NCBI GenBank assembly: GCA_963664325.2 | Contig: CAXXDQ010000007.1 | Span: 224,001 to 288,000, forward strand | Direction of reading: 5' to 3' | Source: Desulfomonilia bacterium | Lineage (GTDB): Bacteria; Desulfobacterota; Desulfomonilia; UBA1062 | Length of the DNA stretch: 64,000 nt | Part shown: in pieces, positions 1 through 64,000 of the stretch | How the letters are laid out: every line of letters starts with the position of its first letter | Numbering within the stretch: the stretch's first letter is position 1 | Made by a program: the position numbers and the translations under genes | The notes under the pieces: generated by a model | Databases searched by the model: none | What the model was told of the DNA's origin: nothing | Seen by the model: only the letters and a program-made list of their open reading frames with translations

Positions 1-2447
1 TGCATCCTGAAGAGTCTTTCAAGCGTCAGCTCCCTTACCCTGGCGAGCATATCGGCAAAGGCATCATAGCCTTCCCTCTGATACTCCCTCAAGGGGTTTT
101 TCTGGGCGTATCCTCTCAGTCCTATTCCTTCCTTCAAATGGTCCATTGAAAGCAGATGGTCTTTCCACAGCGTGTCAAGGGTTATGAGCATCACCTGGCG
201 TTCTACCATCCTCATTATTTCAGGCGTAAATATCTTTTCGCGTTCGTCATAAAGAGCGAGGAGTTCCTTTACAACAGTGTCAAGAAGGTCCTCCCTTACG
301 GTGGCCCTTGATTGCTCAAAGACCAGATCAAGGCCGAATGTGTTTTTAAGCCTTACTTTCAGTCCATCCATGTCAGAATCGTTGATATGGCCTTTTTTAA
401 CGATGTATTCCTCGACGATGTCCCTTGCCGTCTGATTTATCATATCCTCGACAGACGTCCTGAGATTCTCTTTGGAAAGTATCTTCCTGCGTTCCGAATA
501 GACAACCTCCCTCTGCTTGTTCATTACGTCGTCATATTCAAGGAGCTGTTTTCTTATTTCAAAGTTCCGGCCCTCGACCTTTTTCTGGGCGCTCTCGATG
601 CTTCTGTTTATGAGCGGATGGACGATCGGTTCGTCCTCCTTGACACCTAGCCTGTCCATTATGGAAGATATTCGTTCCGAACCGAATATCCTCAACAGGT
701 CATCTTCCAGGGAAAGATAAAATTTCGATTCACCGGGGTCTCCCTGGCGGCCGGAGCGGCCCCGAAGCTGATTGTCAATTCGCCTGCTTTCATGCCTTTC
801 GGTACCGAGAATGAAAAGCCCGCCGGCATTGACGACTTCATCATGCTCTTTTGCGCAGGATTCCCTTAACTTCCCAAGGATATCTTCATAGTCGCTGTCT
901 TCGGATTGCAGTGCCTTTTGTCTGGCCATGAATACGGGATTTCCGCCAAGCTGGATGTCGGTACCGCGGCCTGCCATATTTGTGGCTATTGTTATGGTCC
1001 CTTTTCTTCCCGCCTGGGCGACAATTTCGGCCTCCCTTTCGTGGTGCTTGGCGTTAAGGACATTGTGAGGCAGATTCTTGCGTTTTAAAAACTTTGAAAC
1101 CTTCTCGGAATTTTCTATTGAAATTGTGCCCACAAGAACAGGCTGCCCCTTTTTGTAGCAATCCTCAATCTGTCTGACAACGGCATTGTATTTTTCCTTC
1201 TCTGTCTTGTAGATAAGATCATTCTGGTCTATTCTTACCATCTGCATATTAGTGGGGATGACATTCACGTCAAGGTTATATATTTTTTTGAATTCCAGGG
1301 CTTCGGTCTCTGCCGTGCCCGTCATTCCGGCAAGCTTTTCGTACATCCTGAAATAATTCTGGAATGTGATCGAGGCGAGCGTCTGGTTTTCGCTTGCGAC
1401 ATTGACGCCTTCCTTTGCCTCAAGTGCCTGGTGCAGCCCTTCCGAATAACGCCTCCCGGGCATAAGGCGGCCGGTAAATTCGTCCACTATGAGCACTTCA
1501 CCATCCTTAACGACGTAATCGACATCCCTGTTGAAGAGAGTGTGGGCCCTGAGCGCCTGGTTAAGGTGGTGCACGGTCTGGAACTCGCCGGGATCGTAAA
1601 GATTTTCCTTGCTCATGAATTTCTGGATATATTCAACGCCCTCGTCTGTTAGCGTAACCGTCCTGGCCTTTTCATCAAGATTGATGAGGCTCTCTTTATT
1701 GTCGCGTTTGAGCAGGGATACTATCGCTGCATTTGCTTCATAATACATTGTGGTAGATTCTTCTGACGGACCCGAGATAATAAGCGGTGTCCTGGCCTCA
1801 TCAATGAGGATCGAGTCGACCTCATCGACGATTGCATAGAAAAAATCACGCTGGACATAGTCATCAAGCGTGAATTTCATGTTGTCCCTGAGAAAATCAA
1901 AACCGAATTCATTGTTTGTACCGTAGGTGATGTCAGAAAAATATGCCTCACGGCGCTGGATGTCGTCTAAACCATGAACAATCACGCCGACCGACATACC
2001 CAGGAACTTGTATATCGCGCCCATCCACTCCGCATCACGCCTTGCAAGATAGTCGTTGACCGTTACAACATGTGTGCCCTTGCCGGCAAGAGCATTCAGG
2101 TATACAGGCATTGTCGCAACAAGCGTTTTACCTTCACCCGTTTTCATTTCGGCGATTCTGCCTTCATGAAGAACAAGGCCGCCCAGTATCTGCACATCGA
2201 ACGGGCGCATCTTGAGGGTTCTTTTAGAGACTTCCCTTACAACAGCAAAGGCATCGGGAAGAATATCATTCAGCCTGGCTCCCATTTCGAGCTTTTCTTT
2301 TAATGCCGGGGTCGTCCCCTTGAGGCCGGCATCATCCATGGCCGAGTATTTCTTTTCAAGGGAGTTCACCTGATCAAGCAGGGGTTTTATGCGTTTTATT
2401 TCCCTATCATTGCTGCTTCCGAATATTTTTATAAGCCAGTTAATCAT
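1..2447 (-). CDS. secA: Preprotein translocase ATPase SecA (3' end runs off the window)
   Basis: Not in the ORF track because there is no stop in the window. Manual translation from ATG at 2447 gives [22 protein letters not shown], then [30 protein letters not shown] and [17 protein letters not shown], all SecA signature motifs. Confidence 0.97.
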
Positions 2448-2469
2448 TCTTTATCACCCGTTATAAATA

Positions 2470-3807
2470 TTATTGGGAACTTATGTCCATTTCATCAATC
2501 AGGATCGAAGGGGTCTGGACGCTGCCGAAGCTCCTTACGTCATCACCTACATGAACGACATGTCCAAGCATTGAAAAGAGGTTTCCTGCGATCGCAGCTT
2601 CTCTGACCGGATATGCTTCAACCCCATTTTCAATCAGCATCCCGTTCACACCGACGGAAAATTCACCTGAAATCGGATCTACCGTATGCATCCCCATTAT
2701 ATCTGTCACTTTCAATATCTGCTTGAGGCCATTAAGTACCCCCGCCATACTGCTTCCGGGCTCAAGCTTCAGATGCCTGACGCTCAGTACCGGAGAAGAT
2801 CTGTATGAACCCCTTATTGAATTTCCGGTTGAAGACCTGCCTGCAACTTTCCCCCAGTAGCTGTCGTATACGAATGAAGCAACCCTGCCCTTTTCAATCA
2901 GGACATTTCTCCTTGAGGCAACACCCTCCCCATCAAAGGCGAAGCTGTTGATGGAATTCTTTTCAAGAGGATCATCCAGCAGTGTGATGCAGGGAGAAAA
3001 ATAAACTTCCCCCAGCCTTTCTTTTAAAAGCGACTTGCCCTTTATGATATTTTCCCCGACAAAAGACCCGGATATGGTCTCAAGGATATCGGCGGTCGTT
3101 ACATTATCGAACAGAACTGGCATTTTGCACGTAACGATATGTCTTGCCCCGAGCATGGACACGGCATTTTTGGAGGCGGTCAGGCCTGTTTTTTCAAGCT
3201 CAATGTCCTTCAGGTTGTGGCTTATGGAAAAATCATATCCGGACTGCATTTCTTCGCCGCTGCCTGCCATGACCATAACTGATGCGGAACAATAGGTGGC
3301 TTTCCCCGTAACATCAATCCCGGCGGAGTTAACAATTCTAACATATGCCAGTGTCCTGGCAAATGTGGCTTTTCTGACTTGCCTGACGCGTTTATCAAAT
3401 GTAAGCGCCGAGCTTTCAACTGCTTTTGCTTTTTCAAGGCATTCCTCTGCAGAAAGTTTTTCTATATCATTGTCAAATATATCTGCTTGTCGGTATTCAC
3501 CTTCCGGTACAGGTATTATGTTGTATTCATCGGCAAACTGGTATCTAGCAGATTTCATGGCTGATTCGATAAGAGACTTATCTGCATCTTTTCCATAGGC
3601 AAAACCCATCGAGCCTTCGGCAAGGATTCTTACGGATATCCCTGACTCCGTTGCCCTTTCAAGGTTTTTCATTTCACGTTCTTCTGCTTCGGCCCTGATT
3701 ATATCACCTGAAGACGCAAAGACTTCGTAGCTGTTAATTCCCTTGCTTTTCAGCAGGGACAATGCCCTTCCTATTTTTTCGTCAAGCACGCTAAGCAAAT
3801 TGATCAC
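2470..3807 (-). CDS. TldD/PmbA family protein (PmbA/TldE-like)
   Basis: 445 aa with FDGEG, STGN and SGEFS motifs and the C-terminal TPSILI motif of the family; no HExxxH, so PmbA-like. Confidence 0.88.
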   Translation of the reverse strand: MINLLSVLDEKIGRALSLLKSKGINSYEVFASSGDIIRAEAEEREMKNLERATESGISVRILAEGSMGFAYGKDADKSLIESAMKSARYQFADEYNIIPVPEGEYRQADIFDNDIEKLSAEECLEKAKAVESSALTFDKRVRQVRKATFARTLAYVRIVNSAGIDVTGKATYCSASVMVMAGSGEEMQSGYDFSISHNLKDIELEKTGLTASKNAVSMLGARHIVTCKMPVLFDNVTTADILETISGSFVGENIIKGKSLLKERLGEVYFSPCITLLDDPLEKNSINSFAFDGEGVASRRNVLIEKGRVASFVYDSYWGKVAGRSSTGNSIRGSYRSSPVLSVRHLKLEPGSSMAGVLNGLKQILKVTDIMGMHTVDPISGEFSVGVNGMLIENGVEAYPVREAAIAGNLFSMLGHVVHVGDDVRSFGSVQTPSILIDEMDISSQ

Positions 3808-3811
3808 CCCG

Positions 3812-4267
3812 TCAGATGGTATATATCATGGCCGTTTCATCGCAGTCGGGAAAATGCGGACAATGTATGCAGTCGGCCCATATTTTGTTCGGGAGCTTCG
3901 ATTTATCGACATTTTTAAACCCGGCTTTTCTGAAAAAACCCTCCTTGTATGTCAATGTGAATACCTTTTTCAGACCAAGTTCTTTCGCCTCATTTAGGCA
4001 TTTTTCGACAAGCTCCAGTCCATATCCCCTTCCCTGCATATCCTTTCTGACGGCCAGTGTCCTTATTTCACCGATATCGTCCCAGGATACCTGTACCGCG
4101 GAACACCCGATGAACAGGCCGCCATCGTCCGTCATTATCCAGAAATCCCTTATCGATGTATAAAGCGCATGAAGGGACTTGGGCAGGATAAGCCCCTCTT
4201 TGACAAATGGTTCTATCAGTTTCTTGATTTCTGTAACATCAGCAACAACGGCTTTTCTAATCATCAT
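3812..4267 (-). CDS. GNAT N-acetyltransferase, short ArgA (N-acetylglutamate synthase)-like
   Basis: EIRTLAV..QGRGYG acetyl-CoA motif and C-terminal KIWADCIHCPHFPDCDE typical of this subfamily. Confidence 0.82.
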   Translation of the reverse strand: MMIRKAVVADVTEIKKLIEPFVKEGLILPKSLHALYTSIRDFWIMTDDGGLFIGCSAVQVSWDDIGEIRTLAVRKDMQGRGYGLELVEKCLNEAKELGLKKVFTLTYKEGFFRKAGFKNVDKSKLPNKIWADCIHCPHFPDCDETAMIYTI

Positions 4268-4433
4268 TTACCCGGCATAACATAATAAATAAAAAGTTTT
4301 AAGTTATAAGTTTTTTAGGAAAGCGGCAATCTTCAGACAGTATGAAGCCATAAGCGGATTAAGAAAAAAACAACTCAATTAACTTTCACACGTGGTTTCC
4401 ATACCGAAAGAATATCATATTCCTGTTAAGCTG

Positions 4434-6074
4434 TTATTTTGAATTTTTAACCAGTTTCCTTGCATGTTTTATCAGGGCTTCACCGGGGGTTTCACCGCCC
4501 ATCATTCTTGCCAGTTCAGCCACCCTCTTCTCTCCCTTAACTGTTTTAACCGAAGAAAATGTTTTGCCACCCAATATATTTTTTTCCACCACAAGATGCA
4601 CATCTGCTGCAGAAGCGACCTGATGCAGATGAGTTACAATTATTGCCTGGGATTTCTCGGATATGTTTTTAAGCTTATCTGCAATCATTATGGCAGCCTG
4701 TCCTCCAATACCAGCATCTATCTCATCAAATATCATGGATCCATCGAGACCTTTTCTCTGTCTTGCCTTTATGGCGAGCATAATCCTGCTGAGCTCTCCT
4801 CCTGAGGCAGCACGGGCAAGCGGGATCATATCAAGACCGACATTGGTTGAAACCATGAATTCCCCATCAAGAAGTTGTCCCGGTGAAAGAGCATGTACTT
4901 CATTTCTGGAAAAGATTTCACTGAGTTCTTGATGGGTGATCTGACTGACCTTGAAAATAGTCCCGGGCATGCCCAGATCTTCAAGGTCCCTGTTTATGCT
5001 CTTCGAAAACGCATCTGCAACAGAGAGCCTTTTCAGAAGAAAGGCCTCAATATCAGTCCGGTAGTCCTGAAGCCCGTTTTTGAGTGATTGCATCGCTTCT
5101 TCAACTGCCTGTGATGAATCTTCTATCAATGCCAGCTCTTCTTTTGCCTTGTCTTTTATCATGACAAGGCCTGCCTCATCGGTCCGGTACTTTCTTTTAA
5201 GATCGGACAGCATGTGAAGCCTTGCCTCAAGCTCTTCAATTCTGGCCCGGTCAAATTCATATTCCCGCGACAGGTTTAAAAGCCCCTGTGCCATGTCCTC
5301 AACCTCAACTGAAATGGCCGTAATGCCGGTTAGTACAGAGGAAATACGTTTATCGTGTGACATCATTTTTGAAAGTATGCCCTTAACATCTGACAGGATG
5401 TCTGTAATGGAATGGCTGTCAGAATAAAGCATACCGTTCAGTCTGAGGGAAGATTCCTGAAGCTCTTGAGCCGATAATGCAACTTCAAGATCGGTTTTAA
5501 GTTCTGTTTCAAGGTTTTCATGGATTTCAGCAGCTTCTATTTCCAGGACCGTATGCTCGAGGTTCGCGCGTTCAGAGGTGGCGGTTTCTATAAGCTTATG
5601 CCTTTGAACAAGCTTTTCGTTCAAGACCTTAAGCCGTTCATAATTCTCAAATATATTCTGCCTGGAAAGGGAAAAGATATCCTCAAGAATGCGCATCTGC
5701 TCCCTTGGCGACAGCAGATCCTGGTATTCATGCTGGCCGTAAATATGAATCAACCCGGAAGAGATCTGGCCAAGTTTATCAAGAGTTGACAGTTCACCAT
5801 TTATAAAGCAACGGCTTCTTCCTGAGGCTGGAATCTCTCTGCGCAGAACCGTTTCAATACCGTCGTCATGTATGAGCGCCTCGATTATCGCTTTATCTCG
5901 GCCTGTCCTTACCAGATCAGTGGATGTTCTGGCCCCCATGAGAAATGTCAGTGCATTTATTATAAGTGATTTACCTGCACCTGTTTCTCCTGTGATGCAG
6001 TTGAGACCTTCTCCAAATTCGATTTCAGTTTCATCAAAGACTGCAAGAGATGAAATCTTGAGAAGTTCAATCAT
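4434..6074 (-). CDS. recN: DNA repair protein RecN
   Basis: Walker A GETGAGKS, ASGGELSR signature, FDEIDAGIGG Walker B, THLHQVA. Start placed at ATG 6074, overlapping the nadK stop. Confidence 0.95.
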   Translation of the reverse strand: MIELLKISSLAVFDETEIEFGEGLNCITGETGAGKSLIINALTFLMGARTSTDLVRTGRDKAIIEALIHDDGIETVLRREIPASGRSRCFINGELSTLDKLGQISSGLIHIYGQHEYQDLLSPREQMRILEDIFSLSRQNIFENYERLKVLNEKLVQRHKLIETATSERANLEHTVLEIEAAEIHENLETELKTDLEVALSAQELQESSLRLNGMLYSDSHSITDILSDVKGILSKMMSHDKRISSVLTGITAISVEVEDMAQGLLNLSREYEFDRARIEELEARLHMLSDLKRKYRTDEAGLVMIKDKAKEELALIEDSSQAVEEAMQSLKNGLQDYRTDIEAFLLKRLSVADAFSKSINRDLEDLGMPGTIFKVSQITHQELSEIFSRNEVHALSPGQLLDGEFMVSTNVGLDMIPLARAASGGELSRIMLAIKARQRKGLDGSMIFDEIDAGIGGQAAIMIADKLKNISEKSQAIIVTHLHQVASAADVHLVVEKNILGGKTFSSVKTVKGEKRVAELARMMGGETPGEALIKHARKLVKNSK

Positions 6075-6919
6075 CTTTCCTGCCATTTAAGCTTGGTTCT
6101 CAGCACCTGAAAGAAATCCCTGTCGGGAAGCCTTAAAAAAATTGCCTTTTCTTTTGCACATTTGACGTTCACCCGGTCGCCCATCATAAGCGGCATGCCT
6201 TTCTGGCCGTCAAGCGTCAGGTAAACGCTCCCCGATTCTTTCTTGGGATTTACAATGAGTGTAACCTCCTGATCGACAGGCAGTACAATACTCCTGTTTG
6301 AAAGGACATGGGGACATATAGGGGTCAGTATTATAGAATCGACTTTGGGATGTATTATGGGTCCGTTTGCAGCCAGATTGTAAGCAGTCGAACCTGTAGG
6401 GGTTGATACAATGAGACCGTCAGCCCTGAAACACGTTATGAATGTTGAATCCGCCCACACCTCCAGGTCAAATATCCGGGCAAGAGCACCCTTATTCAGT
6501 ACCACATCATTCACCACGTTTTGCCTTATTATCTCTTCTTTTCCCCTTAACAGGCTGGCCTCAAGCATTATCCTTTCATCCCTGATGCATTCGCCTTTAA
6601 GGGCGGCATCAATTGCCTCGTATGCCCTTTCTTCTGTGACTTCGGTTAGAAAGCCAAGGAATCCCATATGTATACCGAGTATGGGAATTTCCTTGGGAAG
6701 AGACATCCTGATAGCCCTTAAAAGAGTGCCGTCTCCCCCGATTACGACCATTATATCAGCGCCTGTCCAGACATTTTTTGTTTTAGGTTTATCCATGTAG
6801 TCTGCAATATGGTCTTCATAAAGGCAGGGGATTTTTCTGATCATCAACCACTCTGTAACTTTGGCAGCCTGCCAGAGCGCATGGGAATTATCTTCTTTGC
6901 ATATGATACCTATCTTCAT
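6071..6919 (-). CDS. nadK: NAD kinase
   Basis: GGDGT, ND, and STPTGSTAY..AANGP motifs; conserved adjacency to recN. Confidence 0.95.
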   Translation of the reverse strand: MKIGIICKEDNSHALWQAAKVTEWLMIRKIPCLYEDHIADYMDKPKTKNVWTGADIMVVIGGDGTLLRAIRMSLPKEIPILGIHMGFLGFLTEVTEERAYEAIDAALKGECIRDERIMLEASLLRGKEEIIRQNVVNDVVLNKGALARIFDLEVWADSTFITCFRADGLIVSTPTGSTAYNLAANGPIIHPKVDSIILTPICPHVLSNRSIVLPVDQEVTLIVNPKKESGSVYLTLDGQKGMPLMMGDRVNVKCAKEKAIFLRLPDRDFFQVLRTKLKWQER

Positions 6920-6960
6920 TTATGGATAATATACATTTCGCTGAAATAAATATCCAGATT

Positions 6961-6999
6961 GAAAAAGAAAAATCCCGGCATGTTAAATATCAGGATTTG
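6961..6999 (-). terminator. Putative intrinsic terminator between rlmD and nadK
   Basis: Minus strand reads AATCCTG-loop-CGGGATT followed by TTTCTTTTTC; the stem is weak. Confidence 0.35.
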
Positions 7000-7293
7000 T
7001 ATTCCAACAGATTTGAACCGGTTTCTTTTACGGATTTGCCTATATTAGATTTAAATCAGGCAATGGTTGTAAGGTGAGATATTTTATAAAGTCAGACGGC
7101 GCTTTTTCTTTATGGTGGGTGAAAACAGTTGTGCCTTGATTCGACATTTGGAATCCTTCACATGGTTATTTCAGAGAACTTTCCGCGGCAAGAAAAGCTA
7201 TCACGTTTAGTGAGTTGAAGTTTCCGCTCTACTCGAAATTATAAAAAGACGTTGACATGTCTGATGGGTAAAAACACCTATTCCTTGTTATTG

Positions 7294-8580
7294 TTATCCA
7301 TGCTCCAAGCAGGCAACTGTTTCGATATGATATGTTTGTGGGAACATATCGAACATTTTCAGCGTTTTCAGCAAATAGCCGCTATTCTGTAAAACCTGTA
7401 AATCTCTTGCAAGAGTGGATATATTACATGAAACATAAACAATCTTCTCCGGGTTCAATCTGTCAATGCCATATAGCAAGTTTGCGGCACCTGTCCTTGG
7501 CGGATCCATAATTACCGCATCATATTTTGTTTTCCGGATTGTCAATGAATCCATGCTGCTGCTTATATCAGATGTTATTACGTGCACATTTTCCAGGCCG
7601 TTAATAATAGCGTTTTTTAAAACAAATCCAGTAAGCCTGCTGTCATGATCTATCCCGGTGACTTCTTTGCAAACAGAAGCCAGGGGAACCGTGAAATTTC
7701 CGCAGCCGCAATAGAGATCAAGAACCTTTTCAGATCCTTTCACATAGTCAATTACATGTTTGACCATCAACTGGTTTACATAAAGGTTTGTCTGGATAAA
7801 TCCACCGAGTCTCCCCGTTATGATGAAGTCTCTTTCAAATGTTTCTATCTTGTAAATAAAACATTCGTCACCGATGTTTTCCTGGATGTGTGATGCCGGA
7901 TTTATAATTACCGCACCAGATATATTCAAATCCTTACACATGCTTGAAATTTCAATTGCCATTCTATTGTCTGTCTTTTGCATTGAATGAACAATAATCT
8001 GTGCGCCATTTCCAAGAGCAAACAATTCACATCCTGCAAGTTTGTTCCGAAACGAAAGTTTAAATATGTTTTTTATTAAAATGGGCAATATGTCTCTTAT
8101 TTTTCGTTCTGCAATCGGGCAATCATTGATTTGAACGATATTGTTTGTTTTCTTCATATAGAATCCGGCTGAAGATCCGGTGCATTGAAGGTGTATGTGA
8201 TTCCTGTATTCATACTCTTTAGGTGAACTTTCAGGCGGATAACATTCGGTATGCTCTTCTGATATTATCTTTCTCAGATGGTTTTTCATGATTGTTTCTT
8301 TCCATTTTATCTGTTCGGAATACTGTATGTGTTGCCAGTCGCATCCGCCGCATGACTTGAAATTACCACATATTGGCTCAATCCTGTATGGGGAAGCCTT
8401 TATTATTTCTTCGGGTACAGCTTCAAGGTATGAAGCATGTTTTTTTACTATTTTTGCATTTACGGTTTCACCGGGTATGACATGAGAAACAAAAACAGCC
8501 AGACCTTCATCTGTTCTTGATACCCCCCTGCCCCCATAGGAAAGACTGTTGATGTCAAGTTTCAAAATATCCTTAAGCAT
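7294..8580 (-). CDS. rlmD: 23S rRNA (uracil-5)-methyltransferase RlmD/TrmA family
   Basis: TRAM domain, C-x5-CGGC Fe-S motif, DLYCGCG, DPPRTG, YVSCN, DMFPQTYHIE. Start taken at ATG 8580 because the longer ORF overlaps dedA. Confidence 0.9.
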   Translation of the reverse strand: MLKDILKLDINSLSYGGRGVSRTDEGLAVFVSHVIPGETVNAKIVKKHASYLEAVPEEIIKASPYRIEPICGNFKSCGGCDWQHIQYSEQIKWKETIMKNHLRKIISEEHTECYPPESSPKEYEYRNHIHLQCTGSSAGFYMKKTNNIVQINDCPIAERKIRDILPILIKNIFKLSFRNKLAGCELFALGNGAQIIVHSMQKTDNRMAIEISSMCKDLNISGAVIINPASHIQENIGDECFIYKIETFERDFIITGRLGGFIQTNLYVNQLMVKHVIDYVKGSEKVLDLYCGCGNFTVPLASVCKEVTGIDHDSRLTGFVLKNAIINGLENVHVITSDISSSMDSLTIRKTKYDAVIMDPPRTGAANLLYGIDRLNPEKIVYVSCNISTLARDLQVLQNSGYLLKTLKMFDMFPQTYHIETVACLEHG

Positions 8581-8664
8581 TATTTTTTTGTAACAATTCA
8601 AGACATTACTTGCAACGTAAATACCTTTGCAGATATATCGAGAAAAAATATTATGGAGAACTAA

Positions 8665-9321
8665 ATGGAACTGATAATGCACTTTATAGATATTTTTCTT
8701 CATCTTGATATATACTTGGCTGATGTGATGCGTGATTACCGGACATGGACATATCTGCTGCTTTTTATCGTTATATTTTGCGAAACAGGATTAGTCGTAA
8801 CTCCAATTCTTCCAGGGGATTCCCTTTTATTTGCCGGGGGTGCATTGTCTGCTTTGCCAAACAGTCCGCTTTCTCATATCAATCTTTTCGTTTTACTGGC
8901 TTTTGCAGCCATTTGCGGGGATAATACCAATTACTGGATTGGAAGATGGATAGGCCCCAAGGCTTTTCATTTTAAGAAATCTCGTTTTTTTAATCCGGTT
9001 TATCTTCAGAAGACACATGCATTTTATGAAAAACATGGTGGCAAGACAATAATCCTTGCCAGGTTCATGCCTATTATTCGGACGTTTGCGCCTTTTGTGG
9101 CAGGCGTTGGGACCATGAAATACGCAAAATTTTTGTTTTTCAGTATTACTGGTGGCATTTCGTGGATGTTCACTTTTATTTTTGCCGGATACTATTTTGG
9201 AAATATTCCTGTTGTCAAAAAGAACTTCACACTTGTTGTCATGGCAATAATCATCATATCGGTAATGCCGGCAATGATTGGTGGATATAAGAGCTGGCGT
9301 GCTGGAGGAAATGTAAATTAA
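8665..9321 (+). CDS. dedA: DedA family membrane protein
   Basis: FCETGLVVTPILPGDSLLF and ARFMPIIRTFAPFVAG motifs. Confidence 0.93.
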   Translation: MELIMHFIDIFLHLDIYLADVMRDYRTWTYLLLFIVIFCETGLVVTPILPGDSLLFAGGALSALPNSPLSHINLFVLLAFAAICGDNTNYWIGRWIGPKAFHFKKSRFFNPVYLQKTHAFYEKHGGKTIILARFMPIIRTFAPFVAGVGTMKYAKFLFFSITGGISWMFTFIFAGYYFGNIPVVKKNFTLVVMAIIIISVMPAMIGGYKSWRAGGNVN

Positions 9322-9472
9322 GTTCATATTTTTGAAGTAATATCCAACATGAAATTATTAAGGTGATTTCGATATTGTGAAATATAGTTAAATTATCATT
9401 ATTTCAATTATACCATAACTTCCTAATATTACTTTCAATACAACAATTATTTGAATGATAAAAAAAATAACA

Positions 9473-9501
9473 TTGACAATGTGTATTTTGTGGGCTAACA
9501 T
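9473..9501 (+). promoter_or_regulatory. Putative sigma70 promoter for the sigma factor gene
   Basis: TTGACA (9473-9478), 17 bp spacer, TAACAT (9496-9501), A-tract upstream; SD GGAGGG before ATG 9549. Confidence 0.6.
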
Positions 9502-9548
9502 TGTAATACAATATAACATTTCATAATTATACTGAGGAAGGAGGGTCT

Positions 9549-10307
9549 ATGGGGGGCAGGTGTTCTTCTTCAGATTTGGAGATTTACACAAGGAGGATCA
9601 AAGATTATCCGATTCTTTCAAGAGAAGAGGAAATTGAACTGGCGAGAAAATATAAGGAAGGCAACGAAGAAGCCGGTAAAAAGATCGTAACTTCAAATCT
9701 GAGATTTGTCATGAAAGTCAGTCAGTCATATTTTCATCTGGGTTACCGTCCGCTAGAAATCATTCAGGAAGGCAATATGGGATTGGTGAAGGCAATTACC
9801 AGGTTTGATCCTGACAAAGGTGTGCGTTTCATATGTTATGCGATATGGTGGATAAAGGCATACATCAAGAACTATATCTATAAAAGTTACCAAGCGCACA
9901 CAGGTGTCCTTTCACATGCAAAAGGTCTTGTTTCTCTTGATTGCAGCCTTTCACGGGATCCCGATGAAGATGATAAGCTCCTGGATCACATGCTCGATGA
10001 AACCCCTGACCAGGAAAATGCATATGTTTGCAAGGAGCGCCAGACGTTTTTAATGAACATAATTTCTTCCGAACCGCAGGTGTTGTCAAACAGGGAAATA
10101 TTCATTCTGAAAGAACGGTTTTTCGCTGATCCCCCTGCAACTCTAAAAGATATCGCCTCAAGGATTGGAGTTACCAGGGAGAGAGTCAGACAGATAGAAG
10201 CCCGATCTCTTCAGAGAATTAGAAACGTTATTGAAACAAAACATGCTATGCTCTTTGATGACATTATCGACAGTACAACATTAAAAATGAAACGCAGAAG
10301 GGTATAA
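9549..10307 (+). CDS. Sigma-70 family sigma factor, RpoH/RpoD-like, shortened
   Basis: Region 1.2 (LSREEEIELA), region 2 (NLRFV, IQEGNMGLVKA..RFDP, YAIWWIKA) and region 4 HTH (TLKDIA..GVTRERVRQIE). Confidence 0.88.
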   Translation: MGGRCSSSDLEIYTRRIKDYPILSREEEIELARKYKEGNEEAGKKIVTSNLRFVMKVSQSYFHLGYRPLEIIQEGNMGLVKAITRFDPDKGVRFICYAIWWIKAYIKNYIYKSYQAHTGVLSHAKGLVSLDCSLSRDPDEDDKLLDHMLDETPDQENAYVCKERQTFLMNIISSEPQVLSNREIFILKERFFADPPATLKDIASRIGVTRERVRQIEARSLQRIRNVIETKHAMLFDDIIDSTTLKMKRRRV

Positions 10308-10330
10308 TATAGAAATAGCTGATTCGTTTC

Positions 10331-11674
10331 TCAGTGCCATTCATCAAGATTAACGAATTTTGTCATTTCGGGTATCCATTTCAGTTTAAATTCACTTGTA
10401 GGACCATTTCTGTGTTTTGCTATATTGATCTCAGCAATACCCTTATCCAGGGTCTCAGGATTGTAAACTTCATCCCGGTATATTAGTAATATAATATCTG
10501 CATCCTGTTCAATTGCCCCGGATTCTCTAAGTTCGGACATCATAGGTCTTTTGTCACCCCTTGCTTCGACATTTCTGTTAAGCTGGCTCAGTGCGATTAC
10601 AGGAATCTGAAACTCTTTGGCAATTGCTTTCATCGACCTTGATATCTCGGAGATTTCCTGTTCCCTGGAATCTGTTCTCCCTTTGATTTTCATAAGTTGC
10701 AGGTAATCGACTACCAAAAGCGCCAGGTCTTTTTCTTTTATTGCGAGCCTTCTCAGTTTTGCCCTTATTTCCATCGGAGATATTCCGGCAGTATCATCAA
10801 TATACATCGGGGCATCATAAATTTTTGCTGACGCCTTGGTGAGTTCAAGCCATTCTTCGCTTTTGAGATAGCGTGAATCTCTCAACCTGCCCTGAGGAAC
10901 ACCGGATATTGAAGACAGGATTCTCAAAAGCAGCTGATCTCTTCCCATCTCTAGCGAGAATATTGCAACTGGTCTGTTCTCATATACTGCGATGTGTTCG
11001 GCGATGTTCATTGCAAGGGATGTCTTACCCATTCCAGGCCGACCAGCTATTACTATAAGATCTGAAGAATGAATACCTCCCATTAGTCTTGTGTCAATAT
11101 CAGTAAATCCAGTTTTTGTACCGCCTTCCTCAATGCTGCCCTCTGAAATGAGCTTTATTCTGTCATAAAGGGTATTGACGAGTTCTTTTGCCTTGACTAA
11201 TCCGGATGTTTCATTCTTTATTTCCCTGTTTATATTAAAAATAATTTTTTCGGCCGATTCCACCGCATCTGAAACATCTCCAGCATTAGTCCTGGCAATT
11301 TTAACAATTTCATTTGCCCCGGCGATAAGCGATCTGATGATGGCCTTGTCTTTTATAATGCCTGCATAGTATCCGATGTCTGAAGTGGTCGGAACCCTGT
11401 CTGTAAGCTGGCCGATATAAGCTGCTCCTCCTGCGTTTTCAAGTTTTCCTTTCCTGTCAAGCGATTCCGCAAGAGTGATATAATCTATAGGGATGCCTTT
11501 ATCTCTTAGCAGAAGCATTTCTTCATAAAGCATCTTGTTTCTTTCTGAATAGAAATCTGCGTAAGAAAGGATATCAATAATTTCATCCAGGGCTGAGTTT
11601 TCAAGAAGAACAGCGCCAAGGATGAATTCTTCTGCATCCTTGTTATGAGGAAGAGTCGCAGTAGTATCTTCCAA
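10331..11674 (-). CDS. dnaB: Replicative DNA helicase DnaB
   Basis: AGRPGMGKT, FSLEM, DYLQL, LSQLNR, LRESGAIEQDAD, KHRNGPT; TTG start. Confidence 0.97.
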   Translation of the reverse strand: MEDTTATLPHNKDAEEFILGAVLLENSALDEIIDILSYADFYSERNKMLYEEMLLLRDKGIPIDYITLAESLDRKGKLENAGGAAYIGQLTDRVPTTSDIGYYAGIIKDKAIIRSLIAGANEIVKIARTNAGDVSDAVESAEKIIFNINREIKNETSGLVKAKELVNTLYDRIKLISEGSIEEGGTKTGFTDIDTRLMGGIHSSDLIVIAGRPGMGKTSLAMNIAEHIAVYENRPVAIFSLEMGRDQLLLRILSSISGVPQGRLRDSRYLKSEEWLELTKASAKIYDAPMYIDDTAGISPMEIRAKLRRLAIKEKDLALLVVDYLQLMKIKGRTDSREQEISEISRSMKAIAKEFQIPVIALSQLNRNVEARGDKRPMMSELRESGAIEQDADIILLIYRDEVYNPETLDKGIAEINIAKHRNGPTSEFKLKWIPEMTKFVNLDEWH

Positions 11675-11678
11675 GATA

Positions 11679-12125
11679 TCAACCCTCTGTCTTGACTTCC
11701 ACTTTAATTACTGCTGTTACTCCTGGATATAGTTTTATTGAAACATCGTGCGTTCCTGTGTGCTTTATAGGTTCGGTCAGATGGATTTTCTTCTTTTCAA
11801 TCTCAAAGCCTTTGTCTTTTAATGCACCTGAAATCTGTGCAGTAGTTAAGGAACCAAATAATTTTCCATCATCGCCTGATTTTACATTAAATCCCAGTGT
11901 AACGGCGGAGAGTTCTCCGGCAGCCCTTTGGGCATGATCTCTTGTTTTAGCTTCAGCCTTGATGCCGGCATCGATTTTGTCTTTAAATGTTTTTATAGCC
12001 CCCTTTGTTGCAGGCACTGCTTTGCCGCCCGGTATTAGATAATTCCTTGCATAACCATCCTTGACTTTAACTTCCTGGCCGACCGAACCCAGTTCCTCAA
12101 TTGTTTCTAACAATATTACCTTCAT
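11679..12125 (-). CDS. rplI: 50S ribosomal protein L9
   Basis: MKVILL..VKDGYARNYLIP and GKLFGS motifs. Confidence 0.97.
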   Translation of the reverse strand: MKVILLETIEELGSVGQEVKVKDGYARNYLIPGGKAVPATKGAIKTFKDKIDAGIKAEAKTRDHAQRAAGELSAVTLGFNVKSGDDGKLFGSLTTAQISGALKDKGFEIEKKKIHLTEPIKHTGTHDVSIKLYPGVTAVIKVEVKTEG

Positions 12126-13039
12126 GTATGATCTCCTTTAATTTTTATGCGTTTTCTGAAATAAAACCAGTTGTCAAACAACCCCAAGAGTATTGCCATG
12201 ATCATTATATACATCTGTGTTATTATCAATAGATAAAAAAACATCCTCCATCCGGTCCATATTTTCATAGCGTCAAACATAAAAACCACAACTGAAAGCC
12301 CTTGGAAGAAATAGGCAATAGAAACGACTAAAAGCAAATTCAATCCTATCATGTGTATCTCTTTATTAGGCACAAGAGAACTTACAGAAGCAGCGATAAA
12401 TATTATTATTACCCAGTCGGGACAGCCCCACTGACTGAGATTCGTTTTCAAGGCCAGTTTTGAAGCAATGACAAGATTGAACCACATAACCATAGCAGTT
12501 CCAATGACAGTTAATGAGGGGAACAGCTTTACTATCCCTGCTTCAATAGAAGGTCTGCTGATACTGAAAGAGCTCAGATCACTTGGGTTTAATACTGTCG
12601 AATATTGTTTTAAAAAATTGTCCATAGTTGTTTTTACCCAAAGTGTGACTGTTTGATTGATTGTTGCCCCGCTTTTGTAGCTATATACTGCGATTATCGC
12701 GACAAATATTAACGAAGATACAATTGTCGGAATAAACACCGACATTCCTGGCAGATTCCTTTTGAGCATTTTCCACATCAGTAAACCACATGTAATAATA
12801 ATGAGGTAACTGAATGCCCCTTCAATGAATGCCGGAATCAGGCCTAGAGATACCGGGAAGAAAGCAACCACATATCTTAATATTCCACGAGTTCTGCTGG
12901 CAAATATACAATAAAGTGCAGGTAAAAAAAGCATTATGGTCATTACATATTCAGGTATGCAAACCAGGGCTGTTCCTGCAACAAGCAACACCCCGGCAGA
13001 AAGCCAGGGTGCTATATTTCCGGTCAATGCCGGCGGCAT
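12122..13039 (-). CDS. DUF2232/YybS family membrane protein
   Basis: Multi-TM protein with YFFQGL..GLFDNW motifs, in its usual position between rpsR and rplI. Confidence 0.8.
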   Translation of the reverse strand: MPPALTGNIAPWLSAGVLLVAGTALVCIPEYVMTIMLFLPALYCIFASRTRGILRYVVAFFPVSLGLIPAFIEGAFSYLIIITCGLLMWKMLKRNLPGMSVFIPTIVSSLIFVAIIAVYSYKSGATINQTVTLWVKTTMDNFLKQYSTVLNPSDLSSFSISRPSIEAGIVKLFPSLTVIGTAMVMWFNLVIASKLALKTNLSQWGCPDWVIIIFIAASVSSLVPNKEIHMIGLNLLLVVSIAYFFQGLSVVVFMFDAMKIWTGWRMFFYLLIITQMYIMIMAILLGLFDNWFYFRKRIKIKGDHT

Positions 13040-13042
13040 ATC

Positions 13043-13309
13043 CTAACTGTGAACTGTAAACGGCAGAAGGGCTATCATGCGAGCTCTTTTTATTTCAATA
13101 GCGAGCTCTCTCTGATGACGAGAACATGTCCCGGTGATTCTTCTTGGAAGGATCTTCCCCCTGTCCGTAATGTAATCTTTAAGAACCTGGAAATCCTTAT
13201 AGTCTATTTTCAGTTTTTTATCTTCACAGAACCTGCAGCTCTTTTTCTTGAAAAATGTCCTGGATTTGTTTGGGGATGCTGATTGTTTAGGTTTTCTTGG
13301 CCTTTCCAT
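13043..13309 (-). CDS. rpsR: 30S ribosomal protein S18
   Basis: [30 protein letters not shown]. Confidence 0.97.
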
Positions 13310-13311
13310 AT

Positions 13312-13740
13312 CTATACCTCCTCTATCGTATTGGAGGCTGCGGATTCGGTATTGTCCTCCACCTTATCATTTTCTTCAACTGTTTCACGGATTTCTTCTG
13401 CATCCCCGGTTGGAGCCGGCATAACCACGGCTTTTTCAAGATCTTCCCTCTTAACATGCTCGTCCAACTTGATGATCATGAAACGCAATACGTTTTCATC
13501 GATCCTCAATGTACGCTCAATTTCGGAAAGCATTTGTCCGGGACCTTCCAGATAACTGAGGAAATAATGACCTTTTGACTTTTTTTCAATTTTGTAGGCC
13601 ATGGTTTTTATGCCCATGTCCTCAATCCTGATTACCTCGCCATCGTTCTTTTTGACATTGTTTGTGAACCGCGTAATGACCTTTTCGATTGCATCTTCTC
13701 TAAGTTCTGGGTTGATGATTTTCATGAGTTCGTAAAACAT
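13312..13740 (-). CDS. rpsF: 30S ribosomal protein S6
   Basis: YELM.II.P, MAYKI.K...[11 protein letters not shown] and an acidic tail. Confidence 0.95.
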
Positions 13741-13745
13741 CTAAT

Positions 13746-13786
13746 CCTCCTTATGGATTTTTTAGCCCCGTCGGGAGCAAGGAGCG
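13746..13786 (-). promoter_or_regulatory. S6:S18 ribosomal protein leader RNA
   Basis: Minus strand reads CTCCTT-GCTCCCGACGGGGC-TAAAAAATCCAT-AAGGAGG: anti-SD/SD stem, inner hairpin and a CCR motif, matching the known S6:S18 autoregulatory leader. Confidence 0.75.
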
Positions 13787-13888
13787 CGTTTCTAATATAA
13801 CAAACACTTTTCATATTCAAGAGTGTTTTTCTAATTATTTGATGTCTGATAAAAGATATGTCATAACTGGATCGGGGAAGATGCTGTA

Positions 13889-14791
13889 TTATGTGGTGTG
13901 AATACCACGTTCGATAAATATTCGTTCATATGCCTTGAGCTGTTCGGGCTTCATGAATTTCTTCATTTTTTCCGGGATAAGGCGTGCTCCTCCAAATTTC
14001 TCCAGTTTGTACGGCCACAACGGATTATATGCAAGCAGCCTGACCCTGTCAAAGCCGCATGAGATAAGAAAATCAGCGACTGCATTAAGGTTAGAGTCAG
14101 TATCGGTAATACCTGGTACAAGAGGTACCCTTGGAAGTATTTCCTTGTCTTTCATATTGGAGAGTACCCTGAAGTTTTCAAGGATATTCTCGTTACTTAC
14201 TCCACAATATCTTTTATGTTCATTGTCGTCTAAAAGTTTGATGTCAAAATATATTTCATCAAGTTTAGGATATATTTTTTCAAGAAATGAGACCATATCA
14301 AAAAAGCCGCAGGTTTCAAGCAAGGTGTGTATCTTGTGCCTTTTCAATTCTGTCAGAAGCTCAGAACAGAAATCCATGAACATGGTCGGTTCTCCACCTG
14401 AAAGAGTAACACCGCCGCCGGATGTATCAAAAAAAGGTTTGTCATTTACAACACACGCCACAATATTTTCAATACTCATGCTTTTTCCTACAATACCGAG
14501 TGCGCCTGTAGGGCAGATGCTTGTGCAGGTAAAACACTCCAGACACCTTGAACGATCAACTCTATGTTTGTCATCATAGGTTATTGCATCTTGGCTGCAA
14601 ATCACTGCACAGGCAAGGCATTTAATGCATTCCTTGCTGTCGAATGAATGTTCGAACCATGGTTTCATGCCTTCCGGATTATGGCACCAGACACATGACA
14701 GGGGACAGCCTTTCATGAAAATGACGGTCCTTATTCCTGGACCGTCATCAAGGGAATTGCCCTTTATTTCGAATATCAGCGGTTTCTTCAT
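13889..14791 (-). CDS. Glycyl-radical enzyme activating enzyme (radical SAM with ferredoxin insert)
   Basis: DGPGIRT, GCPLSCVWCHNPE (CxxxCxxC), two extra CxxCxxCxxxC clusters, GGVTLSGGEP. Confidence 0.95.
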   Translation of the reverse strand: MKKPLIFEIKGNSLDDGPGIRTVIFMKGCPLSCVWCHNPEGMKPWFEHSFDSKECIKCLACAVICSQDAITYDDKHRVDRSRCLECFTCTSICPTGALGIVGKSMSIENIVACVVNDKPFFDTSGGGVTLSGGEPTMFMDFCSELLTELKRHKIHTLLETCGFFDMVSFLEKIYPKLDEIYFDIKLLDDNEHKRYCGVSNENILENFRVLSNMKDKEILPRVPLVPGITDTDSNLNAVADFLISCGFDRVRLLAYNPLWPYKLEKFGGARLIPEKMKKFMKPEQLKAYERIFIERGIHTT

Positions 14792-17748
14792 ATACCGTAT
14801 TCGGCCCTTTCAATAAGTTCAATCTGCATGTCATGGTTGAGCGTTGTGAAATATGCATTGTATCCGGAGATCCTGACAAGCAAATGCTGGTAGTTTTCAG
14901 GATTAAGCATGGCATCCCTCAGTGTATCGGTCGAAACGACATTGAACTGCATCTGCATTCCGCCAAGGTCGCTGTAGGTCTTGATATAGGAATAAATGTG
15001 CTCGACAGAGTCTTCATGTGAATCTGCTGCTGAAGGAACGACTTTGACATTGAATGCAATGTTATTATTCATGTTGAGAGGGTCAAGCCCGGAAACATCT
15101 CGGATATTATCAAGCAGGTTCTTCGATGCATGGGCTTCGGGGGTAAGTCCCGGCGTAAAGGCCTTTCCTGAAAGCCTGCCTGACGGGAGCGCCCCTGTCA
15201 GGCTGCCGAAGGCTACATGATTCGACATTGACCAAAATCCCGCCGTATAAGGCCCTCCCCTGAAATTCCTATGGGCACCATAGCAGTCATGAGCAAATTT
15301 TGTTATCCTGTTCGCTATTCCGAGGGCTTCTGACGAGCCTGAGCCGAAAAGCGGCACCTTTTTTCTGGCCATTGCATGAAGAGCCGGATCATTTATGAAA
15401 TTATTCCTTACGGCTTCCTTCATTTTTGTAAAACTTACTTTCTTTTCTTCAAACACAAGTTTTTTTATTACCATCATTGAATCAGTAATGTCAGCAAGGC
15501 CTATACATGCCGCACCGGAAGAGTTATGCTTTGCTCCGCCCTTTGTCATATCAATACCGCTCTTTATGCCATTATCGATAAGGGATGAAATAAAAGGCGT
15601 AGGCCTTATTATGCTGTGAGCCTCACCGAGTATGTTGTTGTATTCAATCGAATTATCAATCAGGAACCTGAACTGATCGGTAAAGGCCTTATAGAAACTT
15701 TCAAAGGAGTCGAAGTCCTCACCAGTTTTAGGTCCGACCGATAGATTCATCAGAGGATGCCGGCCGTTATTAAGCGCCATCTCAAGTGCAGCGACCATAT
15801 TCATCATCATGCAGTTCGTGTGGCCTATATGCTTTCCTGAAAGGGTCGGCTCCACGCAACCTGTTGCCGACCAGTCCCTGAGATCTTCCAAGGGGTAGGA
15901 AAATTCCTCGAGTGATTTCATCACTGCCGTATCGCTGTGGATCGAAGGCGTTGCCGTTGTGATAAGATTTACTTCGGAGAGGCGCCTGAGATAGGTATCA
16001 CTGTTTTTTTCCTTGTTATAGCGGGCGTTGACATTAGGATCTCTTATCCCAAGCATCTCGGTAACCTTGAGGAAAATGTACGTCATGTCATTAACGGCAT
16101 CATCGCCTTCGGGGGTGACACCTCCGAGGGTGATGGCCTGATCGGATGAACTGCCTCCAAAAAGATAATTCCCAATGTCAGGTATTAGCGGGAGATGGTC
16201 TGTGCACCTCATATAGAAACAGCCGACAAGCTCCAGGGCTTTTTTTATGTAGGCCTTCTGTTCATCTATTGTTTTAAGTTTGTCAATGTCAGAGGTAAAG
16301 AAAGGCTGCAGCCACTGATCGAGCCTTCCGAAAGAAAAACCTGCATTCGTGTTTTCCATATGAACACCAACCCATCCGATCCACAAACAATTCACAGCCT
16401 CATCAAGCGTTTCACAGGGATTTTCAGGTACTTTGGAACAGATTTCTGAAATTCTTAATAGCTCTTTCTTCCTTGCCGGATCATTTACATTTTCTGCATC
16501 TGCCGCTGCCTGAAGTGAAAGATTTCTGGCATAGGATGCAAGGCCTTCGAGACAGAGTATCATGGCGTTTAATGTTGCAATTTTTGTTTTTTCTGTTGGA
16601 TCGACATGCAAAAGCTCTTTTTCAATCTCACTTATAATCCCTTTTGTTCCAAGCCTGAAAAGCTTCGGGAAGTCACAGATCGTGTGTGAGAGTGCAACAG
16701 TCTTCCACAGGAAATAGACCGCAAAGCGCTCGTCGAGCTGCTGGCAAAGCGGGTTGTTATATTTTGACCTTACCCATTCCCTGACATTTTTCCTGGCCCA
16801 ATAGGGGAAGACATCATGGTGAAGCATATTTATCGTTTCAACAGACACGTCATACGGGTTCAAGGGCCTGTAAGGCGCTGTCAGCAGTTCACCCCAGATA
16901 AGAGTCCCGCTTGTGTCAGGGTAAATTACTACGCCGATCGGTTTGGTGGTTGTTGTACCTGCTATCAGGTCGTTCTCGGCAATAATGGGTTTCCTGTTTT
17001 CCATCAGATACTTGAATGCATAACCTTGTCTGAGTTCGGCTTCCCAGGCCGTTCCGTCAGGTTTGAATTCAAACCCGTTATTCCTGAAAAATTCGGTCAG
17101 CAGCACGGGTCTTTCAGCACAGATTTCAGGCCTGTGCGAGAAATGTCTGTCAAGTGATGTGCTGAGCCTGGGAAAGTCTTCCAGCGAGTAATGGCTGAGA
17201 TAAGGATCTTCAAGGTGCTTTACACCAGGGTCAATCGACAGGGTTTTCAGTCTGGTCCTTTTTTTCTCAATCGCAACAGGTTTGCAAGTCTTTTGCTTTG
17301 CTTCAGCCTTTTTCACTTTTTCAATCTCCTGAGACCTGAGCATTGTGCTGATCTGCTTGTTTTTCATCAGGACCGATATAAGGAAGTTAAAGACCTGCAG
17401 ATAGCACATATTGCCCTGAGTAATCATGCGGTTTTTAAGTAGCAGGTTAAGAACTTCGTTAGGCGGCAGGTTTATCATCTGCCTGAGCGTTTCTTCATCA
17501 GTAAATACAAGGCTGCAGTCGGCATCATACGGAATACCGTCGTGGACTTTGGCTTTACCGTTTTTAAATGAAATAGACTTGTTTACCGAATTGTTTACTG
17601 TTCTGATTCCAACCGTAAAATCAATCCATCCGTCAACTGAACGCAGGTATTTCCTGATTCCCGGCCTGAGGTTGACATTTGCGGCCATAAGCTTGAGGAG
17701 TATTCCGGCCAGTACGTTTGTCGGCGACTTGAAAATTTCTTTCACCAT
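14788..17748 (-). CDS. Glycyl radical enzyme (PFL2/eliminase-like) with N-terminal SCP2-like extension
   Basis: GCVEP thiyl loop (Cys codon 15856-15858) and C-terminal LLVRISGY glycyl loop, with ~150 extra N-terminal residues. Start taken at ATG 17748. Confidence 0.92.
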   Translation of the reverse strand: MVKEIFKSPTNVLAGILLKLMAANVNLRPGIRKYLRSVDGWIDFTVGIRTVNNSVNKSISFKNGKAKVHDGIPYDADCSLVFTDEETLRQMINLPPNEVLNLLLKNRMITQGNMCYLQVFNFLISVLMKNKQISTMLRSQEIEKVKKAEAKQKTCKPVAIEKKRTRLKTLSIDPGVKHLEDPYLSHYSLEDFPRLSTSLDRHFSHRPEICAERPVLLTEFFRNNGFEFKPDGTAWEAELRQGYAFKYLMENRKPIIAENDLIAGTTTTKPIGVVIYPDTSGTLIWGELLTAPYRPLNPYDVSVETINMLHHDVFPYWARKNVREWVRSKYNNPLCQQLDERFAVYFLWKTVALSHTICDFPKLFRLGTKGIISEIEKELLHVDPTEKTKIATLNAMILCLEGLASYARNLSLQAAADAENVNDPARKKELLRISEICSKVPENPCETLDEAVNCLWIGWVGVHMENTNAGFSFGRLDQWLQPFFTSDIDKLKTIDEQKAYIKKALELVGCFYMRCTDHLPLIPDIGNYLFGGSSSDQAITLGGVTPEGDDAVNDMTYIFLKVTEMLGIRDPNVNARYNKEKNSDTYLRRLSEVNLITTATPSIHSDTAVMKSLEEFSYPLEDLRDWSATGCVEPTLSGKHIGHTNCMMMNMVAALEMALNNGRHPLMNLSVGPKTGEDFDSFESFYKAFTDQFRFLIDNSIEYNNILGEAHSIIRPTPFISSLIDNGIKSGIDMTKGGAKHNSSGAACIGLADITDSMMVIKKLVFEEKKVSFTKMKEAVRNNFINDPALHAMARKKVPLFGSGSSEALGIANRITKFAHDCYGAHRNFRGGPYTAGFWSMSNHVAFGSLTGALPSGRLSGKAFTPGLTPEAHASKNLLDNIRDVSGLDPLNMNNNIAFNVKVVPSAADSHEDSVEHIYSYIKTYSDLGGMQMQFNVVSTDTLRDAMLNPENYQHLLVRISGYNAYFTTLNHDMQIELIERAEYGI

Positions 17749-17901
17749 ACCTACCCCCTGCACATGATTGTTATACGGTGATAAATGATGCACAATTATC
17801 CGATATTAATTAATATGTGTCCAGATATTTGGATTACGGCATGAAAACAAGGTTAGGTTATAAATTTACGCTTGAAGAAAATTGGAATGAGCACCGTAAT
17901 G

Positions 17902-18528
17902 CTACTGCCTGTATGAAAGTATGATGTCCTCGATAATCCTTTCAGCCATCATTTCAATTTCCGGCTCGACCTTTTTTAGTCCATGGCCGTTGCAAAGGTT
18001 AACAACACCATTGAGCAGCATCCATATCTTAATCACATTATACATTATATCATCTTCTTCCAGATAAGGGACTGCATCCTTCATGGCCGAAAAGGCAACT
18101 TCAATGACCTTCATGGCGATCTGCCTTTCCTCCTGAACAGCTTTCTCCATATCAGTGCCTGCATAGTCGATATATCTGGACAAATTCCGGCTGAACATTA
18201 TTTCATAGTAATCCGGATTCTTTATCCCGAAGTCTATGAATATTCTGATGATAGCTTCAAGCCTTTGAAGAGGGTCATTATTATTCCTGAATATCTTATT
18301 GATTATCATATAAAGTTTTTCAAAGCCCCGGGCCTGAATAAGAAGATATATTTCATCCTTATTATTGTAGTAGTTATAGATATTGGCAGCTGTCATACCA
18401 AGCCGTGATGCAAGCTTTCTCATGCTCAGATTTGAGAACCCGTCATTCACGATTATATTGAGAGCAGCCCTTAATATCCTGTCTTTGACGCTTAATATTT
18501 CTTCTGCTTTTCTTGCTGTTTTAGCCAT
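17902..18528 (-). CDS. TetR/AcrR family transcriptional regulator
   Basis: N-terminal HTH: GFSNLSMRKLA..GMTAANIYNYYNNKDEI. Confidence 0.93.
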   Translation of the reverse strand: MAKTARKAEEILSVKDRILRAALNIIVNDGFSNLSMRKLASRLGMTAANIYNYYNNKDEIYLLIQARGFEKLYMIINKIFRNNNDPLQRLEAIIRIFIDFGIKNPDYYEIMFSRNLSRYIDYAGTDMEKAVQEERQIAMKVIEVAFSAMKDAVPYLEEDDIMYNVIKIWMLLNGVVNLCNGHGLKKVEPEIEMMAERIIEDIILSYRQ

Positions 18529-18549
18529 GACGCACCTTCACATGAAAAA

Positions 18550-20550
18550 TTATTTTAAAATTGCTCCAATCGCGAGATAACCTCCGTTCGCCTTAAGCCC
18601 TATAAGTCCCATCTCAAAGACCGGCAAGTCATTACAAATTGCGGCTATCAATTTGTTGTTATCTTTATTCAGTTCTGTCAGAAGCTCTTTGGCCCTGGCA
18701 TCATCAATTACCAGCGGTGTTTTCTCAAGCCAGGGTTTCATGAGTTCAAGTATCTGGGGCATCAGATTTTTAACAGCTCTTTCGATATCAATGGCTTTTT
18801 CAAGACCAAGCCTGTCTGCAAGATAGTAAATATTGAATTCATTGAGCTTCAGATTGAGTCTGAGATAAGGATTGCCACCCTGAAAAAATACTTGTGTTTC
18901 TACTTCCGTAACAAGATCAATGGCGACTTCAAGCTGCTGGCTAGCATTCATGTAAAGGCCTGTTTTCAGGTTTGGCACATAGAGTTTTATTATCCCGTCT
19001 CTGAAATCAAGGAAAGGCGGTCCGCCAAACACAATATCCGCTTTCATGTCGGCTGGAAGTCCGAGGTCGGGCAGAAGCTTTCCGACCTCAAGGCTCAGAC
19101 CGAACCCGGCCTCGTTCAATGCCGCGAGCATGCCGTTTATCGAATCGGCTGATACTGCCAAAGCCATATTATCATCAATCTTTACTGTATCAAGAGCTTC
19201 AGACAGGGTTATTAATGGCGGAAGGCTTATCACACCATTATCCTTACCCGAATTTGATTTTTCTCCAAGACCTGCCATTAATCCGATATTATCTGTTGCT
19301 CCCGTGAATTTTTCCAGTTCCGCGCTAATCGATAAATCCCTTATGCCGAGAATCGAATCAATGAGCTCATTTTTCCCTTTTTCAGGCAGTATGCTTTCAT
19401 CAATAGTAATCGGAGGAATGTTGGTTATTATAAGACCAAGACCTTTCTTATTGACTAAAGTGTTTAGCGCATTGCTGACAATACCCGCAAGCCACCCCTT
19501 AACCGGGAGCTTCATGTAGTATGTATCGGGGCTCAACCCGAGGCCGTCGAGGAAATTTGTCAGTATGATCATGCTGGGGATGTCGGCTTCAAGTTCTTTA
19601 AGGTTGAGATCAAGCGATGAGATTTTCACGACTAATCCATTGATATCCTTTATCCCCATCTTGAGAGAAAGGTCTGCTGAAATGGCATATAGTTCAAGAA
19701 CAACCTTTGTATCTGCAAGACCACCTGGAAATTTAATGTCGCCAAGACTAATGAATTTAATATCAGCTGATATCTCGATCCCTTTGAGATTCATATCGGT
19801 AAAGAGTCTTGCCGTATCGGCATCTCCTGGTTCATTGGCATATAACTGGTTTATCGATACATCAAAACCTGTTTTGATGTTTATTCCCGTCAGCTTCAAA
19901 TCAGCGACAGCCTTGAATGGTTCGGTGATTTCCACCGTTATATAATGGTCCGTATCAAAGTCCTTTTTGCCGACAGATTCATTGAGGAGGTCAGCTATGA
20001 CAGATGTGAACTCAGTTGGCAGGGCAAGTGTGGAGTTGCCTAATATCACTCCCACCGCATTACTTGATTTTGTTCCGGATGCGACACTTGGCCCCCTTAA
20101 TAGTGAAGTTCTGTCGCGACCAGCATATCCCTTCGCATCAATGGCCGAAGCTTCAATTGCTACAAACGGGCTCGAATCAGAAGGCAGAGGTAGCTCGACT
20201 GAAAAGCTGTTGTCAGAAGAAATATGAGCATCCGAACCATTAACAAGAAGTGAAACAATCTTCTGATTACCATTACTGACGGTCCCTGTGACGACTATGC
20301 TCTGCTGGTCCAAACCTATTACCTTCCCGCTTGAGGGGTATGTTATTCTCACAACAGGTGGAACATATCCCTCTGGATAGTTGATGCTGCCTCCCGGCTC
20401 TTCTCCAGTTGGTCCGGCAGTGTATTCAGTCTGTGGTCTGTAATCCTCGGTACCGATTCCCCCCGAACCTGAACATCCCGAAAGCATGCCCAGCAATATA
20501 ATAAAAAGCACTGTATATATCTTTTTTAAAGTCTTTTCATTGTTCCCCAT
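18550..20550 (-). CDS. Large lipoprotein, Ig-like N-domain plus possible BPI/LBP (TULIP)-like lipid-binding region
   Basis: Lipobox LSGC, then a beta-rich PVVRITYP..VTGTV Ig-like segment. The C-terminal NMALAVSADSINGMLAALNEAG resembles the BPI C-domain; fold call is inference. Confidence 0.65.
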   Translation of the reverse strand: MGNNEKTLKKIYTVLFIILLGMLSGCSGSGGIGTEDYRPQTEYTAGPTGEEPGGSINYPEGYVPPVVRITYPSSGKVIGLDQQSIVVTGTVSNGNQKIVSLLVNGSDAHISSDNSFSVELPLPSDSSPFVAIEASAIDAKGYAGRDRTSLLRGPSVASGTKSSNAVGVILGNSTLALPTEFTSVIADLLNESVGKKDFDTDHYITVEITEPFKAVADLKLTGINIKTGFDVSINQLYANEPGDADTARLFTDMNLKGIEISADIKFISLGDIKFPGGLADTKVVLELYAISADLSLKMGIKDINGLVVKISSLDLNLKELEADIPSMIILTNFLDGLGLSPDTYYMKLPVKGWLAGIVSNALNTLVNKKGLGLIITNIPPITIDESILPEKGKNELIDSILGIRDLSISAELEKFTGATDNIGLMAGLGEKSNSGKDNGVISLPPLITLSEALDTVKIDDNMALAVSADSINGMLAALNEAGFGLSLEVGKLLPDLGLPADMKADIVFGGPPFLDFRDGIIKLYVPNLKTGLYMNASQQLEVAIDLVTEVETQVFFQGGNPYLRLNLKLNEFNIYYLADRLGLEKAIDIERAVKNLMPQILELMKPWLEKTPLVIDDARAKELLTELNKDNNKLIAAICNDLPVFEMGLIGLKANGGYLAIGAILK

Positions 20551-20583
20551 TTTGAAGCCTCCTCGACGTTTCCTTCACGAATT

Positions 20584-21954
20584 CTAAAATTTGAATTCTG
20601 CGGAAATGCCTGCTGCAAAACCATAGCCGGACAGCGTTATCTGTTCTCCTGTCTCTGCTTTCGTGTAATCCCTGTCGATTAGGTAATGATACTGAACCAT
20701 TGTCTGTATGCTTATGGGTTTGCTCCAGTATCTGCCAGGCTTGTCCCATCTGTTTTCAGTCCCGATGCTGAATATGTGCTTGTCGTTGTCGAGAAAATTT
20801 GTCGTCCCTGTCTGATCGGGAACAGGAGATTTCCAGAATGAATACCCTCCCCTTACAATCATGTCGCCAAGCCATTTGTTTGAATATACTACACCCTTCT
20901 CCACCCCGGCTCTTATATTAAGTACGTCTTTAAAGGACGGGGACGGATCACTATGAAGCACATCAATATATCCGGACCACTGCATCCATGTAAGGTCTGC
21001 ACTCAACCTGAGATCGCTGTCAAACCTGTATGCCGCACCAAAGGCCCATTGCGAAGGTGAATAATAGTGAGCAAAATGGTGGTTGTAATCAAAAGAGATT
21101 GTCAGAGGCTGACCGTCAGGGTTCTGAGGATTCTGGACCCGGACATCGACATGATTGGTGCCATAGTCATCCATGTAAAGCTCATCCCGCCATGACAGGC
21201 CGAATGAAAGTTTTTCATTAGGTTTTATCTGCACTCCCACAATCGGCGAAACTGAGGCTTTGGTTTTCTGGTCTTCCGCTATATCCCCTGTAACACTGAC
21301 ATATTGAGAATTTCCGTTCGGGCCTAGAAAATCTTTAACAATTTCGTTTATTGCCTGCTCGCTTACATAAACAGGGCCTTTGCTGTTTGTTTCAAGTTCA
21401 AGAAGGATGTTAGCGCTGATACCTAGTGACAGCCATTTTACCGGTTCATATCCCAGACCTGCCACAGCAACAAGCCTGTGCAGATCATCATAATAAAAGA
21501 TATAGCGCTCCTCTTCGGGAAGTTGTGTCCTCCACCAGTACAGGCTGTCGGTCGGGATCAGAAAAGTCCCGCCTAATACAAGAGGAGTATTCTCCAGATA
21601 CTTTGAAATGCCCCTGATGTCAGCGCTGAAATTAAATCCGATATTCGTAACCGAATCCTGACCTGAGGGTGTATGTTTTCCATTTATCGAACTGTCAACA
21701 GTTCCTTTCAGATCAAATGTTGAAATGCCGAATTCGCTGGTTAGACCTATATCCTTGAAGAAGTTAATTCCGGTAAGACCTGCAGGGTTTGTGTATGCCT
21801 CAGATCCGTCAAGGGATGACGCAACCCCAGTGCCTGCCATTGATTGAGACCTTATACCAAGTCCGCAGATTTCACCCATCGAAGCATAAAGCATTGCTGG
21901 GAATATTGTATTTGAGATCATGAAAATAATTAATATGGAGGTCTTTTTCACCAT
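20584..21954 (-). CDS. OmpP1/FadL-like outer-membrane channel
   Basis: Signal peptide, SMAG..A hatch motif, YTNPAGL, TWMQWS, C-terminal FKF. Start at ATG 21954 after GAGG. Confidence 0.85.
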   Translation of the reverse strand: MVKKTSILIIFMISNTIFPAMLYASMGEICGLGIRSQSMAGTGVASSLDGSEAYTNPAGLTGINFFKDIGLTSEFGISTFDLKGTVDSSINGKHTPSGQDSVTNIGFNFSADIRGISKYLENTPLVLGGTFLIPTDSLYWWRTQLPEEERYIFYYDDLHRLVAVAGLGYEPVKWLSLGISANILLELETNSKGPVYVSEQAINEIVKDFLGPNGNSQYVSVTGDIAEDQKTKASVSPIVGVQIKPNEKLSFGLSWRDELYMDDYGTNHVDVRVQNPQNPDGQPLTISFDYNHHFAHYYSPSQWAFGAAYRFDSDLRLSADLTWMQWSGYIDVLHSDPSPSFKDVLNIRAGVEKGVVYSNKWLGDMIVRGGYSFWKSPVPDQTGTTNFLDNDKHIFSIGTENRWDKPGRYWSKPISIQTMVQYHYLIDRDYTKAETGEQITLSGYGFAAGISAEFKF

Positions 21955-21956
21955 GC

Positions 21957-23342
21957 CTAGAACCTCACCTTCCATGTAATGCCAGTGTTCCAGAGGGTTC
22001 CACCATATTTGACTGATATGCCGCTTACATCCTTGGCTACCTCGGAATCAGGCATGTACTGGCATTGTACATGGAAATCCAGGTCCGAATTCTTGAAGCT
22101 GTATCCGGCGCCTCCGCAAATGATATGGGTATCTCCGTCAATATAATTATAAACTCCTGTCTGTTCAGGAACCGGAGTCGGTCTGTACATGTAGCCGGTT
22201 CTCAATTTTATTTTTTCGGTAACAGAATATTCAAGACCAAGTTTCGGATTCAAAGTGTCTTTGAACTCGGACTCCGGCGTTTCAAGATGAGGTCCTTCAT
22301 ATCCGGACCACTCGGAATACGTAAGGTCAAATGAAGCTGTGATTCTTGATCCCTTTAATCCTATCCCGAACGTATATTCTCTGGGAGAAAAAAATGAATT
22401 GTGAGCAAGATCTACCTTTATGACCGGGATTTTATCCGCCAGAGTCTGGTTGACATTGCCATTCTTGTCCACAGGCAGGATATACAAGTACTGATAGCCG
22501 GTGGAATCAGCGCTTATCTTGTCTCTAAAGCTGAAGCCCAGGCTGAGCCAGTCTATGGGCTTATAGGTAAGACCTGCATAAAGAGCGGCATTGAGAACCA
22601 GTTCCCTGTTTACTGCGACCTTTGCATCGGCGCTGTTGCTGACATCAATATTAAGTTCTTCAATAAGTTTACTCAGGTCGCCGATGTTGTCAACAACGTC
22701 ATTGGTATCAACCTTGAGCGTTATATGGGTATCCGTATCCATAAGTCTGAGCAGGAGCTCGGAACCGATGCCGAGTGAGAACTTATCACCTATGTTCTTG
22801 GAGAGGGCTGCATAAACACCAAGGCCTTTGGCCACATCGTTGTAAACAGGAAAAAAGTAATCTCTTGCAGTTTCCGGGATGTCGATATCAAGTATCGCCT
22901 GTGTGGGAACAAAACAGGAAATGCCGAACATAAAACCTTTCATGTGATGTTCAAGTCTGCCGAGATTCATCACGAGCCCTGCGGTAATGGCTTTTACATT
23001 CTCATCATCTTTTACCACACTACCAGCGCTGTCACTTATTTTAAAGTCAGGCATGACATACATTGCGCCGATGCCTAACTGAAGCCATTCATCTTTCTTC
23101 AATGCGAAATTAAGGCCTGATGGATTGTAGTAAGCGGCAGTGTAATCATCGGAAATCGCCGTCATTGCGCCGGCCATTGAAGAGGCCCTTGAGGAAAGTC
23201 CAAGAAAAGATGCCGTATCAGCTACGGCATCTGTCTGGAAAAATAAAACAAGGAAAAGGGGCAAAAATACGTATTTAAAATAACCGAATAAATCTGGCAT
23301 CCTGTGGCACATACTGTTAACCATGAGCGCAGCCACATACAC
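21957..23342 (-). CDS. OmpP1/FadL-like outer-membrane channel
   Basis: SMAGAMTAISDDYTAAYYNPSGL FadL signature, YSEWS, C-terminal VRF. Exact start is uncertain. Confidence 0.88.
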   Translation of the reverse strand: MYVAALMVNSMCHRMPDLFGYFKYVFLPLFLVLFFQTDAVADTASFLGLSSRASSMAGAMTAISDDYTAAYYNPSGLNFALKKDEWLQLGIGAMYVMPDFKISDSAGSVVKDDENVKAITAGLVMNLGRLEHHMKGFMFGISCFVPTQAILDIDIPETARDYFFPVYNDVAKGLGVYAALSKNIGDKFSLGIGSELLLRLMDTDTHITLKVDTNDVVDNIGDLSKLIEELNIDVSNSADAKVAVNRELVLNAALYAGLTYKPIDWLSLGFSFRDKISADSTGYQYLYILPVDKNGNVNQTLADKIPVIKVDLAHNSFFSPREYTFGIGLKGSRITASFDLTYSEWSGYEGPHLETPESEFKDTLNPKLGLEYSVTEKIKLRTGYMYRPTPVPEQTGVYNYIDGDTHIICGGAGYSFKNSDLDFHVQCQYMPDSEVAKDVSGISVKYGGTLWNTGITWKVRF

Positions 23343-23654
23343 CCTTACAAATATTACAAGCCCCTATCACCCATAAAAAAGCCCATCGGCAACACAACTT
23401 CAAGGTTCTATAACCTCCCCCCTGTAATAACATTGAAACCTATCTCAATTATAAGCAACCAGCGTGCCACACTGATTATTTTTTAATAATTTAAATTATC
23501 TCCATAACTTGTTGATTTAACGCACTTTAGTTTCAAAAAACATTAAAACAATCGTTTAATTGATAAACACAATCTATTCTGATCATATATCCTTATGAAT
23601 ATTTTTTCTCACATACCCTGCAAATAATTTCTCATCATACTTTTCAGATGCTTT

Positions 23655-24341
23655 CTAAATCCATCCAAGTATCCCCATGAAAACTATAAGGCATATGAGG
23701 TCAAATCCCAGGATTGATCCAACAGTTATGGCTTTTGCCTTTACTGTTTTCATATCATGGACCCAATATGCAACCAGATAGAACGGGAAATATCCAATCA
23801 GCCAGATTATGAACGGGAACTTGATCCTCCACCATGAATATTCCCAGGTAAGAGCATTCAGTGCATTCAAGATGATTTCTATGATAACGCTCAGCGTGGT
23901 AAAGAATATGATGAAGAACCACCTGTTCGGCATCCCAAGGATTTTCATATTCTTGTCTTCAGGCAGGATTATGGTTGTGGCGATTCCAAGTATCAAGAAC
24001 ATGAAGCATATTTCTATGTTCAGCCCGATAAGGATCAGATATGCGGTATCGCCGCCCGGGGCTCCCCATACTGGGGCATACTGGGTAAAATAGAATACGA
24101 GGCCGTTCCATATTTCATTGAACCAGTCCATTCCCCAGAGTGCAAGACCTGCAAAGACTACGCTCCAATTCTTTTTGGCCACCTGTGTGTGGTATATGTA
24201 AATGACCATTACAAGAAATGGTATAACATACCATTTGAACGTTGCCGGGTCTCTCAGAATGCCGAGCGACTGAATCGAATACTGCGTCATGTTGTCCATG
24301 TTTTTGACAATTGATAGAGCCTGTTCGGAAAATCCGTTCAT
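23655..24341 (-). CDS. Hypothetical integral membrane protein (~6 TM)
   Basis: Strong SD (GGGAGG). Hydrophobic helices containing polar motifs DWFNEIWN and NIEI. Confidence 0.75.
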   Translation of the reverse strand: MNGFSEQALSIVKNMDNMTQYSIQSLGILRDPATFKWYVIPFLVMVIYIYHTQVAKKNWSVVFAGLALWGMDWFNEIWNGLVFYFTQYAPVWGAPGGDTAYLILIGLNIEICFMFLILGIATTIILPEDKNMKILGMPNRWFFIIFFTTLSVIIEIILNALNALTWEYSWWRIKFPFIIWLIGYFPFYLVAYWVHDMKTVKAKAITVGSILGFDLICLIVFMGILGWI

Positions 24342-24595
24342 AATAACCTCCCTTATTTAATTGATTTAAATAATTTAATCTATTTTCCCAAAAATAAAAG
24401 ATATAAAAACATGTTTCTCTAATTTTAAAAGTAAATAATGACTTTTTTTTTCAAATGGAAATTGCAGATTCAATCGAATCCTATGTGGGGAATGATTGGA
24501 ATACGCTCTTGGTCTGATAACCTTGACTGTTATTCGTATCCCATTACTATTAAACCAGATTGTTATTGTATTCAAATATCGATGGAGGCACTTTA

Positions 24596-25909
24596 ATGGA
24601 ATGTGATATACCCGATAAACAGGATGCATACGGAAGTATCGGCTTGACGAGGAATACATTCATCAGAACGTCGGTGCTTGCCGCCCTAGGTATTATTGCA
24701 GGGTGTTCGTATGAAAGATCAAACCCTGGAAATATTTCGGAAAATGACTATTCACCTTCACTTTCAGCACCTGACACCCAAAAAACGTTTATCGACCTTG
24801 CTTCGAACATCAATCCCTACGGGCCTGCACCTGAGGCCGTATCGGCAATGAAAGAGCAACTGTTACGGGACGCCCGTCTGTCTGGCATCAACCGCTACCC
24901 GGATTTTATGAGCCTGAATATAAGGGCTTCCGCTGCAAAGCTTAACAGTGTATCACCACTGAACATAGTGCCGACCTGCGGCATATCAGAGGCGGTCAAT
25001 ATCCTGGCATCTGCATTTCTGAATGAAGGTGACGAGGTAATCACATCAGATCCGCCCTTTTTTCTTATGGAGAAAATGGCCCTTGCATGGGGAGCGCATG
25101 TTACAAAAGTGCCGCTAAAAACTGATCATACAACTGATCTTGATGCAATCATAAAAAAGATAGGGGAAAGAACAAGACTCATTTATCTTATGAATCCGCA
25201 TAATCCGGCAGGTACGATCATTAGAACCGATGAATTGAATAGTTTTGTGATGAAGGTAGCAACGAAAAACCTTTTCAGGCATGGAAAAATTGTTGTAGCA
25301 ATTGATGAAGCCTATGGCGACTATGTTACAGATCCCAATTATCACAGAACTCTGACCGGATACATTTCCTTAAATCCTCTTGTCATCCTTCGCACCGCAT
25401 CTTTTGCTTACGGCATGGCAGGCCTCAGATGCGGTTATGCGATTGCAAGAAGGGATCTGGCCGCCGAAATGGACGGCAGCCTGCTGTACTACGTTAATTC
25501 TGCACTTAACAGCGAAGCTGTCGGAAAAATAATCACGGGGCATAAGGGATGGAAACACCCGGAGGGGAACATCAACCGCCTTGCAGAATCGGGCATGATA
25601 GCATCACTTGAACATGGCCAGGAACACATAGTGGCAGTCAGAACGCAAAACAGAAAAAACATGGAAAATCTCTACAAAGAACTTGATTCATCAGGAATAG
25701 AATATATTCCCACCCAGACAAATTTTATCATGGTTAACCTTGGAGACATAACAGGCAAAGAAGTGAAAGAAAGACTTGGCCTTATGAATATCTCGGTGCG
25801 CTCGGGCGATGAATTCCATAACAGGTATGAAAAGTTCATTCGTGTTTCAATTGGGACGGAAGATCAGGTTTCCGCATTTATATCAGCGCTCAGAGAGGTG
25901 CTGCAATGA
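24596..25909 (+). CDS. HisC-like class I/II aminotransferase-fold lipoprotein; catalytic Lys replaced by Phe
   Basis: SNINPYG, RYPD, NPHNPAG, DEAY, RTASFAYGMAGLR; N-terminal TRNTFIR..IAGC (Tat-like motif plus lipobox). Start ATG 24596 after GGAGG. Confidence 0.85.
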   Translation: MECDIPDKQDAYGSIGLTRNTFIRTSVLAALGIIAGCSYERSNPGNISENDYSPSLSAPDTQKTFIDLASNINPYGPAPEAVSAMKEQLLRDARLSGINRYPDFMSLNIRASAAKLNSVSPLNIVPTCGISEAVNILASAFLNEGDEVITSDPPFFLMEKMALAWGAHVTKVPLKTDHTTDLDAIIKKIGERTRLIYLMNPHNPAGTIIRTDELNSFVMKVATKNLFRHGKIVVAIDEAYGDYVTDPNYHRTLTGYISLNPLVILRTASFAYGMAGLRCGYAIARRDLAAEMDGSLLYYVNSALNSEAVGKIITGHKGWKHPEGNINRLAESGMIASLEHGQEHIVAVRTQNRKNMENLYKELDSSGIEYIPTQTNFIMVNLGDITGKEVKERLGLMNISVRSGDEFHNRYEKFIRVSIGTEDQVSAFISALREVLQ

Positions 25910-27249
25910 AAAGCACCATATTTTCGAAAGGGATTTCACGAAGAGATTTCCTAAGGGTAAGTGCAGGAACCGCATCTGTAATAGCATCAGGATTAGCCGG
26001 CATAAGCATTGGGCATGCCTTTCCGCCCGACTGTATTTCAGATAAATTCACACGTATGTGCTACCATGAAAACCCTTTAGGCCCCCATCCTGCTGTTTAT
26101 GAAGTCCTTGCATCCCTAATTAGTTCAAACAGCTTAAGCCTGTATCCTTATGAGGGTCAGGAGGAACTGAAGAACTCCATACTTAAATATAACAGGGTAT
26201 ACGGCATTCTCGGCAACGATAATATAGGACTTACTGTTGGTTCTACTGAGGCACTCATGATGTGTGCTTATTCGCTGTTAAACCCAGAGACTTCCGTCCT
26301 GACCGAATGGCCCACATACGGCATCTTCTTTACACGGGTGGAGCAGATGGGCTCAAAAATAATAAAGGTTCCCCTTGTCAGGCAGCCTGATGGAAGATAT
26401 CTGCCGGATCTGGAATCGATGAAGAAACAACTACGCGAAGATCCATCGATACGCCTTGTGCATTTTAACCTGATAAACAACCCCATGGGCTCATACATGA
26501 AAAAATCGGATTTCGATGCTTTCGTAGCCTATGCGGACGATAATTTTCCTGACACTGTCATAATTGCCGATGATTCAGACCCCGAATTCAGGGAACGCAT
26601 CCCGGATGATGAGTTTCCGAAGCCCATCGAACACGTCATTAAAGGAAAAAATGTCATTCATATTCAGACCTTTTCACACATTTTCGGCATAACCGGCCTA
26701 AGGCTGGGGTATTATATAGCTCCTGTACCGCTGGCAAAAAGGCTTGAGACGAAGCGCATATACAACGGTGTGAACATATCCGCCATAATGGGAGGCATTG
26801 CATCCATGCAAAATGCAGTTGAGCAGATAGAGCGGTCATATGAAAATAACCATGAAGGCAGGCTCTGGCTTTATTCCAGCTTTGAGAAGATGGGCATCCC
26901 ATATCTAAGATCACACGGGGCATATATAATGCTTGATAACGGCATTCAAAGCTCCATCATTTATATTCTCATGGCTGCACAGGGTGTGATGATACGCCAG
27001 GGCAGCGAATGGGGTCTTGATACATGGATTCGAGTAAACCCGGGCCAGCATCCGGTTGAGAATGAAATCTTTATAAAGGCCTTAAAAAATGCCTGCCAGA
27101 AATCTAAATCGTTTAAATCTCTGAAAGATGTACTGAATACCCCTGAAGGGATCCAGGGGCTTAAAAACGGTTATGAAACAGGTATGCTGCCTGATATGAG
27201 AAACCTGGATGACAATGAAAGGATGGCAGTGTTTAAAAATCTTCTTTAG
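25906..27249 (+). CDS. Tat-exported HisC-like aminotransferase-fold protein; catalytic Lys replaced by His
   Basis: SRRDFLR Tat motif, HENPLGP, NNPMG, QTFSHIFGITGLRLGY, IRVNPG; ATGA-coupled to the upstream paralog. Confidence 0.85.
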   Translation: MKSTIFSKGISRRDFLRVSAGTASVIASGLAGISIGHAFPPDCISDKFTRMCYHENPLGPHPAVYEVLASLISSNSLSLYPYEGQEELKNSILKYNRVYGILGNDNIGLTVGSTEALMMCAYSLLNPETSVLTEWPTYGIFFTRVEQMGSKIIKVPLVRQPDGRYLPDLESMKKQLREDPSIRLVHFNLINNPMGSYMKKSDFDAFVAYADDNFPDTVIIADDSDPEFRERIPDDEFPKPIEHVIKGKNVIHIQTFSHIFGITGLRLGYYIAPVPLAKRLETKRIYNGVNISAIMGGIASMQNAVEQIERSYENNHEGRLWLYSSFEKMGIPYLRSHGAYIMLDNGIQSSIIYILMAAQGVMIRQGSEWGLDTWIRVNPGQHPVENEIFIKALKNACQKSKSFKSLKDVLNTPEGIQGLKNGYETGMLPDMRNLDDNERMAVFKNLL

Positions 27250-27317
27250 AATTTGCATGGAATAATTTACCTTCTATCAAGTAAATTCTAAAATATTGAG
27301 CAGAAGAAGGGGGTACA

Positions 27318-27896
27318 ATGATCAAACGGATCGACCATGTATCCATTGCTGTCAGGGATTTTGAAAAGGCCAGGAAGTTTTTTGAAGGCATTCTCGGGGC
27401 AATACCAGGCAGCCGCGCAATGGATGATTCGATGAAATACAAATGGCAGATATTTTCTGCAGGCGATCTCAGCAGGCTTGAGATCATATCACCCACAGGG
27501 AAAGGCAGCTTTCTTGAGGGTTTTCTGAAAGACCGCGAGGGAGGTGTTCATCATATAACATTCCAGACGGCGGACCTGAAAAAGGCGAAGACTGCCCTGC
27601 ATACAGCCGGTATTCCATATTTCGGAGAAAACGAGTACGCCGGCGGGGTGTGGAAGGAATTATTCATCCACCCTAAGGATTCATTCGGAGTGCTTGTACA
27701 GATAGCCGAGTTTACGCCTGACGACTGGCTGGCACCCGAGGTGCGCATGCCGAAAGGCGAAAAGTTCGAGGTTGAAGAAACCCTAGACGGCTGCTTTATC
27801 CGTTTTGCTCACCCCGGCGGCGGTAATGTAAGGCTCAAGTTGAATGACGATGAAGCCCGGCTCTTAATCGACAGGCTGAAACGGGCGATATCATAA
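27318..27896 (+). CDS. VOC/glyoxalase family protein, methylmalonyl-CoA epimerase-like
   Basis: IDHVSIAV, RLEII, GGVHHITF, FIHPK..GVLVQ; extra ~55 aa C-terminal tail. Confidence 0.82.
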   Translation: MIKRIDHVSIAVRDFEKARKFFEGILGAIPGSRAMDDSMKYKWQIFSAGDLSRLEIISPTGKGSFLEGFLKDREGGVHHITFQTADLKKAKTALHTAGIPYFGENEYAGGVWKELFIHPKDSFGVLVQIAEFTPDDWLAPEVRMPKGEKFEVEETLDGCFIRFAHPGGGNVRLKLNDDEARLLIDRLKRAIS

Positions 27897-27927
27897 ATAT
27901 ATGTATGGTGTTAAAGATACTGTGTCA

Positions 27928-29082
27928 TCACCATTTCTGGAAGCAATGTTCGGCAAAGCCCAGGATATTTTTAACATCGAGAACCGTCCCGTCGTCAAGC
28001 ACGACTGTCCCGCTTAATCTACCTCTGGGCTGTATGGTTTTCATGTAATAGAACCCGAGGTTTATAAACTGTGAATGGTCATAATCGCATTCCATCGTTA
28101 TATCGAACCTGCCGTCGGCGCTCTTGAAATGCCACGGCTGCATGATGTCGTCCTCATTATATTCCCATTTAATCGGGCCCATTTTGTGGACAATGCCGTC
28201 ATATACTATGGCGCTTGCCTGGAAGCGCGATGCGTTCTCCTCGCCCCATCCGAAGTTGAAGCCCAGAACCTTGCCGTTAACCTCGCCTGAAGCCACGGCC
28301 CAGCCCCACTCAAATTCCTCGGGCCATACCCCCCTGCCCCAGTCAAGGACAGCATAGGAATCCTTTTCGTCGAAGACATATTCCTTACCCTTGATGTTGA
28401 CGCTTCCCGAAGCCCTTTTTGCAAAGACCTTGTCCGTATAGAAGAAGCTCAAGTGCTCATCATCGAAAGGTGCTGACGTAGCCAGGGATTCATCGGCCGG
28501 GTCGTCCTGTATCTTTATCTCACCCGTTATTTCAGGCCCGAAAATGGCGGATTTCGGGAAATCAAAGGCAAGCGTCTTGATGCCGTCCTTATATGTAAAT
28601 GCGGAATATACTCCGCCCTTATTAAAGATATTGTCTTCATAGGGATTAAGCGGTGGTGTCAATGCATCGGTGTTGAACAGGATGCGCATGTTGGAAAAAT
28701 TCTCGCCGGTCTTATAGTCAACAAGCGATACTGTTATCAGGACCATCCATGTGATGTCGGCCATGGTGATTTCAAAGCTGTATTCGGAATTATAGACATT
28801 ATAAAAATCCCATTCTTTGAGCCGCTTCTGCTGGTCTTTAGTAAGATTTTCCTTGTTGTATATAATAAGCGGATGGCGCGCCCATCCCCAGGCTGCAAGC
28901 GACCCGTCATTATTGAGAAGAGGTGTTTTTCCTTTTATCTCCCATTCATTATGCAAAACAGGCAAGGTCTCCTTAGTCTGTTCCACTGCCGGAGCATTTG
29001 CCGGGTCATCACCGCTGGACCCGCCGCAACCTGTAACCACAAGAATGGCGAACAAGCCTGCCATACAAAGCAAATTTTTCAT
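27928..29082 (-). CDS. DUF2804-like lipoprotein
   Basis: Lipobox VTGC; GWARHP, RLKEWDFY, LDWGRGVW, GFAEH..KW motifs. Start ATG 29082 after GAGGAGG. Confidence 0.75.
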   Translation of the reverse strand: MKNLLCMAGLFAILVVTGCGGSSGDDPANAPAVEQTKETLPVLHNEWEIKGKTPLLNNDGSLAAWGWARHPLIIYNKENLTKDQQKRLKEWDFYNVYNSEYSFEITMADITWMVLITVSLVDYKTGENFSNMRILFNTDALTPPLNPYEDNIFNKGGVYSAFTYKDGIKTLAFDFPKSAIFGPEITGEIKIQDDPADESLATSAPFDDEHLSFFYTDKVFAKRASGSVNIKGKEYVFDEKDSYAVLDWGRGVWPEEFEWGWAVASGEVNGKVLGFNFGWGEENASRFQASAIVYDGIVHKMGPIKWEYNEDDIMQPWHFKSADGRFDITMECDYDHSQFINLGFYYMKTIQPRGRLSGTVVLDDGTVLDVKNILGFAEHCFQKW

Positions 29083-29156
29083 ATCCAACCTCCTCAATTT
29101 AATGACTGACCAATTTCTATTTGGAACATTAATAAATATAAAATCAGTTTATCATA

Positions 29157-30212
29157 TTATTTATCAGTAAAAAACCCTGGAAATGGTTGCGGCAGCAGGT
29201 GGTAATCAACCGAAGCCGCCTGGATGCTGAGATCAACAGAGTTGTAGGTGTGCCAGTAAAGTATGGATCTGCCGTCGTATTGTTTCGATACAAGCATATC
29301 GAGTACCGCTGCAAAGGTCTTCCCGGTATAGGTCGGTTCAAGATTGATGTTCTCTCGCTCTTTCATGATGCTGATGGCACTCATGCCTTCGGGTGTCGGA
29401 TAACCGTAGCCTTTGCCAATGTATGATTCGATTACCTCATATCGGCTTTGATCAATGGATAAATTCTTGTCTATCAGCTTGAGGGTCCTCTTGATGAGCG
29501 TTGTTACTGTTCCTTTCGTGCAGGCCGGGAACGGACCTATATGTGATTCCGTGACCCTAACGCCTATAATCCTGCTTTTGATTCCGGCAAGCTGAACACC
29601 AATCGATAATCCTGCCATTGTCCCGTTAGAACCGAGCGGACATATGATTACGTCAGGCTCAGGCAAAAGACCCTGCCCGATTTGCTTTTTCAGTTCAAAC
29701 GCCGCATTTACAAAACCGAGCGTGCCAATGGGTGATGAACCGCCGGCAAAGAGCGGGTATGACTTACCGGGCCGTAATCGCCGAAGAATGAAAAGCTCGA
29801 CGCCTGCCCTGATAATGCTTTTTGCATAAATCATATTTGCACCGAACTTATAAAACAGCAGCATGTTCCGCTTCACATATTCATTTACCGGTTGTTTAAA
29901 AAGAAGGAGCGTGCATTTAAGCCCGAGCTTTTTTACAAATACAGCTGTGGCCAATCCGTGGTTGGTGCCGATGCCCCCCATTGTAATTATATGGTCGCAG
30001 CCTTTTTTTATAGCATCGGCAAGAACGAACTCAAGTTTTCTCACCTTGTTGCCGCCGTATTCAGTCGAGCTTTTATCATCGCGTTTTATCCACAACCGCC
30101 CATCTCCTGTATTTTTTAACATATGCACGGGCGTCGGAAAGTTGCCGAGTTCTATCCATGGGAGTTTTGTTTCAAGTTCCGGGTAGGATTGGAAAATTTC
30201 CGGCTTATTCAT
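29157..30212 (-). CDS. PLP-dependent D-cysteine desulfhydrase/ACC deaminase family enzyme
   Basis: LWIKRDD, GGNKVRKLE (PLP Lys), GSNGT.AGL, LEPTYTGK. Confidence 0.88.
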   Translation of the reverse strand: MNKPEIFQSYPELETKLPWIELGNFPTPVHMLKNTGDGRLWIKRDDKSSTEYGGNKVRKLEFVLADAIKKGCDHIITMGGIGTNHGLATAVFVKKLGLKCTLLLFKQPVNEYVKRNMLLFYKFGANMIYAKSIIRAGVELFILRRLRPGKSYPLFAGGSSPIGTLGFVNAAFELKKQIGQGLLPEPDVIICPLGSNGTMAGLSIGVQLAGIKSRIIGVRVTESHIGPFPACTKGTVTTLIKRTLKLIDKNLSIDQSRYEVIESYIGKGYGYPTPEGMSAISIMKERENINLEPTYTGKTFAAVLDMLVSKQYDGRSILYWHTYNSVDLSIQAASVDYHLLPQPFPGFFTDK

Positions 30213-31557
30213 AAAGGTCATTTCTCCCTTTGATATCCTCGACATCGATACCTCTTTTCAAGAGACTCATCTTTCGCAATTCATAATATGCCAAACCGGT
30301 TACTGCAAAGAGCAGGAAAAACACTATCTTTTTCCAGTCCTTGAGGTCTGCAATTATTACAAGACTGAAGAATCCCACCATAATAAACCCGATAACAGGG
30401 CAAAGCCATATCCAGAATCCCTTCAGTTTGAAATACGCCTTTTCATAGGCCTCCGGATAAAGTCTTGGCAGTTTCATGGATGCTATCATTACAGGTACGA
30501 AAATTATCATTCCGCCGAGTGCCGAATAGGATGCAAGCGTTTCAATCGGGAGTTTCAGTGCCACGCCCAGCACTGAAAATATCCATATGATTGTCAGAAG
30601 CACATGTGCGGTGCCGAACCTTTTGTTGATGCCACCCATCCATGCCGGCGCAATGCCGTCTTTTATGATCATTAAAAGGCTTTTTGTCCCGATTATGAAC
30701 AGCGCATTGAGTGTTGTCAGGATTGCCAGGATGGCCCCGCATGAGATGAAAAATATAAAACCAGCATGACCGCATACGGATTTGCTTACCACACCCAGAG
30801 GATCTTTTACACTTGCAAGCTGGTTTAACGGAAGTGCGCCGGTTGTCGCTACCGCGACAAGAAGGTAAAGAACCGTCACTATAGGAAATGCAATAAACAA
30901 CGCCCTGGGAATAACCTTGCCCGGTTCCTTAATCTCGCCACCCAGCTCTATTATCCCGTTTGAACCCATATAGGTGAAAGTAAGCAGCGCAGTCCCGAGA
31001 AGGAGCTTCAGTATGCCTTTGTCAAACATGCCTGCAAAGTTTTCCGGATGGAAGTTCTCAAGACCCCTGACACCGAAAAAAACCATTGCCGCAATCAGGA
31101 GGATGACCATTACCCCCTGAATCCATGCGGCAAGTTCAATCCCGAGCAGGTTTATAATAAAGAAAAATGTAAGCAGCCCGATGGCTGCTAGTTCGATATT
31201 GAGCCCCGGCATGAACAATGAGGCATACTTCGCACAACTTATTGCATACAACGGGATCTGCCCGAAAAAAGAGGCGAGAATGTATACCCATATACCTGTA
31301 AATGCAAGTCTGGGCGATACCATGCGGCTCGGGTATTTGTAGTTTGCACCTGTACAGGGCATTGCCGAACCCAGCATGGCAATGGGGAGAACGCTTATGA
31401 TAACAGGTATGACTGCCAGTGCATAGGCAATCGGAAGCGCCGCCCCTGCAATTCCCAGAACGATTTCTGTGAATACGAACACACCTCCTCCGATTGTAAA
31501 ACCGACGGCAATGAATGTCACTGTCGGAAGACCAAGGACTCTTTTAAGTTCAGGCAT
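30205..31557 (-). CDS. APC family amino acid permease
   Basis: LKRVLG, IGGGVF, GEIKEPGKVIPRA; ~12 TM. Confidence 0.9.
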   Translation of the reverse strand: MPELKRVLGLPTVTFIAVGFTIGGGVFVFTEIVLGIAGAALPIAYALAVIPVIISVLPIAMLGSAMPCTGANYKYPSRMVSPRLAFTGIWVYILASFFGQIPLYAISCAKYASLFMPGLNIELAAIGLLTFFFIINLLGIELAAWIQGVMVILLIAAMVFFGVRGLENFHPENFAGMFDKGILKLLLGTALLTFTYMGSNGIIELGGEIKEPGKVIPRALFIAFPIVTVLYLLVAVATTGALPLNQLASVKDPLGVVSKSVCGHAGFIFFISCGAILAILTTLNALFIIGTKSLLMIIKDGIAPAWMGGINKRFGTAHVLLTIIWIFSVLGVALKLPIETLASYSALGGMIIFVPVMIASMKLPRLYPEAYEKAYFKLKGFWIWLCPVIGFIMVGFFSLVIIADLKDWKKIVFFLLFAVTGLAYYELRKMSLLKRGIDVEDIKGRNDLYE

Positions 31558-31665
31558 TTGAACCTCCGTTTGCAGGAATATGCACTAATATTTCATAGCC
31601 GGTCAATTATATCTTTTTGCATGCCGTTATTGTAATATAATTACAAGACATGCTTGGAGGAGGTT

Positions 31666-32223
31666 ATGAATAAATTTATTGTCAGGCCCGAGGATACTGA
31701 ACTGATTGTAATTGATATCCAGGAAAGGCTTTTTGCTGCAATGGAAGAACAGTATAAACCTGCCCTTGTAAAAAACAATACCATCCTTATCAAGACTGCC
31801 AATACCTTCGGAATGCCGGTAGTGGTTTCAGAGCAGTATCCGAAAGGCTTAGGGCCAACGGTTACTGAATTGGCGGAACTGCTGGGCGGTGTACCCAAGA
31901 TCGAAAAACTTTATTTCAGCTGCTTCAGGGATGAAAATCTCAGAAAGGCCATTGAAGCTGCCGGGAAAAAGAACGTTATCGTAACCGGTATTGAAACGCA
32001 TGTATGCGTACTTCAGACCGTTCTTGATCTCATTCAAAAAGGCTACAACCCGGTTGTAGCATCCGATGCCGTTCTTTCACGCAATGCCTCCGACAGGATT
32101 GCCGCAATCGAAGCCATGAGGGATGCAGGTGCAGTAGTATATCCGACCGAGACGATAGCCTTCATGCTTCTGGAAAAGGCTGGAACATCCGAATTCAAAC
32201 AGCTTTCACCGCTTTTCAAGTAA
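31666..32223 (+). CDS. Isochorismatase family cysteine hydrolase
   Basis: VIDIQERL, EQYPKGLGPT, GIETHVCVLQT. Confidence 0.9.
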   Translation: MNKFIVRPEDTELIVIDIQERLFAAMEEQYKPALVKNNTILIKTANTFGMPVVVSEQYPKGLGPTVTELAELLGGVPKIEKLYFSCFRDENLRKAIEAAGKKNVIVTGIETHVCVLQTVLDLIQKGYNPVVASDAVLSRNASDRIAAIEAMRDAGAVVYPTETIAFMLLEKAGTSEFKQLSPLFK

Positions 32224-32240
32224 CATTTTGGAGGTTGACT

Positions 32241-34169
32241 ATGGGTAAAGGTTATATGGGAAAAATATTGTGGGTCGATTTAACCTCAGGAGAAATCAAA
32301 GAGGAGATCATTCCAGACGATGTCTATGAAAGATACCTGGCCGGCCTTGGACTGGGTGCTCATATCTGTTATGAAAGAATCCCGGCAGACGCAGACCCGC
32401 TTGGCCCGGATAACATACTCGGAATACTGCCCGGGCTTTTAACCGGGACAGGCAGCATTTTTTCAGGCAGATGGATGGTCGTCGGAAAATCACCCCTGAC
32501 CGGCGGATGGGGTGATGCAAATTGCGGCGGAACATTTGCACCGGCAATTAAACGTTCGGGATATGATGGTATATTTTTTACAGGTATCAGTGAAAGACCG
32601 GTTTATCTTCATATAAAAGACGGCAGGGCCGAACTTAAAGATGCATCGAGATACTGGGGTAAAGATGCGGTTGAATCGGAAGAGGCTTTTATTGAAGAAC
32701 ACGGCAAAAACGCCAAAGTTGCGGTGATAGGTCCAGCAGGCGAAAGACTGTCTCTGATTGCAGGCGTCTGCAACGAAAAGGGCAGAATCGCAGCCCGCTC
32801 CGGGCTTGGCGCTGTCATGGGTTCAAAGCGACTCAAAGCGGTTGTTCTCGACGGTAAACAGCGAATTGAAATCACCAACAAATCCCGGATGAAAGACCTT
32901 ACCGAAAAGAGCCTCAAGTTCATCAATATAAAGATCCCCCTTCCTGGAGGATGGTTCCTTCCTCTGGTTGGTGCAATGATGCGGATGATGCCCACGCAGA
33001 TGATGCAGGACGGCTTTTTATTCAAGCTTCTCTTGTCGAAGTGGGGTACTATTTTCCAGAACCAGTACTCACTTGAGGCCGGCGACTCTCCAGTAAAAAA
33101 CTGGAAGGGAAGTCTCATTGATTACAACAGAAAAAAGTCATCCAGGACCAATCCTGATCTTATCTGCAACAGGGAATTAAAGAAATACCACTGCTACTCT
33201 TGTCCGATAGGCTGCGGGGGGATATGCAGCATGAAAGGCAAGTATCACGAGACGCACAAGCCCGAGTATGAGACGGTTCTGGCGCTCGGCGGGCTTTTAA
33301 TGAATGATGACCTCGAAAGCATTTTTTACTTGAATGAATACCTCAACCGTGCGGGCATGGATTCAATATCGGCTGGCGGCACAATAGCCTTTGCCATGGA
33401 ATGTTTTGAAAATGGCATACTTACAAAAGAGGATACGGGAGGGCTTGATCTTTCATGGGGAAAGAGTGACGCGATAATCAAGCTGGCAGAGATGATGGTC
33501 GAGCGCAGCGGTATAGGCGATATCCTGGCGGACGGTTCGAAAAAGGCATCCGAGAAGATCGGCAGGGGCAGTAATGATTATGCAATCACTGCAGGCGGTC
33601 AGGAACTGCCGATGCACGACAGCAGGAACGATCCGGGCTATGCACTTCATTACAGCGCGGAGCCTACCCCCGGAAGGCATACAATAGGCTCTCAGCTTGG
33701 ATATGAAATGTATCAGCTCTGGAAGATGGTTTCCGGCATGCCCAAACCGATACACTTCTATCACAAGAATTCAAAATATTTGGTTGATGAAAGAAAGGCA
33801 AAAATGGCAAAGGCCTGCAGCGACTATATGAACGTAATAAATGCAAGCGGCCTGTGCTGGTTCGGCGCCATGATGGGGTGCACGAGAGTTCCCACATTTG
33901 ACTGGCTGAATGCAGCCACAGGCTGGAATAAGTCGGCGGACGAGTACATGGAAATTGGTGCACGTATTCAGACAACCAAGCAGGCATTCAATGTAAAGCA
34001 CGGAATCGATCCAGTCTCGTTCAGGATTAAGGACCGCTGTGTCGGCGTTCCAACGCTTACCGAAGGTGCAAATAAGGGACGAAAGGTTGATGTCGATGGA
34101 CTTATGAACACTTACTGGAAGGAATACGGCTGGGATGAGAAAGGCAGGCCCGCCTCCGACTCATATTAA
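32241..34169 (+). CDS. Aldehyde:ferredoxin oxidoreductase (tungsten AOR family)
   Basis: KSPLTG, IGPAGE, RSGLGAVMGSK.LKA, CYSCPIGCG, PEYET, GMDSIS. Confidence 0.93.
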   Translation: MGKGYMGKILWVDLTSGEIKEEIIPDDVYERYLAGLGLGAHICYERIPADADPLGPDNILGILPGLLTGTGSIFSGRWMVVGKSPLTGGWGDANCGGTFAPAIKRSGYDGIFFTGISERPVYLHIKDGRAELKDASRYWGKDAVESEEAFIEEHGKNAKVAVIGPAGERLSLIAGVCNEKGRIAARSGLGAVMGSKRLKAVVLDGKQRIEITNKSRMKDLTEKSLKFINIKIPLPGGWFLPLVGAMMRMMPTQMMQDGFLFKLLLSKWGTIFQNQYSLEAGDSPVKNWKGSLIDYNRKKSSRTNPDLICNRELKKYHCYSCPIGCGGICSMKGKYHETHKPEYETVLALGGLLMNDDLESIFYLNEYLNRAGMDSISAGGTIAFAMECFENGILTKEDTGGLDLSWGKSDAIIKLAEMMVERSGIGDILADGSKKASEKIGRGSNDYAITAGGQELPMHDSRNDPGYALHYSAEPTPGRHTIGSQLGYEMYQLWKMVSGMPKPIHFYHKNSKYLVDERKAKMAKACSDYMNVINASGLCWFGAMMGCTRVPTFDWLNAATGWNKSADEYMEIGARIQTTKQAFNVKHGIDPVSFRIKDRCVGVPTLTEGANKGRKVDVDGLMNTYWKEYGWDEKGRPASDSY

Positions 34170-34362
34170 TATAGTCCATTTTACTATAAACTGTTCTTGG
34201 AGCAAATCTTCTTTTTGCATATTTATTTTCAGTATGTAGAGCATTTAAGCTGAATCATCACGGTTCAGCTTGGCTGATTTTCTATTTTGATTTTACCTAT
34301 GAGAAAGTACAGCAAAAAGACCTTGAAAGACAAAAACTTGTATGCTAAAGGGCTTGCTCTAT

Positions 34363-34443
34363 AACACACGCCCGGCTTTAATAAAGGTTTCATGGTGTCC
34401 TTAAAAGGATAGGAACCTGGAAAGGGCGGAGGACAAAAAACCA
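34363..34443 (+). promoter_or_regulatory. rpsB (S2) leader RNA
   Basis: ACACACGCCC...GGTGTCC..GGAT...GGGCGGAGG..AACC upstream of rpsB matches the conserved S2/t44 leader layout. Confidence 0.65.
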
Positions 34444-34455
34444 GAAGGAGGCAGC

Positions 34456-35304
34456 ATGCCGGCAGTAAGTATGAAACAGCTCCTGGAAGCAGGAGTCCAT
34501 TTCGGACATCAGACACCCCGTTGGAATCCGTTGATGAAACCGTATATTTTCGGTGCGCGAAACGGCATTCACATCATCGATCTTCAAAAAACAGAAAAAC
34601 TCTTTGATTCTGCTTGCGAGTTTATTAAAAATGCCACGGCCAATGGCGGCAAGGTTCTTATGGTCGGCACGAAAAAACAGGCGCAGGACGCAATCGAGGA
34701 AGAATCCCAGAAATGCAACGCATTCTATGTCAACCACAGATGGCTCGGCGGAACCCTGACTAATTTTGCCACGATCCGTAAGAGCATAGACAAGCTCAAG
34801 TGGCTTGAGATGATTATTGATAATAACACCATAAACAATTACCCCAAGAAAGAACAGATCAGCATGAAAAGGCACAAGATGAAGCTTGACAGGTCCCTGT
34901 CAGGCATCAAATCAATGGAAAAGCTACCTTCGGTCCTTTTCATCGTCGATCCCTCAAGAGAGTATATTGCAGTAAGTGAAGCAAGAAGGCTTAATATTCC
35001 GATAGTGGCCATTGTCGATACGAACTGCAACCCGTCATTGATCGACTATGTCATCCCCGGCAATGATGACGCCATAAGGGCGATCAGGCTGTTTACGTCA
35101 AAAGTTGCGGATTCCATACTTGAGGGATCATCAATATTCGATGAAAAACTTCAGGGTATGGCACCCGAGGAGAAGGCTGAAATCGCAGCAACACCTGAAG
35201 AGAAGAAGCGGAAAAAGAAAGAACGCATTGAAGACATAACCGAAGGTGTAGAGATCATAGTTAAAGAAGAAACCGTAGAAGAGATTTACGCTGACGAGGC
35301 GTAA
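34456..35304 (+). CDS. rpsB: 30S ribosomal protein S2
   Basis: [30 protein letters not shown]. Confidence 0.98.
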
Positions 35305-35331
35305 TATCAGATAAATATCCGGAGGCATTGA

Positions 35332-35931
35332 ATGGAAATTACATCGGAAATAGTAATGAAATTAAGAAATAAAACGGGCGTTGGAATGATGGACTGCAAA
35401 AAAGCGCTTGTAGAAACGAGTGGAGATTTTGAAAAGTCTGTCGAACTTCTCAGGAAGAAAGGGATGGAAGTTGCAACTAAACGTGCAGGCAAAACGGCAT
35501 CCCAGGGTGTCGTTGCCAGTTATATCCATCTGGGCGGCAAGGTCGGCGTGCTTCTCGAAGTCAATTGCGAGAGTGATTTCGTTGCCAAAGGCGAGGCTTT
35601 CCAGACATTTGTAAAGGATGTTTCAATGCACATCGCAGCCGCGAAGCCCCAGTGGATAAGCAGGGATGATGTACCGGCCGGCATACTTGAAAAAGAAAAG
35701 GCGATATTAAAAGACCAGGCGCTTGCCACAGGTAAGCCTGAAAAGGTTATTGAGAAGATTGTCGAAGGAAAAGTCGGCAAATTTTTCTCGGAGAACTGCC
35801 TTCTTGAGCAGCCTTTTGTGAAGGATACGGACAGGTCAATACAGCAGTATCTTGATGAACTTGTCGGAAAAACCGGCGAGAAGTGCGTTATAAGACGGTT
35901 TGCACGTTATGAAATGGGAGAAGAGCTTTAA
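35332..35931 (+). CDS. tsf: Elongation factor Ts (short form)
   Basis: LRNKTGVGMMDCKKAL and EVNCESDFVA. Confidence 0.97.
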   Translation: MEITSEIVMKLRNKTGVGMMDCKKALVETSGDFEKSVELLRKKGMEVATKRAGKTASQGVVASYIHLGGKVGVLLEVNCESDFVAKGEAFQTFVKDVSMHIAAAKPQWISRDDVPAGILEKEKAILKDQALATGKPEKVIEKIVEGKVGKFFSENCLLEQPFVKDTDRSIQQYLDELVGKTGEKCVIRRFARYEMGEEL

Positions 35932-36648
35932 GTGCAAAAGAAAATTAAACGCATATTACTTAAACTCAGCGGAGAGGCTCTTTCTGGCAAAAAGGACTAC
36001 GGCCTTGATCCGGAGGCTCTTTCCCTGATGGCACGCTGCGTCAAGGATGCCTGTGACCATGGTGCACAGGTAGGAGTGGTCATTGGCGGCGGAAATATAT
36101 TGAGAGGTGCCGGCAGCTCTGTAGCAGCCGACAGGGTGAGTGCAGATACAATGGGAATGCTGGCCACTGTCATAAACGCCCTGGCCCTTAAGGACGCCCT
36201 TGATAGAATCGGTATTGATGCCAGAGTGCTCACAGCTCTTGAGATGCCGAAGGTTGCTGAAACAATGACAAAAGCCCATGCTGTTGAACACCTTAATGCA
36301 GGCAGGGTGGTAATATTCGGCGGCGGCACCGGAAACCCGTTTTTCACCACAGACACTAATGCAGCTCTCAGGGCTCTTGAAATTGAAGCTGATTTGCTTA
36401 TCAAGGCCACGAAGGTCGACGGGGTTTATGACAAAGACCCGGTCAAGCATAAAGATGCGGTCTTTTTATCTGACATCGATTACAACGAGGCGCTTTCGAA
36501 GAACCTCGGTATCATGGATGCGACGGCAATTGCCCTGTGCAGGGAAAACAACCTGCCGATCAGGGTTATAAACATCAAGGTTCCAGGGAATGTAGCAAAA
36601 CTTGTTCGGGGGGAGAATATAGGATCTGTAGTACGGAGGAGGAATTGA
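35932..36648 (+). CDS. pyrH: UMP kinase
   Basis: LLKLSGEAL, GGGNI, GTGNPFFTTD; GTG start. Confidence 0.97.
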   Translation: MQKKIKRILLKLSGEALSGKKDYGLDPEALSLMARCVKDACDHGAQVGVVIGGGNILRGAGSSVAADRVSADTMGMLATVINALALKDALDRIGIDARVLTALEMPKVAETMTKAHAVEHLNAGRVVIFGGGTGNPFFTTDTNAALRALEIEADLLIKATKVDGVYDKDPVKHKDAVFLSDIDYNEALSKNLGIMDATAIALCRENNLPIRVINIKVPGNVAKLVRGENIGSVVRRRN

Positions 36649-37205
36649 TGATTAAGGACGTTCTGGATGATATAAAGAAAGACATGACCAAAGCCGTTGA
36701 TTCCATGAAACACGGGCTGACAAAGATCAGGACAGGCAGGGCATCCATAAGCCTCCTGGACGGATTGATGGCAGATTACTACGGAACGCCTACACCGATA
36801 AATCAGCTTGCAACACTTTCCACGCCGGAACCAAGGCTTATAGCTGTTCAGCCATGGGACAAAGGGGCCTTCCAACCGATAGAAAAAGCAATTTTGAAAA
36901 GTGAGCTAGGGCTTACTCCGCAGAATGACGGGAAAATGATAAGAATTCCCATCCCCCCACTTAACGAGGAAAGAAGGCGCGATCTTGTTAAACTTATCAA
37001 GAAGATGGGAGAAGAATTCAAGGTGGAGATCCGTAACTACAGAAGAGACGGCAATGCCCTTTTGAAAGAGATGGAAAAGGAAAAAGAGATCAGCAAGGAT
37101 GATCTGATAAAAGGCCAGGAAGGTATTCAGGTTCTTACAGATGATTATATTAAAAAGCTTGATGTTCTCATGATGGAGAAAGAACACGAAATAATGGAAA
37201 TATAA
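36648..37205 (+). CDS. frr: Ribosome recycling factor
   Basis: IRTGRA, YYGTPTP, IPPLNEERR. Start ATG 36648 overlaps the pyrH stop. Confidence 0.97.
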   Translation: MIKDVLDDIKKDMTKAVDSMKHGLTKIRTGRASISLLDGLMADYYGTPTPINQLATLSTPEPRLIAVQPWDKGAFQPIEKAILKSELGLTPQNDGKMIRIPIPPLNEERRRDLVKLIKKMGEEFKVEIRNYRRDGNALLKEMEKEKEISKDDLIKGQEGIQVLTDDYIKKLDVLMMEKEHEIMEI

Positions 37206-37237
37206 CCTTTCAATGTCAGGGTTATATAAAAATATGC

Positions 37238-37801
37238 ATGAGAGGGACTACGATTATGGAAAATCTTAATCTTGGAGGACAATACATGACTTACCCGCAG
37301 GAAACGCCCGAACTGGCAAGATTTATGATGTATTTCAAACCTTCTACCCTTGGAGAAATCAGGGTGCTTTCCCGTATGCTTAACATAGCTATGGTGGACT
37401 TTGTTTCCGCTGCAATGGAGGCATTCATTTTTGCCCGTGAATTTAAAATGGGAACACCGGTTCCGCCAAGGGGGAATGAAAGATTCATCGGCCCGAGGAC
37501 AGAACTGACAGGCAAGAGAATCCGTTATGTCATGAGGCTTAATAAGGAATCGGTTGAAAAAATACGCGATATAGCTTTTATGGACAACCGCAGGTTCACG
37601 AATATCTGCGATGAGGTCCTTTCAGATTTTATTGTTTATACAAAAGAAGTGAAGAATTTTAAAAATGTATGGCTTTCCAGATCGGATGTCGAGGCAGTAA
37701 GGGGCCGCAAGGGGGCAAAGGCTGTTCAGACAGTCGCAGAAATCCTTGACAGTTTCAAAACCGGGATAATATCTGCCGGAAAATCATTGAAAACGGCTTA
37801 A
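37238..37801 (+). CDS. Hypothetical protein with two ribbon-helix-helix-like repeats
   Basis: Two similar ~38 aa modules; the true start may be ATG 37286 (after GGAGGA). Confidence 0.6.
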   Translation: MRGTTIMENLNLGGQYMTYPQETPELARFMMYFKPSTLGEIRVLSRMLNIAMVDFVSAAMEAFIFAREFKMGTPVPPRGNERFIGPRTELTGKRIRYVMRLNKESVEKIRDIAFMDNRRFTNICDEVLSDFIVYTKEVKNFKNVWLSRSDVEAVRGRKGAKAVQTVAEILDSFKTGIISAGKSLKTA

Positions 37802-37816
37802 CCTCATAAGGGCATT

Positions 37817-39328
37817 ATGCTCAAACTTCCCGGTTCCGAGCTGAAAAAGACAGACCTCAACCGTCTTCTTGCGGCAACGGTGATCGGGGGCCTTTCTTCC
37901 GCACTGTTCTATACAATATTCGGATTTATCTTCTGCAGGTACCATGCCGGCCGTATTTCAGCCGAGATGTCGCTTTTAGCTTCAAACCAGATGACCCTGA
38001 TAATAAGGCCAGATGATCCTTACCTCACATCTTTTATGCACCAGCTCGGAAGCGGCTCGTTCTTCGGACTGACCCTGGGCCTCCTGATAGGAATTGTTGC
38101 CGCAGCGGCAGGGGTAGCAATATGGTTTACTGCAGGCGATTCGGCTTTTTTAAAAATTATTCAGGCACTGCTTATGGCAATTGTGACGGCGTTTGCCATA
38201 ATATCGGGATACAGCAGGGAGCTACCTTACGTATCGGTAATATTCGGCATCCTTTCACCTGTAGCCTTCTTTGTCCCATGGCTGTTAATAACCAAAAAGA
38301 CTAAAGACAAAACCAATTCCTACATCACCTGGATTGTTTTTCTGGCGGTTATATGCACCCCTCTTCTGCTGGCAAGCCGGTCTTTCGAACTTATCCGCGA
38401 CGCAATGGTTGATACTCCGATACTAAGGAATATAAACAATTTCTATTACGACCATACATTCCTTGCAGCCGATGTTATCAAGCCTCTTAATTTCAGGACA
38501 CAGAATGCGGTAGCGGTATCAAACAGGATCGGCGAAATAACAGGGTTGCCGCATGGAACCCTTATAATAAAAACAGACGATCCCTGCGCGGTTAAAGGTG
38601 CCGTCATTGCCGCTTCCGACAGCAGGCTTTCCTGCAGGTCGGTTCTCTTGAACGGCGGATATGGAATTGTATCTGCGGACAGGATATTAAAAGACGCGGC
38701 AGGAGATCCGAACAAGGCCTTGAGAAAAGGTATCGGGACTTTCCTGAAAGGGCCTGTCGGGCCGATTGTCATGGTTCCCGTTATCATTCTAGGATGGGCG
38801 GCTTTCGGCTTGTCATCTCTTTTTAAGAAAAATCCTCTTGCGGCAATATTTGTCACGGTCTGTTATCTTCTTATGTTTATTCCAGGATTCTATCATTCAT
38901 ATTTAAAAACGGCACTCTATTCCAATCCGTCCAAGATTCATGAATATTCATCATCCTCAAATCCCGCCAAGCGATACCTGAGTATTGTCTACATGCTGGA
39001 CAAAAAGATTGAACATACCGACGGCCTCTATCCTGATGAGCTCAAAGCCCTAGCAGCCGACAGCCAGGCCAGCACAAGACTGAACGCCCTTATTCTTGCC
39101 GGCGATCTTAAGGATGCCCAGTTTTCAGACCTCGTTAAAAAAGCGCTTAATGACACCCAGCTTAACGTAAGGACAAAGGCCTGCTGGGCCATTGGGAGAT
39201 TGGGGATGCCAGATGCGGCATCGATACTGGAAAGCGTAATCAAAAATGATCCTTCATGGTACGTAAGGGATTATGCCTATATGGGCCTGTCAAAAATAAA
39301 GCACGAGGCAAAAATTGTTCTCAGATGA
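37817..39328 (+). CDS. Membrane protein with C-terminal HEAT repeats
   Basis: Several TM helices; C-terminal NVRTKACWAIG and WYVRDYAYMGL HEAT-like repeats. Confidence 0.75.
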   Translation: MLKLPGSELKKTDLNRLLAATVIGGLSSALFYTIFGFIFCRYHAGRISAEMSLLASNQMTLIIRPDDPYLTSFMHQLGSGSFFGLTLGLLIGIVAAAAGVAIWFTAGDSAFLKIIQALLMAIVTAFAIISGYSRELPYVSVIFGILSPVAFFVPWLLITKKTKDKTNSYITWIVFLAVICTPLLLASRSFELIRDAMVDTPILRNINNFYYDHTFLAADVIKPLNFRTQNAVAVSNRIGEITGLPHGTLIIKTDDPCAVKGAVIAASDSRLSCRSVLLNGGYGIVSADRILKDAAGDPNKALRKGIGTFLKGPVGPIVMVPVIILGWAAFGLSSLFKKNPLAAIFVTVCYLLMFIPGFYHSYLKTALYSNPSKIHEYSSSSNPAKRYLSIVYMLDKKIEHTDGLYPDELKALAADSQASTRLNALILAGDLKDAQFSDLVKKALNDTQLNVRTKACWAIGRLGMPDAASILESVIKNDPSWYVRDYAYMGLSKIKHEAKIVLR

Positions 39329-39579
39329 TCTTGTTTACTAGCAACAAAGACCTTAAAAAACATTACATAAAAATTTGCGGCTGTGTTGGAGTAAATAAGT
39401 TGGGTAATTCAATGCTCGGCTTCCTGAACATTCATCCTGGGAATATTTATCAGCCCAACAGCATGATTTTTATAAATACTTTAATATAAACGAGTTTGAA
39501 TGAAGACTATCAGGTATTTCATGGTTGACGTTCACGATTAATTACCTGAAATCTTATATTAAAAGTCAGGAGGGAGCAT

Positions 39580-40461
39580 ATGGGATTCAATGAAACGAAT
39601 ATTGATGTTTTCCAGCCCGATAAAAAGACGAAACTGCAGGTATATGAATGGCTGCCTGATTCCAGTGTAAAAGCTGTATTTATTGCAGTCCACGGTGGCA
39701 TGGCCCATGCGGGCGACTGGGTGACACCGGCCATTTATTTCAAAGATAAAGGTGTGGCCACTTATGCATTCGACCTGCGCTGGCATGGAACATATCCCAA
39801 GCATAATCCCGATGGCAAAGTCTACTTCCATACGAATTCATATGAGGAAAACGTTTCCGACCTCGATGCCTTTTATGAATGGGTCAAGGCAAAACATCCC
39901 GGCAAACCGGTCTTTGTTATCTCTCACTCAAACGGTGCGCTCATTTCGCTTTTGTACGGTCTTACAACGGCCAAGAAGACTGATATAAGAGGTTTCATCG
40001 TTTCCTCGCCGTGGCTTAAGAATAAGGTGAAAGTCCCTGCAATAGTGGAAAAGATGGCTGGAATAATAGCTGCAATCCACCCTAAATTTACCGTGACTCC
40101 TCCTGATATCACGGATAAGCTTACCCATGATGAAAAGATTCATGCACGGCATATTGAAGACACTGAGCTGGGACTCCGGGGAACGACAGCCACCGCCAAA
40201 CTGGGAGCTGAAAGTGCCAAAACACAGGCCCGTGTTGTAGCCGGTCTTAAAAACTGGGAGCGCTTCCCGATGTTTGCAGTAATCGCGGGCGACGATTATC
40301 TGGCCGATCCGTCTGCAAGCAGAGATGCCCTTCAAACCGTGCCCGAAGGGCTTGTCACCCTCATGGTGCATGAAAAGAACTATCACGAGAATTTCAACGA
40401 GGTTAACCGGGAAGAGACCTTCGCAGCCATCTGGGACTGGATGCTTAAATACATAAAATGA
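39580..40461 (+). CDS. Alpha/beta hydrolase, lysophospholipase/monoglyceride lipase family
   Basis: VHGG..H, DLRWHG, SHSNG nucleophile elbow, Asp, HE..NE. Confidence 0.85.
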   Translation: MGFNETNIDVFQPDKKTKLQVYEWLPDSSVKAVFIAVHGGMAHAGDWVTPAIYFKDKGVATYAFDLRWHGTYPKHNPDGKVYFHTNSYEENVSDLDAFYEWVKAKHPGKPVFVISHSNGALISLLYGLTTAKKTDIRGFIVSSPWLKNKVKVPAIVEKMAGIIAAIHPKFTVTPPDITDKLTHDEKIHARHIEDTELGLRGTTATAKLGAESAKTQARVVAGLKNWERFPMFAVIAGDDYLADPSASRDALQTVPEGLVTLMVHEKNYHENFNEVNREETFAAIWDWMLKYIK

Positions 40462-40499
40462 TCGGCTGAAAAAAGTATTCCACCATGGGGAGTTTATTA

Positions 40500-41114
40500 A
40501 TGAATCCCAAAAGTAATTTTGCACTCAGCCGTTGCCCATGGGTTGACATGAGCAAACCTGATTATGTCGAATATCATGACAAGCAATGGGGAGTTCCGGT
40601 CTATGACGACAGGCTTATATTTGAATTCCTTACGCTCGAATCAGCACAGGCGGGTTTGAGTTGGTACACCGTCCTAAAAAAAAGGGAGAACTACCGGAAA
40701 GCATTTGAAAACTTCAAACCGGAGAAGATAATCCTCTTTGACAGCGAAAAGGTTGAAGCACTACTGCAGGATCAAGGAATTATCAGAAACCGCTTGAAAA
40801 TTGAATCGACAATAAACAATGCCCGCCGTTTCCTTGAAATCAAGGCCGAGTTCGGTAGCTTTTCAAAATACATATGGGAGTTTGTCGGAGGCAGACCGAT
40901 AATCAATGACATACGAAAATTATCCGACTATGCCGCTACCAGCAGAGAGTCGGATGCTCTCAGCAGGGACCTGAAAAAAAGAGGCTTCAAGTTCCTGGGT
41001 TCCACTGTATGCTATGCGCACATGCAGGCAACCGGCATGGTAAATGACCATTCTATCGATTGTTTCAGGAGAAGCGAGATAACAGGGAAATATAACAAGA
41101 TGTCAGGAGATTAG
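40500..41114 (+). CDS. tag: DNA-3-methyladenine glycosylase I
   Basis: RCPW, YHDKQWG, ESAQAGLSW, IIRNRLKI, MQATGMVNDH..C. Confidence 0.95.
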   Translation: MNPKSNFALSRCPWVDMSKPDYVEYHDKQWGVPVYDDRLIFEFLTLESAQAGLSWYTVLKKRENYRKAFENFKPEKIILFDSEKVEALLQDQGIIRNRLKIESTINNARRFLEIKAEFGSFSKYIWEFVGGRPIINDIRKLSDYAATSRESDALSRDLKKRGFKFLGSTVCYAHMQATGMVNDHSIDCFRRSEITGKYNKMSGD

Positions 41115-41353
41115 CACATTGAAGAGAAAACTCGCAGGATTAAAAAGATACATTTGCTGCTTTAACGAACCACGGCATGTCCTTTACGAACCCGCCATAC
41201 AGGATATTCTTAAATCAATAGGCGGCGAGTTCAACGTATTCTGGGCCAAAGGAGACATCATCCACCGGGCGTGTCCGCCTGCCCCAGGCCTCATGCCCGG
41301 CGGCATGTGCCTGAGGAGTAAATGAGGCAAGCCTGCCTCCCAGTTAAAGACAT

Positions 41354-41811
41354 ATGCGGGAAAACAAAAATATCATAATACGTGAGGCAGACCCGGGCGA
41401 CATCGAAGACATCTGCCGTCTGCTTGCCCTTCTTTTCAAGCAGGAAGCCGAGTTCGAACCCGATTATGCAAAACAGAAAAGAGGCGTCTCCGAGATAGTA
41501 TCGGATCTTCACAAGGGTATGTTTCTCGTCATAGAGGAAGCAGAACGAATAATAGCGCAAGCCTTCTGTTTCTGGTCTCCACAGCGCTTGGCGGAAAAGT
41601 CGCCATTCTTGAAGATATGGCCATCGAACCCGAAGCCAGGGGCTGTGGTCTCGGCTCTAAGCTGATTGATAAGGTTGTTGACTGTGCAAGAGAACAAGGA
41701 TGTCTGAGAATCACGGTCCTTACAGACAAGGACAACACAGTGTCACGGAAGCTTTATGAAAAATCCGGGTTCAAGCGTTCTCCGATGACGCCCATGCGGC
41801 TTTTATTATAA
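41354..41811 (+). pseudogene. GNAT acetyltransferase split by a frameshift at ~41557-41560
   Basis: The first frame gives IIREA..LF.QEAEF. The second frame from 41560 gives SLLFLVSTALGGKVAILEDMAIEPEARGCGLG..ITVLTD..LYEKSGF. Together they make one ~150 aa GNAT. Confidence 0.8.
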
Positions 41812-41831
41812 CAAGTTGAGTATGAGATTCC

Positions 41832-42638
41832 CTATTTTTCTGCAAACGCCTTGAAAAAAGTATAGCAGAAGACGCCGTCGTTTTCCGAAGTCCTGTAGAG
41901 ATCAGCTATGCCTCGGTCGAAATCAGCCCCATTTGCAAGCCCTTCTGAGAGGGCCTTTTCACGCACACCCTCTATCATCGCCGTAAACGTCTTTTTCGTG
42001 AAGCCTTCTACGAGACCGGGACTGGACGAATCGACATAGACCATGCGGGGAGAGACACATACATCATTGAAGCCCGCCTTTACGAGCAGAGGGTACAGTT
42101 CGCGCCCTATCATGGCATTACCTCCCGCCCTTTTTTGCAGCTCCACCTGGCACGCAATCGCCTTGTGAGCATTAACACTGTCCGGATAAAAATATGCCGA
42201 GCCGTGGTCTCCCTCTATGACCGTTATCGTACCTCCCGGTTTTATGAGACATTTCAGTATCATAAGGACCTCGACCGGATTCTTGAGGTGCTCAAGCACG
42301 AAGCAGACGAAGACATTGTCGAATGACTCAGCCGTGAACGGCAGTTTGAATATGTCCGCCTGCATGAATTTTACATTCTTATACCCGAGGGTGCTGCACC
42401 TGATTCTCGCTTCATCAATTGATTCCTGAGATATGTCGATCGAAGTGAATAATGCCTCTGGACTCTTCGCCGCAAGGGTCACGGTCTGCGCCCCTACCCC
42501 GCAGCCGGCTTCGAGAACCGTACTTCCGGCAGGGTAGAATGTATCTGAATGCAGCAGTTCCACAAGGGTATTCGCCTGGTCTGAAAGCCTTTCGTTTTCT
42601 TTCCCGTCGTATCCATGCACATATTCGCTGCTCATCAA
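41832..42638 (-). CDS. Class I SAM-dependent methyltransferase
   Basis: VLEAGCGVG motif I, LPF..ESFD, LKPGG-like motif. Confidence 0.9.
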   Translation of the reverse strand: MMSSEYVHGYDGKENERLSDQANTLVELLHSDTFYPAGSTVLEAGCGVGAQTVTLAAKSPEALFTSIDISQESIDEARIRCSTLGYKNVKFMQADIFKLPFTAESFDNVFVCFVLEHLKNPVEVLMILKCLIKPGGTITVIEGDHGSAYFYPDSVNAHKAIACQVELQKRAGGNAMIGRELYPLLVKAGFNDVCVSPRMVYVDSSSPGLVEGFTKKTFTAMIEGVREKALSEGLANGADFDRGIADLYRTSENDGVFCYTFFKAFAEK

Positions 42639-42727
42639 TAATTCTCCTCTGGGGAATCGTCTACCGGCGATGGACTGGAAATGTCAATCATAATGGTTTA
42701 ATAGGCAATATGTCCGGAGGAATTATT

Positions 42728-44146
42728 ATGGAGCAGCTCGACAGATCGGTCCGCAAGGCGGAGATGATAAAGGAAAGGATCATTCAGATCGGCACCGGCG
42801 TATTCCTGCGTGGTTTCGCAGACTGGATGATAGACAGAATGAACCGCGACATTGCATTTGCCTCTGGCGTCGTGGTCTGCCAGTCCACATCAGGAACTGC
42901 TGCCGAGACATTCAACAAACAGGAAGGCCTCTTTACCGTAAGGCTGACCGGCATAAATGATGGCGCACTTCGGATTACCCATGACCTTGTGAGCTGCGTG
43001 ACCAGGGCCGTTTCGATCCCTGAAGATTTCGAGTCGTTTCTATCTCTTGCTGAAAATCCGGATATGCGCTTAATCATATCCAATACGACCGAGGCGGGCA
43101 TAGTATTCGACGAAACCGACAGGTTCGATTCGCCCCGGACGTTTCCTGCAAGGCTAGCGAGGCTCCTGCACAGGAGGTTCTGCACCCATCCCGGAAAAGG
43201 TTTTATTCTGATTCCTTGCGAACTTATCGAAAATAACGGTCCGGAATTAAAGAAGGCCGTAATCGGATATGCCGAATCATGGGATATTAAATCCGGGTTC
43301 AGGAAATGGATTGATGACAACTGCATATTCTGCAACACGCTTGTGGACAGGATAATCGCAGGCTTCCCCAGAGAGAAGGCCGAAGGCATATTTGCAGAGC
43401 TGGGGTACAAGGATGATCTGCTCGTCGAGGGAGAAGCCTTCCATCTCTGGGTCATCGAGGCCCCCGAAATCGTCAGCCGGGAGTTTCCGGCGGACAGAGC
43501 CGGACTCAACGTCATATTCACTGACGACATCAGGCCATATCGCGAGCGCAAGGTAAGAATTTTAAACGGCGCACACACCGCCATGATGCCGGTCGCATAT
43601 CTTTCGGGCATTGATACCGTGAAAGAGGCGCTTGATAATCCTCAAATAAACCGTTTTATAAGAGAGGCTGTTTTCAACGAGATAGTTCCTGCCGTAAAAG
43701 CCCCTGGAGCTAAAGAGTTTGCCGAATATGTCATGAACAGGTTCATGAACCCGTACATTGTGCACAGGTTTGCCAGCATTATGCTCAACTCGTTTCCGAA
43801 ATGGCGGGCACGGCTTCTTCCAACGCTTATTGATTACAGGCTGCTGACAGGATCTCTTCCGGAAAGAATAATGTTTTCGTTTGCGGCACTGCTTGTATTC
43901 TACAGGGGCAAACGCGGAGATGCGCAGATACCGCTCAATGACAGTCCCGCTGTGATCGAAATGATGAAAGGCCTATGGCAGGGCTCGTTTACGCCTGATG
44001 AAATAGCAAGGAGAGTACTCTCGAAAACCGATCTCTGGGGTATGGATCTGAATACGATAGCAGGTTTTACGGAAAATGTTTCATATCACATGGAATCCAT
44101 ACTTGACAGAGGCATTAAAAAAGCCCTGGAAGATTTCCTCATATAA
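42728..44146 (+). CDS. uxaB: Tagaturonate reductase (altronate oxidoreductase)
   Basis: IIQIGTGVFLRGFADW, SNTTEAGI, PCELI, NTLVDRI, KVRILNGAHT, RFMNP. Start ATG 42728 after GGAGG. Confidence 0.9.
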   Translation: MEQLDRSVRKAEMIKERIIQIGTGVFLRGFADWMIDRMNRDIAFASGVVVCQSTSGTAAETFNKQEGLFTVRLTGINDGALRITHDLVSCVTRAVSIPEDFESFLSLAENPDMRLIISNTTEAGIVFDETDRFDSPRTFPARLARLLHRRFCTHPGKGFILIPCELIENNGPELKKAVIGYAESWDIKSGFRKWIDDNCIFCNTLVDRIIAGFPREKAEGIFAELGYKDDLLVEGEAFHLWVIEAPEIVSREFPADRAGLNVIFTDDIRPYRERKVRILNGAHTAMMPVAYLSGIDTVKEALDNPQINRFIREAVFNEIVPAVKAPGAKEFAEYVMNRFMNPYIVHRFASIMLNSFPKWRARLLPTLIDYRLLTGSLPERIMFSFAALLVFYRGKRGDAQIPLNDSPAVIEMMKGLWQGSFTPDEIARRVLSKTDLWGMDLNTIAGFTENVSYHMESILDRGIKKALEDFLI

Positions 44147-44210
44147 TTTGATTAAGTAATCCCGGTTTCTGCCGAAAAATTTATTAATAAACGGCACTTC
44201 GAGGGATTAT

Positions 44211-44885
44211 ATGAAGACAAGACTTTTTTATACCATGCTTTGGATAATGACATTCCTTCTTCTGCAATGTCCTCCCATTTATGCCATAAGCGGCCAGTGG
44301 TCAAAAACCGGCGAAACGAAAGGGATCATAAGCTACAGCAGACAGTCGGCAAGCGGCGTATACGAAATATATTCAGCCGGCATGGTGAATGCTCCGATCG
44401 CTTCGATCGAAGCTCTCCTCAGGGATGTCTCGGCCCGTCCTCAATATATCTATGGATGCGCCGAAACAACATATGCCGATATTCCCGGCCTTAAGAATAC
44501 CACGGATGTCCATTATGTCTATAACAAAACCAGAATGCCCGCTTTTCTGAGCGACAGGGATTGCGTGGTTAAGAGCGTCTGGACGATCGACAAGTCGTCA
44601 GGTACCATCTACTGCCGGTCGGAAAGCATAGACAGCGATTACAGATTCCAGGCGAATGTCGTCAGGATGGATAATGTTGTGACCCAATATACTCTCATTC
44701 CGAGGGGCAATGATCTGACACTTGTCATATGCCAGGCAATGGCTGATCCGGGAGGCAGCATTCCGGACTTTGTCGTCAACATGTTCACCAAATCGCTCGG
44801 AGCGAACATGATTGAAGGTATTCAGAAAATGGCGAACAGGCCGAAATATCAGAATGCCAAAATCGTCACGGCGACCCCGGCCTGA
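44211..44885 (+). CDS. Secreted START-domain (lipid-binding) protein
   Basis: Signal peptide; W...GI..Y, SDRD.V and ADPGGSIP.F.VN motifs. Confidence 0.78.
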   Translation: MKTRLFYTMLWIMTFLLLQCPPIYAISGQWSKTGETKGIISYSRQSASGVYEIYSAGMVNAPIASIEALLRDVSARPQYIYGCAETTYADIPGLKNTTDVHYVYNKTRMPAFLSDRDCVVKSVWTIDKSSGTIYCRSESIDSDYRFQANVVRMDNVVTQYTLIPRGNDLTLVICQAMADPGGSIPDFVVNMFTKSLGANMIEGIQKMANRPKYQNAKIVTATPA

Positions 44886-44915
44886 TTACAGGTTGATGAG
44901 TGGAAAATGAAATCG

Positions 44916-45770
44916 TTACCCGAGCTTTTCCGAATAATCTTCATGCTGCCTGTATAAATGAGGCCTGTAACCGTCAGGCGCATTGTCTGCCGGGTCTCTG
45001 GGCAGGATCGGCTCACGGAGTTTCTTCATTGAAATGGCCTTTTCCGGGCATTCGTAAACACAGAGTCCGCAGCCGAAGCAGTTTTCGGCAGTGAGGCTTT
45101 TACCGTCTGCGAGTTTCCTCGCATCGAACGGGCATATCTCGATGCACTTCGAACAGGCCTTGCATTTGCTCCTGTCTGTTTGTGCGGAAAAGAACCCGTC
45201 AATAAGCGGGTAATCAAGCTGTCCGAGTTCCCGGTTGATTATGTATGGAACGCACCCGCATGTGCAGCAGTTGCATATGGCGTATTCGTTGTAGAGATTG
45301 ACCGGGCAGTGAATAAAGACCATGTGGAACATCTTTCTTTCATGGCAGGACTTGATTATCGCCCTGGCCTCTTCTTTTGATATCCGACGGTAATCCTTGG
45401 GGAACGCCTTCATCCATGCATGATAACCAGTCCTGAAAACGATGTCTGTTTCCATGGGATGGCTGCATGCCTTATGGCCTATGCGGCACCGGCAAGGGCC
45501 GACCGCAATAGGGCCTTCCTGCTCATCGATGAGCTTAATCAGCTCATCATACGGGATCGGGCGGGCCGAATCGCCGAGGTAACCGAACGGCCTTGCAAGC
45601 GCTACCCCTGCAGCCTTTTTAAACCAGCCGATCTGTCCGACCCTTTTCCACTTGCCGCGCAGCAGCTGATAGCACAGAAGCAGCAGCGGTATCTCGATAT
45701 ACCGTGCGAAGATGAAGAGCAGAAAGCGCCTAAGAGGATTATCTTCGTTTGAGAAAGGTTTGAATTCCAC
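44916..45770 (-). CDS. 4Fe-4S binding protein
   Basis: CRCR..C, ICNCCTCGC and two CxxCxxCxxxCP clusters; GTG start. Confidence 0.85.
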   Translation of the reverse strand: MEFKPFSNEDNPLRRFLLFIFARYIEIPLLLLCYQLLRGKWKRVGQIGWFKKAAGVALARPFGYLGDSARPIPYDELIKLIDEQEGPIAVGPCRCRIGHKACSHPMETDIVFRTGYHAWMKAFPKDYRRISKEEARAIIKSCHERKMFHMVFIHCPVNLYNEYAICNCCTCGCVPYIINRELGQLDYPLIDGFFSAQTDRSKCKACSKCIEICPFDARKLADGKSLTAENCFGCGLCVYECPEKAISMKKLREPILPRDPADNAPDGYRPHLYRQHEDYSEKLG

Positions 45771-45773
45771 GAT

Positions 45774-46667
45774 CTAAGCCTCTTTACCGTAGGACGGGGC
45801 CATCGTATGCCCCTTGGCCTTTGCCGCTTCAAGGAGGCGTTTCCTGATTTTATCAAGCCTGCCCAGTCTCGGGTCACCCGGCAACTTTCCAGGATAGTCA
45901 AGATGGGGTTCAATCTTGAGAAACATCTCATACGGGTAACCCGAGGTCATGTCATCCGGTTCGTTCTTGCCCCAGGCCACTCCGCCTGTGCAGAAATAGC
46001 TGATATTGGCCTTTTTCGTCTGCCTCGGGATGACGAAACTGTTCCGGCACATGCTCATGTTAGCCATGTAGCGCGTGATGAACTTATCGAAGATTTTTGT
46101 CACATAATCGCTCTTGAATATAAAAGTTGTGAACCTGTGCCAGAGCGTGAACCTGTTCAGCAGCGACAGTGTCCGGTTGATATACTTTATCGAAATCGCG
46201 GACAGGCCTGTGGGCGGCATCATCCTGAACGTATTCAGGGATGTCTGGTCCTGTTTGAACTTTTCAGGGTCAATGAAGCTGTCCCAGCCGAGCAGGTCTA
46301 TGATCCTTCTGTAGTTGTCGGGATTAGTCCTGATAATCACGCCGTCCGGCGTTACACCTTTTTTGAAAAGGTGCAGAGGTGCCACGTATATGCCCTGTAT
46401 CGCCAACGGGTCGAGGTGCGGCTCTATCGTTCTTTCAAAATCGTTCCCTGGATGTTTGAACCCGAGTACCACAGGCGACCATTTGCATATTTTTATAGAG
46501 TTTGCATTTATAATTAGCTCCATCCCGAAAGTCGCACCGAATATTCCCTGGCAGTATGAGACCCCGGAAAAATGGATCGTGTCCTTGAGCTCATCAAGCA
46601 GCTTTTCATCAAGCAGCTTAATGCCTATTGGCGGCAATTCGAGTTTCATCAACCGGTCTTCCTTCAT
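45774..46667 (-). CDS. DUF169-like protein
   Basis: PPIGIKL, YCQ, C..S..VLG, PDGVII, C..S..P, FCTG pattern. Confidence 0.65.
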   Translation of the reverse strand: MKEDRLMKLELPPIGIKLLDEKLLDELKDTIHFSGVSYCQGIFGATFGMELIINANSIKICKWSPVVLGFKHPGNDFERTIEPHLDPLAIQGIYVAPLHLFKKGVTPDGVIIRTNPDNYRRIIDLLGWDSFIDPEKFKQDQTSLNTFRMMPPTGLSAISIKYINRTLSLLNRFTLWHRFTTFIFKSDYVTKIFDKFITRYMANMSMCRNSFVIPRQTKKANISYFCTGGVAWGKNEPDDMTSGYPYEMFLKIEPHLDYPGKLPGDPRLGRLDKIRKRLLEAAKAKGHTMAPSYGKEA

Positions 46668-46673
46668 ATTCCC

Positions 46674-47864
46674 TCACATCTTGAAACGTCTGGGATCAAG
46701 GTATTTCGGCAACGCATTAATGCCGATTCCGATAGCCATCTGCACGGCTTTTTTCGTATTCGTCCTTTCAACCTTTTCACCGAGTGCCTCTCTCGCATAT
46801 TCTATAACATGCCTGAGACGTTTGCCGAAAGGATTTACCAGCCTGAATATGCCCAGGGTCAGAAGACAGCCGGTGCAGTATAAGGCGGCTTCATCCGCAT
46901 CCGATTTGTCCAGGGCGATAAGGCCTTTCAGCCCGCACTTCGAGAGGTCTATAAGGCTGAAACTGTTGCAGCCTGCAGCCACGCCGCAGCAAAGACCGTG
47001 TTCATGGTGTTGTTCCGTCTCTATCACCTCAAGCCCGAGCATTTTTAAAAGATTGCGCTGGCTTTCCATGAAATCTTTCCCGAGCACCCTTGCATGACAG
47101 GAGTCATGCATCACGACGTTGCCTGATAATTTCTTTTTAATATCGAATGTACCGTCCTCGATTCTTTTTATGAACCAGTCCGTGAAATATGTCTTTTTAA
47201 AGTCAAACCTCGCACCGAACTGCCGGGGCAGTACATCTGAAAACATGTTATACCCGGCAGGACACACGAATACAAGTTCTTCGATCCCCTTGTCTTTATA
47301 AAATTCTGTCAGGTGCCTTGCTGTCTTTCTTACCGGTTCAAGGGCGCCCATCCTGAAAAACATCTCGCCGCAGCACAGGTCCCACCTGCCCCATACCGGG
47401 AGTTTTTCAAATATGGCACCTTCGGCAAGCAGCGGCATTGCAAGAAGGTTGCAGCCCGGATAAAGGCAGGTCTTTGAAGGAGGCGCAGCTGAGCCCCATT
47501 GCTCATGGAGGGCTTTTTCCCTGTTCGTATATTTCAGGCTCTGCCTGAAATTGGGAAGCCTTCCCGGCATGAGATAGCTGGCGCGCGCCGGCAGCCCTTC
47601 CCTCTCATACCTGCTATTCCATATGTAATGTATTCTTTCATAAGGGTGCGCACCATTCGGGCAGAAGGCATTGCAGGCATAGCAGCTCATGCATTCCTTT
47701 GCCGCAATTGATTTTTCATGAAGTCCAAGGTTTATCTTCCGGATGTCCTCAATTGCATCCTGTCTTGAAAATTTTATATAACGGCAGTTTACCAGGCATT
47801 CTCCGCATTCGGTGCATTTGTGCCAGCCTAGAACCTCCCTGAATTCTTCGATTGCATATGACAT
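46674..47864 (-). CDS. Fe-S oxidoreductase with CCG domains (HdrD/GlpC-like)
   Basis: Two CxxCxxCxxxC clusters plus YPGC, CCG, CPAG, HDSCH, CCG, CTGC. Confidence 0.85.
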   Translation of the reverse strand: MSYAIEEFREVLGWHKCTECGECLVNCRYIKFSRQDAIEDIRKINLGLHEKSIAAKECMSCYACNAFCPNGAHPYERIHYIWNSRYEREGLPARASYLMPGRLPNFRQSLKYTNREKALHEQWGSAAPPSKTCLYPGCNLLAMPLLAEGAIFEKLPVWGRWDLCCGEMFFRMGALEPVRKTARHLTEFYKDKGIEELVFVCPAGYNMFSDVLPRQFGARFDFKKTYFTDWFIKRIEDGTFDIKKKLSGNVVMHDSCHARVLGKDFMESQRNLLKMLGLEVIETEQHHEHGLCCGVAAGCNSFSLIDLSKCGLKGLIALDKSDADEAALYCTGCLLTLGIFRLVNPFGKRLRHVIEYAREALGEKVERTNTKKAVQMAIGIGINALPKYLDPRRFKM

Positions 47865-47888
47865 TGAACCTCCGCAGCATGCCGGAAA

Positions 47889-48332
47889 TCATCCGGCCTG
47901 ATCTTCATCTTTACCAATTGCAGGATAAATCAATATACCCAGCGACACCAGGAGAAGACTGACATCCCTCAGCATGTACCACCAGGTAATCCTTGCCGCA
48001 TTGGGATCTGTGGTAAAACATCCGCAGGAGATGTCAAGCCCGCGCATGAGGCTTGCGCAAAGCGCTGCTGCAAATATAAGAAGCATGCCTGAAATTGCGA
48101 GAGATCCCCCCCCGATGAATATGCCGCTTACTACGCAGAACCCGGCAACTATCTCGATTGGCGGCATGGACAGGGCGGCCAGATTTACCAGGAAGCCGTT
48201 TGGCAGAATCCTGTATGCGTCAATCGCCTTTGCAAACGCTGCCGGATCCGACCAGTGAGTTATACCGGTATATATGAACATTCCCCCGATTACGAGCCTT
48301 GCCAGGAAATAAATTATTCTTTTCAGGCTCAT
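47889..48332 (-). CDS. MauE/DoxX family redox-associated membrane protein
   Basis: RGLDISCGCF motif. Start ATG 48332 overlaps the rhodanese stop. Confidence 0.85.
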   Translation of the reverse strand: MSLKRIIYFLARLVIGGMFIYTGITHWSDPAAFAKAIDAYRILPNGFLVNLAALSMPPIEIVAGFCVVSGIFIGGGSLAISGMLLIFAAALCASLMRGLDISCGCFTTDPNAARITWWYMLRDVSLLLVSLGILIYPAIGKDEDQAG

Positions 48333-48835
48333 CTGCCGGACTCTACTGGGTACCCAGACTGGCTCCATGCTTCCCAGCCTTCTGGCATCACCTCAATGTT
48401 TGTAAACCCGGCTGCTTGAATTGCTTTGGCTAGTTCATCAGCCAGCGGACAGTCCCTGCCCTGGCAGTAGACAATAATAAGCTTTGATCTGGCTTTCGGG
48501 TTTTTGGACTCCATGTTGAATCTTTTGCCGGGAGGTATATTATGAGCATGAGGGATATGACCGGCATCAAAATCATATTCGCTCCTTGCATCAATAAATA
48601 TGGCGGAATCCGACCGGAAAGCCTTGAATCCATCCCAAATGCTGATCTTCGCGATGGCATTTGCCTGCTGTCCTGTCTGCTGGGAAGATTGCGCTGGCTG
48701 CTTGACACTGTTTTTCGCAAGCTCCAGCCTGTCCGCCCGGAGGCTGTTTGCAGCTAGTCCTATTATAATGCCTGCCGCAACTATTATCAGAGCCTGCAGG
48801 ATGCCTTTAAGAATCAATTGTTTCAATTTTTCCAT
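48329..48835 (-). CDS. Membrane-anchored rhodanese-like protein
   Basis: IDAR..F..GHIPHA, YCQGRDC, EGWEAW..GYP; N-terminal TM. Confidence 0.88.
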   Translation of the reverse strand: MEKLKQLILKGILQALIIVAAGIIIGLAANSLRADRLELAKNSVKQPAQSSQQTGQQANAIAKISIWDGFKAFRSDSAIFIDARSEYDFDAGHIPHAHNIPPGKRFNMESKNPKARSKLIIVYCQGRDCPLADELAKAIQAAGFTNIEVMPEGWEAWSQSGYPVESGR

Positions 48836-48868
48836 CTTTGACCTCGTTATGGTTGTTATATTAATAAG

Positions 48869-49633
48869 CTAAAGTCTTGATGCAATAACCGCAGCACCAA
48901 TGGCCCCGTTCACCTGTGCCTCCGCAAATATCTTGAGAGGTCCGAGTTTGTCTTCAAGCGCCTTCACTATACCTACGTTTTTTGCAACGCCGCCCGTCAT
49001 CATGATCGGCTGCTTCACTCCCACCCTGTTCGCAAGTGCAGCGACACGGGAGGCAACCGATTCATGTATGCCTGCTATTATGTTTTCGCGCGTTTCCCCC
49101 TTGGCGATAAGGGATATCACCTCGCTCTCGGCAAAGACTGTGCACAGGCTGCTTATGCGGGAGGGATTGTCGGCTTTGAGCGATGTTTCGCCGAAGAGAT
49201 CCAGGTCGACTTCGAGCGCCCTGGCCATCACTTCCAGAAATCTGCCGGTCCCGGCTGCGCATTTATCATTCATTGCGAAATCCTTTACCTTTCCCTGGGC
49301 GTCGAGGACGATCGCCTTGCTGTCCTGTCCTCCTATGTCAACCACTGAACGGACTTCAGGATTCAGAAAGAATGCCCCTGTTGCATGGCAGATTATCTCG
49401 GTGACCGCCTTGTCGGCAAAGTCAACGGAATTTCTTCCGTAACCAGTTGCGACCACTTTGCCCAAGGAGTCAGGTTTTATACCAGTTTCACTGAGAATAT
49501 CATCATATATCCTTTTACCGGCCAGCGTGGAGTTGTAGCCTGTAAAAGACACCCTTGTGCCGATAATTTCCCCGTCCTTGAGAATGGCAGCCTTGGCCGT
49601 TATCGAGCCTATGTCAATCCCTAGCGTAGTCAT
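48869..49633 (-). CDS. 2-hydroxyacyl-CoA dehydratase activator (HgdC/BadF-type ASKHA ATPase)
   Basis: GIDIGS, ATGYGR, DIGGQDSK, MNDKCAAGTGRFLE, CTVFAESE. Confidence 0.92.
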   Translation of the reverse strand: MTTLGIDIGSITAKAAILKDGEIIGTRVSFTGYNSTLAGKRIYDDILSETGIKPDSLGKVVATGYGRNSVDFADKAVTEIICHATGAFFLNPEVRSVVDIGGQDSKAIVLDAQGKVKDFAMNDKCAAGTGRFLEVMARALEVDLDLFGETSLKADNPSRISSLCTVFAESEVISLIAKGETRENIIAGIHESVASRVAALANRVGVKQPIMMTGGVAKNVGIVKALEDKLGPLKIFAEAQVNGAIGAAVIASRL

Positions 49634-49635
49634 GG

Positions 49636-50394
49636 TTAAACCGCTGTGGTTCCGCCATCGACGACAAGAGTCTGGCCGGTAATGAAGCTTGCACCTTCAG
49701 ATGCAAGGAAGAGCGCCGGATAAACTACTTCCAGGGGATCGGCTATCCTGCCCATGGGGATCGTCTTTACGACCTGATCGAGGATCGGCTGGCTTGACCA
49801 GAAAGGCTTTGAGAAATCCGTCCTGACCATTGCAGGAGCAACGGCATTGACCCTTATTCCGAACTGGGCCAGCTCGCTCGCCAGGACCTTTGTCATCATT
49901 TCAACAGCCGCCTTTGCAATGCCGTAGATTCCCATACCAGGGGAAGCTTTCCTTCCGGCAACAGAGGAGATGGTCACGATTGAGCCTTTGTTCTGCGCTT
50001 TCATGATCCTCGCCGCTCTTCGGGAAACCAGGAAGGTTCCGCTCAGGTTCGAATCGATTATCTTCTGCCACATGGCCAGTTCGGTGTCTGCAACGGATGC
50101 GGTCAGGAGATTCATGCCGACATTGTTTATGAGTATGTCAAGGCGACCCGCCCATGCGATTATCTCATCGAACATCCTTTCTACATCTGCTTCCTGGCCG
50201 ATATGCGCCTGAACGGTCAAAAGCCTTTCACCGGCGTTCAAAAGACCTGCTGCCGCATCGAGGCCGTCCTTTTTACGCCCGCAGATAACAACCTTTGCTC
50301 CCTGGGCCAGAAGCGTCTTTGCCATTTCAAGACCTATGCCGCGGCTCCCTCCCGTGACAAGAACGACACTGCCTTCAAGACCGTAATCTATCAT
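49636..50394 (-). CDS. Short-chain dehydrogenase/reductase
   Basis: TGGSRGIG, NNVG, YGIAK, GQTLVVDGG. Confidence 0.93.
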   Translation of the reverse strand: MIDYGLEGSVVLVTGGSRGIGLEMAKTLLAQGAKVVICGRKKDGLDAAAGLLNAGERLLTVQAHIGQEADVERMFDEIIAWAGRLDILINNVGMNLLTASVADTELAMWQKIIDSNLSGTFLVSRRAARIMKAQNKGSIVTISSVAGRKASPGMGIYGIAKAAVEMMTKVLASELAQFGIRVNAVAPAMVRTDFSKPFWSSQPILDQVVKTIPMGRIADPLEVVYPALFLASEGASFITGQTLVVDGGTTAV

Positions 50395-50464
50395 TTCCTG
50401 ATCTCCTATATCTTCATTCTGGGATACAGTATTAACCTATTATCACATCACGGCACAGGCCGCA

Positions 50465-51547
50465 TCAGCGAAGTGCCGATGAAAGAACAGGCCACATGAG
50501 GTCCATCCTTTTCTCAGTCGCCGCCGGTCTGAATACAAGCTGCCTTGCATTTGAATAAATCAGGTTGTGCATTTTAAGCGATTTCAACTGCGGGTTTTTC
50601 CTGACATCAGATGCGGCCCTGTCCCAGTCACCGTATTCAAGGGCAAGGGCCCCGGCAGCACCGCATGCATAGGCTATCAGGAAAGACGTCCTGATGCCGC
50701 TGCCGCCCCTTGCCTGTACATGGCCGAGTGCATCCCCAGCGGCAAAAAGGCCTTTTGCCGGCATGCATTCCGTGATCATCCCTCCCATGGGAATAAATGT
50801 CCGGAGGCTGTATTCTACAACTGAGCCTTTTATCCTTTCAGAAAACACTCTGTGATAACTGCAAAATTCTTCTAGTCCCGGCAGCCAGTTGCCCGAAATG
50901 CCGAGAATAATTATTTCAGCCTCGGCTTTACCGCGCGGGAATATACAGCCCACGGCAAGTTTCCCGGCTTCCGCATGAAAATGATATTCAAGCCTGTCTT
51001 CAGGTCCTCCATAGTTGGTTAAAAGCCATTTCGCGGCAGGCCTGTCTATTTTCGAGCGGTCAATCCCGATCAGGGTAGAAACAGGGTCATCTATGCCGCC
51101 GCAGGAAAATATAGCGTCTGCGGAGCGATCCTCACGGGACACCCTCACACCACGGGCGCTTCCCTTTTCAATTATTATCCCTTCAACTTCCGTTCCAGCA
51201 TGAATCCTTGCCCCGGATGCTTCCGCCCTTCCAGCAATCCCTTTTATCAAGTCCTGCCATTCTATGATCAGGTTGTATTCGGAGATCGTTCTATCGACAG
51301 ATCTCTTTCCGGAATGTGAATAGTAACGGCGTTTGTTTACCCGGTGTATTGTCTGTGATTCGAAGAAGCCTTTTCCCAGCAGCGCTTCCATTTCAGGGCT
51401 GAAGCGGATCGTCTCCCCCCTTCTCTGTCGCCCTGTTTCAGGCTGCTTATCGAAAACATCAACTTCGATTCCTGCACGGGCAAGCGCAAGCGCTGCTCCC
51501 AAACCGGCGGGACCCGCTCCGATGACAATTGCTTTTTTATTCTTCAT
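50465..51547 (-). CDS. FAD-dependent oxidoreductase, geranylgeranyl reductase-like
   Basis: IGAGPAG, IFP, AGDA.G..GGSGI. Confidence 0.8.
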   Translation of the reverse strand: MKNKKAIVIGAGPAGLGAALALARAGIEVDVFDKQPETGRQRRGETIRFSPEMEALLGKGFFESQTIHRVNKRRYYSHSGKRSVDRTISEYNLIIEWQDLIKGIAGRAEASGARIHAGTEVEGIIIEKGSARGVRVSREDRSADAIFSCGGIDDPVSTLIGIDRSKIDRPAAKWLLTNYGGPEDRLEYHFHAEAGKLAVGCIFPRGKAEAEIIILGISGNWLPGLEEFCSYHRVFSERIKGSVVEYSLRTFIPMGGMITECMPAKGLFAAGDALGHVQARGGSGIRTSFLIAYACGAAGALALEYGDWDRAASDVRKNPQLKSLKMHNLIYSNARQLVFRPAATEKRMDLMWPVLSSALR

Positions 51548-51624
51548 CGGCAAAGATTACCAATATGCAATTTGCCTTGTCAATTTGTTATATGTTAATT
51601 GTGCCTTAACTGGGAGAAACAGTT

Positions 51625-53193
51625 ATGGAAAAGATCGATAAAAAAACATGGCTTCTGATACTTGGAGCCCTGTTCCTTGTTCTGCTTCCCGGCATCAATC
51701 ACGGAATATGGCGTCCCGACGAACCATACATGGCCGGCATCTGCTCTGAAATGGCCCGCACGGGCGATTTTGCCGTTCCCAAGCTCAACGGCGTTCCATT
51801 CCTGGAAAAACCCCCTCTATACTACTGGGTTGCAGCCGCATTCGGCATGGTTCTGGGTTCAACTTATGATGTCCCTTTCAGGCTTGCTTCGACGCTTTTT
51901 TCAATACTTACCCTTGTTACCGTTTTCTTCGGTATCAGGAAAAAGACCTCTGACTTGACGGCCGCAATGGCCTGTCTTGTACTTTCAACTCTCTGGCAGT
52001 TTTTCGATCAGTCACGCTGGATTCTCGTCGACATATCGCTTGTTTTCGGAGTGGCTCTTTCCATGATTGCATGGTTCAGGATTACGAATGAAGGCAAATG
52101 GACCGATTCCATGCTGCTCGGGATAGGAACCGCAATTGCCTTTATGGCAAAGGGATTTGTCGGACCTGCAATGATTGTATCTGCAATTGTTGTGGATATA
52201 CTCAGGAAACCTGATTTCAGGCTTATCATCAAATCAAGACCGCATATAGCATTTATATTTTTCATGCTGCCGATCGGGATATGGATAGCCGAGCTCCTGA
52301 GGTCCGGCGGGTGGCAGTTTGTCCGGGAAGTTATTGTGGTGAATAATATCATGCGCTTTACCGGCGCACCCGAAGGAGCGGCACTGGGCCACATGCACGG
52401 TCCTTTTTATTACCTGCCCAAGGTTCCTTCAGAAATGATACCCTGGACCCTGATAGGCATACCCGCTTTCATTGCATCTTTTAAGAAATTCAGAAGGGAC
52501 AGCTATCTTCCCTGGTTTGTAGGCCCGCTGCTGCTGCTCTCTTTCTCGTCAGCTAAGAGAGGGCTCTATCTGGCGCCTCTTGCGCCGGCTGCCGCATGTA
52601 TAATCGCATCATGGCTTTCCTCGCCTCCGGAAAAAAAATGGGAAGAGCTCATGTTGAAAATAACATGGGGTTTTGTCGCTGCCGGTGCCCTGGCTCCGTT
52701 TGCAGGGGTATTCCTGGATGTTCCTGTCTGGGGAATACTCATGGGTATAATATCGGTCGGCAGTGTTTTCTATATCTATAGGTACAGCGGGCTCAAGATG
52801 TCCAACCTGGCGCTGTGCATTTCCGTTTGCGTGGTGATGGCTTCAACCATGTTTGTCTTTTACATATATCAGCAGCCCGGAGAGGATTATCTCCCGTTTG
52901 CAAAAAGGGCCCTTGCCCTCTCGGACGGAAAAGAAATAACGCTGCTTGCGGACGATGAGGTGTTTGAAGGTGTCATGCCCATGATAACGGGCAAATATTT
53001 TAAGAACGCGCCAAAACCTGACCATATTACCAACGAAGGTTACTATATCTGGGCCGACAGCAGGGAAGACAACATACTGCGCAAGGTCAGAAAACTTTAC
53101 AATGTGGATGTCGTGCTCGACAAGAGGATCGGGAGAAAAAATGCCAGGATGGCATATATTGTTCCCCGGTCTCCATCAGAGGTAAATAATTAG
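51625..53193 (+). CDS. ArnT-like glycosyltransferase (GT83/PMT_2)
   Basis: PDEP, EM..GD..P.LNG..FLEKPPLYYW, MAKG, H..P.YY, SSAKR..Y. Confidence 0.88.
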   Translation: MEKIDKKTWLLILGALFLVLLPGINHGIWRPDEPYMAGICSEMARTGDFAVPKLNGVPFLEKPPLYYWVAAAFGMVLGSTYDVPFRLASTLFSILTLVTVFFGIRKKTSDLTAAMACLVLSTLWQFFDQSRWILVDISLVFGVALSMIAWFRITNEGKWTDSMLLGIGTAIAFMAKGFVGPAMIVSAIVVDILRKPDFRLIIKSRPHIAFIFFMLPIGIWIAELLRSGGWQFVREVIVVNNIMRFTGAPEGAALGHMHGPFYYLPKVPSEMIPWTLIGIPAFIASFKKFRRDSYLPWFVGPLLLLSFSSAKRGLYLAPLAPAAACIIASWLSSPPEKKWEELMLKITWGFVAAGALAPFAGVFLDVPVWGILMGIISVGSVFYIYRYSGLKMSNLALCISVCVVMASTMFVFYIYQQPGEDYLPFAKRALALSDGKEITLLADDEVFEGVMPMITGKYFKNAPKPDHITNEGYYIWADSREDNILRKVRKLYNVDVVLDKRIGRKNARMAYIVPRSPSEVNN

Positions 53194-53194
53194 G

Positions 53195-53863
53195 ATGAAG
53201 ATACTTGTAATCGAAGACGATGCAAAAACAGCATCATTCATTATCAAAGGTCTTTCACAGGCCGGGTATCTGGCGGACCATGCACCCGAGGGCGAAACCG
53301 GCCTGTTCATGGCGCAGACGGTATCTTATGATGCTGCGGTCGTCGATATAATGCTGCCCATACTCGATGGCATCTCCCTTGTACAGAGGCTGAGGGCGGA
53401 CGGAGTCCTGACGCCCGTGATATTTCTGAGCGCAAAAGGCTCGACCGAGGACCGGGTAAAAGGGCTTCAGGCGGGCGGCGATGACTACCTGCCCAAGCCG
53501 TTTGCATTCTCCGAGCTCCTTGCCAGACTCCAGGCCATACTGCGCAGGTCATCTGCAGCGGCAGAACCGACAATGCTGACTATAGCCGACCTGAGTCTGG
53601 ATCTTATAAAAAGAAAGGCCTTCAGGGCAGGCCTTGAAATCGAACTTCAGACCAAGGAGTTCGCCCTTCTTGAATACCTTATGAGGAACAAGGGCCGGGT
53701 CATATCAAAGACCATGATTATAGAAAATGTCTGGAACTATAATTTCGATCCGCAGACCAATGTGGTCGAGGCCAGGATATGCCATCTCAGGGACAAGATT
53801 GACCGCGATCATGAGCACAAGCTTATCCAGACGATCCGCGGCGTGGGGTACATGATTGAGTAA
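53195..53863 (+). CDS. OmpR family response regulator
   Basis: IEDD, DIMLP, GGDDYLPKPF, winged HTH with TIRGVGY. Confidence 0.95.
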   Translation: MKILVIEDDAKTASFIIKGLSQAGYLADHAPEGETGLFMAQTVSYDAAVVDIMLPILDGISLVQRLRADGVLTPVIFLSAKGSTEDRVKGLQAGGDDYLPKPFAFSELLARLQAILRRSSAAAEPTMLTIADLSLDLIKRKAFRAGLEIELQTKEFALLEYLMRNKGRVISKTMIIENVWNYNFDPQTNVVEARICHLRDKIDRDHEHKLIQTIRGVGYMIE

Positions 53864-55247
53864 AAACCCTGTCAGGACTTATGGAGTCGCTGTTAAAATA
53901 GCAGTTTCATTTGCCGTGGCTTTCGTCATCGTTTCAACCGCTGCCTTCGGCATTTTGTATATCGCCCTTTCCTCAAACCTTCAGGCCCGGCTTGACGATA
54001 TTTTAAAAAAGCAGGCCTCCGACCTGAAACTGCTTTATGATTCCGGCAACAGGAACCTTTTCTCTGAAGAGATCAACAGGCAGGCCAGGTATGAAGGCGT
54101 CGACAGGATGTTCGTCGTCGTCATGAACCATAATTCAGGACCTGTGATCGGGACCGACATGGCTCCCTGGAAGGGAATTCCCGGATCGCTTCTCTCAAAG
54201 GGGAATCTCCAACAAAAAGGGGAAATGTTCCTTTCATTGGCCGTTCCGGAACGAAGGCATCAGGTTAGAATCATTACAAACCTTTTGAATGATGGGAACT
54301 GTATTGCCGTAGGAAGGACACTCAGGGACAACGACGAAGTCATGGAAGATTTCAGGGAGGTTTTCTCCGCGGCCTTTTCCATTATTCTCCTGATGGGCGC
54401 GTTAGCGGCATGGTTTGTGGCAAAACGGGCCATGCAGGGGGTTGAGCGCGTCACCAAGACAGCCGGAATTATCGGCACTGAGGGACTGTCAAAAAGGGTC
54501 CCGGTCGGTAATGAAGGCCGCGAAATTGCGGAGCTTGCAAATGCCTTCAACGGCATGCTCAAGCGTATCGAGGCCCTGATTGCAGATATAAGGGCGGTAA
54601 CGGACAATATCGCCCATGACCTGAAAAGTCCGCTGACAAGGATCCGCGGAATTGCCGAGACGACCCTCACAGGTTCACAGGATCTGCCCGAATACAGGGA
54701 GATGGCCGGCAATGTCATTGAGGAGTGCGACAGGATGGTCTCCATGATCAACACCATGCTCGAGATTGCGCGGACAGATGCCGGGATCGGCAAGCCTGGC
54801 GCATTGATGGTAGACATCTCTGCCATCCTGAAGGATATAACCGAGATATACGAGGCGCTGGCGCAGGATAAGGGAATAAGGCTTTCCCTTGATATATCTG
54901 AACCCTTGCCCGAACTCCCGGGTGACAAGTCAATGCTTCAGCGCGCCATGGCAAACCTTGTTGATAACGCTGTGAAATACACGCCTGCCGGCGGAAATGT
55001 TACCATTTCCGCAGCATCGGATATGAATAAGACCATTGTTTCGGTAATGGACACTGGTCCGGGAATATCCGAAACAGACCTTCCCCATATCTTTGAAAGA
55101 TTTTACAGAGGCGAGAAGAGCCGTTCGACACCCGGAAGCGGCCTCGGACTGAGCCTTGTCATGTCAGTGGCCAAGGCCCACGGAGGAGACGTTACTGTGT
55201 CAACATCTGATAAAGGAAGCACATTCAACCTTAGTCTCCCTCTATAG
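53856..55247 (+). CDS. HAMP sensor histidine kinase
   Basis: Two TM helices, HAMP, AHDLKSPL, NLVDNAVKY, DTGPGI, GSGLGL. Confidence 0.94.
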   Translation: MSKNPVRTYGVAVKIAVSFAVAFVIVSTAAFGILYIALSSNLQARLDDILKKQASDLKLLYDSGNRNLFSEEINRQARYEGVDRMFVVVMNHNSGPVIGTDMAPWKGIPGSLLSKGNLQQKGEMFLSLAVPERRHQVRIITNLLNDGNCIAVGRTLRDNDEVMEDFREVFSAAFSIILLMGALAAWFVAKRAMQGVERVTKTAGIIGTEGLSKRVPVGNEGREIAELANAFNGMLKRIEALIADIRAVTDNIAHDLKSPLTRIRGIAETTLTGSQDLPEYREMAGNVIEECDRMVSMINTMLEIARTDAGIGKPGALMVDISAILKDITEIYEALAQDKGIRLSLDISEPLPELPGDKSMLQRAMANLVDNAVKYTPAGGNVTISAASDMNKTIVSVMDTGPGISETDLPHIFERFYRGEKSRSTPGSGLGLSLVMSVAKAHGGDVTVSTSDKGSTFNLSLPL

Positions 55248-55396
55248 TGACAAAACCCCATGCTGTTTTGTTGGATTTCATTCGTCAACAAAATCCGCAG
55301 GCTTATGCCGATACTGCGGTCGCATGATCGAATCAAGTCTCGCTCCATATAATCCGATACAATATAATTATAAAAATGGGACAGGAGGGGTGCAAA

Positions 55397-56836
55397 ATGA
55401 CGGAAACTCTGAAAGCATCGTCATGGGTGATGGTATTTTTTCTTGCCTGCCTGTGTTTTCTTGCGGGAACGATGTTTACTGGATGTTCGGAATCAAACAA
55501 CAACGGCGAATCTCTCCTCGGTAACACAACATTTACATACACAATCTCCAACCACACGGGATACGATATAGTCGTAAGGCATGTGAACAGGGATCGCTAC
55601 GACTGGTCGGGAGGTTATTCACCCCAGGAGAATTTCAACAATGTCCGTATACCGAGCAAGATGGCGGCCTCCAGGGTAGAGGTCTCGGCAAAATACCGCT
55701 CTGATTCAGGCAGGGAGGACATCTACCTCGACGTATATGAAAAGGGGACGGATAATTTTCTGTTCACTTCAAATGTGGACAATTTCTATGTCGCCAACAA
55801 CGCCTGCCACAATTCGAACTATGTTATGGAGGTCATATTCAGCGACCCGAGACTGAGAACGATCTGGATGCATGCCTCAGGAGAATCATTTCTTAACGTA
55901 TATCCCAAGACACCGGGCGGAAGCGATTGGATGGGAGGCCTTGATCAGAACCTGACATTGGCCCAGATAGCGATTCCCGGAACGCATGACAGCGGCGCGT
56001 TTAATTCTTCCAGGGCCTGTGAATGCCAGTCGAACACCCCTGTCCAGCAGCTGGAGATGGGTGTCAGGTCGTTTGACTTCAGGCTTGCCTGCAATTATGA
56101 CGAGCTCGTCCTGGTTCACGGAAACATACAAAGCTGGGGCTGCAACTTCAACTTCACGCATGTGGCGAAAAGCTATCTGCTCGGATTCCGGGATTTCCTG
56201 AATAGCCATCCGACCGAGTCGATTATGATCCACATGAAAAAGGAATCCGATCCGCTGACCGAATGTTACTTTTCAGATGTGGGAGAAGGCCTTTACGATC
56301 TCCTCAATGACATGGAGTCGGAAGGCCTTAAGATTATGAAGGTCTATGACAGGTTCCCGACTCTGGCTGAGGCTGCAGGAAAGGTCCTTATATTCCATGA
56401 ACCTGATGTGGACGGGTGTTGTGCTTATCCCATAAGGCTCGATTGGGCCAGCGAGACAAAGCGCCAGGAGGTTGACTGGGGAAGCAGCGGAGCTAAGTTC
56501 ATAATCCAGGATGCATACAAGAACAATTCATCCGACAAATGGGATATAGTCAGGAACATACTGGGAGAATCATCAGAGAACAATGATCCGCAAACCCTTT
56601 ACTACAATTATACCAGTTGCGTTGCGGGCGGCTCGCCGAATCCTGCCGGAGAGGCTGAAAACATAAATGAATGGCTGGCAACATGGCTCAGCAGATACCC
56701 GGGAGTCAAGCCGAAGGGCTGCATTATTATGGACTACATCAACTGCGGCTCGTTCGGAGGCACGGGCGTGACCTGGTACTGTTCATCGGGAGGGCATGAC
56801 CTTATGCCCTTCATGATTTACAATGAAAACTACTGA
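55397..56836 (+). CDS. Lipoprotein with PI-specific phospholipase C X domain
   Basis: Lipobox FTGC; IPGTHDSG, QLEMGVRSFDFR, LVHG, FLNSHPTE, IQD, IMDY. Start ATG 55397 after AGGAGG. Confidence 0.85.
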   Translation: MTETLKASSWVMVFFLACLCFLAGTMFTGCSESNNNGESLLGNTTFTYTISNHTGYDIVVRHVNRDRYDWSGGYSPQENFNNVRIPSKMAASRVEVSAKYRSDSGREDIYLDVYEKGTDNFLFTSNVDNFYVANNACHNSNYVMEVIFSDPRLRTIWMHASGESFLNVYPKTPGGSDWMGGLDQNLTLAQIAIPGTHDSGAFNSSRACECQSNTPVQQLEMGVRSFDFRLACNYDELVLVHGNIQSWGCNFNFTHVAKSYLLGFRDFLNSHPTESIMIHMKKESDPLTECYFSDVGEGLYDLLNDMESEGLKIMKVYDRFPTLAEAAGKVLIFHEPDVDGCCAYPIRLDWASETKRQEVDWGSSGAKFIIQDAYKNNSSDKWDIVRNILGESSENNDPQTLYYNYTSCVAGGSPNPAGEAENINEWLATWLSRYPGVKPKGCIIMDYINCGSFGGTGVTWYCSSGGHDLMPFMIYNENY

Positions 56837-56964
56837 TCAGGCTGTTTGGAGGAAAAGATGTCTTAAAAAGGTCTTCAGGCAGATCGCAAGAACAGCGCCT
56901 GCTGATGCCTTTCGTTCGGCGAAAGGTCGTATCAATACACATGATTTCATGATAATTATTAATC

Positions 56965-57153
56965 ATGATTAAAAAGGTTATTCGCAAAGGCAACCTGCAG
57001 AATATGCAGTATGCAAAAGACGATCTCTCGTACTGGCTGAGTCGACCAGAGGATGAACGGGTAGCAGCCGTCGATTATCTGAGAAAGCAATACTATGGAA
57101 GTGCAGAAAGACTTCAAAGAGTTGCTCGAGTTATTCAACGGGCACAAAGTTGA
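56965..57153 (+). CDS. Small protein of the type paired with nucleotidyltransferases (antitoxin-like)
   Basis: DLSYWLSRPEDERVAAV..LR..RLQRV pattern; overlaps the downstream NTase gene. Confidence 0.65.
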   Translation: MIKKVIRKGNLQNMQYAKDDLSYWLSRPEDERVAAVDYLRKQYYGSAERLQRVARVIQRAQS

Positions 57154-57339
57154 ATACATGATTGTCGGGGCTTATGCTCTGGCATATCATGAAGCGCCTC
57201 GTTTTACAGGTGATATAGATATGTTTGTTCAACCTTCTCTGGAAAATGCAAAGAAAATCTTATCTGCACTGGCTGATTTTGGTGTCGAAAAAAAGATTTG
57301 GCAGACCTTGAATCTCTGGGTGAAGTGATTGATATATAG
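57095..57339 (+). pseudogene. Nucleotidyltransferase with internal deletion
   Basis: N-terminus IVGAYALAYH..PRFTGDID joined out of frame at 57284-57286 to the C-terminal RKKDLADLESLGE. Confidence 0.75.
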
Positions 57340-57429
57340 TTAACATATCGAAAGCAAAAGCCTGTTTTTTGGCGCATCATCAAGAAAAGGTATCAGGCAC
57401 CTTTTCTTGCTTAAAAGGATTTGATTAAA

Positions 57430-58242
57430 ATGACAAAACAAATAGGGATTTTGTACTTCTCCCCAACAGGTACAACAAAAAAAGTATGTACGGCCATGGC
57501 TATGGGAATGGGAACAAAAGATTTTCAGGTTTTTGATATGACTAATCATAAAACCAGAGCATCCATAATTGATAATACCAAAACTGTTTTTGAAAATATA
57601 GATCATTTGATTGTCGGTGCTCCTGTCTATGCGGGTAAGCTTCCACTTCAAGTTTTGGAATGTCTCAGAGCTATTGATGGAAACGGAAAAGAATCAAGTG
57701 CGATAGTATTATATGGTAATAGAGACTTCGGCATTGCTCTACATGTTATGGTGAAATTGCTTTGTGAACATGGTTTCAATGTTACTTCTGCCGGTGCTTT
57801 TATCGGTCAACATTCATATTCTGATATTGTACCCGTCGCAATTGGACGACCAGACGAATCAGACTTGGAAAAAGCACGTCAACTAGGAATAAAAAGTCTG
57901 AGTACTAATATCTATCTGAGCCCAAGCGATATTCCTGTTCAACTTGATAAATCTTCAAAATCTGACAAATATCCATCTATTAAACCTTTGTTTATTGAAG
58001 CAATGTGTATTCAATGTGGAAAGTGTGCAAAAAAATGTCCGGTTGGATTGCTGTCCTCTGATACGGGAATGTATATTAATCGACAGGCCCAAAAAAAGTG
58101 CATTGGTTGTATGGCATGTGTGAATGTTTGTATGCAAAAAGCCAAAGTTGCGAGGGTTAATCCGTTCATTAAACTGGTAATGAAACTAATTCTTGGAAAA
58201 GCTTCAAGAGAACGAAAAGAGCCTTTGACTATTTACGCTTGA
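57430..58242 (+). CDS. EFR1-type flavodoxin-ferredoxin fusion
   Basis: YFSPTGTT, PVYAG, YGNR, GRPD..D and two 4Fe-4S motifs; AT-rich. Confidence 0.88.
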   Translation: MTKQIGILYFSPTGTTKKVCTAMAMGMGTKDFQVFDMTNHKTRASIIDNTKTVFENIDHLIVGAPVYAGKLPLQVLECLRAIDGNGKESSAIVLYGNRDFGIALHVMVKLLCEHGFNVTSAGAFIGQHSYSDIVPVAIGRPDESDLEKARQLGIKSLSTNIYLSPSDIPVQLDKSSKSDKYPSIKPLFIEAMCIQCGKCAKKCPVGLLSSDTGMYINRQAQKKCIGCMACVNVCMQKAKVARVNPFIKLVMKLILGKASRERKEPLTIYA

Positions 58243-58356
58243 GATAATACTGGAGAAGAAAAAGATCATTATAATTGTATTTAACTAAGTCAATCCATCC
58301 GATCGATGATGCTCCTGCTAATTTTTTAGTTATCTTCTTAATGGAAAAAACTGCAT

Positions 58357-58480
58357 TACAGGCCGTCAGAACAAGGCAGACTGCGAAGCGACGAAGTCGA
58401 GAAATGAGGCGTACTTTTAGCGTACGCCGGAATGATGAGACAAGGAGCGACAAAGGTATGCAAAGTTATGGCGACCTGTA
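58357..58480. repeat. Palindromic REP/MITE-like element 1
   Basis: Arms TACAGGCCGTCAGAAC and GTTATGGCGACCTGTA (13/16 complementary); central GGCGTAC-N7-GTACGCC. Confidence 0.65.
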
Positions 58481-58481
58481 C

Positions 58482-58607
58482 AATCCGGTTTATATTCAAG
58501 ATGCTGCCTAGGAGGCCAGGAGGAAAGCGACGCAGGCATACTTTGACGTATGTCGAGGAGCTTTCGTACGCAGACGACGACGGCAGCGCTTGAATAGAAA
58601 CCGGATT
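58482..58607. repeat. Palindromic REP/MITE-like element 2
   Basis: Arms AATCCGGTTTATATTCAAGATGCTGCC and GGCAGCGCTTGAATAGAAACCGGATT; central GGCATAC-N6-GTATGTC. Confidence 0.7.
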
Positions 58608-58657
58608 ACTAAAAAATAATGTTCCGGCAATGATGAGGTCATGTTAATCTGTTATCG

Positions 58658-60253
58658 ATGCAAGTCATGGAAAATAGCATGAACAAAAGCAGCTATCTTA
58701 AGCTCACCGTGCTGGTCATTGTCTTATCGATGCAGCTTGTAGGTATTTTCGACCATTCCCTGTGGACGCCGGACGAGCCGCGCGTGGCCGAGATAGCCCG
58801 CGAAATGGCAGTTTCAGGTGATTATCTCATTCCCCATCACAGCAATGCGCCCTTCCTGGAACAGCCGCCTCTTTACTACATGCTTGCCGCCGTTTCCTAT
58901 GGCATATTCGGCACGGCAAACGAAGGTTTCGGCAGGCTTGCATCGGTAATATTCGCCCTTTCCACATTGGCCATCGTATTCTTCGGGACCAGAAGGCTCT
59001 TTTCAGAACGCGTTTCTCTGCTTGCCGTTCTCATCCTTTCAAGCTGCTATACGTTTTTTGAGGTATCTCATAAAATGCTTGTCGATTCGGCCCTCTGCCT
59101 TTTCATCAGTTCGGCGCTCTTTTCGTTCGCGCTCGCCGAGACAGGAAGGCTCAAACACGGCTACAAGTTCTTCTGGATAAGCCTGGGGCTTGCCTTCATG
59201 TCCAAGGGCATAATCGGCATGGCAATCCCGGGGGTTGCTGTCGCAGCCTATTATATATGGCAGGGCAGATTTCCGGACCATAAAAAAACATGGTTTTTCC
59301 AGGGATGCGCCGTAATCGTCCTCTTCATGGCCGCCTGGGCCTACATACTCTTTCAAAGGGGCGGCATCGAATTTATAAGGATTTTCTACCTGTATAATCA
59401 GGTCGGAAGATTTTTTAACATAGGCATATATTCAGGCGGTCATATGAGGCCCTTTTACTATTATCTGACGACAATCTGGGCCGATGCCGCGCCCTGGTCG
59501 CTGATCCTTGTCCCTTTCTTAATCTCCATCAGAAATTATACGAACGAGAAGAGGTTCATCGTCTCATGGTTCGCAGCAGGCTTTATCCTTTTGAGCATAG
59601 CTTCGACAAAACGCGGGCTTTATGTGCTGCCGCTCCTTCCCGCAATGGCTGTAATGGCGGCCCTGTGGATGGAGCACGTAATCGCTGAGGCGTCTTCAAA
59701 AATTGACAAGACCTTTCTATGGATCATCATCATCCTTGTTTCTGTATGTTCCATAGTGTTGCCTTTTGTGTATGTGATGAAGTTTGGCGGTGCATACCTG
59801 ACTGCCCTTCTGTTGCTTCTGACCGGTATCGCCCTGCCGATTTCAGTCTACAGGATATTCAAGCCCGGACTCGCCTTTGTGCTGGTAGTTTCATGGACAT
59901 TCCTGATCGTCCTCTGGGTGCCGTTTGTAATACCTGTTGTGGACACAATGAAGAGCTACAAGCCCCTCTTCACGGAAATCGGAAAACATGCCGGCGGTTC
60001 ACAGGTGACAGGTTATCAGCTTACCGAATCCCTTGAGGCGTTTTCGCCTTTTTATGGTAATTTTTATGTTAATAATATCGAAGACAGGAGTGTATTTGAA
60101 AAAATACTGAAAAGCCCTAAAACCTCTTATCTGATGATAATACCGGTCAGGACAGATGACGGGCTGAAACAGCTGATTAAAGACAGGTATACCCTCCTGA
60201 TTTCAGACACTGACAAGGATGTTCAAATCTGGAAACGCGGCAATAAGGATTGA
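58658..60253 (+). CDS. ArnT-like glycosyltransferase
   Basis: PDEPRVAEIAREM..GDYL.P, FLEQPPLYY, MSKG, H.RPFYYY, STKR..Y.LP. Confidence 0.88.
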   Translation: MQVMENSMNKSSYLKLTVLVIVLSMQLVGIFDHSLWTPDEPRVAEIAREMAVSGDYLIPHHSNAPFLEQPPLYYMLAAVSYGIFGTANEGFGRLASVIFALSTLAIVFFGTRRLFSERVSLLAVLILSSCYTFFEVSHKMLVDSALCLFISSALFSFALAETGRLKHGYKFFWISLGLAFMSKGIIGMAIPGVAVAAYYIWQGRFPDHKKTWFFQGCAVIVLFMAAWAYILFQRGGIEFIRIFYLYNQVGRFFNIGIYSGGHMRPFYYYLTTIWADAAPWSLILVPFLISIRNYTNEKRFIVSWFAAGFILLSIASTKRGLYVLPLLPAMAVMAALWMEHVIAEASSKIDKTFLWIIIILVSVCSIVLPFVYVMKFGGAYLTALLLLLTGIALPISVYRIFKPGLAFVLVVSWTFLIVLWVPFVIPVVDTMKSYKPLFTEIGKHAGGSQVTGYQLTESLEAFSPFYGNFYVNNIEDRSVFEKILKSPKTSYLMIIPVRTDDGLKQLIKDRYTLLISDTDKDVQIWKRGNKD

Positions 60254-60255
60254 GG

Positions 60256-61824
60256 ATGGACTATAAAGAACAGTCAAACGGGATAGATATCGGGGCATTG
60301 CTGGCGCCGGCAGTCATAATCATTACAGCCGCCGCACTTTTCATAAATATCGGCATCCCGTCACTTTGGGGCTCCGAAGGCCGCTGGGCTGTTATTGCAC
60401 GCTGCATGTTCAGGACCAATGACCTATTCCATCCGATGCTCGGCAATTACCCCTACTGGGACAAGCCCCTTTTATCATACTGGCAGGTCATCCCTTTCGG
60501 GTACATCTTCGGCGGCGTAAACGAGGCCGCCTCCCGCATGCCCTCGGTCATCTGGGCGGTTATCTGGCTAATTCTCACATATTCGACGGCATCGAGGCTT
60601 GCAGGAAAAAAAGCGGCATCTCTGTCAATGCTGGCGCTGGCATGCAGCTACGGGTTCATGTTCTGGGGCAGGAACGCGCAGGTCGAGATGTCCAATGCAG
60701 CCGTCATCATGCTGGCCATATGGTATTTCCTCAGGCACAAGGATGATCCTGGAAAGGTATGGTTCTTTGTCCTTGCAGTGATAACCTCTCTGGGCGCAAA
60801 CCTGAAAGGCCTGCCTGCAATTGGAGCGCCCGCACTGGCAATTCTTCTGGCCTCCCTTGTCATGAAGGACTGGAAATGGTTTCCCAAGCCTCATATCCTC
60901 TTTTCTGCGATAATTCTCGGACTTATTGTGTTTATTTCAATCCCTGCTCTGGCGACTGCCGTTACCGGTTCATGGGAGCCTCTCAACCTTGTCTGGAAAG
61001 AAAACGTGGTCAGGTTCTTTTCGCCCTTTGACCATAAAGACCCTTTTTATGTCTATTTCATAAGGATTTTCGACCTGTTCGCACCCTGGTCCATTCTACT
61101 TCCCGCAGCGTTAGTGTACATCTTCCGCAGGGAAAGATTTACAAGTGAGGGCATAAAAACCGTTCTGCTCTATTTCGCCGGGATATTCCTGTTCTTCACC
61201 TTATCGGGCTCACGCAGGTCATATTACATACTGCCCGCACTGCCCTTTGCAGCAATTGCTGTCGGCATTTTTCTTTCCGAAATTGAAAACGCCGTCACAT
61301 CCAGGGGCTATCGCATTTTCTTTATGATTTCAGGCCTCCTGTTCTCTTTATGCCTTATTGCGCCGGTCTTCATCCTAACAATAAAACCCGGTCTCATTCC
61401 TGTTGCAAACGTGAAGAGCCTCATGCCCGTTGCGGCAATGCTGTTTGTAATAGGCATATACACAGGCTTTTATTCCATCAGGATAAAGCCCGTACCTGTT
61501 CTGGCTGGAGTGCTCTCTGCCTGGATTATCTATGCGGCGGGTATAATTCCCTTTATCTCAGACCTGCCCGGAAACATACGTGCAGAGGCAAATATGCTTA
61601 AGAAAACTGAAAGGCAGGTCTCATACCTTTCAACGGACGACGCCAAGATAATCTTTTATCTGGACAAGCCTTACACGGTGTTTGCGGAAACAAGTCAGGC
61701 AAAGACATGGGCTCTGAATACGCACGGAATCATCCTGGCCCATGATGAAGTCAGGGAGCCCGGCTGGAATAAAATGTATGAAGTAGGCAAATGCATTGCC
61801 TACGAAATAGGAGACGAGAAATGA
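60256..61824 (+). CDS. ArnT-like glycosyltransferase
   Basis: SEGRWA.IAR.M, YWDKPLLSYW, NLKG, FDHKDPFY, SRRSYYILP. Confidence 0.87.
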   Translation: MDYKEQSNGIDIGALLAPAVIIITAAALFINIGIPSLWGSEGRWAVIARCMFRTNDLFHPMLGNYPYWDKPLLSYWQVIPFGYIFGGVNEAASRMPSVIWAVIWLILTYSTASRLAGKKAASLSMLALACSYGFMFWGRNAQVEMSNAAVIMLAIWYFLRHKDDPGKVWFFVLAVITSLGANLKGLPAIGAPALAILLASLVMKDWKWFPKPHILFSAIILGLIVFISIPALATAVTGSWEPLNLVWKENVVRFFSPFDHKDPFYVYFIRIFDLFAPWSILLPAALVYIFRRERFTSEGIKTVLLYFAGIFLFFTLSGSRRSYYILPALPFAAIAVGIFLSEIENAVTSRGYRIFFMISGLLFSLCLIAPVFILTIKPGLIPVANVKSLMPVAAMLFVIGIYTGFYSIRIKPVPVLAGVLSAWIIYAAGIIPFISDLPGNIRAEANMLKKTERQVSYLSTDDAKIIFYLDKPYTVFAETSQAKTWALNTHGIILAHDEVREPGWNKMYEVGKCIAYEIGDEK

Positions 61825-62942
61825 GTGAATTCATTCCCATGAGCAGGCCTTTCATAGGCGAAGAAGAAATCGATGAAGTAGCCAAAGTTCTCAGAAGCGG
61901 CTGGATTACGACAGGACCCAAGTGCAAGGAATTCGAGGATATATACGCATCTCTCACCGGAGCCAAAGAAGGGATCGCCCTTGTCTCGGCAACGGCCGGG
62001 ATGCACCTGAGCCTCAAAGCGCTAGGAATAGGTCCTGGAGACGAGGTCATCACGCCTTCCATGACGTTTGCCTCGACCGTAAACCAGATAGCTCTGGCAG
62101 GCGCGAAGCCGGTGTTTGCAGACTGCGATTATGACACGCTGATGGTAAAACCCCATGATATAGCACGGCTGATAACAAAAAAGACAAAAGCGATCATCCC
62201 GGTGCATTTTGCAGGAGCGCCGGCAGACATTGATGCCATTGAGGCCGCTGCCGGAAACATCCCGGTTATAGAAGACGCGGCGCATGCCATAGACACCCAT
62301 TACAAGGGCAGACATATAGGTTCGAAAAATCTGTCGATCTTTTCGTTCCATCCCATCAAGAACATAACAACGACTGAAGGCGGCATGATAACCGGAAACG
62401 ATGAAAAACTCATGAAGCGCATCAGGATATTGAGGTTCCACGGTATAGAGCGCGATGCATGGAAACGCTACGGTAAAGGTTCAGACCCTAACTATGACAT
62501 CGCGGAACCCGGCTATAAATACAATATGACCGACGTGCAGGCTGCCATAGGCATCGCCCAGATGAAGAAGCTTGATATAATAACCAGGAAACGTCAGGAC
62601 ATAGCAAAGGCTTATCTGTCAGGCATGAAAAACATCAAGGGCATTGACCTGCCCGGTGCTCCTCCATACGAGCACATGCATTCCTGGCACCTCTTTGTCG
62701 TAAAGGTGATCAAAATGAGCCGGGGCGAATTCATGGCTGCTCTCGCCGAGGAGAACATCGGCTACGGCCTTCATTTTCCCGCATGCCATACCCTTAAATA
62801 CGTCAAAGAATTGTTCGGCGAAACGAATCTGCCTGTTACGGAAGAGGTCTCGGAAAAAATCCTGAGTCTGCCGATATATCCATCCATGACGGATCAGGAG
62901 GTGACGAGCGTAATCGATGCAGTAAAAAGGATACTCGGGTGA
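61821..62942 (+). CDS. arnB: UDP-4-amino-4-deoxy-L-arabinose aminotransferase-like (DegT/DnrJ family)
   Basis: SGWITTGP, SATAGMHL, EDAAHA, FSFHPIKNITT.EGG, LRFHGI, PGYKYN; ArnT and ArnC context. Confidence 0.85.
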   Translation: MSEFIPMSRPFIGEEEIDEVAKVLRSGWITTGPKCKEFEDIYASLTGAKEGIALVSATAGMHLSLKALGIGPGDEVITPSMTFASTVNQIALAGAKPVFADCDYDTLMVKPHDIARLITKKTKAIIPVHFAGAPADIDAIEAAAGNIPVIEDAAHAIDTHYKGRHIGSKNLSIFSFHPIKNITTTEGGMITGNDEKLMKRIRILRFHGIERDAWKRYGKGSDPNYDIAEPGYKYNMTDVQAAIGIAQMKKLDIITRKRQDIAKAYLSGMKNIKGIDLPGAPPYEHMHSWHLFVVKVIKMSRGEFMAALAEENIGYGLHFPACHTLKYVKELFGETNLPVTEEVSEKILSLPIYPSMTDQEVTSVIDAVKRILG

Positions 62943-63868
62943 AGAAAGGGATTATCTTCACAGTAATCCTCGCTGTAATAGCTTTTACAACGATCGGAAT
63001 GTGGGGCGACGTACTGAAGGCCGGCAGCGGGCTCAAGAATTTTCCATGGTATCTGATACCGTTCATAGCCTTTTTCGGCTTTATGAACGATATGATCAAA
63101 TTCGGAAGGTGGCATATATATCTTAAGAAAATGGGCTATGAAATAACCCTGAAAGAGAGCCTTGTGATATTTGTTTCAGGCCTTTCAATGAGCGCAACTC
63201 CGGGCAAGATAGGCCTCTTGATAAAAAGCCAGATGCTTAAAAAATTATCCGGCCGGTCGTTCATCTCATCGACCCCGGTTATTGCAGCCGAACTCTATAT
63301 GGACATGATCGGTCTGAGCGTCATTTCACTCCTTGCGCTGGGCCTGTTTGCAAAAGGGATGTGGGCTGCAATCGTCCTCTGCATACTGCCGCTTCTGGCA
63401 TTAAATCAGAGGTTTTCCGATTTCTGCATAGACATGCTGGCTAAAATCCCGGCCTTAAGGAACAGGGCGCATGATCTCAAAAAGGCAGTTGACGACATGT
63501 TCGGACTCTTCGGGCTCAGAACATTACTAGCCTCATTCAGCATAACGCTACTTGCATGGACAAGCGAGGGAGTGGCTCTCACGCTTATTCTTGACGGCCT
63601 CGGTTATGACATGGGAATAATCAAATCAACCGCAGTATTCGGCTTTTCAACATTGATAGGTGTCGTTTCCATGCTGCCGGGAGGGCTTATCGTTACTGAT
63701 GCAGGCCTGATGGGGCTCATTATTCATGAAGGCATTCCTTCCGGGGCTGCCGCCGTTGCAACCATCATGGCAAGGGTGTTCACACTGTGGCTGGCGGTGG
63801 CAGTCGGAAGCATTGTGCTTGTGATAAACAGAAAATATATATACGGAAGTATCCGGGAGGCTCAATAA
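62939..63868 (+). CDS. Lysylphosphatidylglycerol synthase TM/flippase-like membrane protein
   Basis: RW..YL, TPGKIG, LPGGL..D motifs; GTG start. Confidence 0.8.
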   Translation: MKKGIIFTVILAVIAFTTIGMWGDVLKAGSGLKNFPWYLIPFIAFFGFMNDMIKFGRWHIYLKKMGYEITLKESLVIFVSGLSMSATPGKIGLLIKSQMLKKLSGRSFISSTPVIAAELYMDMIGLSVISLLALGLFAKGMWAAIVLCILPLLALNQRFSDFCIDMLAKIPALRNRAHDLKKAVDDMFGLFGLRTLLASFSITLLAWTSEGVALTLILDGLGYDMGIIKSTAVFGFSTLIGVVSMLPGGLIVTDAGLMGLIIHEGIPSGAAAVATIMARVFTLWLAVAVGSIVLVINRKYIYGSIREAQ

Positions 63869-63869
63869 A

Positions 63870-64000
63870 GTGGATAAAATATCAGTGGTTATTCCGGTCT
63901 ATAACGAGGAAAAAGGCCTTGGAATGCTTTTTGACAGGCTTGTGCCGGTAATGGAAGGCATGCACAGGGACTACGAGGTCGTACTTGTCGATGACGGGAG
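63870..64000 (+). CDS. GT2 polyprenol-phosphate glycosyltransferase (ArnC-like), partial
   Basis: GTG start, then DKISVVIPVYNEE..YEVVLVDDG; runs off the window. Confidence 0.85.
   Translation, partial: MDKISVVIPVYNEEKGLGMLFDRLVPVMEGMHRDYEVVLVDDG

Follow-up and report, generated by a model that had tools for sequence, protein, structure and literature searches.

The window, that is, the whole 64,000-nucleotide stretch of DNA analyzed here, carries seven minus-strand genes between positions 13889 and 24341, all of which were confirmed by ORF calling with a length floor of 70 aa. They encode a glycyl radical enzyme (GRE), its activase, a TetR regulator, a lipoprotein, two FadL-like channels and a membrane protein. 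The genes, their control elements and a plus-strand aldehyde:ferredoxin oxidoreductase (AOR) are as follows.

13889-14791, minus strand: activase, 300 aa, a radical SAM protein with a ferredoxin-like 2x[4Fe-4S] insert
14788-17793, minus strand: GRE open reading frame (coding part 14788-17748), 986 aa, eliminase type
17359-17748, minus strand: putative SCP2-like N-terminal domain of the GRE (residues ∼1-130); a charged linker then runs to residue ∼190
17795-17823, minus strand: sigma-70-like promoter, TGGACA-17-GATAAT, in the interval between TetR and GRE
17902-18528, minus strand: TetR regulator, 208 aa
18550-20550, minus strand: lipoprotein, 666 aa, with signal peptide and lipobox LSGC
20584-21975, minus strand: FadL_B, 463 aa, Toluene_X 48.5 bits
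21957-23342, minus strand: FadL_A, 461 aa, Toluene_X 79.7 bits
23454-23469, minus strand: predicted sigma-54 promoter TGGCACGCTGGTTGCT, 112 nt before FadL_A begins
23581-23610, minus strand: block GAGAAAAAATATTC(A/T)TAAGGA(A/T)ATAT, which contains an imperfect inverted repeat and is kept in four genomes of the genus
23655-24341, minus strand: membrane protein, 228 aa, polytopic, AF_1327-like
32235-34169, plus strand: AOR with AFOR_N and AFOR_C domains

Spacing and promoters

A sequence-only reading of this DNA had described the same seven genes and their tight packing from FadL_A through TetR, and both descriptions hold: FadL_A and FadL_B overlap by 19 nt, the next gaps are 33 nt (FadL_B to lipoprotein) and 21 nt (lipoprotein to TetR), and GRE and activase overlap by 4 nt. 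Wider intervals lie between TetR and GRE (153 nt) and between the membrane protein and FadL_A (312 nt). The GRE most likely starts at the ATG at 17748, which is preceded by a GGGGGTAGG ribosome-binding site. Two features were absent from that reading, namely an N-terminal extension of ∼190 aa ahead of the GRE catalytic domain and a predicted sigma-54 promoter in the 312-nt interval.

Sigma-54 promoters follow a −24 GG / −12 GC consensus at exact spacing. TGGCACGCTGGTTGCT is the sole perfect match in the window, against an expectation of 0.14; of 100 shuffles, 13 contained one or more. The site is kept in place upstream of FadL_A in all four genomes of the genus, and a perfect match occurs in only 6 of 174 loci, four of these being the FadL_A site. 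The genome encodes 16 sigma-54 activators, all of them outside the window. Its Sigma54_DBD match is spread over two reading frames, so that rpoN may carry a frameshift or an assembly error in this MAG. Further upstream, the intergenic DNA flanking the block at 23581-23610 diverges among the four genomes, and the block itself is a possible activator binding site.

The sigma-70-like promoter between TetR and GRE scored 10 of 12 matches in our promoter scan, and its hexamers and spacing are conserved in loci L123, L124, L125 and L171. Its spacer contains the palindrome ATATTAATTAATAT and co-varies in sequence with the TetR type, and we regard this palindrome as a candidate TetR operator. A search for an operator shared by the upstream regions of FadL_A, GRE and AOR returned only unrelated AT-rich palindromes. 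Since GRE and activase have a promoter of their own, their co-expression with the FadL operon is not required.

The glycyl radical enzyme and its N-terminal extension

The GRE catalytic domain (residues ∼190-986) matches Pfam PFL-like with an E-value of 2.4e-162, and its C terminus matches Gly_radical (7.8e-23, 81.5 bits, cut-off 22.2), the hallmark of the superfamily. The Cys loop reads ATGCVEP (C631-V-E633), and the glycyl site is G962 in RISGY. In eliminase GREs the Glu two residues past the thiyl Cys is the general base; C631-V-E633, H355 and G962 are invariant in 13 aligned family members, which bears out the earlier assignment to the GCVE-type eliminases. H355 aligns with His164 of glycerol dehydratase (1r8w), which we take to be the leaving-group His of that enzyme. 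Its remaining pocket residues, presumably S282, Y339, D447 and Y640, correspond to G470, D536, N645 and W839, all of them invariant in the family. With four of the five mapped pocket residues replaced, the chemistry of the GRE may differ from diol dehydration. Judged from these alignments, the pocket is, beyond the GCVE loop and the His, unlike that of any characterized enzyme.

The closest solved structures are an uncharacterized PFL2 from A. fulgidus (2f3o, 382.6 bits), the C. butyricum glycerol dehydratase (1r8w, 368.5 bits; also 1r9d) and propanediol dehydratase (5i2a, 350.9 bits), which belong to the same GRE fold family. Against TIGR01774, the PFL2/glycerol dehydratase subfamily, the GRE scores 478.8, below the cut-off of 678.2. 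It shares with the glycerol dehydratase group the glycyl site, the GCVE loop, the aligned His and an adjacent activase with a ferredoxin-like insert, but is ∼190 aa longer at its N terminus, where the SCP2-like domain is predicted. The gene context also differs: characterized glycerol and propanediol dehydratases lie among microcompartment or polyol genes, whereas the window GRE neighbors TetR, AOR and lipid-type reductases.

CutC, HypD, IslA and HpsG/HpfG share the GCVE elimination scaffold (240-330 bits against solved structures), and to our knowledge none of them has a lipid-carrier domain. The GRE matches no substrate-specific model of a characterized enzyme; all NCBIfam equivalogs lie far under their cut-offs (HypD 398.2, cut-off 1100; CutC 377.6, cut-off 1050; HpsG 370.6 and HpfG 352.4, cut-off 1000), with scores at about one-third of these. 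The only GREs we know of that act on hydrophobic substrates are the X-succinate synthases (BssA/TutD, 4pkc; MasD, 9o8u). They score 197-218 bits and align from residue ∼388 on, compared with 350-383 bits for the eliminases, and unlike them the window GRE shows the eliminase GCVE/His pattern.

SCP2 (PF02036) domains form an alpha/beta fold around a hydrophobic tunnel. The N-terminal extension of the window GRE scores 13.3 bits against this Pfam model, below the threshold of 21.3 (E-value 0.1), over profile positions 14-99 of 101. Across the family, 12 of 30 N termini match SCP2 at E ≤ 1, the best of them at 1.5e-4; every other Pfam family is matched by one of the 30 at most. The three best hits of a PDB profile search with the GRE N terminus are all SCP2 proteins, at weak scores (E ∼0.35), and hhalign against true SCP2 domains gave an E-value of 5.7e-4 and a probability of 29%, with 56 columns in register. 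We read the N terminus as SCP2-like, that is, as probably resembling a lipid carrier. Such a domain suggests, independently of the FadL channels, that the GRE substrate is hydrophobic, in line with what had been proposed from the channels. SCP2 proteins are numerous in the lineage, and the genome that contains the window has eight SCP2 matches.

The TetR-GRE-activase cassette and its neighbors

Relatives of the GRE occur in 335 species genomes, by their public labels mostly those of anaerobes from sediment, groundwater and peat. Desulforapulum and Tepidimicrobium MAGs are among these labels. The family, as yet uncharacterized, is 64-84% identical across phyla, and its loci include members of the Actinomycetota, Bacillota and Chloroflexota. 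The conserved unit of the family is TetR-GRE-activase: of 80 related loci, 71 have an activase homologue (in 53 at position +1 on the same strand) and 53 a TetR homologue (in 40 at position −1 on the same strand). Elsewhere TetR is the first gene of the GRE operon, and in 31 of 44 loci no more than 56 nt separate it from the GRE. The window activase scores 284.9 bits against TIGR02494 (cut-off 174.35) and also matches Pfam Radical_SAM and Fer4; every substrate-specific activase equivalog in NCBIfam stays under its cut-off. TetR matches TetR_N (42.1 bits, cut-off 24) and TetR_C_33 (35.5 bits), and an NCBIfam equivalog search gave no hit at cut-off.

The genes around the cassette give a clue to the product. 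AOR genes adjoin it in 15 of 80 loci, among them a Bacillota locus (L075) with activase, GRE, ferredoxin and AOR on a single strand; this AOR shares only 27% identity with the one in the window and was therefore recruited independently. At positions +2/+3 we find SDR reductases in 21 loci and NAD-epimerase/OleD-like reductases in 21, the SDR neighbors being HpnA-like/OleD-like and KDS-reductase-like. A fatty-acid CoA ligase lies near the cassette in 16 loci and an acyl-CoA dehydrogenase in 10. The window AOR is 62-66% identical to AORs that lie next to TetR-GRE-activase, in divergent orientation, in sister genera. It is ∼13.7 kb away from the cassette, a relative position that it also has in two further genomes of the genus, and is a candidate consumer of the GRE product. 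The recurrence of AORs, reductases and acyl-CoA genes near relatives makes an aldehyde or ketone the probable GRE product, a proposal already made from the window alone.

The same neighborhoods bear on whether the substrate might instead be small and polar, with the N-terminal domain having a structural or regulatory role. Every characterized GCVE-type eliminase GRE that we know of does act on a small soluble substrate, the SCP2 assignment is built on weak scores, and a glycerol-kinase-like FGGY gene is found near the cassette in 11 loci. The FGGY loci also hold FliS and Maf, however, so that this adjacency looks like lineage synteny; FGGY, MlaE, FliS and Maf each occur in 10-12 loci, and we have set all four aside as functional partners on this ground. 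Among the 20 neighbor clusters annotated, out of the 24 largest, there is no recurring polar-solute transporter or microcompartment gene. What recurs is fatty-acid CoA ligase, acyl-CoA dehydrogenase and OleD-like/SDR reductases, and the GRE pocket is unlike the pockets of the small-molecule enzymes. We consider a small polar substrate very unlikely.

The reductases raise a different alternative, in which the GRE would be a biosynthetic or remodeling enzyme acting on a membrane lipid of the cell itself, for instance by polyol or diol deoxygenation, and the FadL module would serve envelope lipid traffic. HpnA-like/OleD-like and KDS-reductase-like SDR neighbors do resemble lipid-biosynthetic enzymes, and strong conservation of the family across phyla and the abundance of SCP2 proteins in the lineage would fit such a role. 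Against it, TetR control and the AOR, CoA ligase and acyl-CoA dehydrogenase neighbors are typical of catabolism, FadL channels are known importers, and the family also extends to the Actinomycetota, Bacillota and Chloroflexota, phyla usually taken to have no outer membrane. We give this explanation little credence.

The putative uptake module and its fusion to the cassette

FadL_A and FadL_B both score above the Toluene_X (PF03349) cut-off of 29.7 and carry signal peptides. The FadL/TodX family has an NPA motif in its hatch domain; in FadL_B, N63-P64-A65 is invariant in the alignment, and FadL_A has NPS (YYNPSGL). Against the AupA model the two proteins score 36.6 and 29.9 bits (cut-off 840), and FadL_A matches the FadL model weakly, far under its cut-off. 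The lipoprotein contains an Ig-like domain (residues ∼60-170) with weak Glucodextran_B/Big_7 matches and a C-terminal domain of ∼480 aa that is almost without relatives. A search of 5.8 billion clusters gave no more than 13 relatives; among 1.84 billion, only ∼4 representative clusters match at full length, and the remaining matches cover the Ig-like part only. We found no sequence relative in the PDB and no recognizable lipid-binding domain. A lead toward a BPI/TULIP-like fold came from an atlas cluster that has LBP_BPI_CETP in 21% of its members; a PDB profile search lent it no support, and a PF01273 search of the genome returned no matches, controls included.

FadL-FadL-lipoprotein lies beside the GRE in 5 of ∼90 loci, namely in the window, in three other genomes of its genus and on one metagenome contig. 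The full seven-gene order is repeated in the three other genomes, and the more diverged contig (L171, lipoprotein 58% identical) reads FadL (3' end)-lipoprotein-TetR-GRE; this recurrence argues that the arrangement is not due to chance. A scan of metagenomes for further lipoprotein loci returned this one contig only. Of the 80 public GRE loci, 79 are without FadL/lipoprotein, the exception being a same-genus genome, as are all six further loci of the family, so that close GRE homologues do lack these neighbors, an outcome that the sequence-only reading had itself named as refuting it. On the GRE tree, the association was gained once. A sister genus has the trio without a GRE (L121, G018), and there the search for a sigma-54 promoter upstream of it gave just two-mismatch matches, at chance level. 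In G003, unrelated genes follow the lipoprotein. Because most GRE loci lack FadL/lipoprotein and the trio exists without the GRE, the seven genes do not form one conserved system, contrary to what had been supposed. The locus is a genus-level fusion of a putative uptake module and a widely conserved TetR-GRE-activase cassette, and the earlier interpretation as a whole stands in part.

At the junction of the two modules, the lipoprotein stop and the TetR start are 21-22 nt apart in the window, L123, L124, L125 and L171. Given this constant spacing and the position of TetR as first gene of the GRE operon elsewhere, the GRE regulator has become part of the FadL operon.

The trio could also be an independent outer-membrane module for nutrient uptake or envelope functions that landed between AOR and TetR-GRE-activase in the ancestor of the genus, a chance juxtaposition with no substrate in common with the GRE. 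The GRE-less trio of G018, the unrelated genes in G003, the rarity of FadL at related GRE loci with its one gain on the tree, and the separate GRE promoter would all be expected in that case, and the same block brought unrelated aminotransferases and an amino-acid permease between TetR and AOR. On the other hand, the lipoprotein-TetR junction was kept in five sequences while the lipoproteins diverged to 58% identity, TetR, otherwise the head of the GRE operon, sits inside the FadL operon, and the SCP2-like domain independently suggests a hydrophobic GRE substrate. We consider a chance juxtaposition less likely than not. The upstream aminotransferases had also been considered as serine-palmitoyltransferase-like sphingolipid genes, which we rejected since they are HisC-like.

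A reading that we find as easy to believe as to doubt is that the two modules, fused in one genus-level lineage, act together, the SCP2-GRE carrying out an elimination on an imported hydrophobic substrate that yields an aldehyde or ketone. The host group is anaerobic and deltaproteobacterium-like. In this lineage, the sigma-54-driven FadL-FadL-lipoprotein operon would have been inserted directly upstream of the cassette, with TetR becoming its fourth gene. The FadL/lipoprotein module would carry the exogenous substrate over the outer membrane, and TetR, on sensing this substrate or one of its derivatives, would free the sigma-70-like promoter of GRE-activase. The SCP2-like domain may then grip the hydrophobic tail of the water-insoluble substrate, and the catalytic domain (thiyl Cys631, base Glu633, His355) would take a hydrogen beside a hydroxyl in the polar head, so that a neighboring leaving group (OH, OR or similar) is eliminated and an aldehyde or ketone results. 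The AOR orthologue would consume the aldehyde; in relatives, the product would be oxidized by AOR or reduced by SDR-type enzymes, and then activated to acyl-CoA.

AupA/AupB from Marinobacter hydrocarbonoclasticus, a FadL-family channel and a dedicated partner encoded in an alkane uptake operon, may serve as a precedent for a channel-partner pair in the uptake of an insoluble substrate (PMC5989066). Both systems pair a FadL-family outer-membrane protein with an operon partner; the window differs in having two FadL paralogues, a 666-aa lipoprotein as partner (AupB is an inner-membrane protein) and a predicted sigma-54 promoter.

Applied to lipids, the fusion reading becomes more specific and rather improbable in our view: the lineage would scavenge exogenous hydrolase-resistant lipids, such as alkyl-glycerol ethers, long-chain vicinal diols or polyol lipids, by anaerobic radical cleavage of the headgroup. 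The FadL pair and the lipoprotein would capture the lipid, and the SCP2-tethered GRE would sever head from tail without oxygen. Were this true, lipid headgroups would for the first time be shown to be the target of a radical enzyme. A substrate of the ether or diol lipid type would bear on the anoxic breakdown of such lipids, and the cleavage would supply a step that is missing from their turnover in sediments. Literature listings contained no paper on a GRE with FadL or SCP2, in agreement with the earlier statement that no system of this architecture had been described. Nor did these listings yield anything pertinent on GREs with sterol carrier protein or ether lipid, on BSS with TodX or on ASS with FadL.

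The fusion also offers handles for finding the substrate, namely the TetR ligand, the FadL/lipoprotein module and the sigma-54 control. The placement of TetR in the FadL operon is a second clue to the substrate, independent of the GRE sequence, and the FadL context narrows the search to exogenous, water-insoluble compounds. The SCP2-like GRE family is widespread, and all the characterized eliminases that we know of use small soluble molecules.

The 228-aa membrane protein, which had been counted as part of the seven-gene system, is probably merely adjacent and lies outside it. Its family is present in 47 of the 52 genomes of the order, in two to three copies each, and in other genera the closest copies lie on other contigs or distant from the GRE; we rejected it as a component because the family is multi-copy and orthologues elsewhere are unlinked to the GRE. 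The protein has no local Pfam or NCBIfam match, and its atlas feature score to AF_1327-family clusters is 0.96. Homologues are found within 10 kb of the GRE in three spirochaete loci.

The gene run and its glycyl radical enzyme

The sequence-only reading had proposed a lipid-uptake and radical-cleavage system encoded by seven minus-strand genes, and all seven open reading frames could be located at the places described:

13889-14791, minus strand: activase, 300 aa
14788-17748, minus strand: glycyl radical enzyme (GRE), 986 aa
17902-18528, minus strand: TetR regulator, 208 aa
18550-20550, minus strand: lipoprotein, 666 aa, lipobox LSGC
20584-21975, minus strand: FadL_B, FadL-family outer-membrane channel, 463 aa
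21957-23342, minus strand: FadL_A, FadL-family outer-membrane channel, 461 aa
23655-24341, minus strand: membrane protein, 228 aa

The tight spacing also holds: FadL_A and FadL_B overlap by 19 nt and are followed by gaps of 33 and 21 nt, and GRE and activase overlap by 4 nt. TetR and GRE are separated by 153 nt. The GRE reading frame stays open as far as a GTG codon (17793); the ATG at 17748 has a good ribosome-binding site upstream and agrees with the N termini of relatives. By sequence comparison, the family assignments of activase, GRE, TetR, FadL_A and FadL_B are solid. Downstream of the run lie rpsF-rpsR-DUF2232-rplI-dnaB, and upstream, on the opposite strand, two HisC-like aminotransferase genes.

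The main object of interest is the enzyme family itself, a variant of the GRE eliminases. A word-index protein search (8000 candidates) scored 1662 relatives at E ≤ 0.001, the best 120 of which are 837–1025 aa long (identity 64–100%, query coverage 85–100%). A relative is encoded in 335 of 428 pattern-matching stretches from one-genome-per-species contigs; by public label these carriers are MAGs of Smithella/Syntrophaceae, Desulfomonilia, Desulfobacterales, Actinomycetota (Anoxymicrobiaceae, Geothermincolia), Chloroflexota, Spirochaetota, Bacillota and others. The closest solved structures are A. fulgidus PFL2 (382.6 bits), glycerol dehydratase (GDH, 368.5 bits) and propanediol dehydratase (350.9 bits), whereas X-succinate synthases score only 197–218 bits. 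The window GRE comes near the cut-off of no NCBIfam equivalog and stays below that of the PFL2/GDH subfamily model (478.8 versus 678.2). When aligned to GDH (PDB ID 1r8w) with HMMER, the enzyme retains the GCVE loop (C631/E633), and H355 corresponds to GDH His164; in contrast, GDH S282, Y339, D447 and Y640 are replaced by G470, D536, N645 and W839. C631, E633, H355, G470, D536, N645 and W839 are invariant in a 13-sequence family alignment. The functional roles of the aligned GDH residues are those described in the literature. The family thus has a radical 1,2-eliminase scaffold that retains the His/Glu pair, but its pocket resembles that of no characterised enzyme.

The genome of the window contains six GRE matches in total, and the whole family-level group is GRE-rich. 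Two further PFL2-type GREs of 798 and 860 aa, only the former passing the TIGR01774 cut-off, are located outside the window on contig C7 (C7:76129-78444 and C7:85773-87659; L172:4124-6520 and 13762-16344), with an indolepyruvate-decarboxylase-like gene between them.

An N-terminal extension of the enzyme

The N terminus of the window GRE is ∼190 residues longer than in solved GREs. Its match to Pfam SCP2 is weak (E 0.1, 13.3–13.4 bits with a threshold of 21.3, profile positions 14–99 of 101). When 30 family N termini were scanned singly, 12 matched SCP2 at E ≤ 1 (best 1.5e-4), and every other family was matched by at most one. The three best PDB matches to a profile of the 30 N termini were rabbit and human SCP2 (E about 0.35), and hhalign, run against 17 genuine SCP2 domains from the window's order, aligned 56 columns in register (E 5.7e-4, probability 29%). 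The extension is thus a probable, not proven, SCP2-like lipid-carrier domain followed by a charged linker, a feature that the sequence-only reading had overlooked. An eliminase-type GRE with this SCP2-like domain and a dedicated activase is, as judged from these comparisons, in place. The order is unusually rich in SCP2-domain proteins, both stand-alone (115–140 aa) and as fusions (360–1300 aa), with eight matches above cut-off in the genome of the window and at least one in 50 of 52 genomes.

Conserved neighbors and the FadL-lipoprotein module

Among the best 80 public GRE loci, 71 carry an activase homologue, in 53 of them as the co-directional next gene (+1), and 53 carry a TetR homologue, in 40 of them as the co-directional preceding gene (−1). 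The TetR-GRE gap is ≤56 nt in 31 of the 44 measurable loci. TetR is usually the first gene of a TetR-GRE-activase operon.

Other recurrent neighbors of GRE genes, grouped by ORF clustering and Pfam/NCBIfam (number of the 80 loci)
SDR: 21
NAD-epimerase family protein, closest to HpnA/OleD models: 21
Fatty-acid CoA ligase: 16
Aldehyde:ferredoxin oxidoreductase (AOR): 15, with ferredoxin in 8
ADP-forming acyl-CoA synthetase: 12
Acyl-CoA dehydrogenase: 10

These neighbors are consistent with an aldehyde or ketone product, which would be oxidised or reduced and then enter acyl-CoA metabolism. Within the window's own family, the AOR and TetR genes diverge; at L075, a locus labelled Tepidimicrobium, activase, GRE, ferredoxin and AOR are co-directional, and the AOR is 27% identical to that of the window. 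On a FastTree phylogeny of 89 GREs the AOR and SDR labels each take three changes, and we conclude from the sequences that the AOR-GRE link has more than one origin.

FadL and lipoprotein are not conserved GRE partners. Using phmmer with the window proteins, we found them in one of the 80 loci (L004, same genus), even at E ≤ 10, and a broader FadL profile, built from the seven paralogues in the genome of the window, led to the same outcome on all ORFs of the 80 and of 20 later loci. FadL was not found at 15 further GRE loci of the family (nine on contigs already among the 80, six new). A metagenome scan added one locus (L171), in which the 3′ end of a FadL gene is followed by lipoprotein (58% identical to the window), 21 nt, TetR (64%), 79 nt and GRE (65% at its N terminus). 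FadL adjoins the GRE in 5 of ∼90 distinct loci, which form one clade; the GRE tree includes four of them (support 100), and the sister GREs are without that context.

Of the 52 genomes in the order, at least 30 encode a full-length GRE with the SCP2-like N terminus (58–100% identity). The lipoprotein has full-length homologues in the four genus genomes (76–100%) and in G018 (36%), a genome outside the genus; another such genome, G003, has a homologue in two pieces (41–42%), and in seven other matching genomes the similarity is confined to the Ig-like N-terminal part or to short stretches. All four genus genomes share the order membrane protein-FadL_A-FadL_B-lipoprotein-TetR-GRE-activase. In G018, genes for an outer-membrane barrel and a GH15-like protein come after FadL_A-FadL_B-lipoprotein, and the SCP2-like GRE was not found in the whole genome (best GRE match 6e-64). 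In G003, an ammonium transporter follows the lipoprotein, and a separate short contig carries the GRE.

That the FadL-FadL-lipoprotein trio also occurs apart from the GRE, and that the FadL-GRE adjacency arose once, speaks for the two units being merely side by side, an explanation we consider possible but rather unlikely. The proposal of lipid uptake coupled to GRE cleavage is sustained on the side of the enzyme, by its eliminase-type fold and SCP2-like domain, and weakened on the side of uptake, where the adjacency is lineage-specific (5 of ∼90 loci). Though lineage-specific, the FadL-lipoprotein fusion is an informative clue that the substrate may be hydrophobic and come from outside the cell. 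In the uptake-and-cleavage proposal, the FadL channels would import an exogenous hydrophobic compound, with the lipoprotein assisting in its capture or hand-over; the AupA/AupB pair is a functional precedent for uptake by a FadL channel and a partner (PMC5989066). TetR would sense the compound, de-repressing GRE-activase, the SCP2-like domain would hold the tail while the catalytic domain performs radical elimination in the head, and AOR would oxidise the aldehyde formed. The architecture had been put forward as undescribed, and among titles and abstract openings we found no paper tying a GRE to SCP2, sterol carrier protein, FadL or ether lipids; the same kind of text returned nothing relevant on BSS with TodX or ASS with FadL.

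The lipoprotein combines an Ig-like domain of a type common in large surface proteins with a nearly orphan C-terminal domain of ∼480 aa (13 relatives among 5.8 billion clusters); the full-length protein has about four representative clusters among 1.84 billion. A search of the PDB found no relative, and one atlas cluster gave a BPI-like lead. The membrane protein of 228 aa is AF_1327-like, and 47 of the 52 genomes in the order carry two to three copies of it. We rejected it as a system component, since the family is multi-copy and the closest copies in other genera lie away from the GRE. AF_1327-like genes are also located 3–9 kb downstream of the SCP2-like GRE in three Spirochaetota loci (L043:16152-16805, L044:21251-21907 and L048:18800-19453), beside SpoIIE-type phosphatase genes.

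The window's genome has a second tandem FadL_A-like/FadL_B-like pair on contig C3 (C3:717486-720276; L174:7487-10277), whose flanking genes are a 1105-aa ORF that matches no family and an AI-2E-type transporter; with seven FadL-family genes in total, FadL pairs seem to be a recurring unit there. In two sister genera, Ntn-hydrolase-type genes (AAT/C45-like and penicillin-amidase family; L121:11080-13071, L122:515-2935) lie near GRE-less copies of the FadL/lipoprotein module and may hint at N-acyl amide substrates.

Junction, promoters, and flanks of the operon

The lipoprotein-TetR gap is 21–22 nt in five of five sequences and contains a ribosome-binding site; a scan predicted no terminator in it. 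A perfect sigma-54 promoter motif, TGGCACGCTGGTTGCT (23469-23454), precedes FadL_A by 112 nt. The window has no other perfect match (0.14 expected; at least one in 13 of 100 shuffles), and the motif is kept in the four genus genomes, in which the surrounding intergenic DNA has diverged. Perfect matches occur in 6 of 174 fetched loci, four of them being the FadL_A site (L004 and L123 are the same contig). Between TetR and GRE, a sigma-70-like promoter (TGGACA-17-GATAAT) is kept in five of five sequences. We conclude that TetR is embedded in a predicted sigma-54-promoted FadL-FadL-lipoprotein operon and that GRE-activase has a separate conserved promoter. The genome encodes 16 sigma-54 activators, none in the window. 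Its Sigma54_DBD match is split over two frames (C4:720077-720554), a 426-aa frame and a second one with a TAG, and rpoN may be frameshifted or misassembled in this MAG.

In the window and L171, which share 64% identity in TetR, the spacer of the TetR-GRE promoter contains a palindrome centred on TAATTA; the spacer is unrelated in the three genomes with a TetR ∼54% identical to that of the window (L123, L124 and L125). The spacer thus co-varies with the TetR type, which hints that TetR binds there. Genes flanking the ∼54% identical TetR are 78–94% identical, and the TetR-GRE intergenic region measures 153 nt in the window versus 93 nt in L004, suggesting either replacement or rapid divergence of TetR together with its target site.

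An AOR gene at 32235-34169 is 62–66% identical to AORs divergent beside TetR in sister genera and occupies the same position in two other genus genomes. In our reading, an ancestral divergent AOR/TetR-GRE-activase arrangement was split in this genus by ∼13.7 kb that include the FadL operon. In L123:1151-6466, L124:14019-19000 and L125:858-5327, the activase is followed by a PAS-rich hybrid histidine kinase of 944–1192 aa and a PI-PLC-like protein; the window has rpsF-rpsR-rplI-dnaB instead, which points to a rearrangement breakpoint directly after the activase. A second perfect sigma-54 motif lies within this post-activase flank (L123:1207-1222). The GRE 5′ leaders of L123, L124 and L125, from the −10 element to the ribosome-binding site, contain short inverted repeats whose arms vary yet stay complementary (TGTCCT..AGGACA in L123, TCATT..AATGA in L125); the window is without such a repeat. 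These repeats may form a conserved hairpin or operator.

Follow-up and report, generated by a model that had tools for sequence, protein, structure and literature searches.

The glycyl radical enzyme gene and its neighbours

The window analysed here is a 64,000-nucleotide stretch of a Desulfomonilia bacterium contig. On its reverse strand, an open frame beginning at GTG in the ORF listing (14788-17793) encodes an oxygen-sensitive glycyl radical enzyme (GRE). A G-rich Shine-Dalgarno-like run precedes an ATG at 17748, and homologue alignments begin at residues 1–10 counted from that codon. We place the gene at 14788..17748 (−), with a 986-aa product, on the basis of ORF, start, Pfam domains and homologue lengths. 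Pfam assigns residues 205–848 to the PFL-like barrel (15205..17136, −; E 2.3e-162, 542.4 bits, cut-off 24.3), which also aligns to 2f3o, 1r8w and 5i2a, and residues 864–968 to Gly_radical (E 7.6e-23, 81.5 bits, cut-off 22.2), while the N-terminal ~200 residues are covered by no Pfam GRE model. Judged by its domains, loops and cognate activase, the protein is a member of the PFL-like branch of the GRE superfamily, and its C-terminal 800 residues read as a complete glycyl radical enzyme. The initial annotation had placed a GRE of about 986 aa here, and the strings it quoted from the N-terminus (DFTVGIRT, SISFKNGKAKVHDGIPYDADCSLVF, LRQMI and LLLKNRMITQGN) and from the Cys and Gly loops all occur in the translation.

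Downstream lies a GRE activating enzyme, a radical SAM protein with a ferredoxin-like insert (13889..14791, −; TIGR02494, 284.9 bits, cut-off 174.35; Radical_SAM and Fer4 domains in Pfam). Its first 4 nt are also the last 4 nt of the GRE gene, the arrangement of a dedicated, translationally coupled activase. Directly upstream of the GRE is a TetR-family regulator (17902..18528, −; TetR_N and TetR_C_33 in Pfam). The gap between TetR and GRE is 153 nt and that between the activase and rpsF is 148 nt; together with the 4-nt overlap, these leave no room for small subunits. Thus no genes for beta or gamma (or delta) subunits lie beside the GRE, as had been remarked in the initial annotation for the small subunits of fumarate-adding enzymes. 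Upstream of the GRE, a 14-bp perfect palindrome (17803..17816) is flanked by −35-like and −10-like hexamers, and matches once in the window against 0.03 matches expected. Since the sequence is not conserved in two related loci (L005 and L012), we regard it only tentatively as a candidate operator.

The GRE shares its co-directional cluster with a lipoprotein and two FadL/TodX-family channels (20584-21975 and 21957-23342, −), outer-membrane proteins that pass hydrophobic compounds. The channels match Pfam Toluene_X (E 6e-13 and 2e-22) and, weakly, the AupA/FadL models of NCBIfam. The lipoprotein (18550..20550, −; 666 aa, lipobox LSGC near the N-terminus) is of unknown fold, with weak Ig-like Pfam matches and only 13 homologues, and adjoins the GRE only in the window, L005 and L012. 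The cluster is headed by a hydrophobic membrane protein of 228 aa (23655..24341, −) that belongs to no Pfam family. On the opposite strand, 14.5 kb from the GRE, lies an aldehyde:ferredoxin oxidoreductase (AOR; 32235..34169, +; AFOR_N and AFOR_C). It shares 65% identity over 644 aa with the AOR that adjoins TetR-GRE in locus L074 and is likely an orthologue of the AORs that adjoin the cassette in other genomes.

We surveyed the neighbourhoods of 80 related loci, many of them short and drawn from related genomes, such that the counts are not independent. An activase homologue was found by tblastn in 63/80, and a TetR homologue upstream within 6 kb in 38/80, co-directional in the gene maps. Neighbours other than these two are heterogeneous. 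An HpnA/OleD-like extended SDR and a classical SDR immediately follow the activase in 14 loci; a fatty-acid CoA ligase family (PRK12583, 733.9 bits) occurs in 11 and a divergent AOR in nine. At least one SDR, AOR, CoA ligase or acyl-CoA dehydrogenase lies within 6 kb in 34/80 loci, and one or more of these classes in 19 of the 34 loci that have at least 5 kb on each side; the other 46/80, many of them short, lack aldehyde and acyl-CoA genes over that 6-kb distance. The 228-aa membrane protein has a homologue in 6/80 loci by tblastn and in four by phmmer, three of these within 6 kb of the GRE. FadL and lipoprotein neighbours recur in only 2/80 loci, both of them closely related (83% identity).

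A predicted SCP2-fold domain fused to the GRE core

The initial annotation proposed an SCP2-like domain at the N-terminus, and structure comparison bears this out. An AF2 model of the N-domain, built with a 45-sequence alignment, has pLDDT 90–95 in blocks 11–90. Foldseek with this model returned 36 PDB matches at E≤1e-3, and all matches listed, down to rank 44, are SCP2 proteins or domains. Moreover, in a wide VIA-align search of 48,161 chains the top 10 are all SCP2 (Z 11.6–8.0, rmsd 2.6–4.2 Å over 100–118 residues), with the next match at Z 6.1. Residues 8–130 (17359..17727, −) are therefore predicted to adopt the SCP2 fold, with a weak sequence signal: identity to solved SCP2 structures is 11–18% in Foldseek and VIA-align, and the GRE falls short of the Pfam SCP2 gathering score (PF02036; 13.1 bits, cut-off 21.3). 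SCP2 was matched at E≤1 by 23/45 family N-domains (best 1e-4), and no other family was matched by more than one of the 45.

The domain is followed by a Lys-rich linker (residues 131–172; 17233..17358, −), delimited by composition, conservation and the model. Its 42 residues include 10 Lys and 4 Glu, in keeping with the Lys/Glu-rich joint described initially, and it is the least conserved part of the protein (mean column identity 0.39). The model has a helix at 129–153 and then falls to pLDDT <50 at 155–168. We therefore predict a protein of two modules, an SCP2 lipid-carrier fold of ~130 residues and a GRE core, joined by a flexible linker. Within the family the median identity is 45% for the SCP2 domain versus 72% for the core.

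The predicted N-domain can be superposed on the appended SCP2 domains of the alkylsulfatases SdsA1, Pisa1 and YjcS (2cfu, 2yhe, 4pdx), the SCP-2L domain of human MFE-2 (1ikt) and UbiJ-SCP2 (6h6n), with Foldseek E 6.7e-6 to 1e-4 and VIA-align Z of 11.0 to 4pdx and 10.2 to 6h6n. These enzymes carry a catalytic domain and an SCP2 module in a single chain, as does the SCP2-GRE, and in them the module helps to recruit hydrophobic substrates. Unlike other SCP2-appended enzymes, however, the SCP2-GRE has a GRE as partner, and its SCP2 domain is N-terminal with a long charged linker. A common fold does not establish a function; the domain may bind or deliver a lipid tail, and the "sterol" of the initial annotation is without specific support.

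The fusion is constant in 119/120 of the closest relatives, and 119 of the 120 best homologues measure 973–1025 aa with query coverage of 98–100%. Relatives occur in 408 species genomes, the best 80 of which are all metagenome-assembled. The fusion is conserved across many anaerobe phyla, as are the active-site signature and the TetR-GRE-activase cassette. In a tree of GRE cores all 20 SCP2-fused sequences group together in a single clade (100/100 support), apart from five unfused paralogues from the window's genome, which places the fusion at a single origin. Inside this well-supported clade, which keeps the fusion, active sites have diversified. We found no description of an SCP2-fused GRE family in the literature; these enzymes represent a widespread yet unstudied family.

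The active site among known glycyl radical enzymes

The best solved matches to the GRE are eliminase-type enzymes, 2f3o (382.6 bits), 1r8w (368.5) and 5i2a (350.9), ahead of E. coli-type PflD (8yjo, 302.2), the GRE isomerase structure 8id0 (287.1), HplG (7vua, 247.3), MasD (217.9), a second isomerase, 8id7 (205.4), TutD (197.3), the decarboxylase HPAD (134.3) and PFL (77.5). No curated GRE family threshold in NCBIfam was reached. The protein scored 478.8 bits against the glycerol/1,2-propanediol dehydratase subfamily TIGR01774 (PFL2-3; cut-off 678.2), 398.2 against HypD (1100), 377.6 against choline TMA-lyase CutC (1050), 370.7 against HpsG (1000), 352.5 against HpfG (1000), 248 against indoleacetate decarboxylase (1100) and 200.9 against HPA decarboxylase (1150). 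Pyruvate formate-lyase is likewise rejected (TIGR01255, 96.7 bits, cut-off 994.2), and its Cys-Cys pair is absent, as first noticed in the initial annotation, a Gly (Gly630) preceding Cys631. The "new eliminase class" put forward there is to be taken as an uncharacterised group and not as a claim of new chemistry.

In the string DWSATGCVEPT the Cys is residue 631. The Cys loop GCVEP (Cys631, Glu633; 15847..15861, −) and the glycyl radical loop RISGY (residues 959–963, Gly962; 14860..14874, −) are invariant in 120/120 family sequences. Cys631, Glu633, His355, Gly962 and Arg981 align to Cys433, Glu435, His164, Gly763 and Arg782 of glycerol dehydratase (GDH); the first four are invariant in 120/120 sequences and Arg981 is kept in 119/120. 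The roles of Cys433, Glu435 and His164 in GDH are described in PMC13450708 (section 5.6), and His355 corresponds to the dehydratase His that protonates the leaving hydroxyl. C631-V-E633 conforms to the Cys-x-Glu motif common to all GRE 1,2-eliminases (PMC13450708, section 5.6). The motif is not exclusive to them, being present also in GRE isomerases (PMC13450708, section 5.7), and net elimination is therefore not the sole option.

The remainder of the pocket departs from GDH. In a phmmer alignment, a residue mapping by sequence and not by structure, GDH N156, H281, S282, Y339, D447, Y640 and S642 become F346, A469, G470, D536, N645, W839 and M841. All are invariant in 120/120 family sequences except A469 (115/120). 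In the same alignment, the residues that we take to contact the substrate, H281, S282, Y339 (F in 1,2-propanediol dehydratase, PD) and D447, are not kept, and A469, G470, D536 and N645 stand in their place. The core thus retains the Cys-x-Glu and His set without the full specificity residues of a known GRE. Phe346, Ala469, Gly470, Asp536 and Asn645 presumably occupy the positions at which the dehydratase holds glycerol by its distal end, and these substitutions suggest a substrate with a large, hydrophobic distal end.

GDH of Clostridium butyricum (1r8w/1r9d) and PD (5i2a/5i2g) match along the full length of the barrel (368.5 and 350.9 bits). The SCP2-GRE shares with them the Cys-x-Glu loop, the His164 equivalent, the glycyl loop, the C-terminal Arg and an adjacent activase with a ferredoxin-like insert; however, it has ~200 additional N-terminal residues (the predicted SCP2 fold and linker) and its neighbours are unlike those of a diol-utilisation locus. 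The match to A. fulgidus PFL2/PflD (2f3o) spans SCP2-GRE residues 239–982. The 2f3o chain has 776 residues and, because the match starts at residue 239, the SCP2 region is not covered. Both enzymes have a single Cys, a Glu two residues later and the His, but the pocket reads Q/A, N, D, C and Y in 2f3o and A/G, D, N, F and W in the SCP2-GRE. Earlier authors have suggested that 2f3o takes a hydrophobic substrate (PMC13450708, PMC8163825).

A candidate lipid eliminase and competing explanations

Taken together, these data tilt us, a little beyond even chances, towards a candidate 1,2-eliminase-type GRE that acts on a hydroxylated lipid head and yields an aldehyde. The enzyme probably uses a radical to cleave a bond in a greasy molecule handled by no known relative; that this chemistry is elimination is inferred, the Cys-x-Glu motif being common to isomerases as well. 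In such a reaction the activase would place a radical on Gly962, giving a thiyl radical on Cys631 that would take H from the carbinol carbon of the substrate. Glu633 would deprotonate the hydroxyl of that carbinol and His355, the GDH His164 counterpart, would protonate the leaving group on the adjacent carbon. For a vicinal diol that group could be water, and for a glycerol ether an alkoxide. The SCP2 domain would shield the hydrophobic tail and guide the amphipathic substrate into the channel. The resulting aldehyde could be oxidised by the AOR, activated by the fatty-acyl-CoA ligase and fed into beta-oxidation, or alternatively passed to the two SDR-type reductases. In the genome of the window, import might proceed via the two FadL channels and the lipoprotein, and TetR may sense the substrate.

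The E. coli enzymes YbiW and PflD (8id7, 8id0) offer a parallel to the alkoxide step: acting on 1,5-anhydrohexitol phosphates, they open a cyclic ether by Cys-x-Glu chemistry that cleaves the C–O bond beside a carbinol (PMC13450708, section 5.7). An alkoxide is expelled next to the carbinol, the step that an ether-lipid substrate would require. Unlike the SCP2-GRE, these isomerases use soluble sugar phosphates, lack an SCP2 domain and show lower similarity. They also raise an alternative that we consider unlikely, in which a lipid-like substrate undergoes isomerisation with cleavage of a C–O or C–N bond in a ring or chain (as in YbiW, PflD and HplG) or decarboxylation. Isomerases retain Cys-x-Glu, E. 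coli-type PflD and HplG are clear relatives (302.2 and 247.3 bits), and the pocket residues match no characterised enzyme. Elimination is favoured instead by the invariance of the His that matches the leaving-group-protonating His164 of GDH, and by the AOR and SDR neighbours, which process aldehydes and fit an aldehyde product. Decarboxylases are more distant (HPAD, 134.3 bits; the indoleacetate decarboxylase model, 248 against 1100).

About as improbable, in our judgement, is a fumarate-adding, hydrocarbon-activating enzyme of the alkylsuccinate-synthase type, with the SCP2 domain bringing in a long-chain alkane. PMC8163825 proposes this role for the PflD-like enzymes of Archaeoglobus and of Asgard archaea, naming them Ass/Bss because of the single Cys and the similarity to PflD. 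A 2026 review (PMC13450708, section 7) notes that archaeal PflD function is still debated between glycerol dehydratase and MASS. The best solved match is indeed A. fulgidus PflD, FadL/TodX-type channels lie in the cluster, and many hosts are named Smithella or Syntrophaceae in sequence records. However, PflD differs at five of the mapped positions, with Q/A in place of A469/G470, N in place of D536, D in place of N645 and C in place of F838, and Cys-x-Glu plus His is an eliminase/isomerase signature. Moreover, characterised X-succinate synthases are alpha-beta-gamma complexes, with delta in MASS (PMC13450708, section 5.5), for which there is no room in this cluster. By whole-chain scores to 4pkc and 9o8u, TutD (197.3 bits) and MasD (217.9 bits) rank far below the dehydratases, and the activase reaches only 192.1 bits against BssD (cut-off 496.45), less than against the HypD and HpsG activases.

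An equally doubtful proposal is a small soluble substrate, with the SCP2-fold domain a non-carrier serving membrane tethering, oligomerisation, activation control or channel gating: GREs do gate their substrate channel via accessory subunits or bulky residues (PMC13450708, section 4.3), the domain is less conserved than the core and weak in sequence signal, and lipid-related neighbours are absent from many loci, but F346, A469, G470, W839 and M841 give more space and more hydrophobic side chains, the fusion is retained in 119/120 closest relatives and across a clade whose active sites have diversified, and the recurring neighbours, where found, are lipid or aldehyde enzymes.

Catalytic core and N-terminal domain

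The gene for the glycyl radical enzyme (GRE; window 14788-17748, minus strand) lies in an open frame at 14788-17793 (-) that starts from GTG. An ATG at 17748 is preceded by a G-rich run resembling a ribosome-binding site and gives a product of 986 aa, and homologues in other genomes begin to align at residues 1-10 of this ATG start. All peptide strings quoted in the initial annotation were found in the translation, with the Cys loop (GCVEP) at residues 630-634 and the Gly loop (RISGY) at residues 959-963. The PFL-type Cys-Cys pair is absent, as had been reported, because the residue before the catalytic Cys is a Gly. Pfam places PFL-like at residues 205-848 and Gly_radical at 864-968, which leaves about 200 N-terminal residues beyond any GRE model. 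The activase gene (13889-14791) overlaps the GRE gene by 4 nt and reaches 284.9 bits against TIGR02494 (cut-off 174.35). Gaps of 153 nt to the TetR gene and 148 nt to rpsF are too short for small subunit genes, and the earlier claim that none lies beside the GRE therefore stands.

The core scores below the cut-off of every curated family, including CutC, HypD, HpsG/HpfG, PFL and the decarboxylases. The scores are 478.8 bits for TIGR01774 (cut-off 678.2), 398.2 for HypD (1100), 377.6 for CutC (1050), 370.7 for HpsG (1000) and 96.7 for PFL (994.2). The best solved relatives are Archaeoglobus fulgidus PFL2 (382.6 bits), the B12-independent glycerol dehydratase 1r8w (GDH; 368.5 bits) and the propanediol dehydratase 5i2a (350.9 bits). 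MasD (217.9), TutD (197.3), HPAD (134.3) and PFL (77.5) are far weaker, and no related PDB chain covers residues 1-183.

Residues of GDH were mapped to the GRE from residue-by-residue phmmer alignments, counting positions along the aligned rows. GDH Cys433, Glu435, His164, Gly763 and Arg782 are kept as Cys631, Glu633, His355, Gly962 and Arg981. On this alignment, the enzyme has every residue needed to form and use glycyl and thiyl radicals. Seven further positions of GDH are replaced: N156 by F346, H281 by A469, S282 by G470, Y339 by D536, D447 by N645, Y640 by W839 and S642 by M841. We take these seven GDH residues to be the contacts of the distal part of glycerol, and the opened positions presumably correspond to the place where its distal hydroxyl sits in GDH. 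All twelve mapped positions are invariant in 120 family sequences save A469 (115/120) and R981 (119/120, with one gap). The substrate-defining part of the pocket thus appears from the aligned residues to be different and fixed, with more small or hydrophobic side chains together with one Asp and one Asn. In its working the enzyme is likened to eliminases of the glycerol/propanediol dehydratase type, but it departs from that family at the substrate-contacting positions and in curated score. The initial view that the active site belongs to no assigned GRE class agrees with the scores below every cut-off and with these replacements.

The initial annotation had also described the N-terminus as SCP2-like. 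Within residues 1-201 the sole Pfam match is SCP2 (E 0.12, 13.1 bits, under the 21.3 cut-off), spanning profile positions 14-99 of 101. In an alignment of 45 related N-domains (A1), 23 have an SCP2 match with E<=1 (best E 1e-4), and each other Pfam family is matched by at most one of the 45. When the A1 profile was searched against all PDB sequences, four chains were found at E<=10, all of them SCP2 (best E 0.12). The evidence at the level of sequence is therefore weak but one-directional.

An AF2 model of the N-terminal region, built from A1, has a mean pLDDT of 79.1, with blocks 11-90 at 90-95 and values below 50 at 155-168. The predicted layout is helix-helix, five strands and a helix, followed by a long helix at 129-153. 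Foldseek of the domain model against the PDB returned 36 matches at E<=1e-3, and those listed, down to rank 44, are without exception SCP2 proteins or SCP2 domains of alkylsulfatases. UbiJ-SCP2 6h6n ranks first (E 6.7e-6), and UbiJ-SCP2 chains give target TM values of 0.55-0.70. VIA-align, a Foldseek-independent search of 48,161 representative chains, has SCP2 chains as its top ten (Z 11.6-8.0, rmsd 2.6-4.2 Å over 100-118 residues), and the next row stands at Z 6.1. An SCP2 fold for residues 8-130 is thus well supported for a prediction, and the two structural searches uphold the original assignment. The Lys/Glu-rich linker was likewise located, at residues 131-172; of its 42 residues, 10 are Lys and 4 are Glu, and nowhere in the enzyme is conservation lower.

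SCP2 joined to a catalytic domain is also the design of alkylsulfatases and MFE-2, and this design is not known from GREs. No description of an SCP2-fused GRE was found in the open-access articles searched. A 2026 review of the enzymes (PMC13450708) nowhere uses the terms N-terminal domain or N-terminal extension, and lipid occurs only in its reference list.

Family distribution and gene neighbourhoods

A word-indexed search scored 7,999 proteins and found 994 of them related to the GRE at E<=1e-3. Identity to the GRE is 64-100% among the best 120, of which 119 measure 973-1025 aa, the exception being on a 2.7-kb contig. In contigs of GTDB with one genome per species, 408 of 418 pattern matches encode relatives. 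The best 80 loci (L-numbered below) all come from MAGs. By a hand count of deposited labels, 43 are of Deltaproteobacteria/Thermodesulfobacteriota type (Smithella, Syntrophaceae, Desulfomonilia and others), 14 Actinomycetota, 9 Spirochaetota, 4 Bacteriovoracaceae, 3 unclassified, 2 Chloroflexota, 2 Myxococcota, and one each Bradymonadales, SAR324 and Bacillota. The N-domain was detected in 77 of the 80 loci, and the other three (L054, L065 and L076) start within the gene. Among 18 other genomes of the taxonomic family to which the window belongs, 12 carry a full-length match including the SCP2 part (>=54% identity), as do all three same-genus genomes (82-83%). Tandem SCP2-fused copies, 59-65% identical to the window protein, occur in two genomes (L009:1865-7978 and L023:3908-9899).

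The A1 profile matched 336 clusters at E<=1e-3 among 1.84 billion representatives. Many of these are short and apparently contig-end fragments; others are full-length and only 33-55% identical to the GRE, with variable active-site positions. Three such divergent SCP2-fused relatives (P0179, P0201 and P0267) have another residue aligned at the position of the catalytic Cys, and P0179 also lacks the Glu and the radical Gly. These may be inactive paralogues, and P0179 and P0201 form long branches inside the family clade. An IQ-TREE tree of the last 790 residues only, with 20 SCP2-fused sequences, five unfused GRE paralogues from the window's genome and no characterised GRE, separates all 20 from the five by a 100/100 branch; its outgroup branches are long. 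This clade would fit a single ancient fusion of SCP2 to a GRE with diversification afterwards.

Over the 80 loci the constant core is a TetR gene (upstream and co-directional), then the GRE, then the activase. TetR was found in 38 loci by phmmer and 40 by tblastn, and the activase in 49 and 63, respectively, many loci being truncated. The sets of genes beyond this core differ by clade. In 14 loci, mostly Smithella-type, two SDR genes, one extended and one classical, come after the cassette; the best curated matches of the extended SDR are HpnA, OleD and SdmB, all far under their cut-offs. In nine loci a divergent AOR (aldehyde:ferredoxin oxidoreductase) with an Fe-S subunit lies upstream. Downstream in this second set is a gene of the fatty-acid-CoA-ligase family (733.9 bits to PRK12583; within 6 kb in 11 loci), along with genes for an ADP-forming acyl-CoA synthetase and for an acyl-CoA dehydrogenase; GlpK and MlaE are encoded a few genes upstream. 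Actinomycetota loci have genes for an acyl-CoA dehydrogenase-like protein and for a class-III aminotransferase upstream, with PIG-L and PfkB downstream. In the window and its two closest kin (L005 and L012), the cassette comes after genes for a membrane protein, two FadL/TodX channels and the 666-aa lipoprotein.

In 34/80 loci, a gene of one or more of these classes (AOR, SDR, extended SDR, acyl-CoA ligase, acyl-CoA dehydrogenase) lies within 6 kb; among the loci with >=5 kb on both sides the figure is 19/34. These counts are not independent events because the genomes are related. The remaining neighbours are heterogeneous; DUF2804 and Hydrolase_4 show no recurrent link to the cassette, each being found by phmmer in one locus of 80. 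The window itself encodes an AOR (32235-34169, +) that shares 65% identity, across 644 aa, with the cassette-adjoining AOR of L074, a Desulfomonilia MAG. It lies 14.5 kb from the cassette and adjoins an isochorismatase-family gene and rpsB.

In the lipoprotein (18550-20550, -) a putative Ig-like domain is accompanied by some 500 other residues, and 5.8 billion clusters yielded just 13 homologues of this protein. Its AF2 model, from 12 sequences, has a mean pLDDT of 38.5, too low to give a usable fold. A BPI/LBP-type lipid-binding domain (LBP_BPI_CETP; 21% of one Atlas cluster, score 0.89) is a lead only.

Proposed reaction and substrate

The architecture of the GRE, with its predicted SCP2 fold, and its conservation are shown by the analysis. 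For the chemistry, PMC13450708 (section 5.6) assigns roles to three of the kept residues: the Cys takes the hydrogen, the Glu of the Cys-x-Glu motif removes the proton from the substrate hydroxyl, and the hydroxyl that leaves is protonated by His164 of GDH. With Cys, Glu and His all kept, the alignment shows the carbinol-radical machinery to be intact. We lean towards a reaction in which hydrogen would be taken from the carbinol carbon, Glu633 would deprotonate that carbinol hydroxyl, the leaving group on the neighbouring carbon would depart with the aid of His355, and return of the hydrogen would give an aldehyde. The leaving group could be water, from a vicinal diol, or an alkoxide; for the latter, ether C-O cleavage by the Cys-x-Glu GREs YbiW and PflD provides a precedent (PMC13450708, section 5.7). 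An amphipathic, long-tailed substrate is suggested by the SCP2 module and by a distal pocket that the replacements appear to enlarge and make more hydrophobic. The AOR with an acyl-CoA ligase, or the reductase pair, would fit processing of a long-chain aldehyde, and the FadL channels would fit uptake of hydrophobic compounds.

Other chemistries and substrates are each improbable. We give little weight to a non-eliminative reaction on a lipid. There is a similarly small chance that the substrate is small and soluble and that the SCP2 domain has a role other than carrier. Fumarate addition to alkanes, proposed for PflD-like GREs in PMC8163825, is just as hard to credit; PMC13450708 describes the function of the archaeal enzyme as debated.

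A bolder and rather doubtful proposal is that this family would be the first lipid-directed GRE, an anaerobic radical C-O lyase or dehydratase acting on the glycerol or polyol heads of membrane lipids that hydrolases cannot open. Candidate substrates would be 1-O-alkylglycerols, archaeol-type ether lipids and the polyol side chains of hopanoid-like lipids. The SCP2 domain would pull the lipid tail out of membranes or micelles; hydrogen would be taken from a free carbinol and the adjacent hydroxyl or alkoxide expelled. Such a reading is allowed by the cleavage of ether C-O bonds by Cys-x-Glu GREs, by the opening of the pocket where we assume the distal hydroxyl to sit, and by downstream enzymes that fit an aldehyde fed into fatty-acyl-CoA metabolism. 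All characterised GRE eliminases and isomerases listed in PMC13450708 (sections 5.6 and 5.7) use small soluble molecules, and the only hydrophobic GRE substrates listed there are hydrocarbons, used by multisubunit fumarate-adding enzymes. A lipid-directed family would differ in design: one chain would hold both the GRE and a lipid-carrier module, with an invariant active-site signature of its own. Relatives occur in 408 species-level genomes from several phyla of uncultured anaerobes. Action on a lipid would point to an unrecognised oxygen-free route for degradation of amphipathic lipids, with consequences for carbon turnover and for the preservation of lipid biomarkers in anoxic sediments, and also for syntrophic digester communities. 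Under the membrane-lipid proposal, ether lipids could be turned over without oxygen in sediments, in digesters and by prey-degrading bacteria. As the GRE and activase pair is compact and candidate substrate classes are few, the hypothesis is directly testable.

Flanking sequence and further GREs of the genome

A perfect 14-bp AT palindrome, unique in the window, lies at 17803-17816, 47 nt upstream of the GRE start and amid -35-like and -10-like hexamers. It is a possible TetR operator. It is not kept in the two closest loci, the TetR-GRE gap is only 20-60 bp in most other loci, and a repeat search at the settings used reported nothing. A perfect sigma-70 consensus (TTGACA, 17 nt, TATAAT; 12/12) at 14024-14052 (-) falls within the activase gene, in its 3′ part, and about 280 nt before rpsF. 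It may serve as promoter for the cluster next after the cassette, rpsF-rpsR-DUF2232-rplI-dnaB. Elsewhere in the window, 44916-50394 (-) holds a redox/accessory run (Fer4 protein, DUF169, CCG-domain protein, MauE, rhodanese, BcrAD/BadFG-type ATPase and SDR). Three PMT_2/ArnT-like glycosyltransferase genes, a two-component system, a DegT-type aminotransferase and an LPG-synthase-TM protein occupy 51625-63868 (+), which looks like a cluster for modification of envelope lipid or glycan.

Five intact GRE paralogues of the same genome (L081, L082 and L084-L086) reach no NCBIfam equivalog, and a scan of these and their flanking ORFs gave no SCP2 match. Including these five, the 4.3-Mb genome holds at least seven GRE-like genes besides the SCP2-fused one, at C7:76528-78465, C4:41542-43446, C7:86190-87674, C3:409498-411219, C5:38673-40208, C7:866949-869009 and C3:416129-418265 (contig:position). 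Among these seven, one is a 1124-aa frame and another is apparently split, with an internal TGA.
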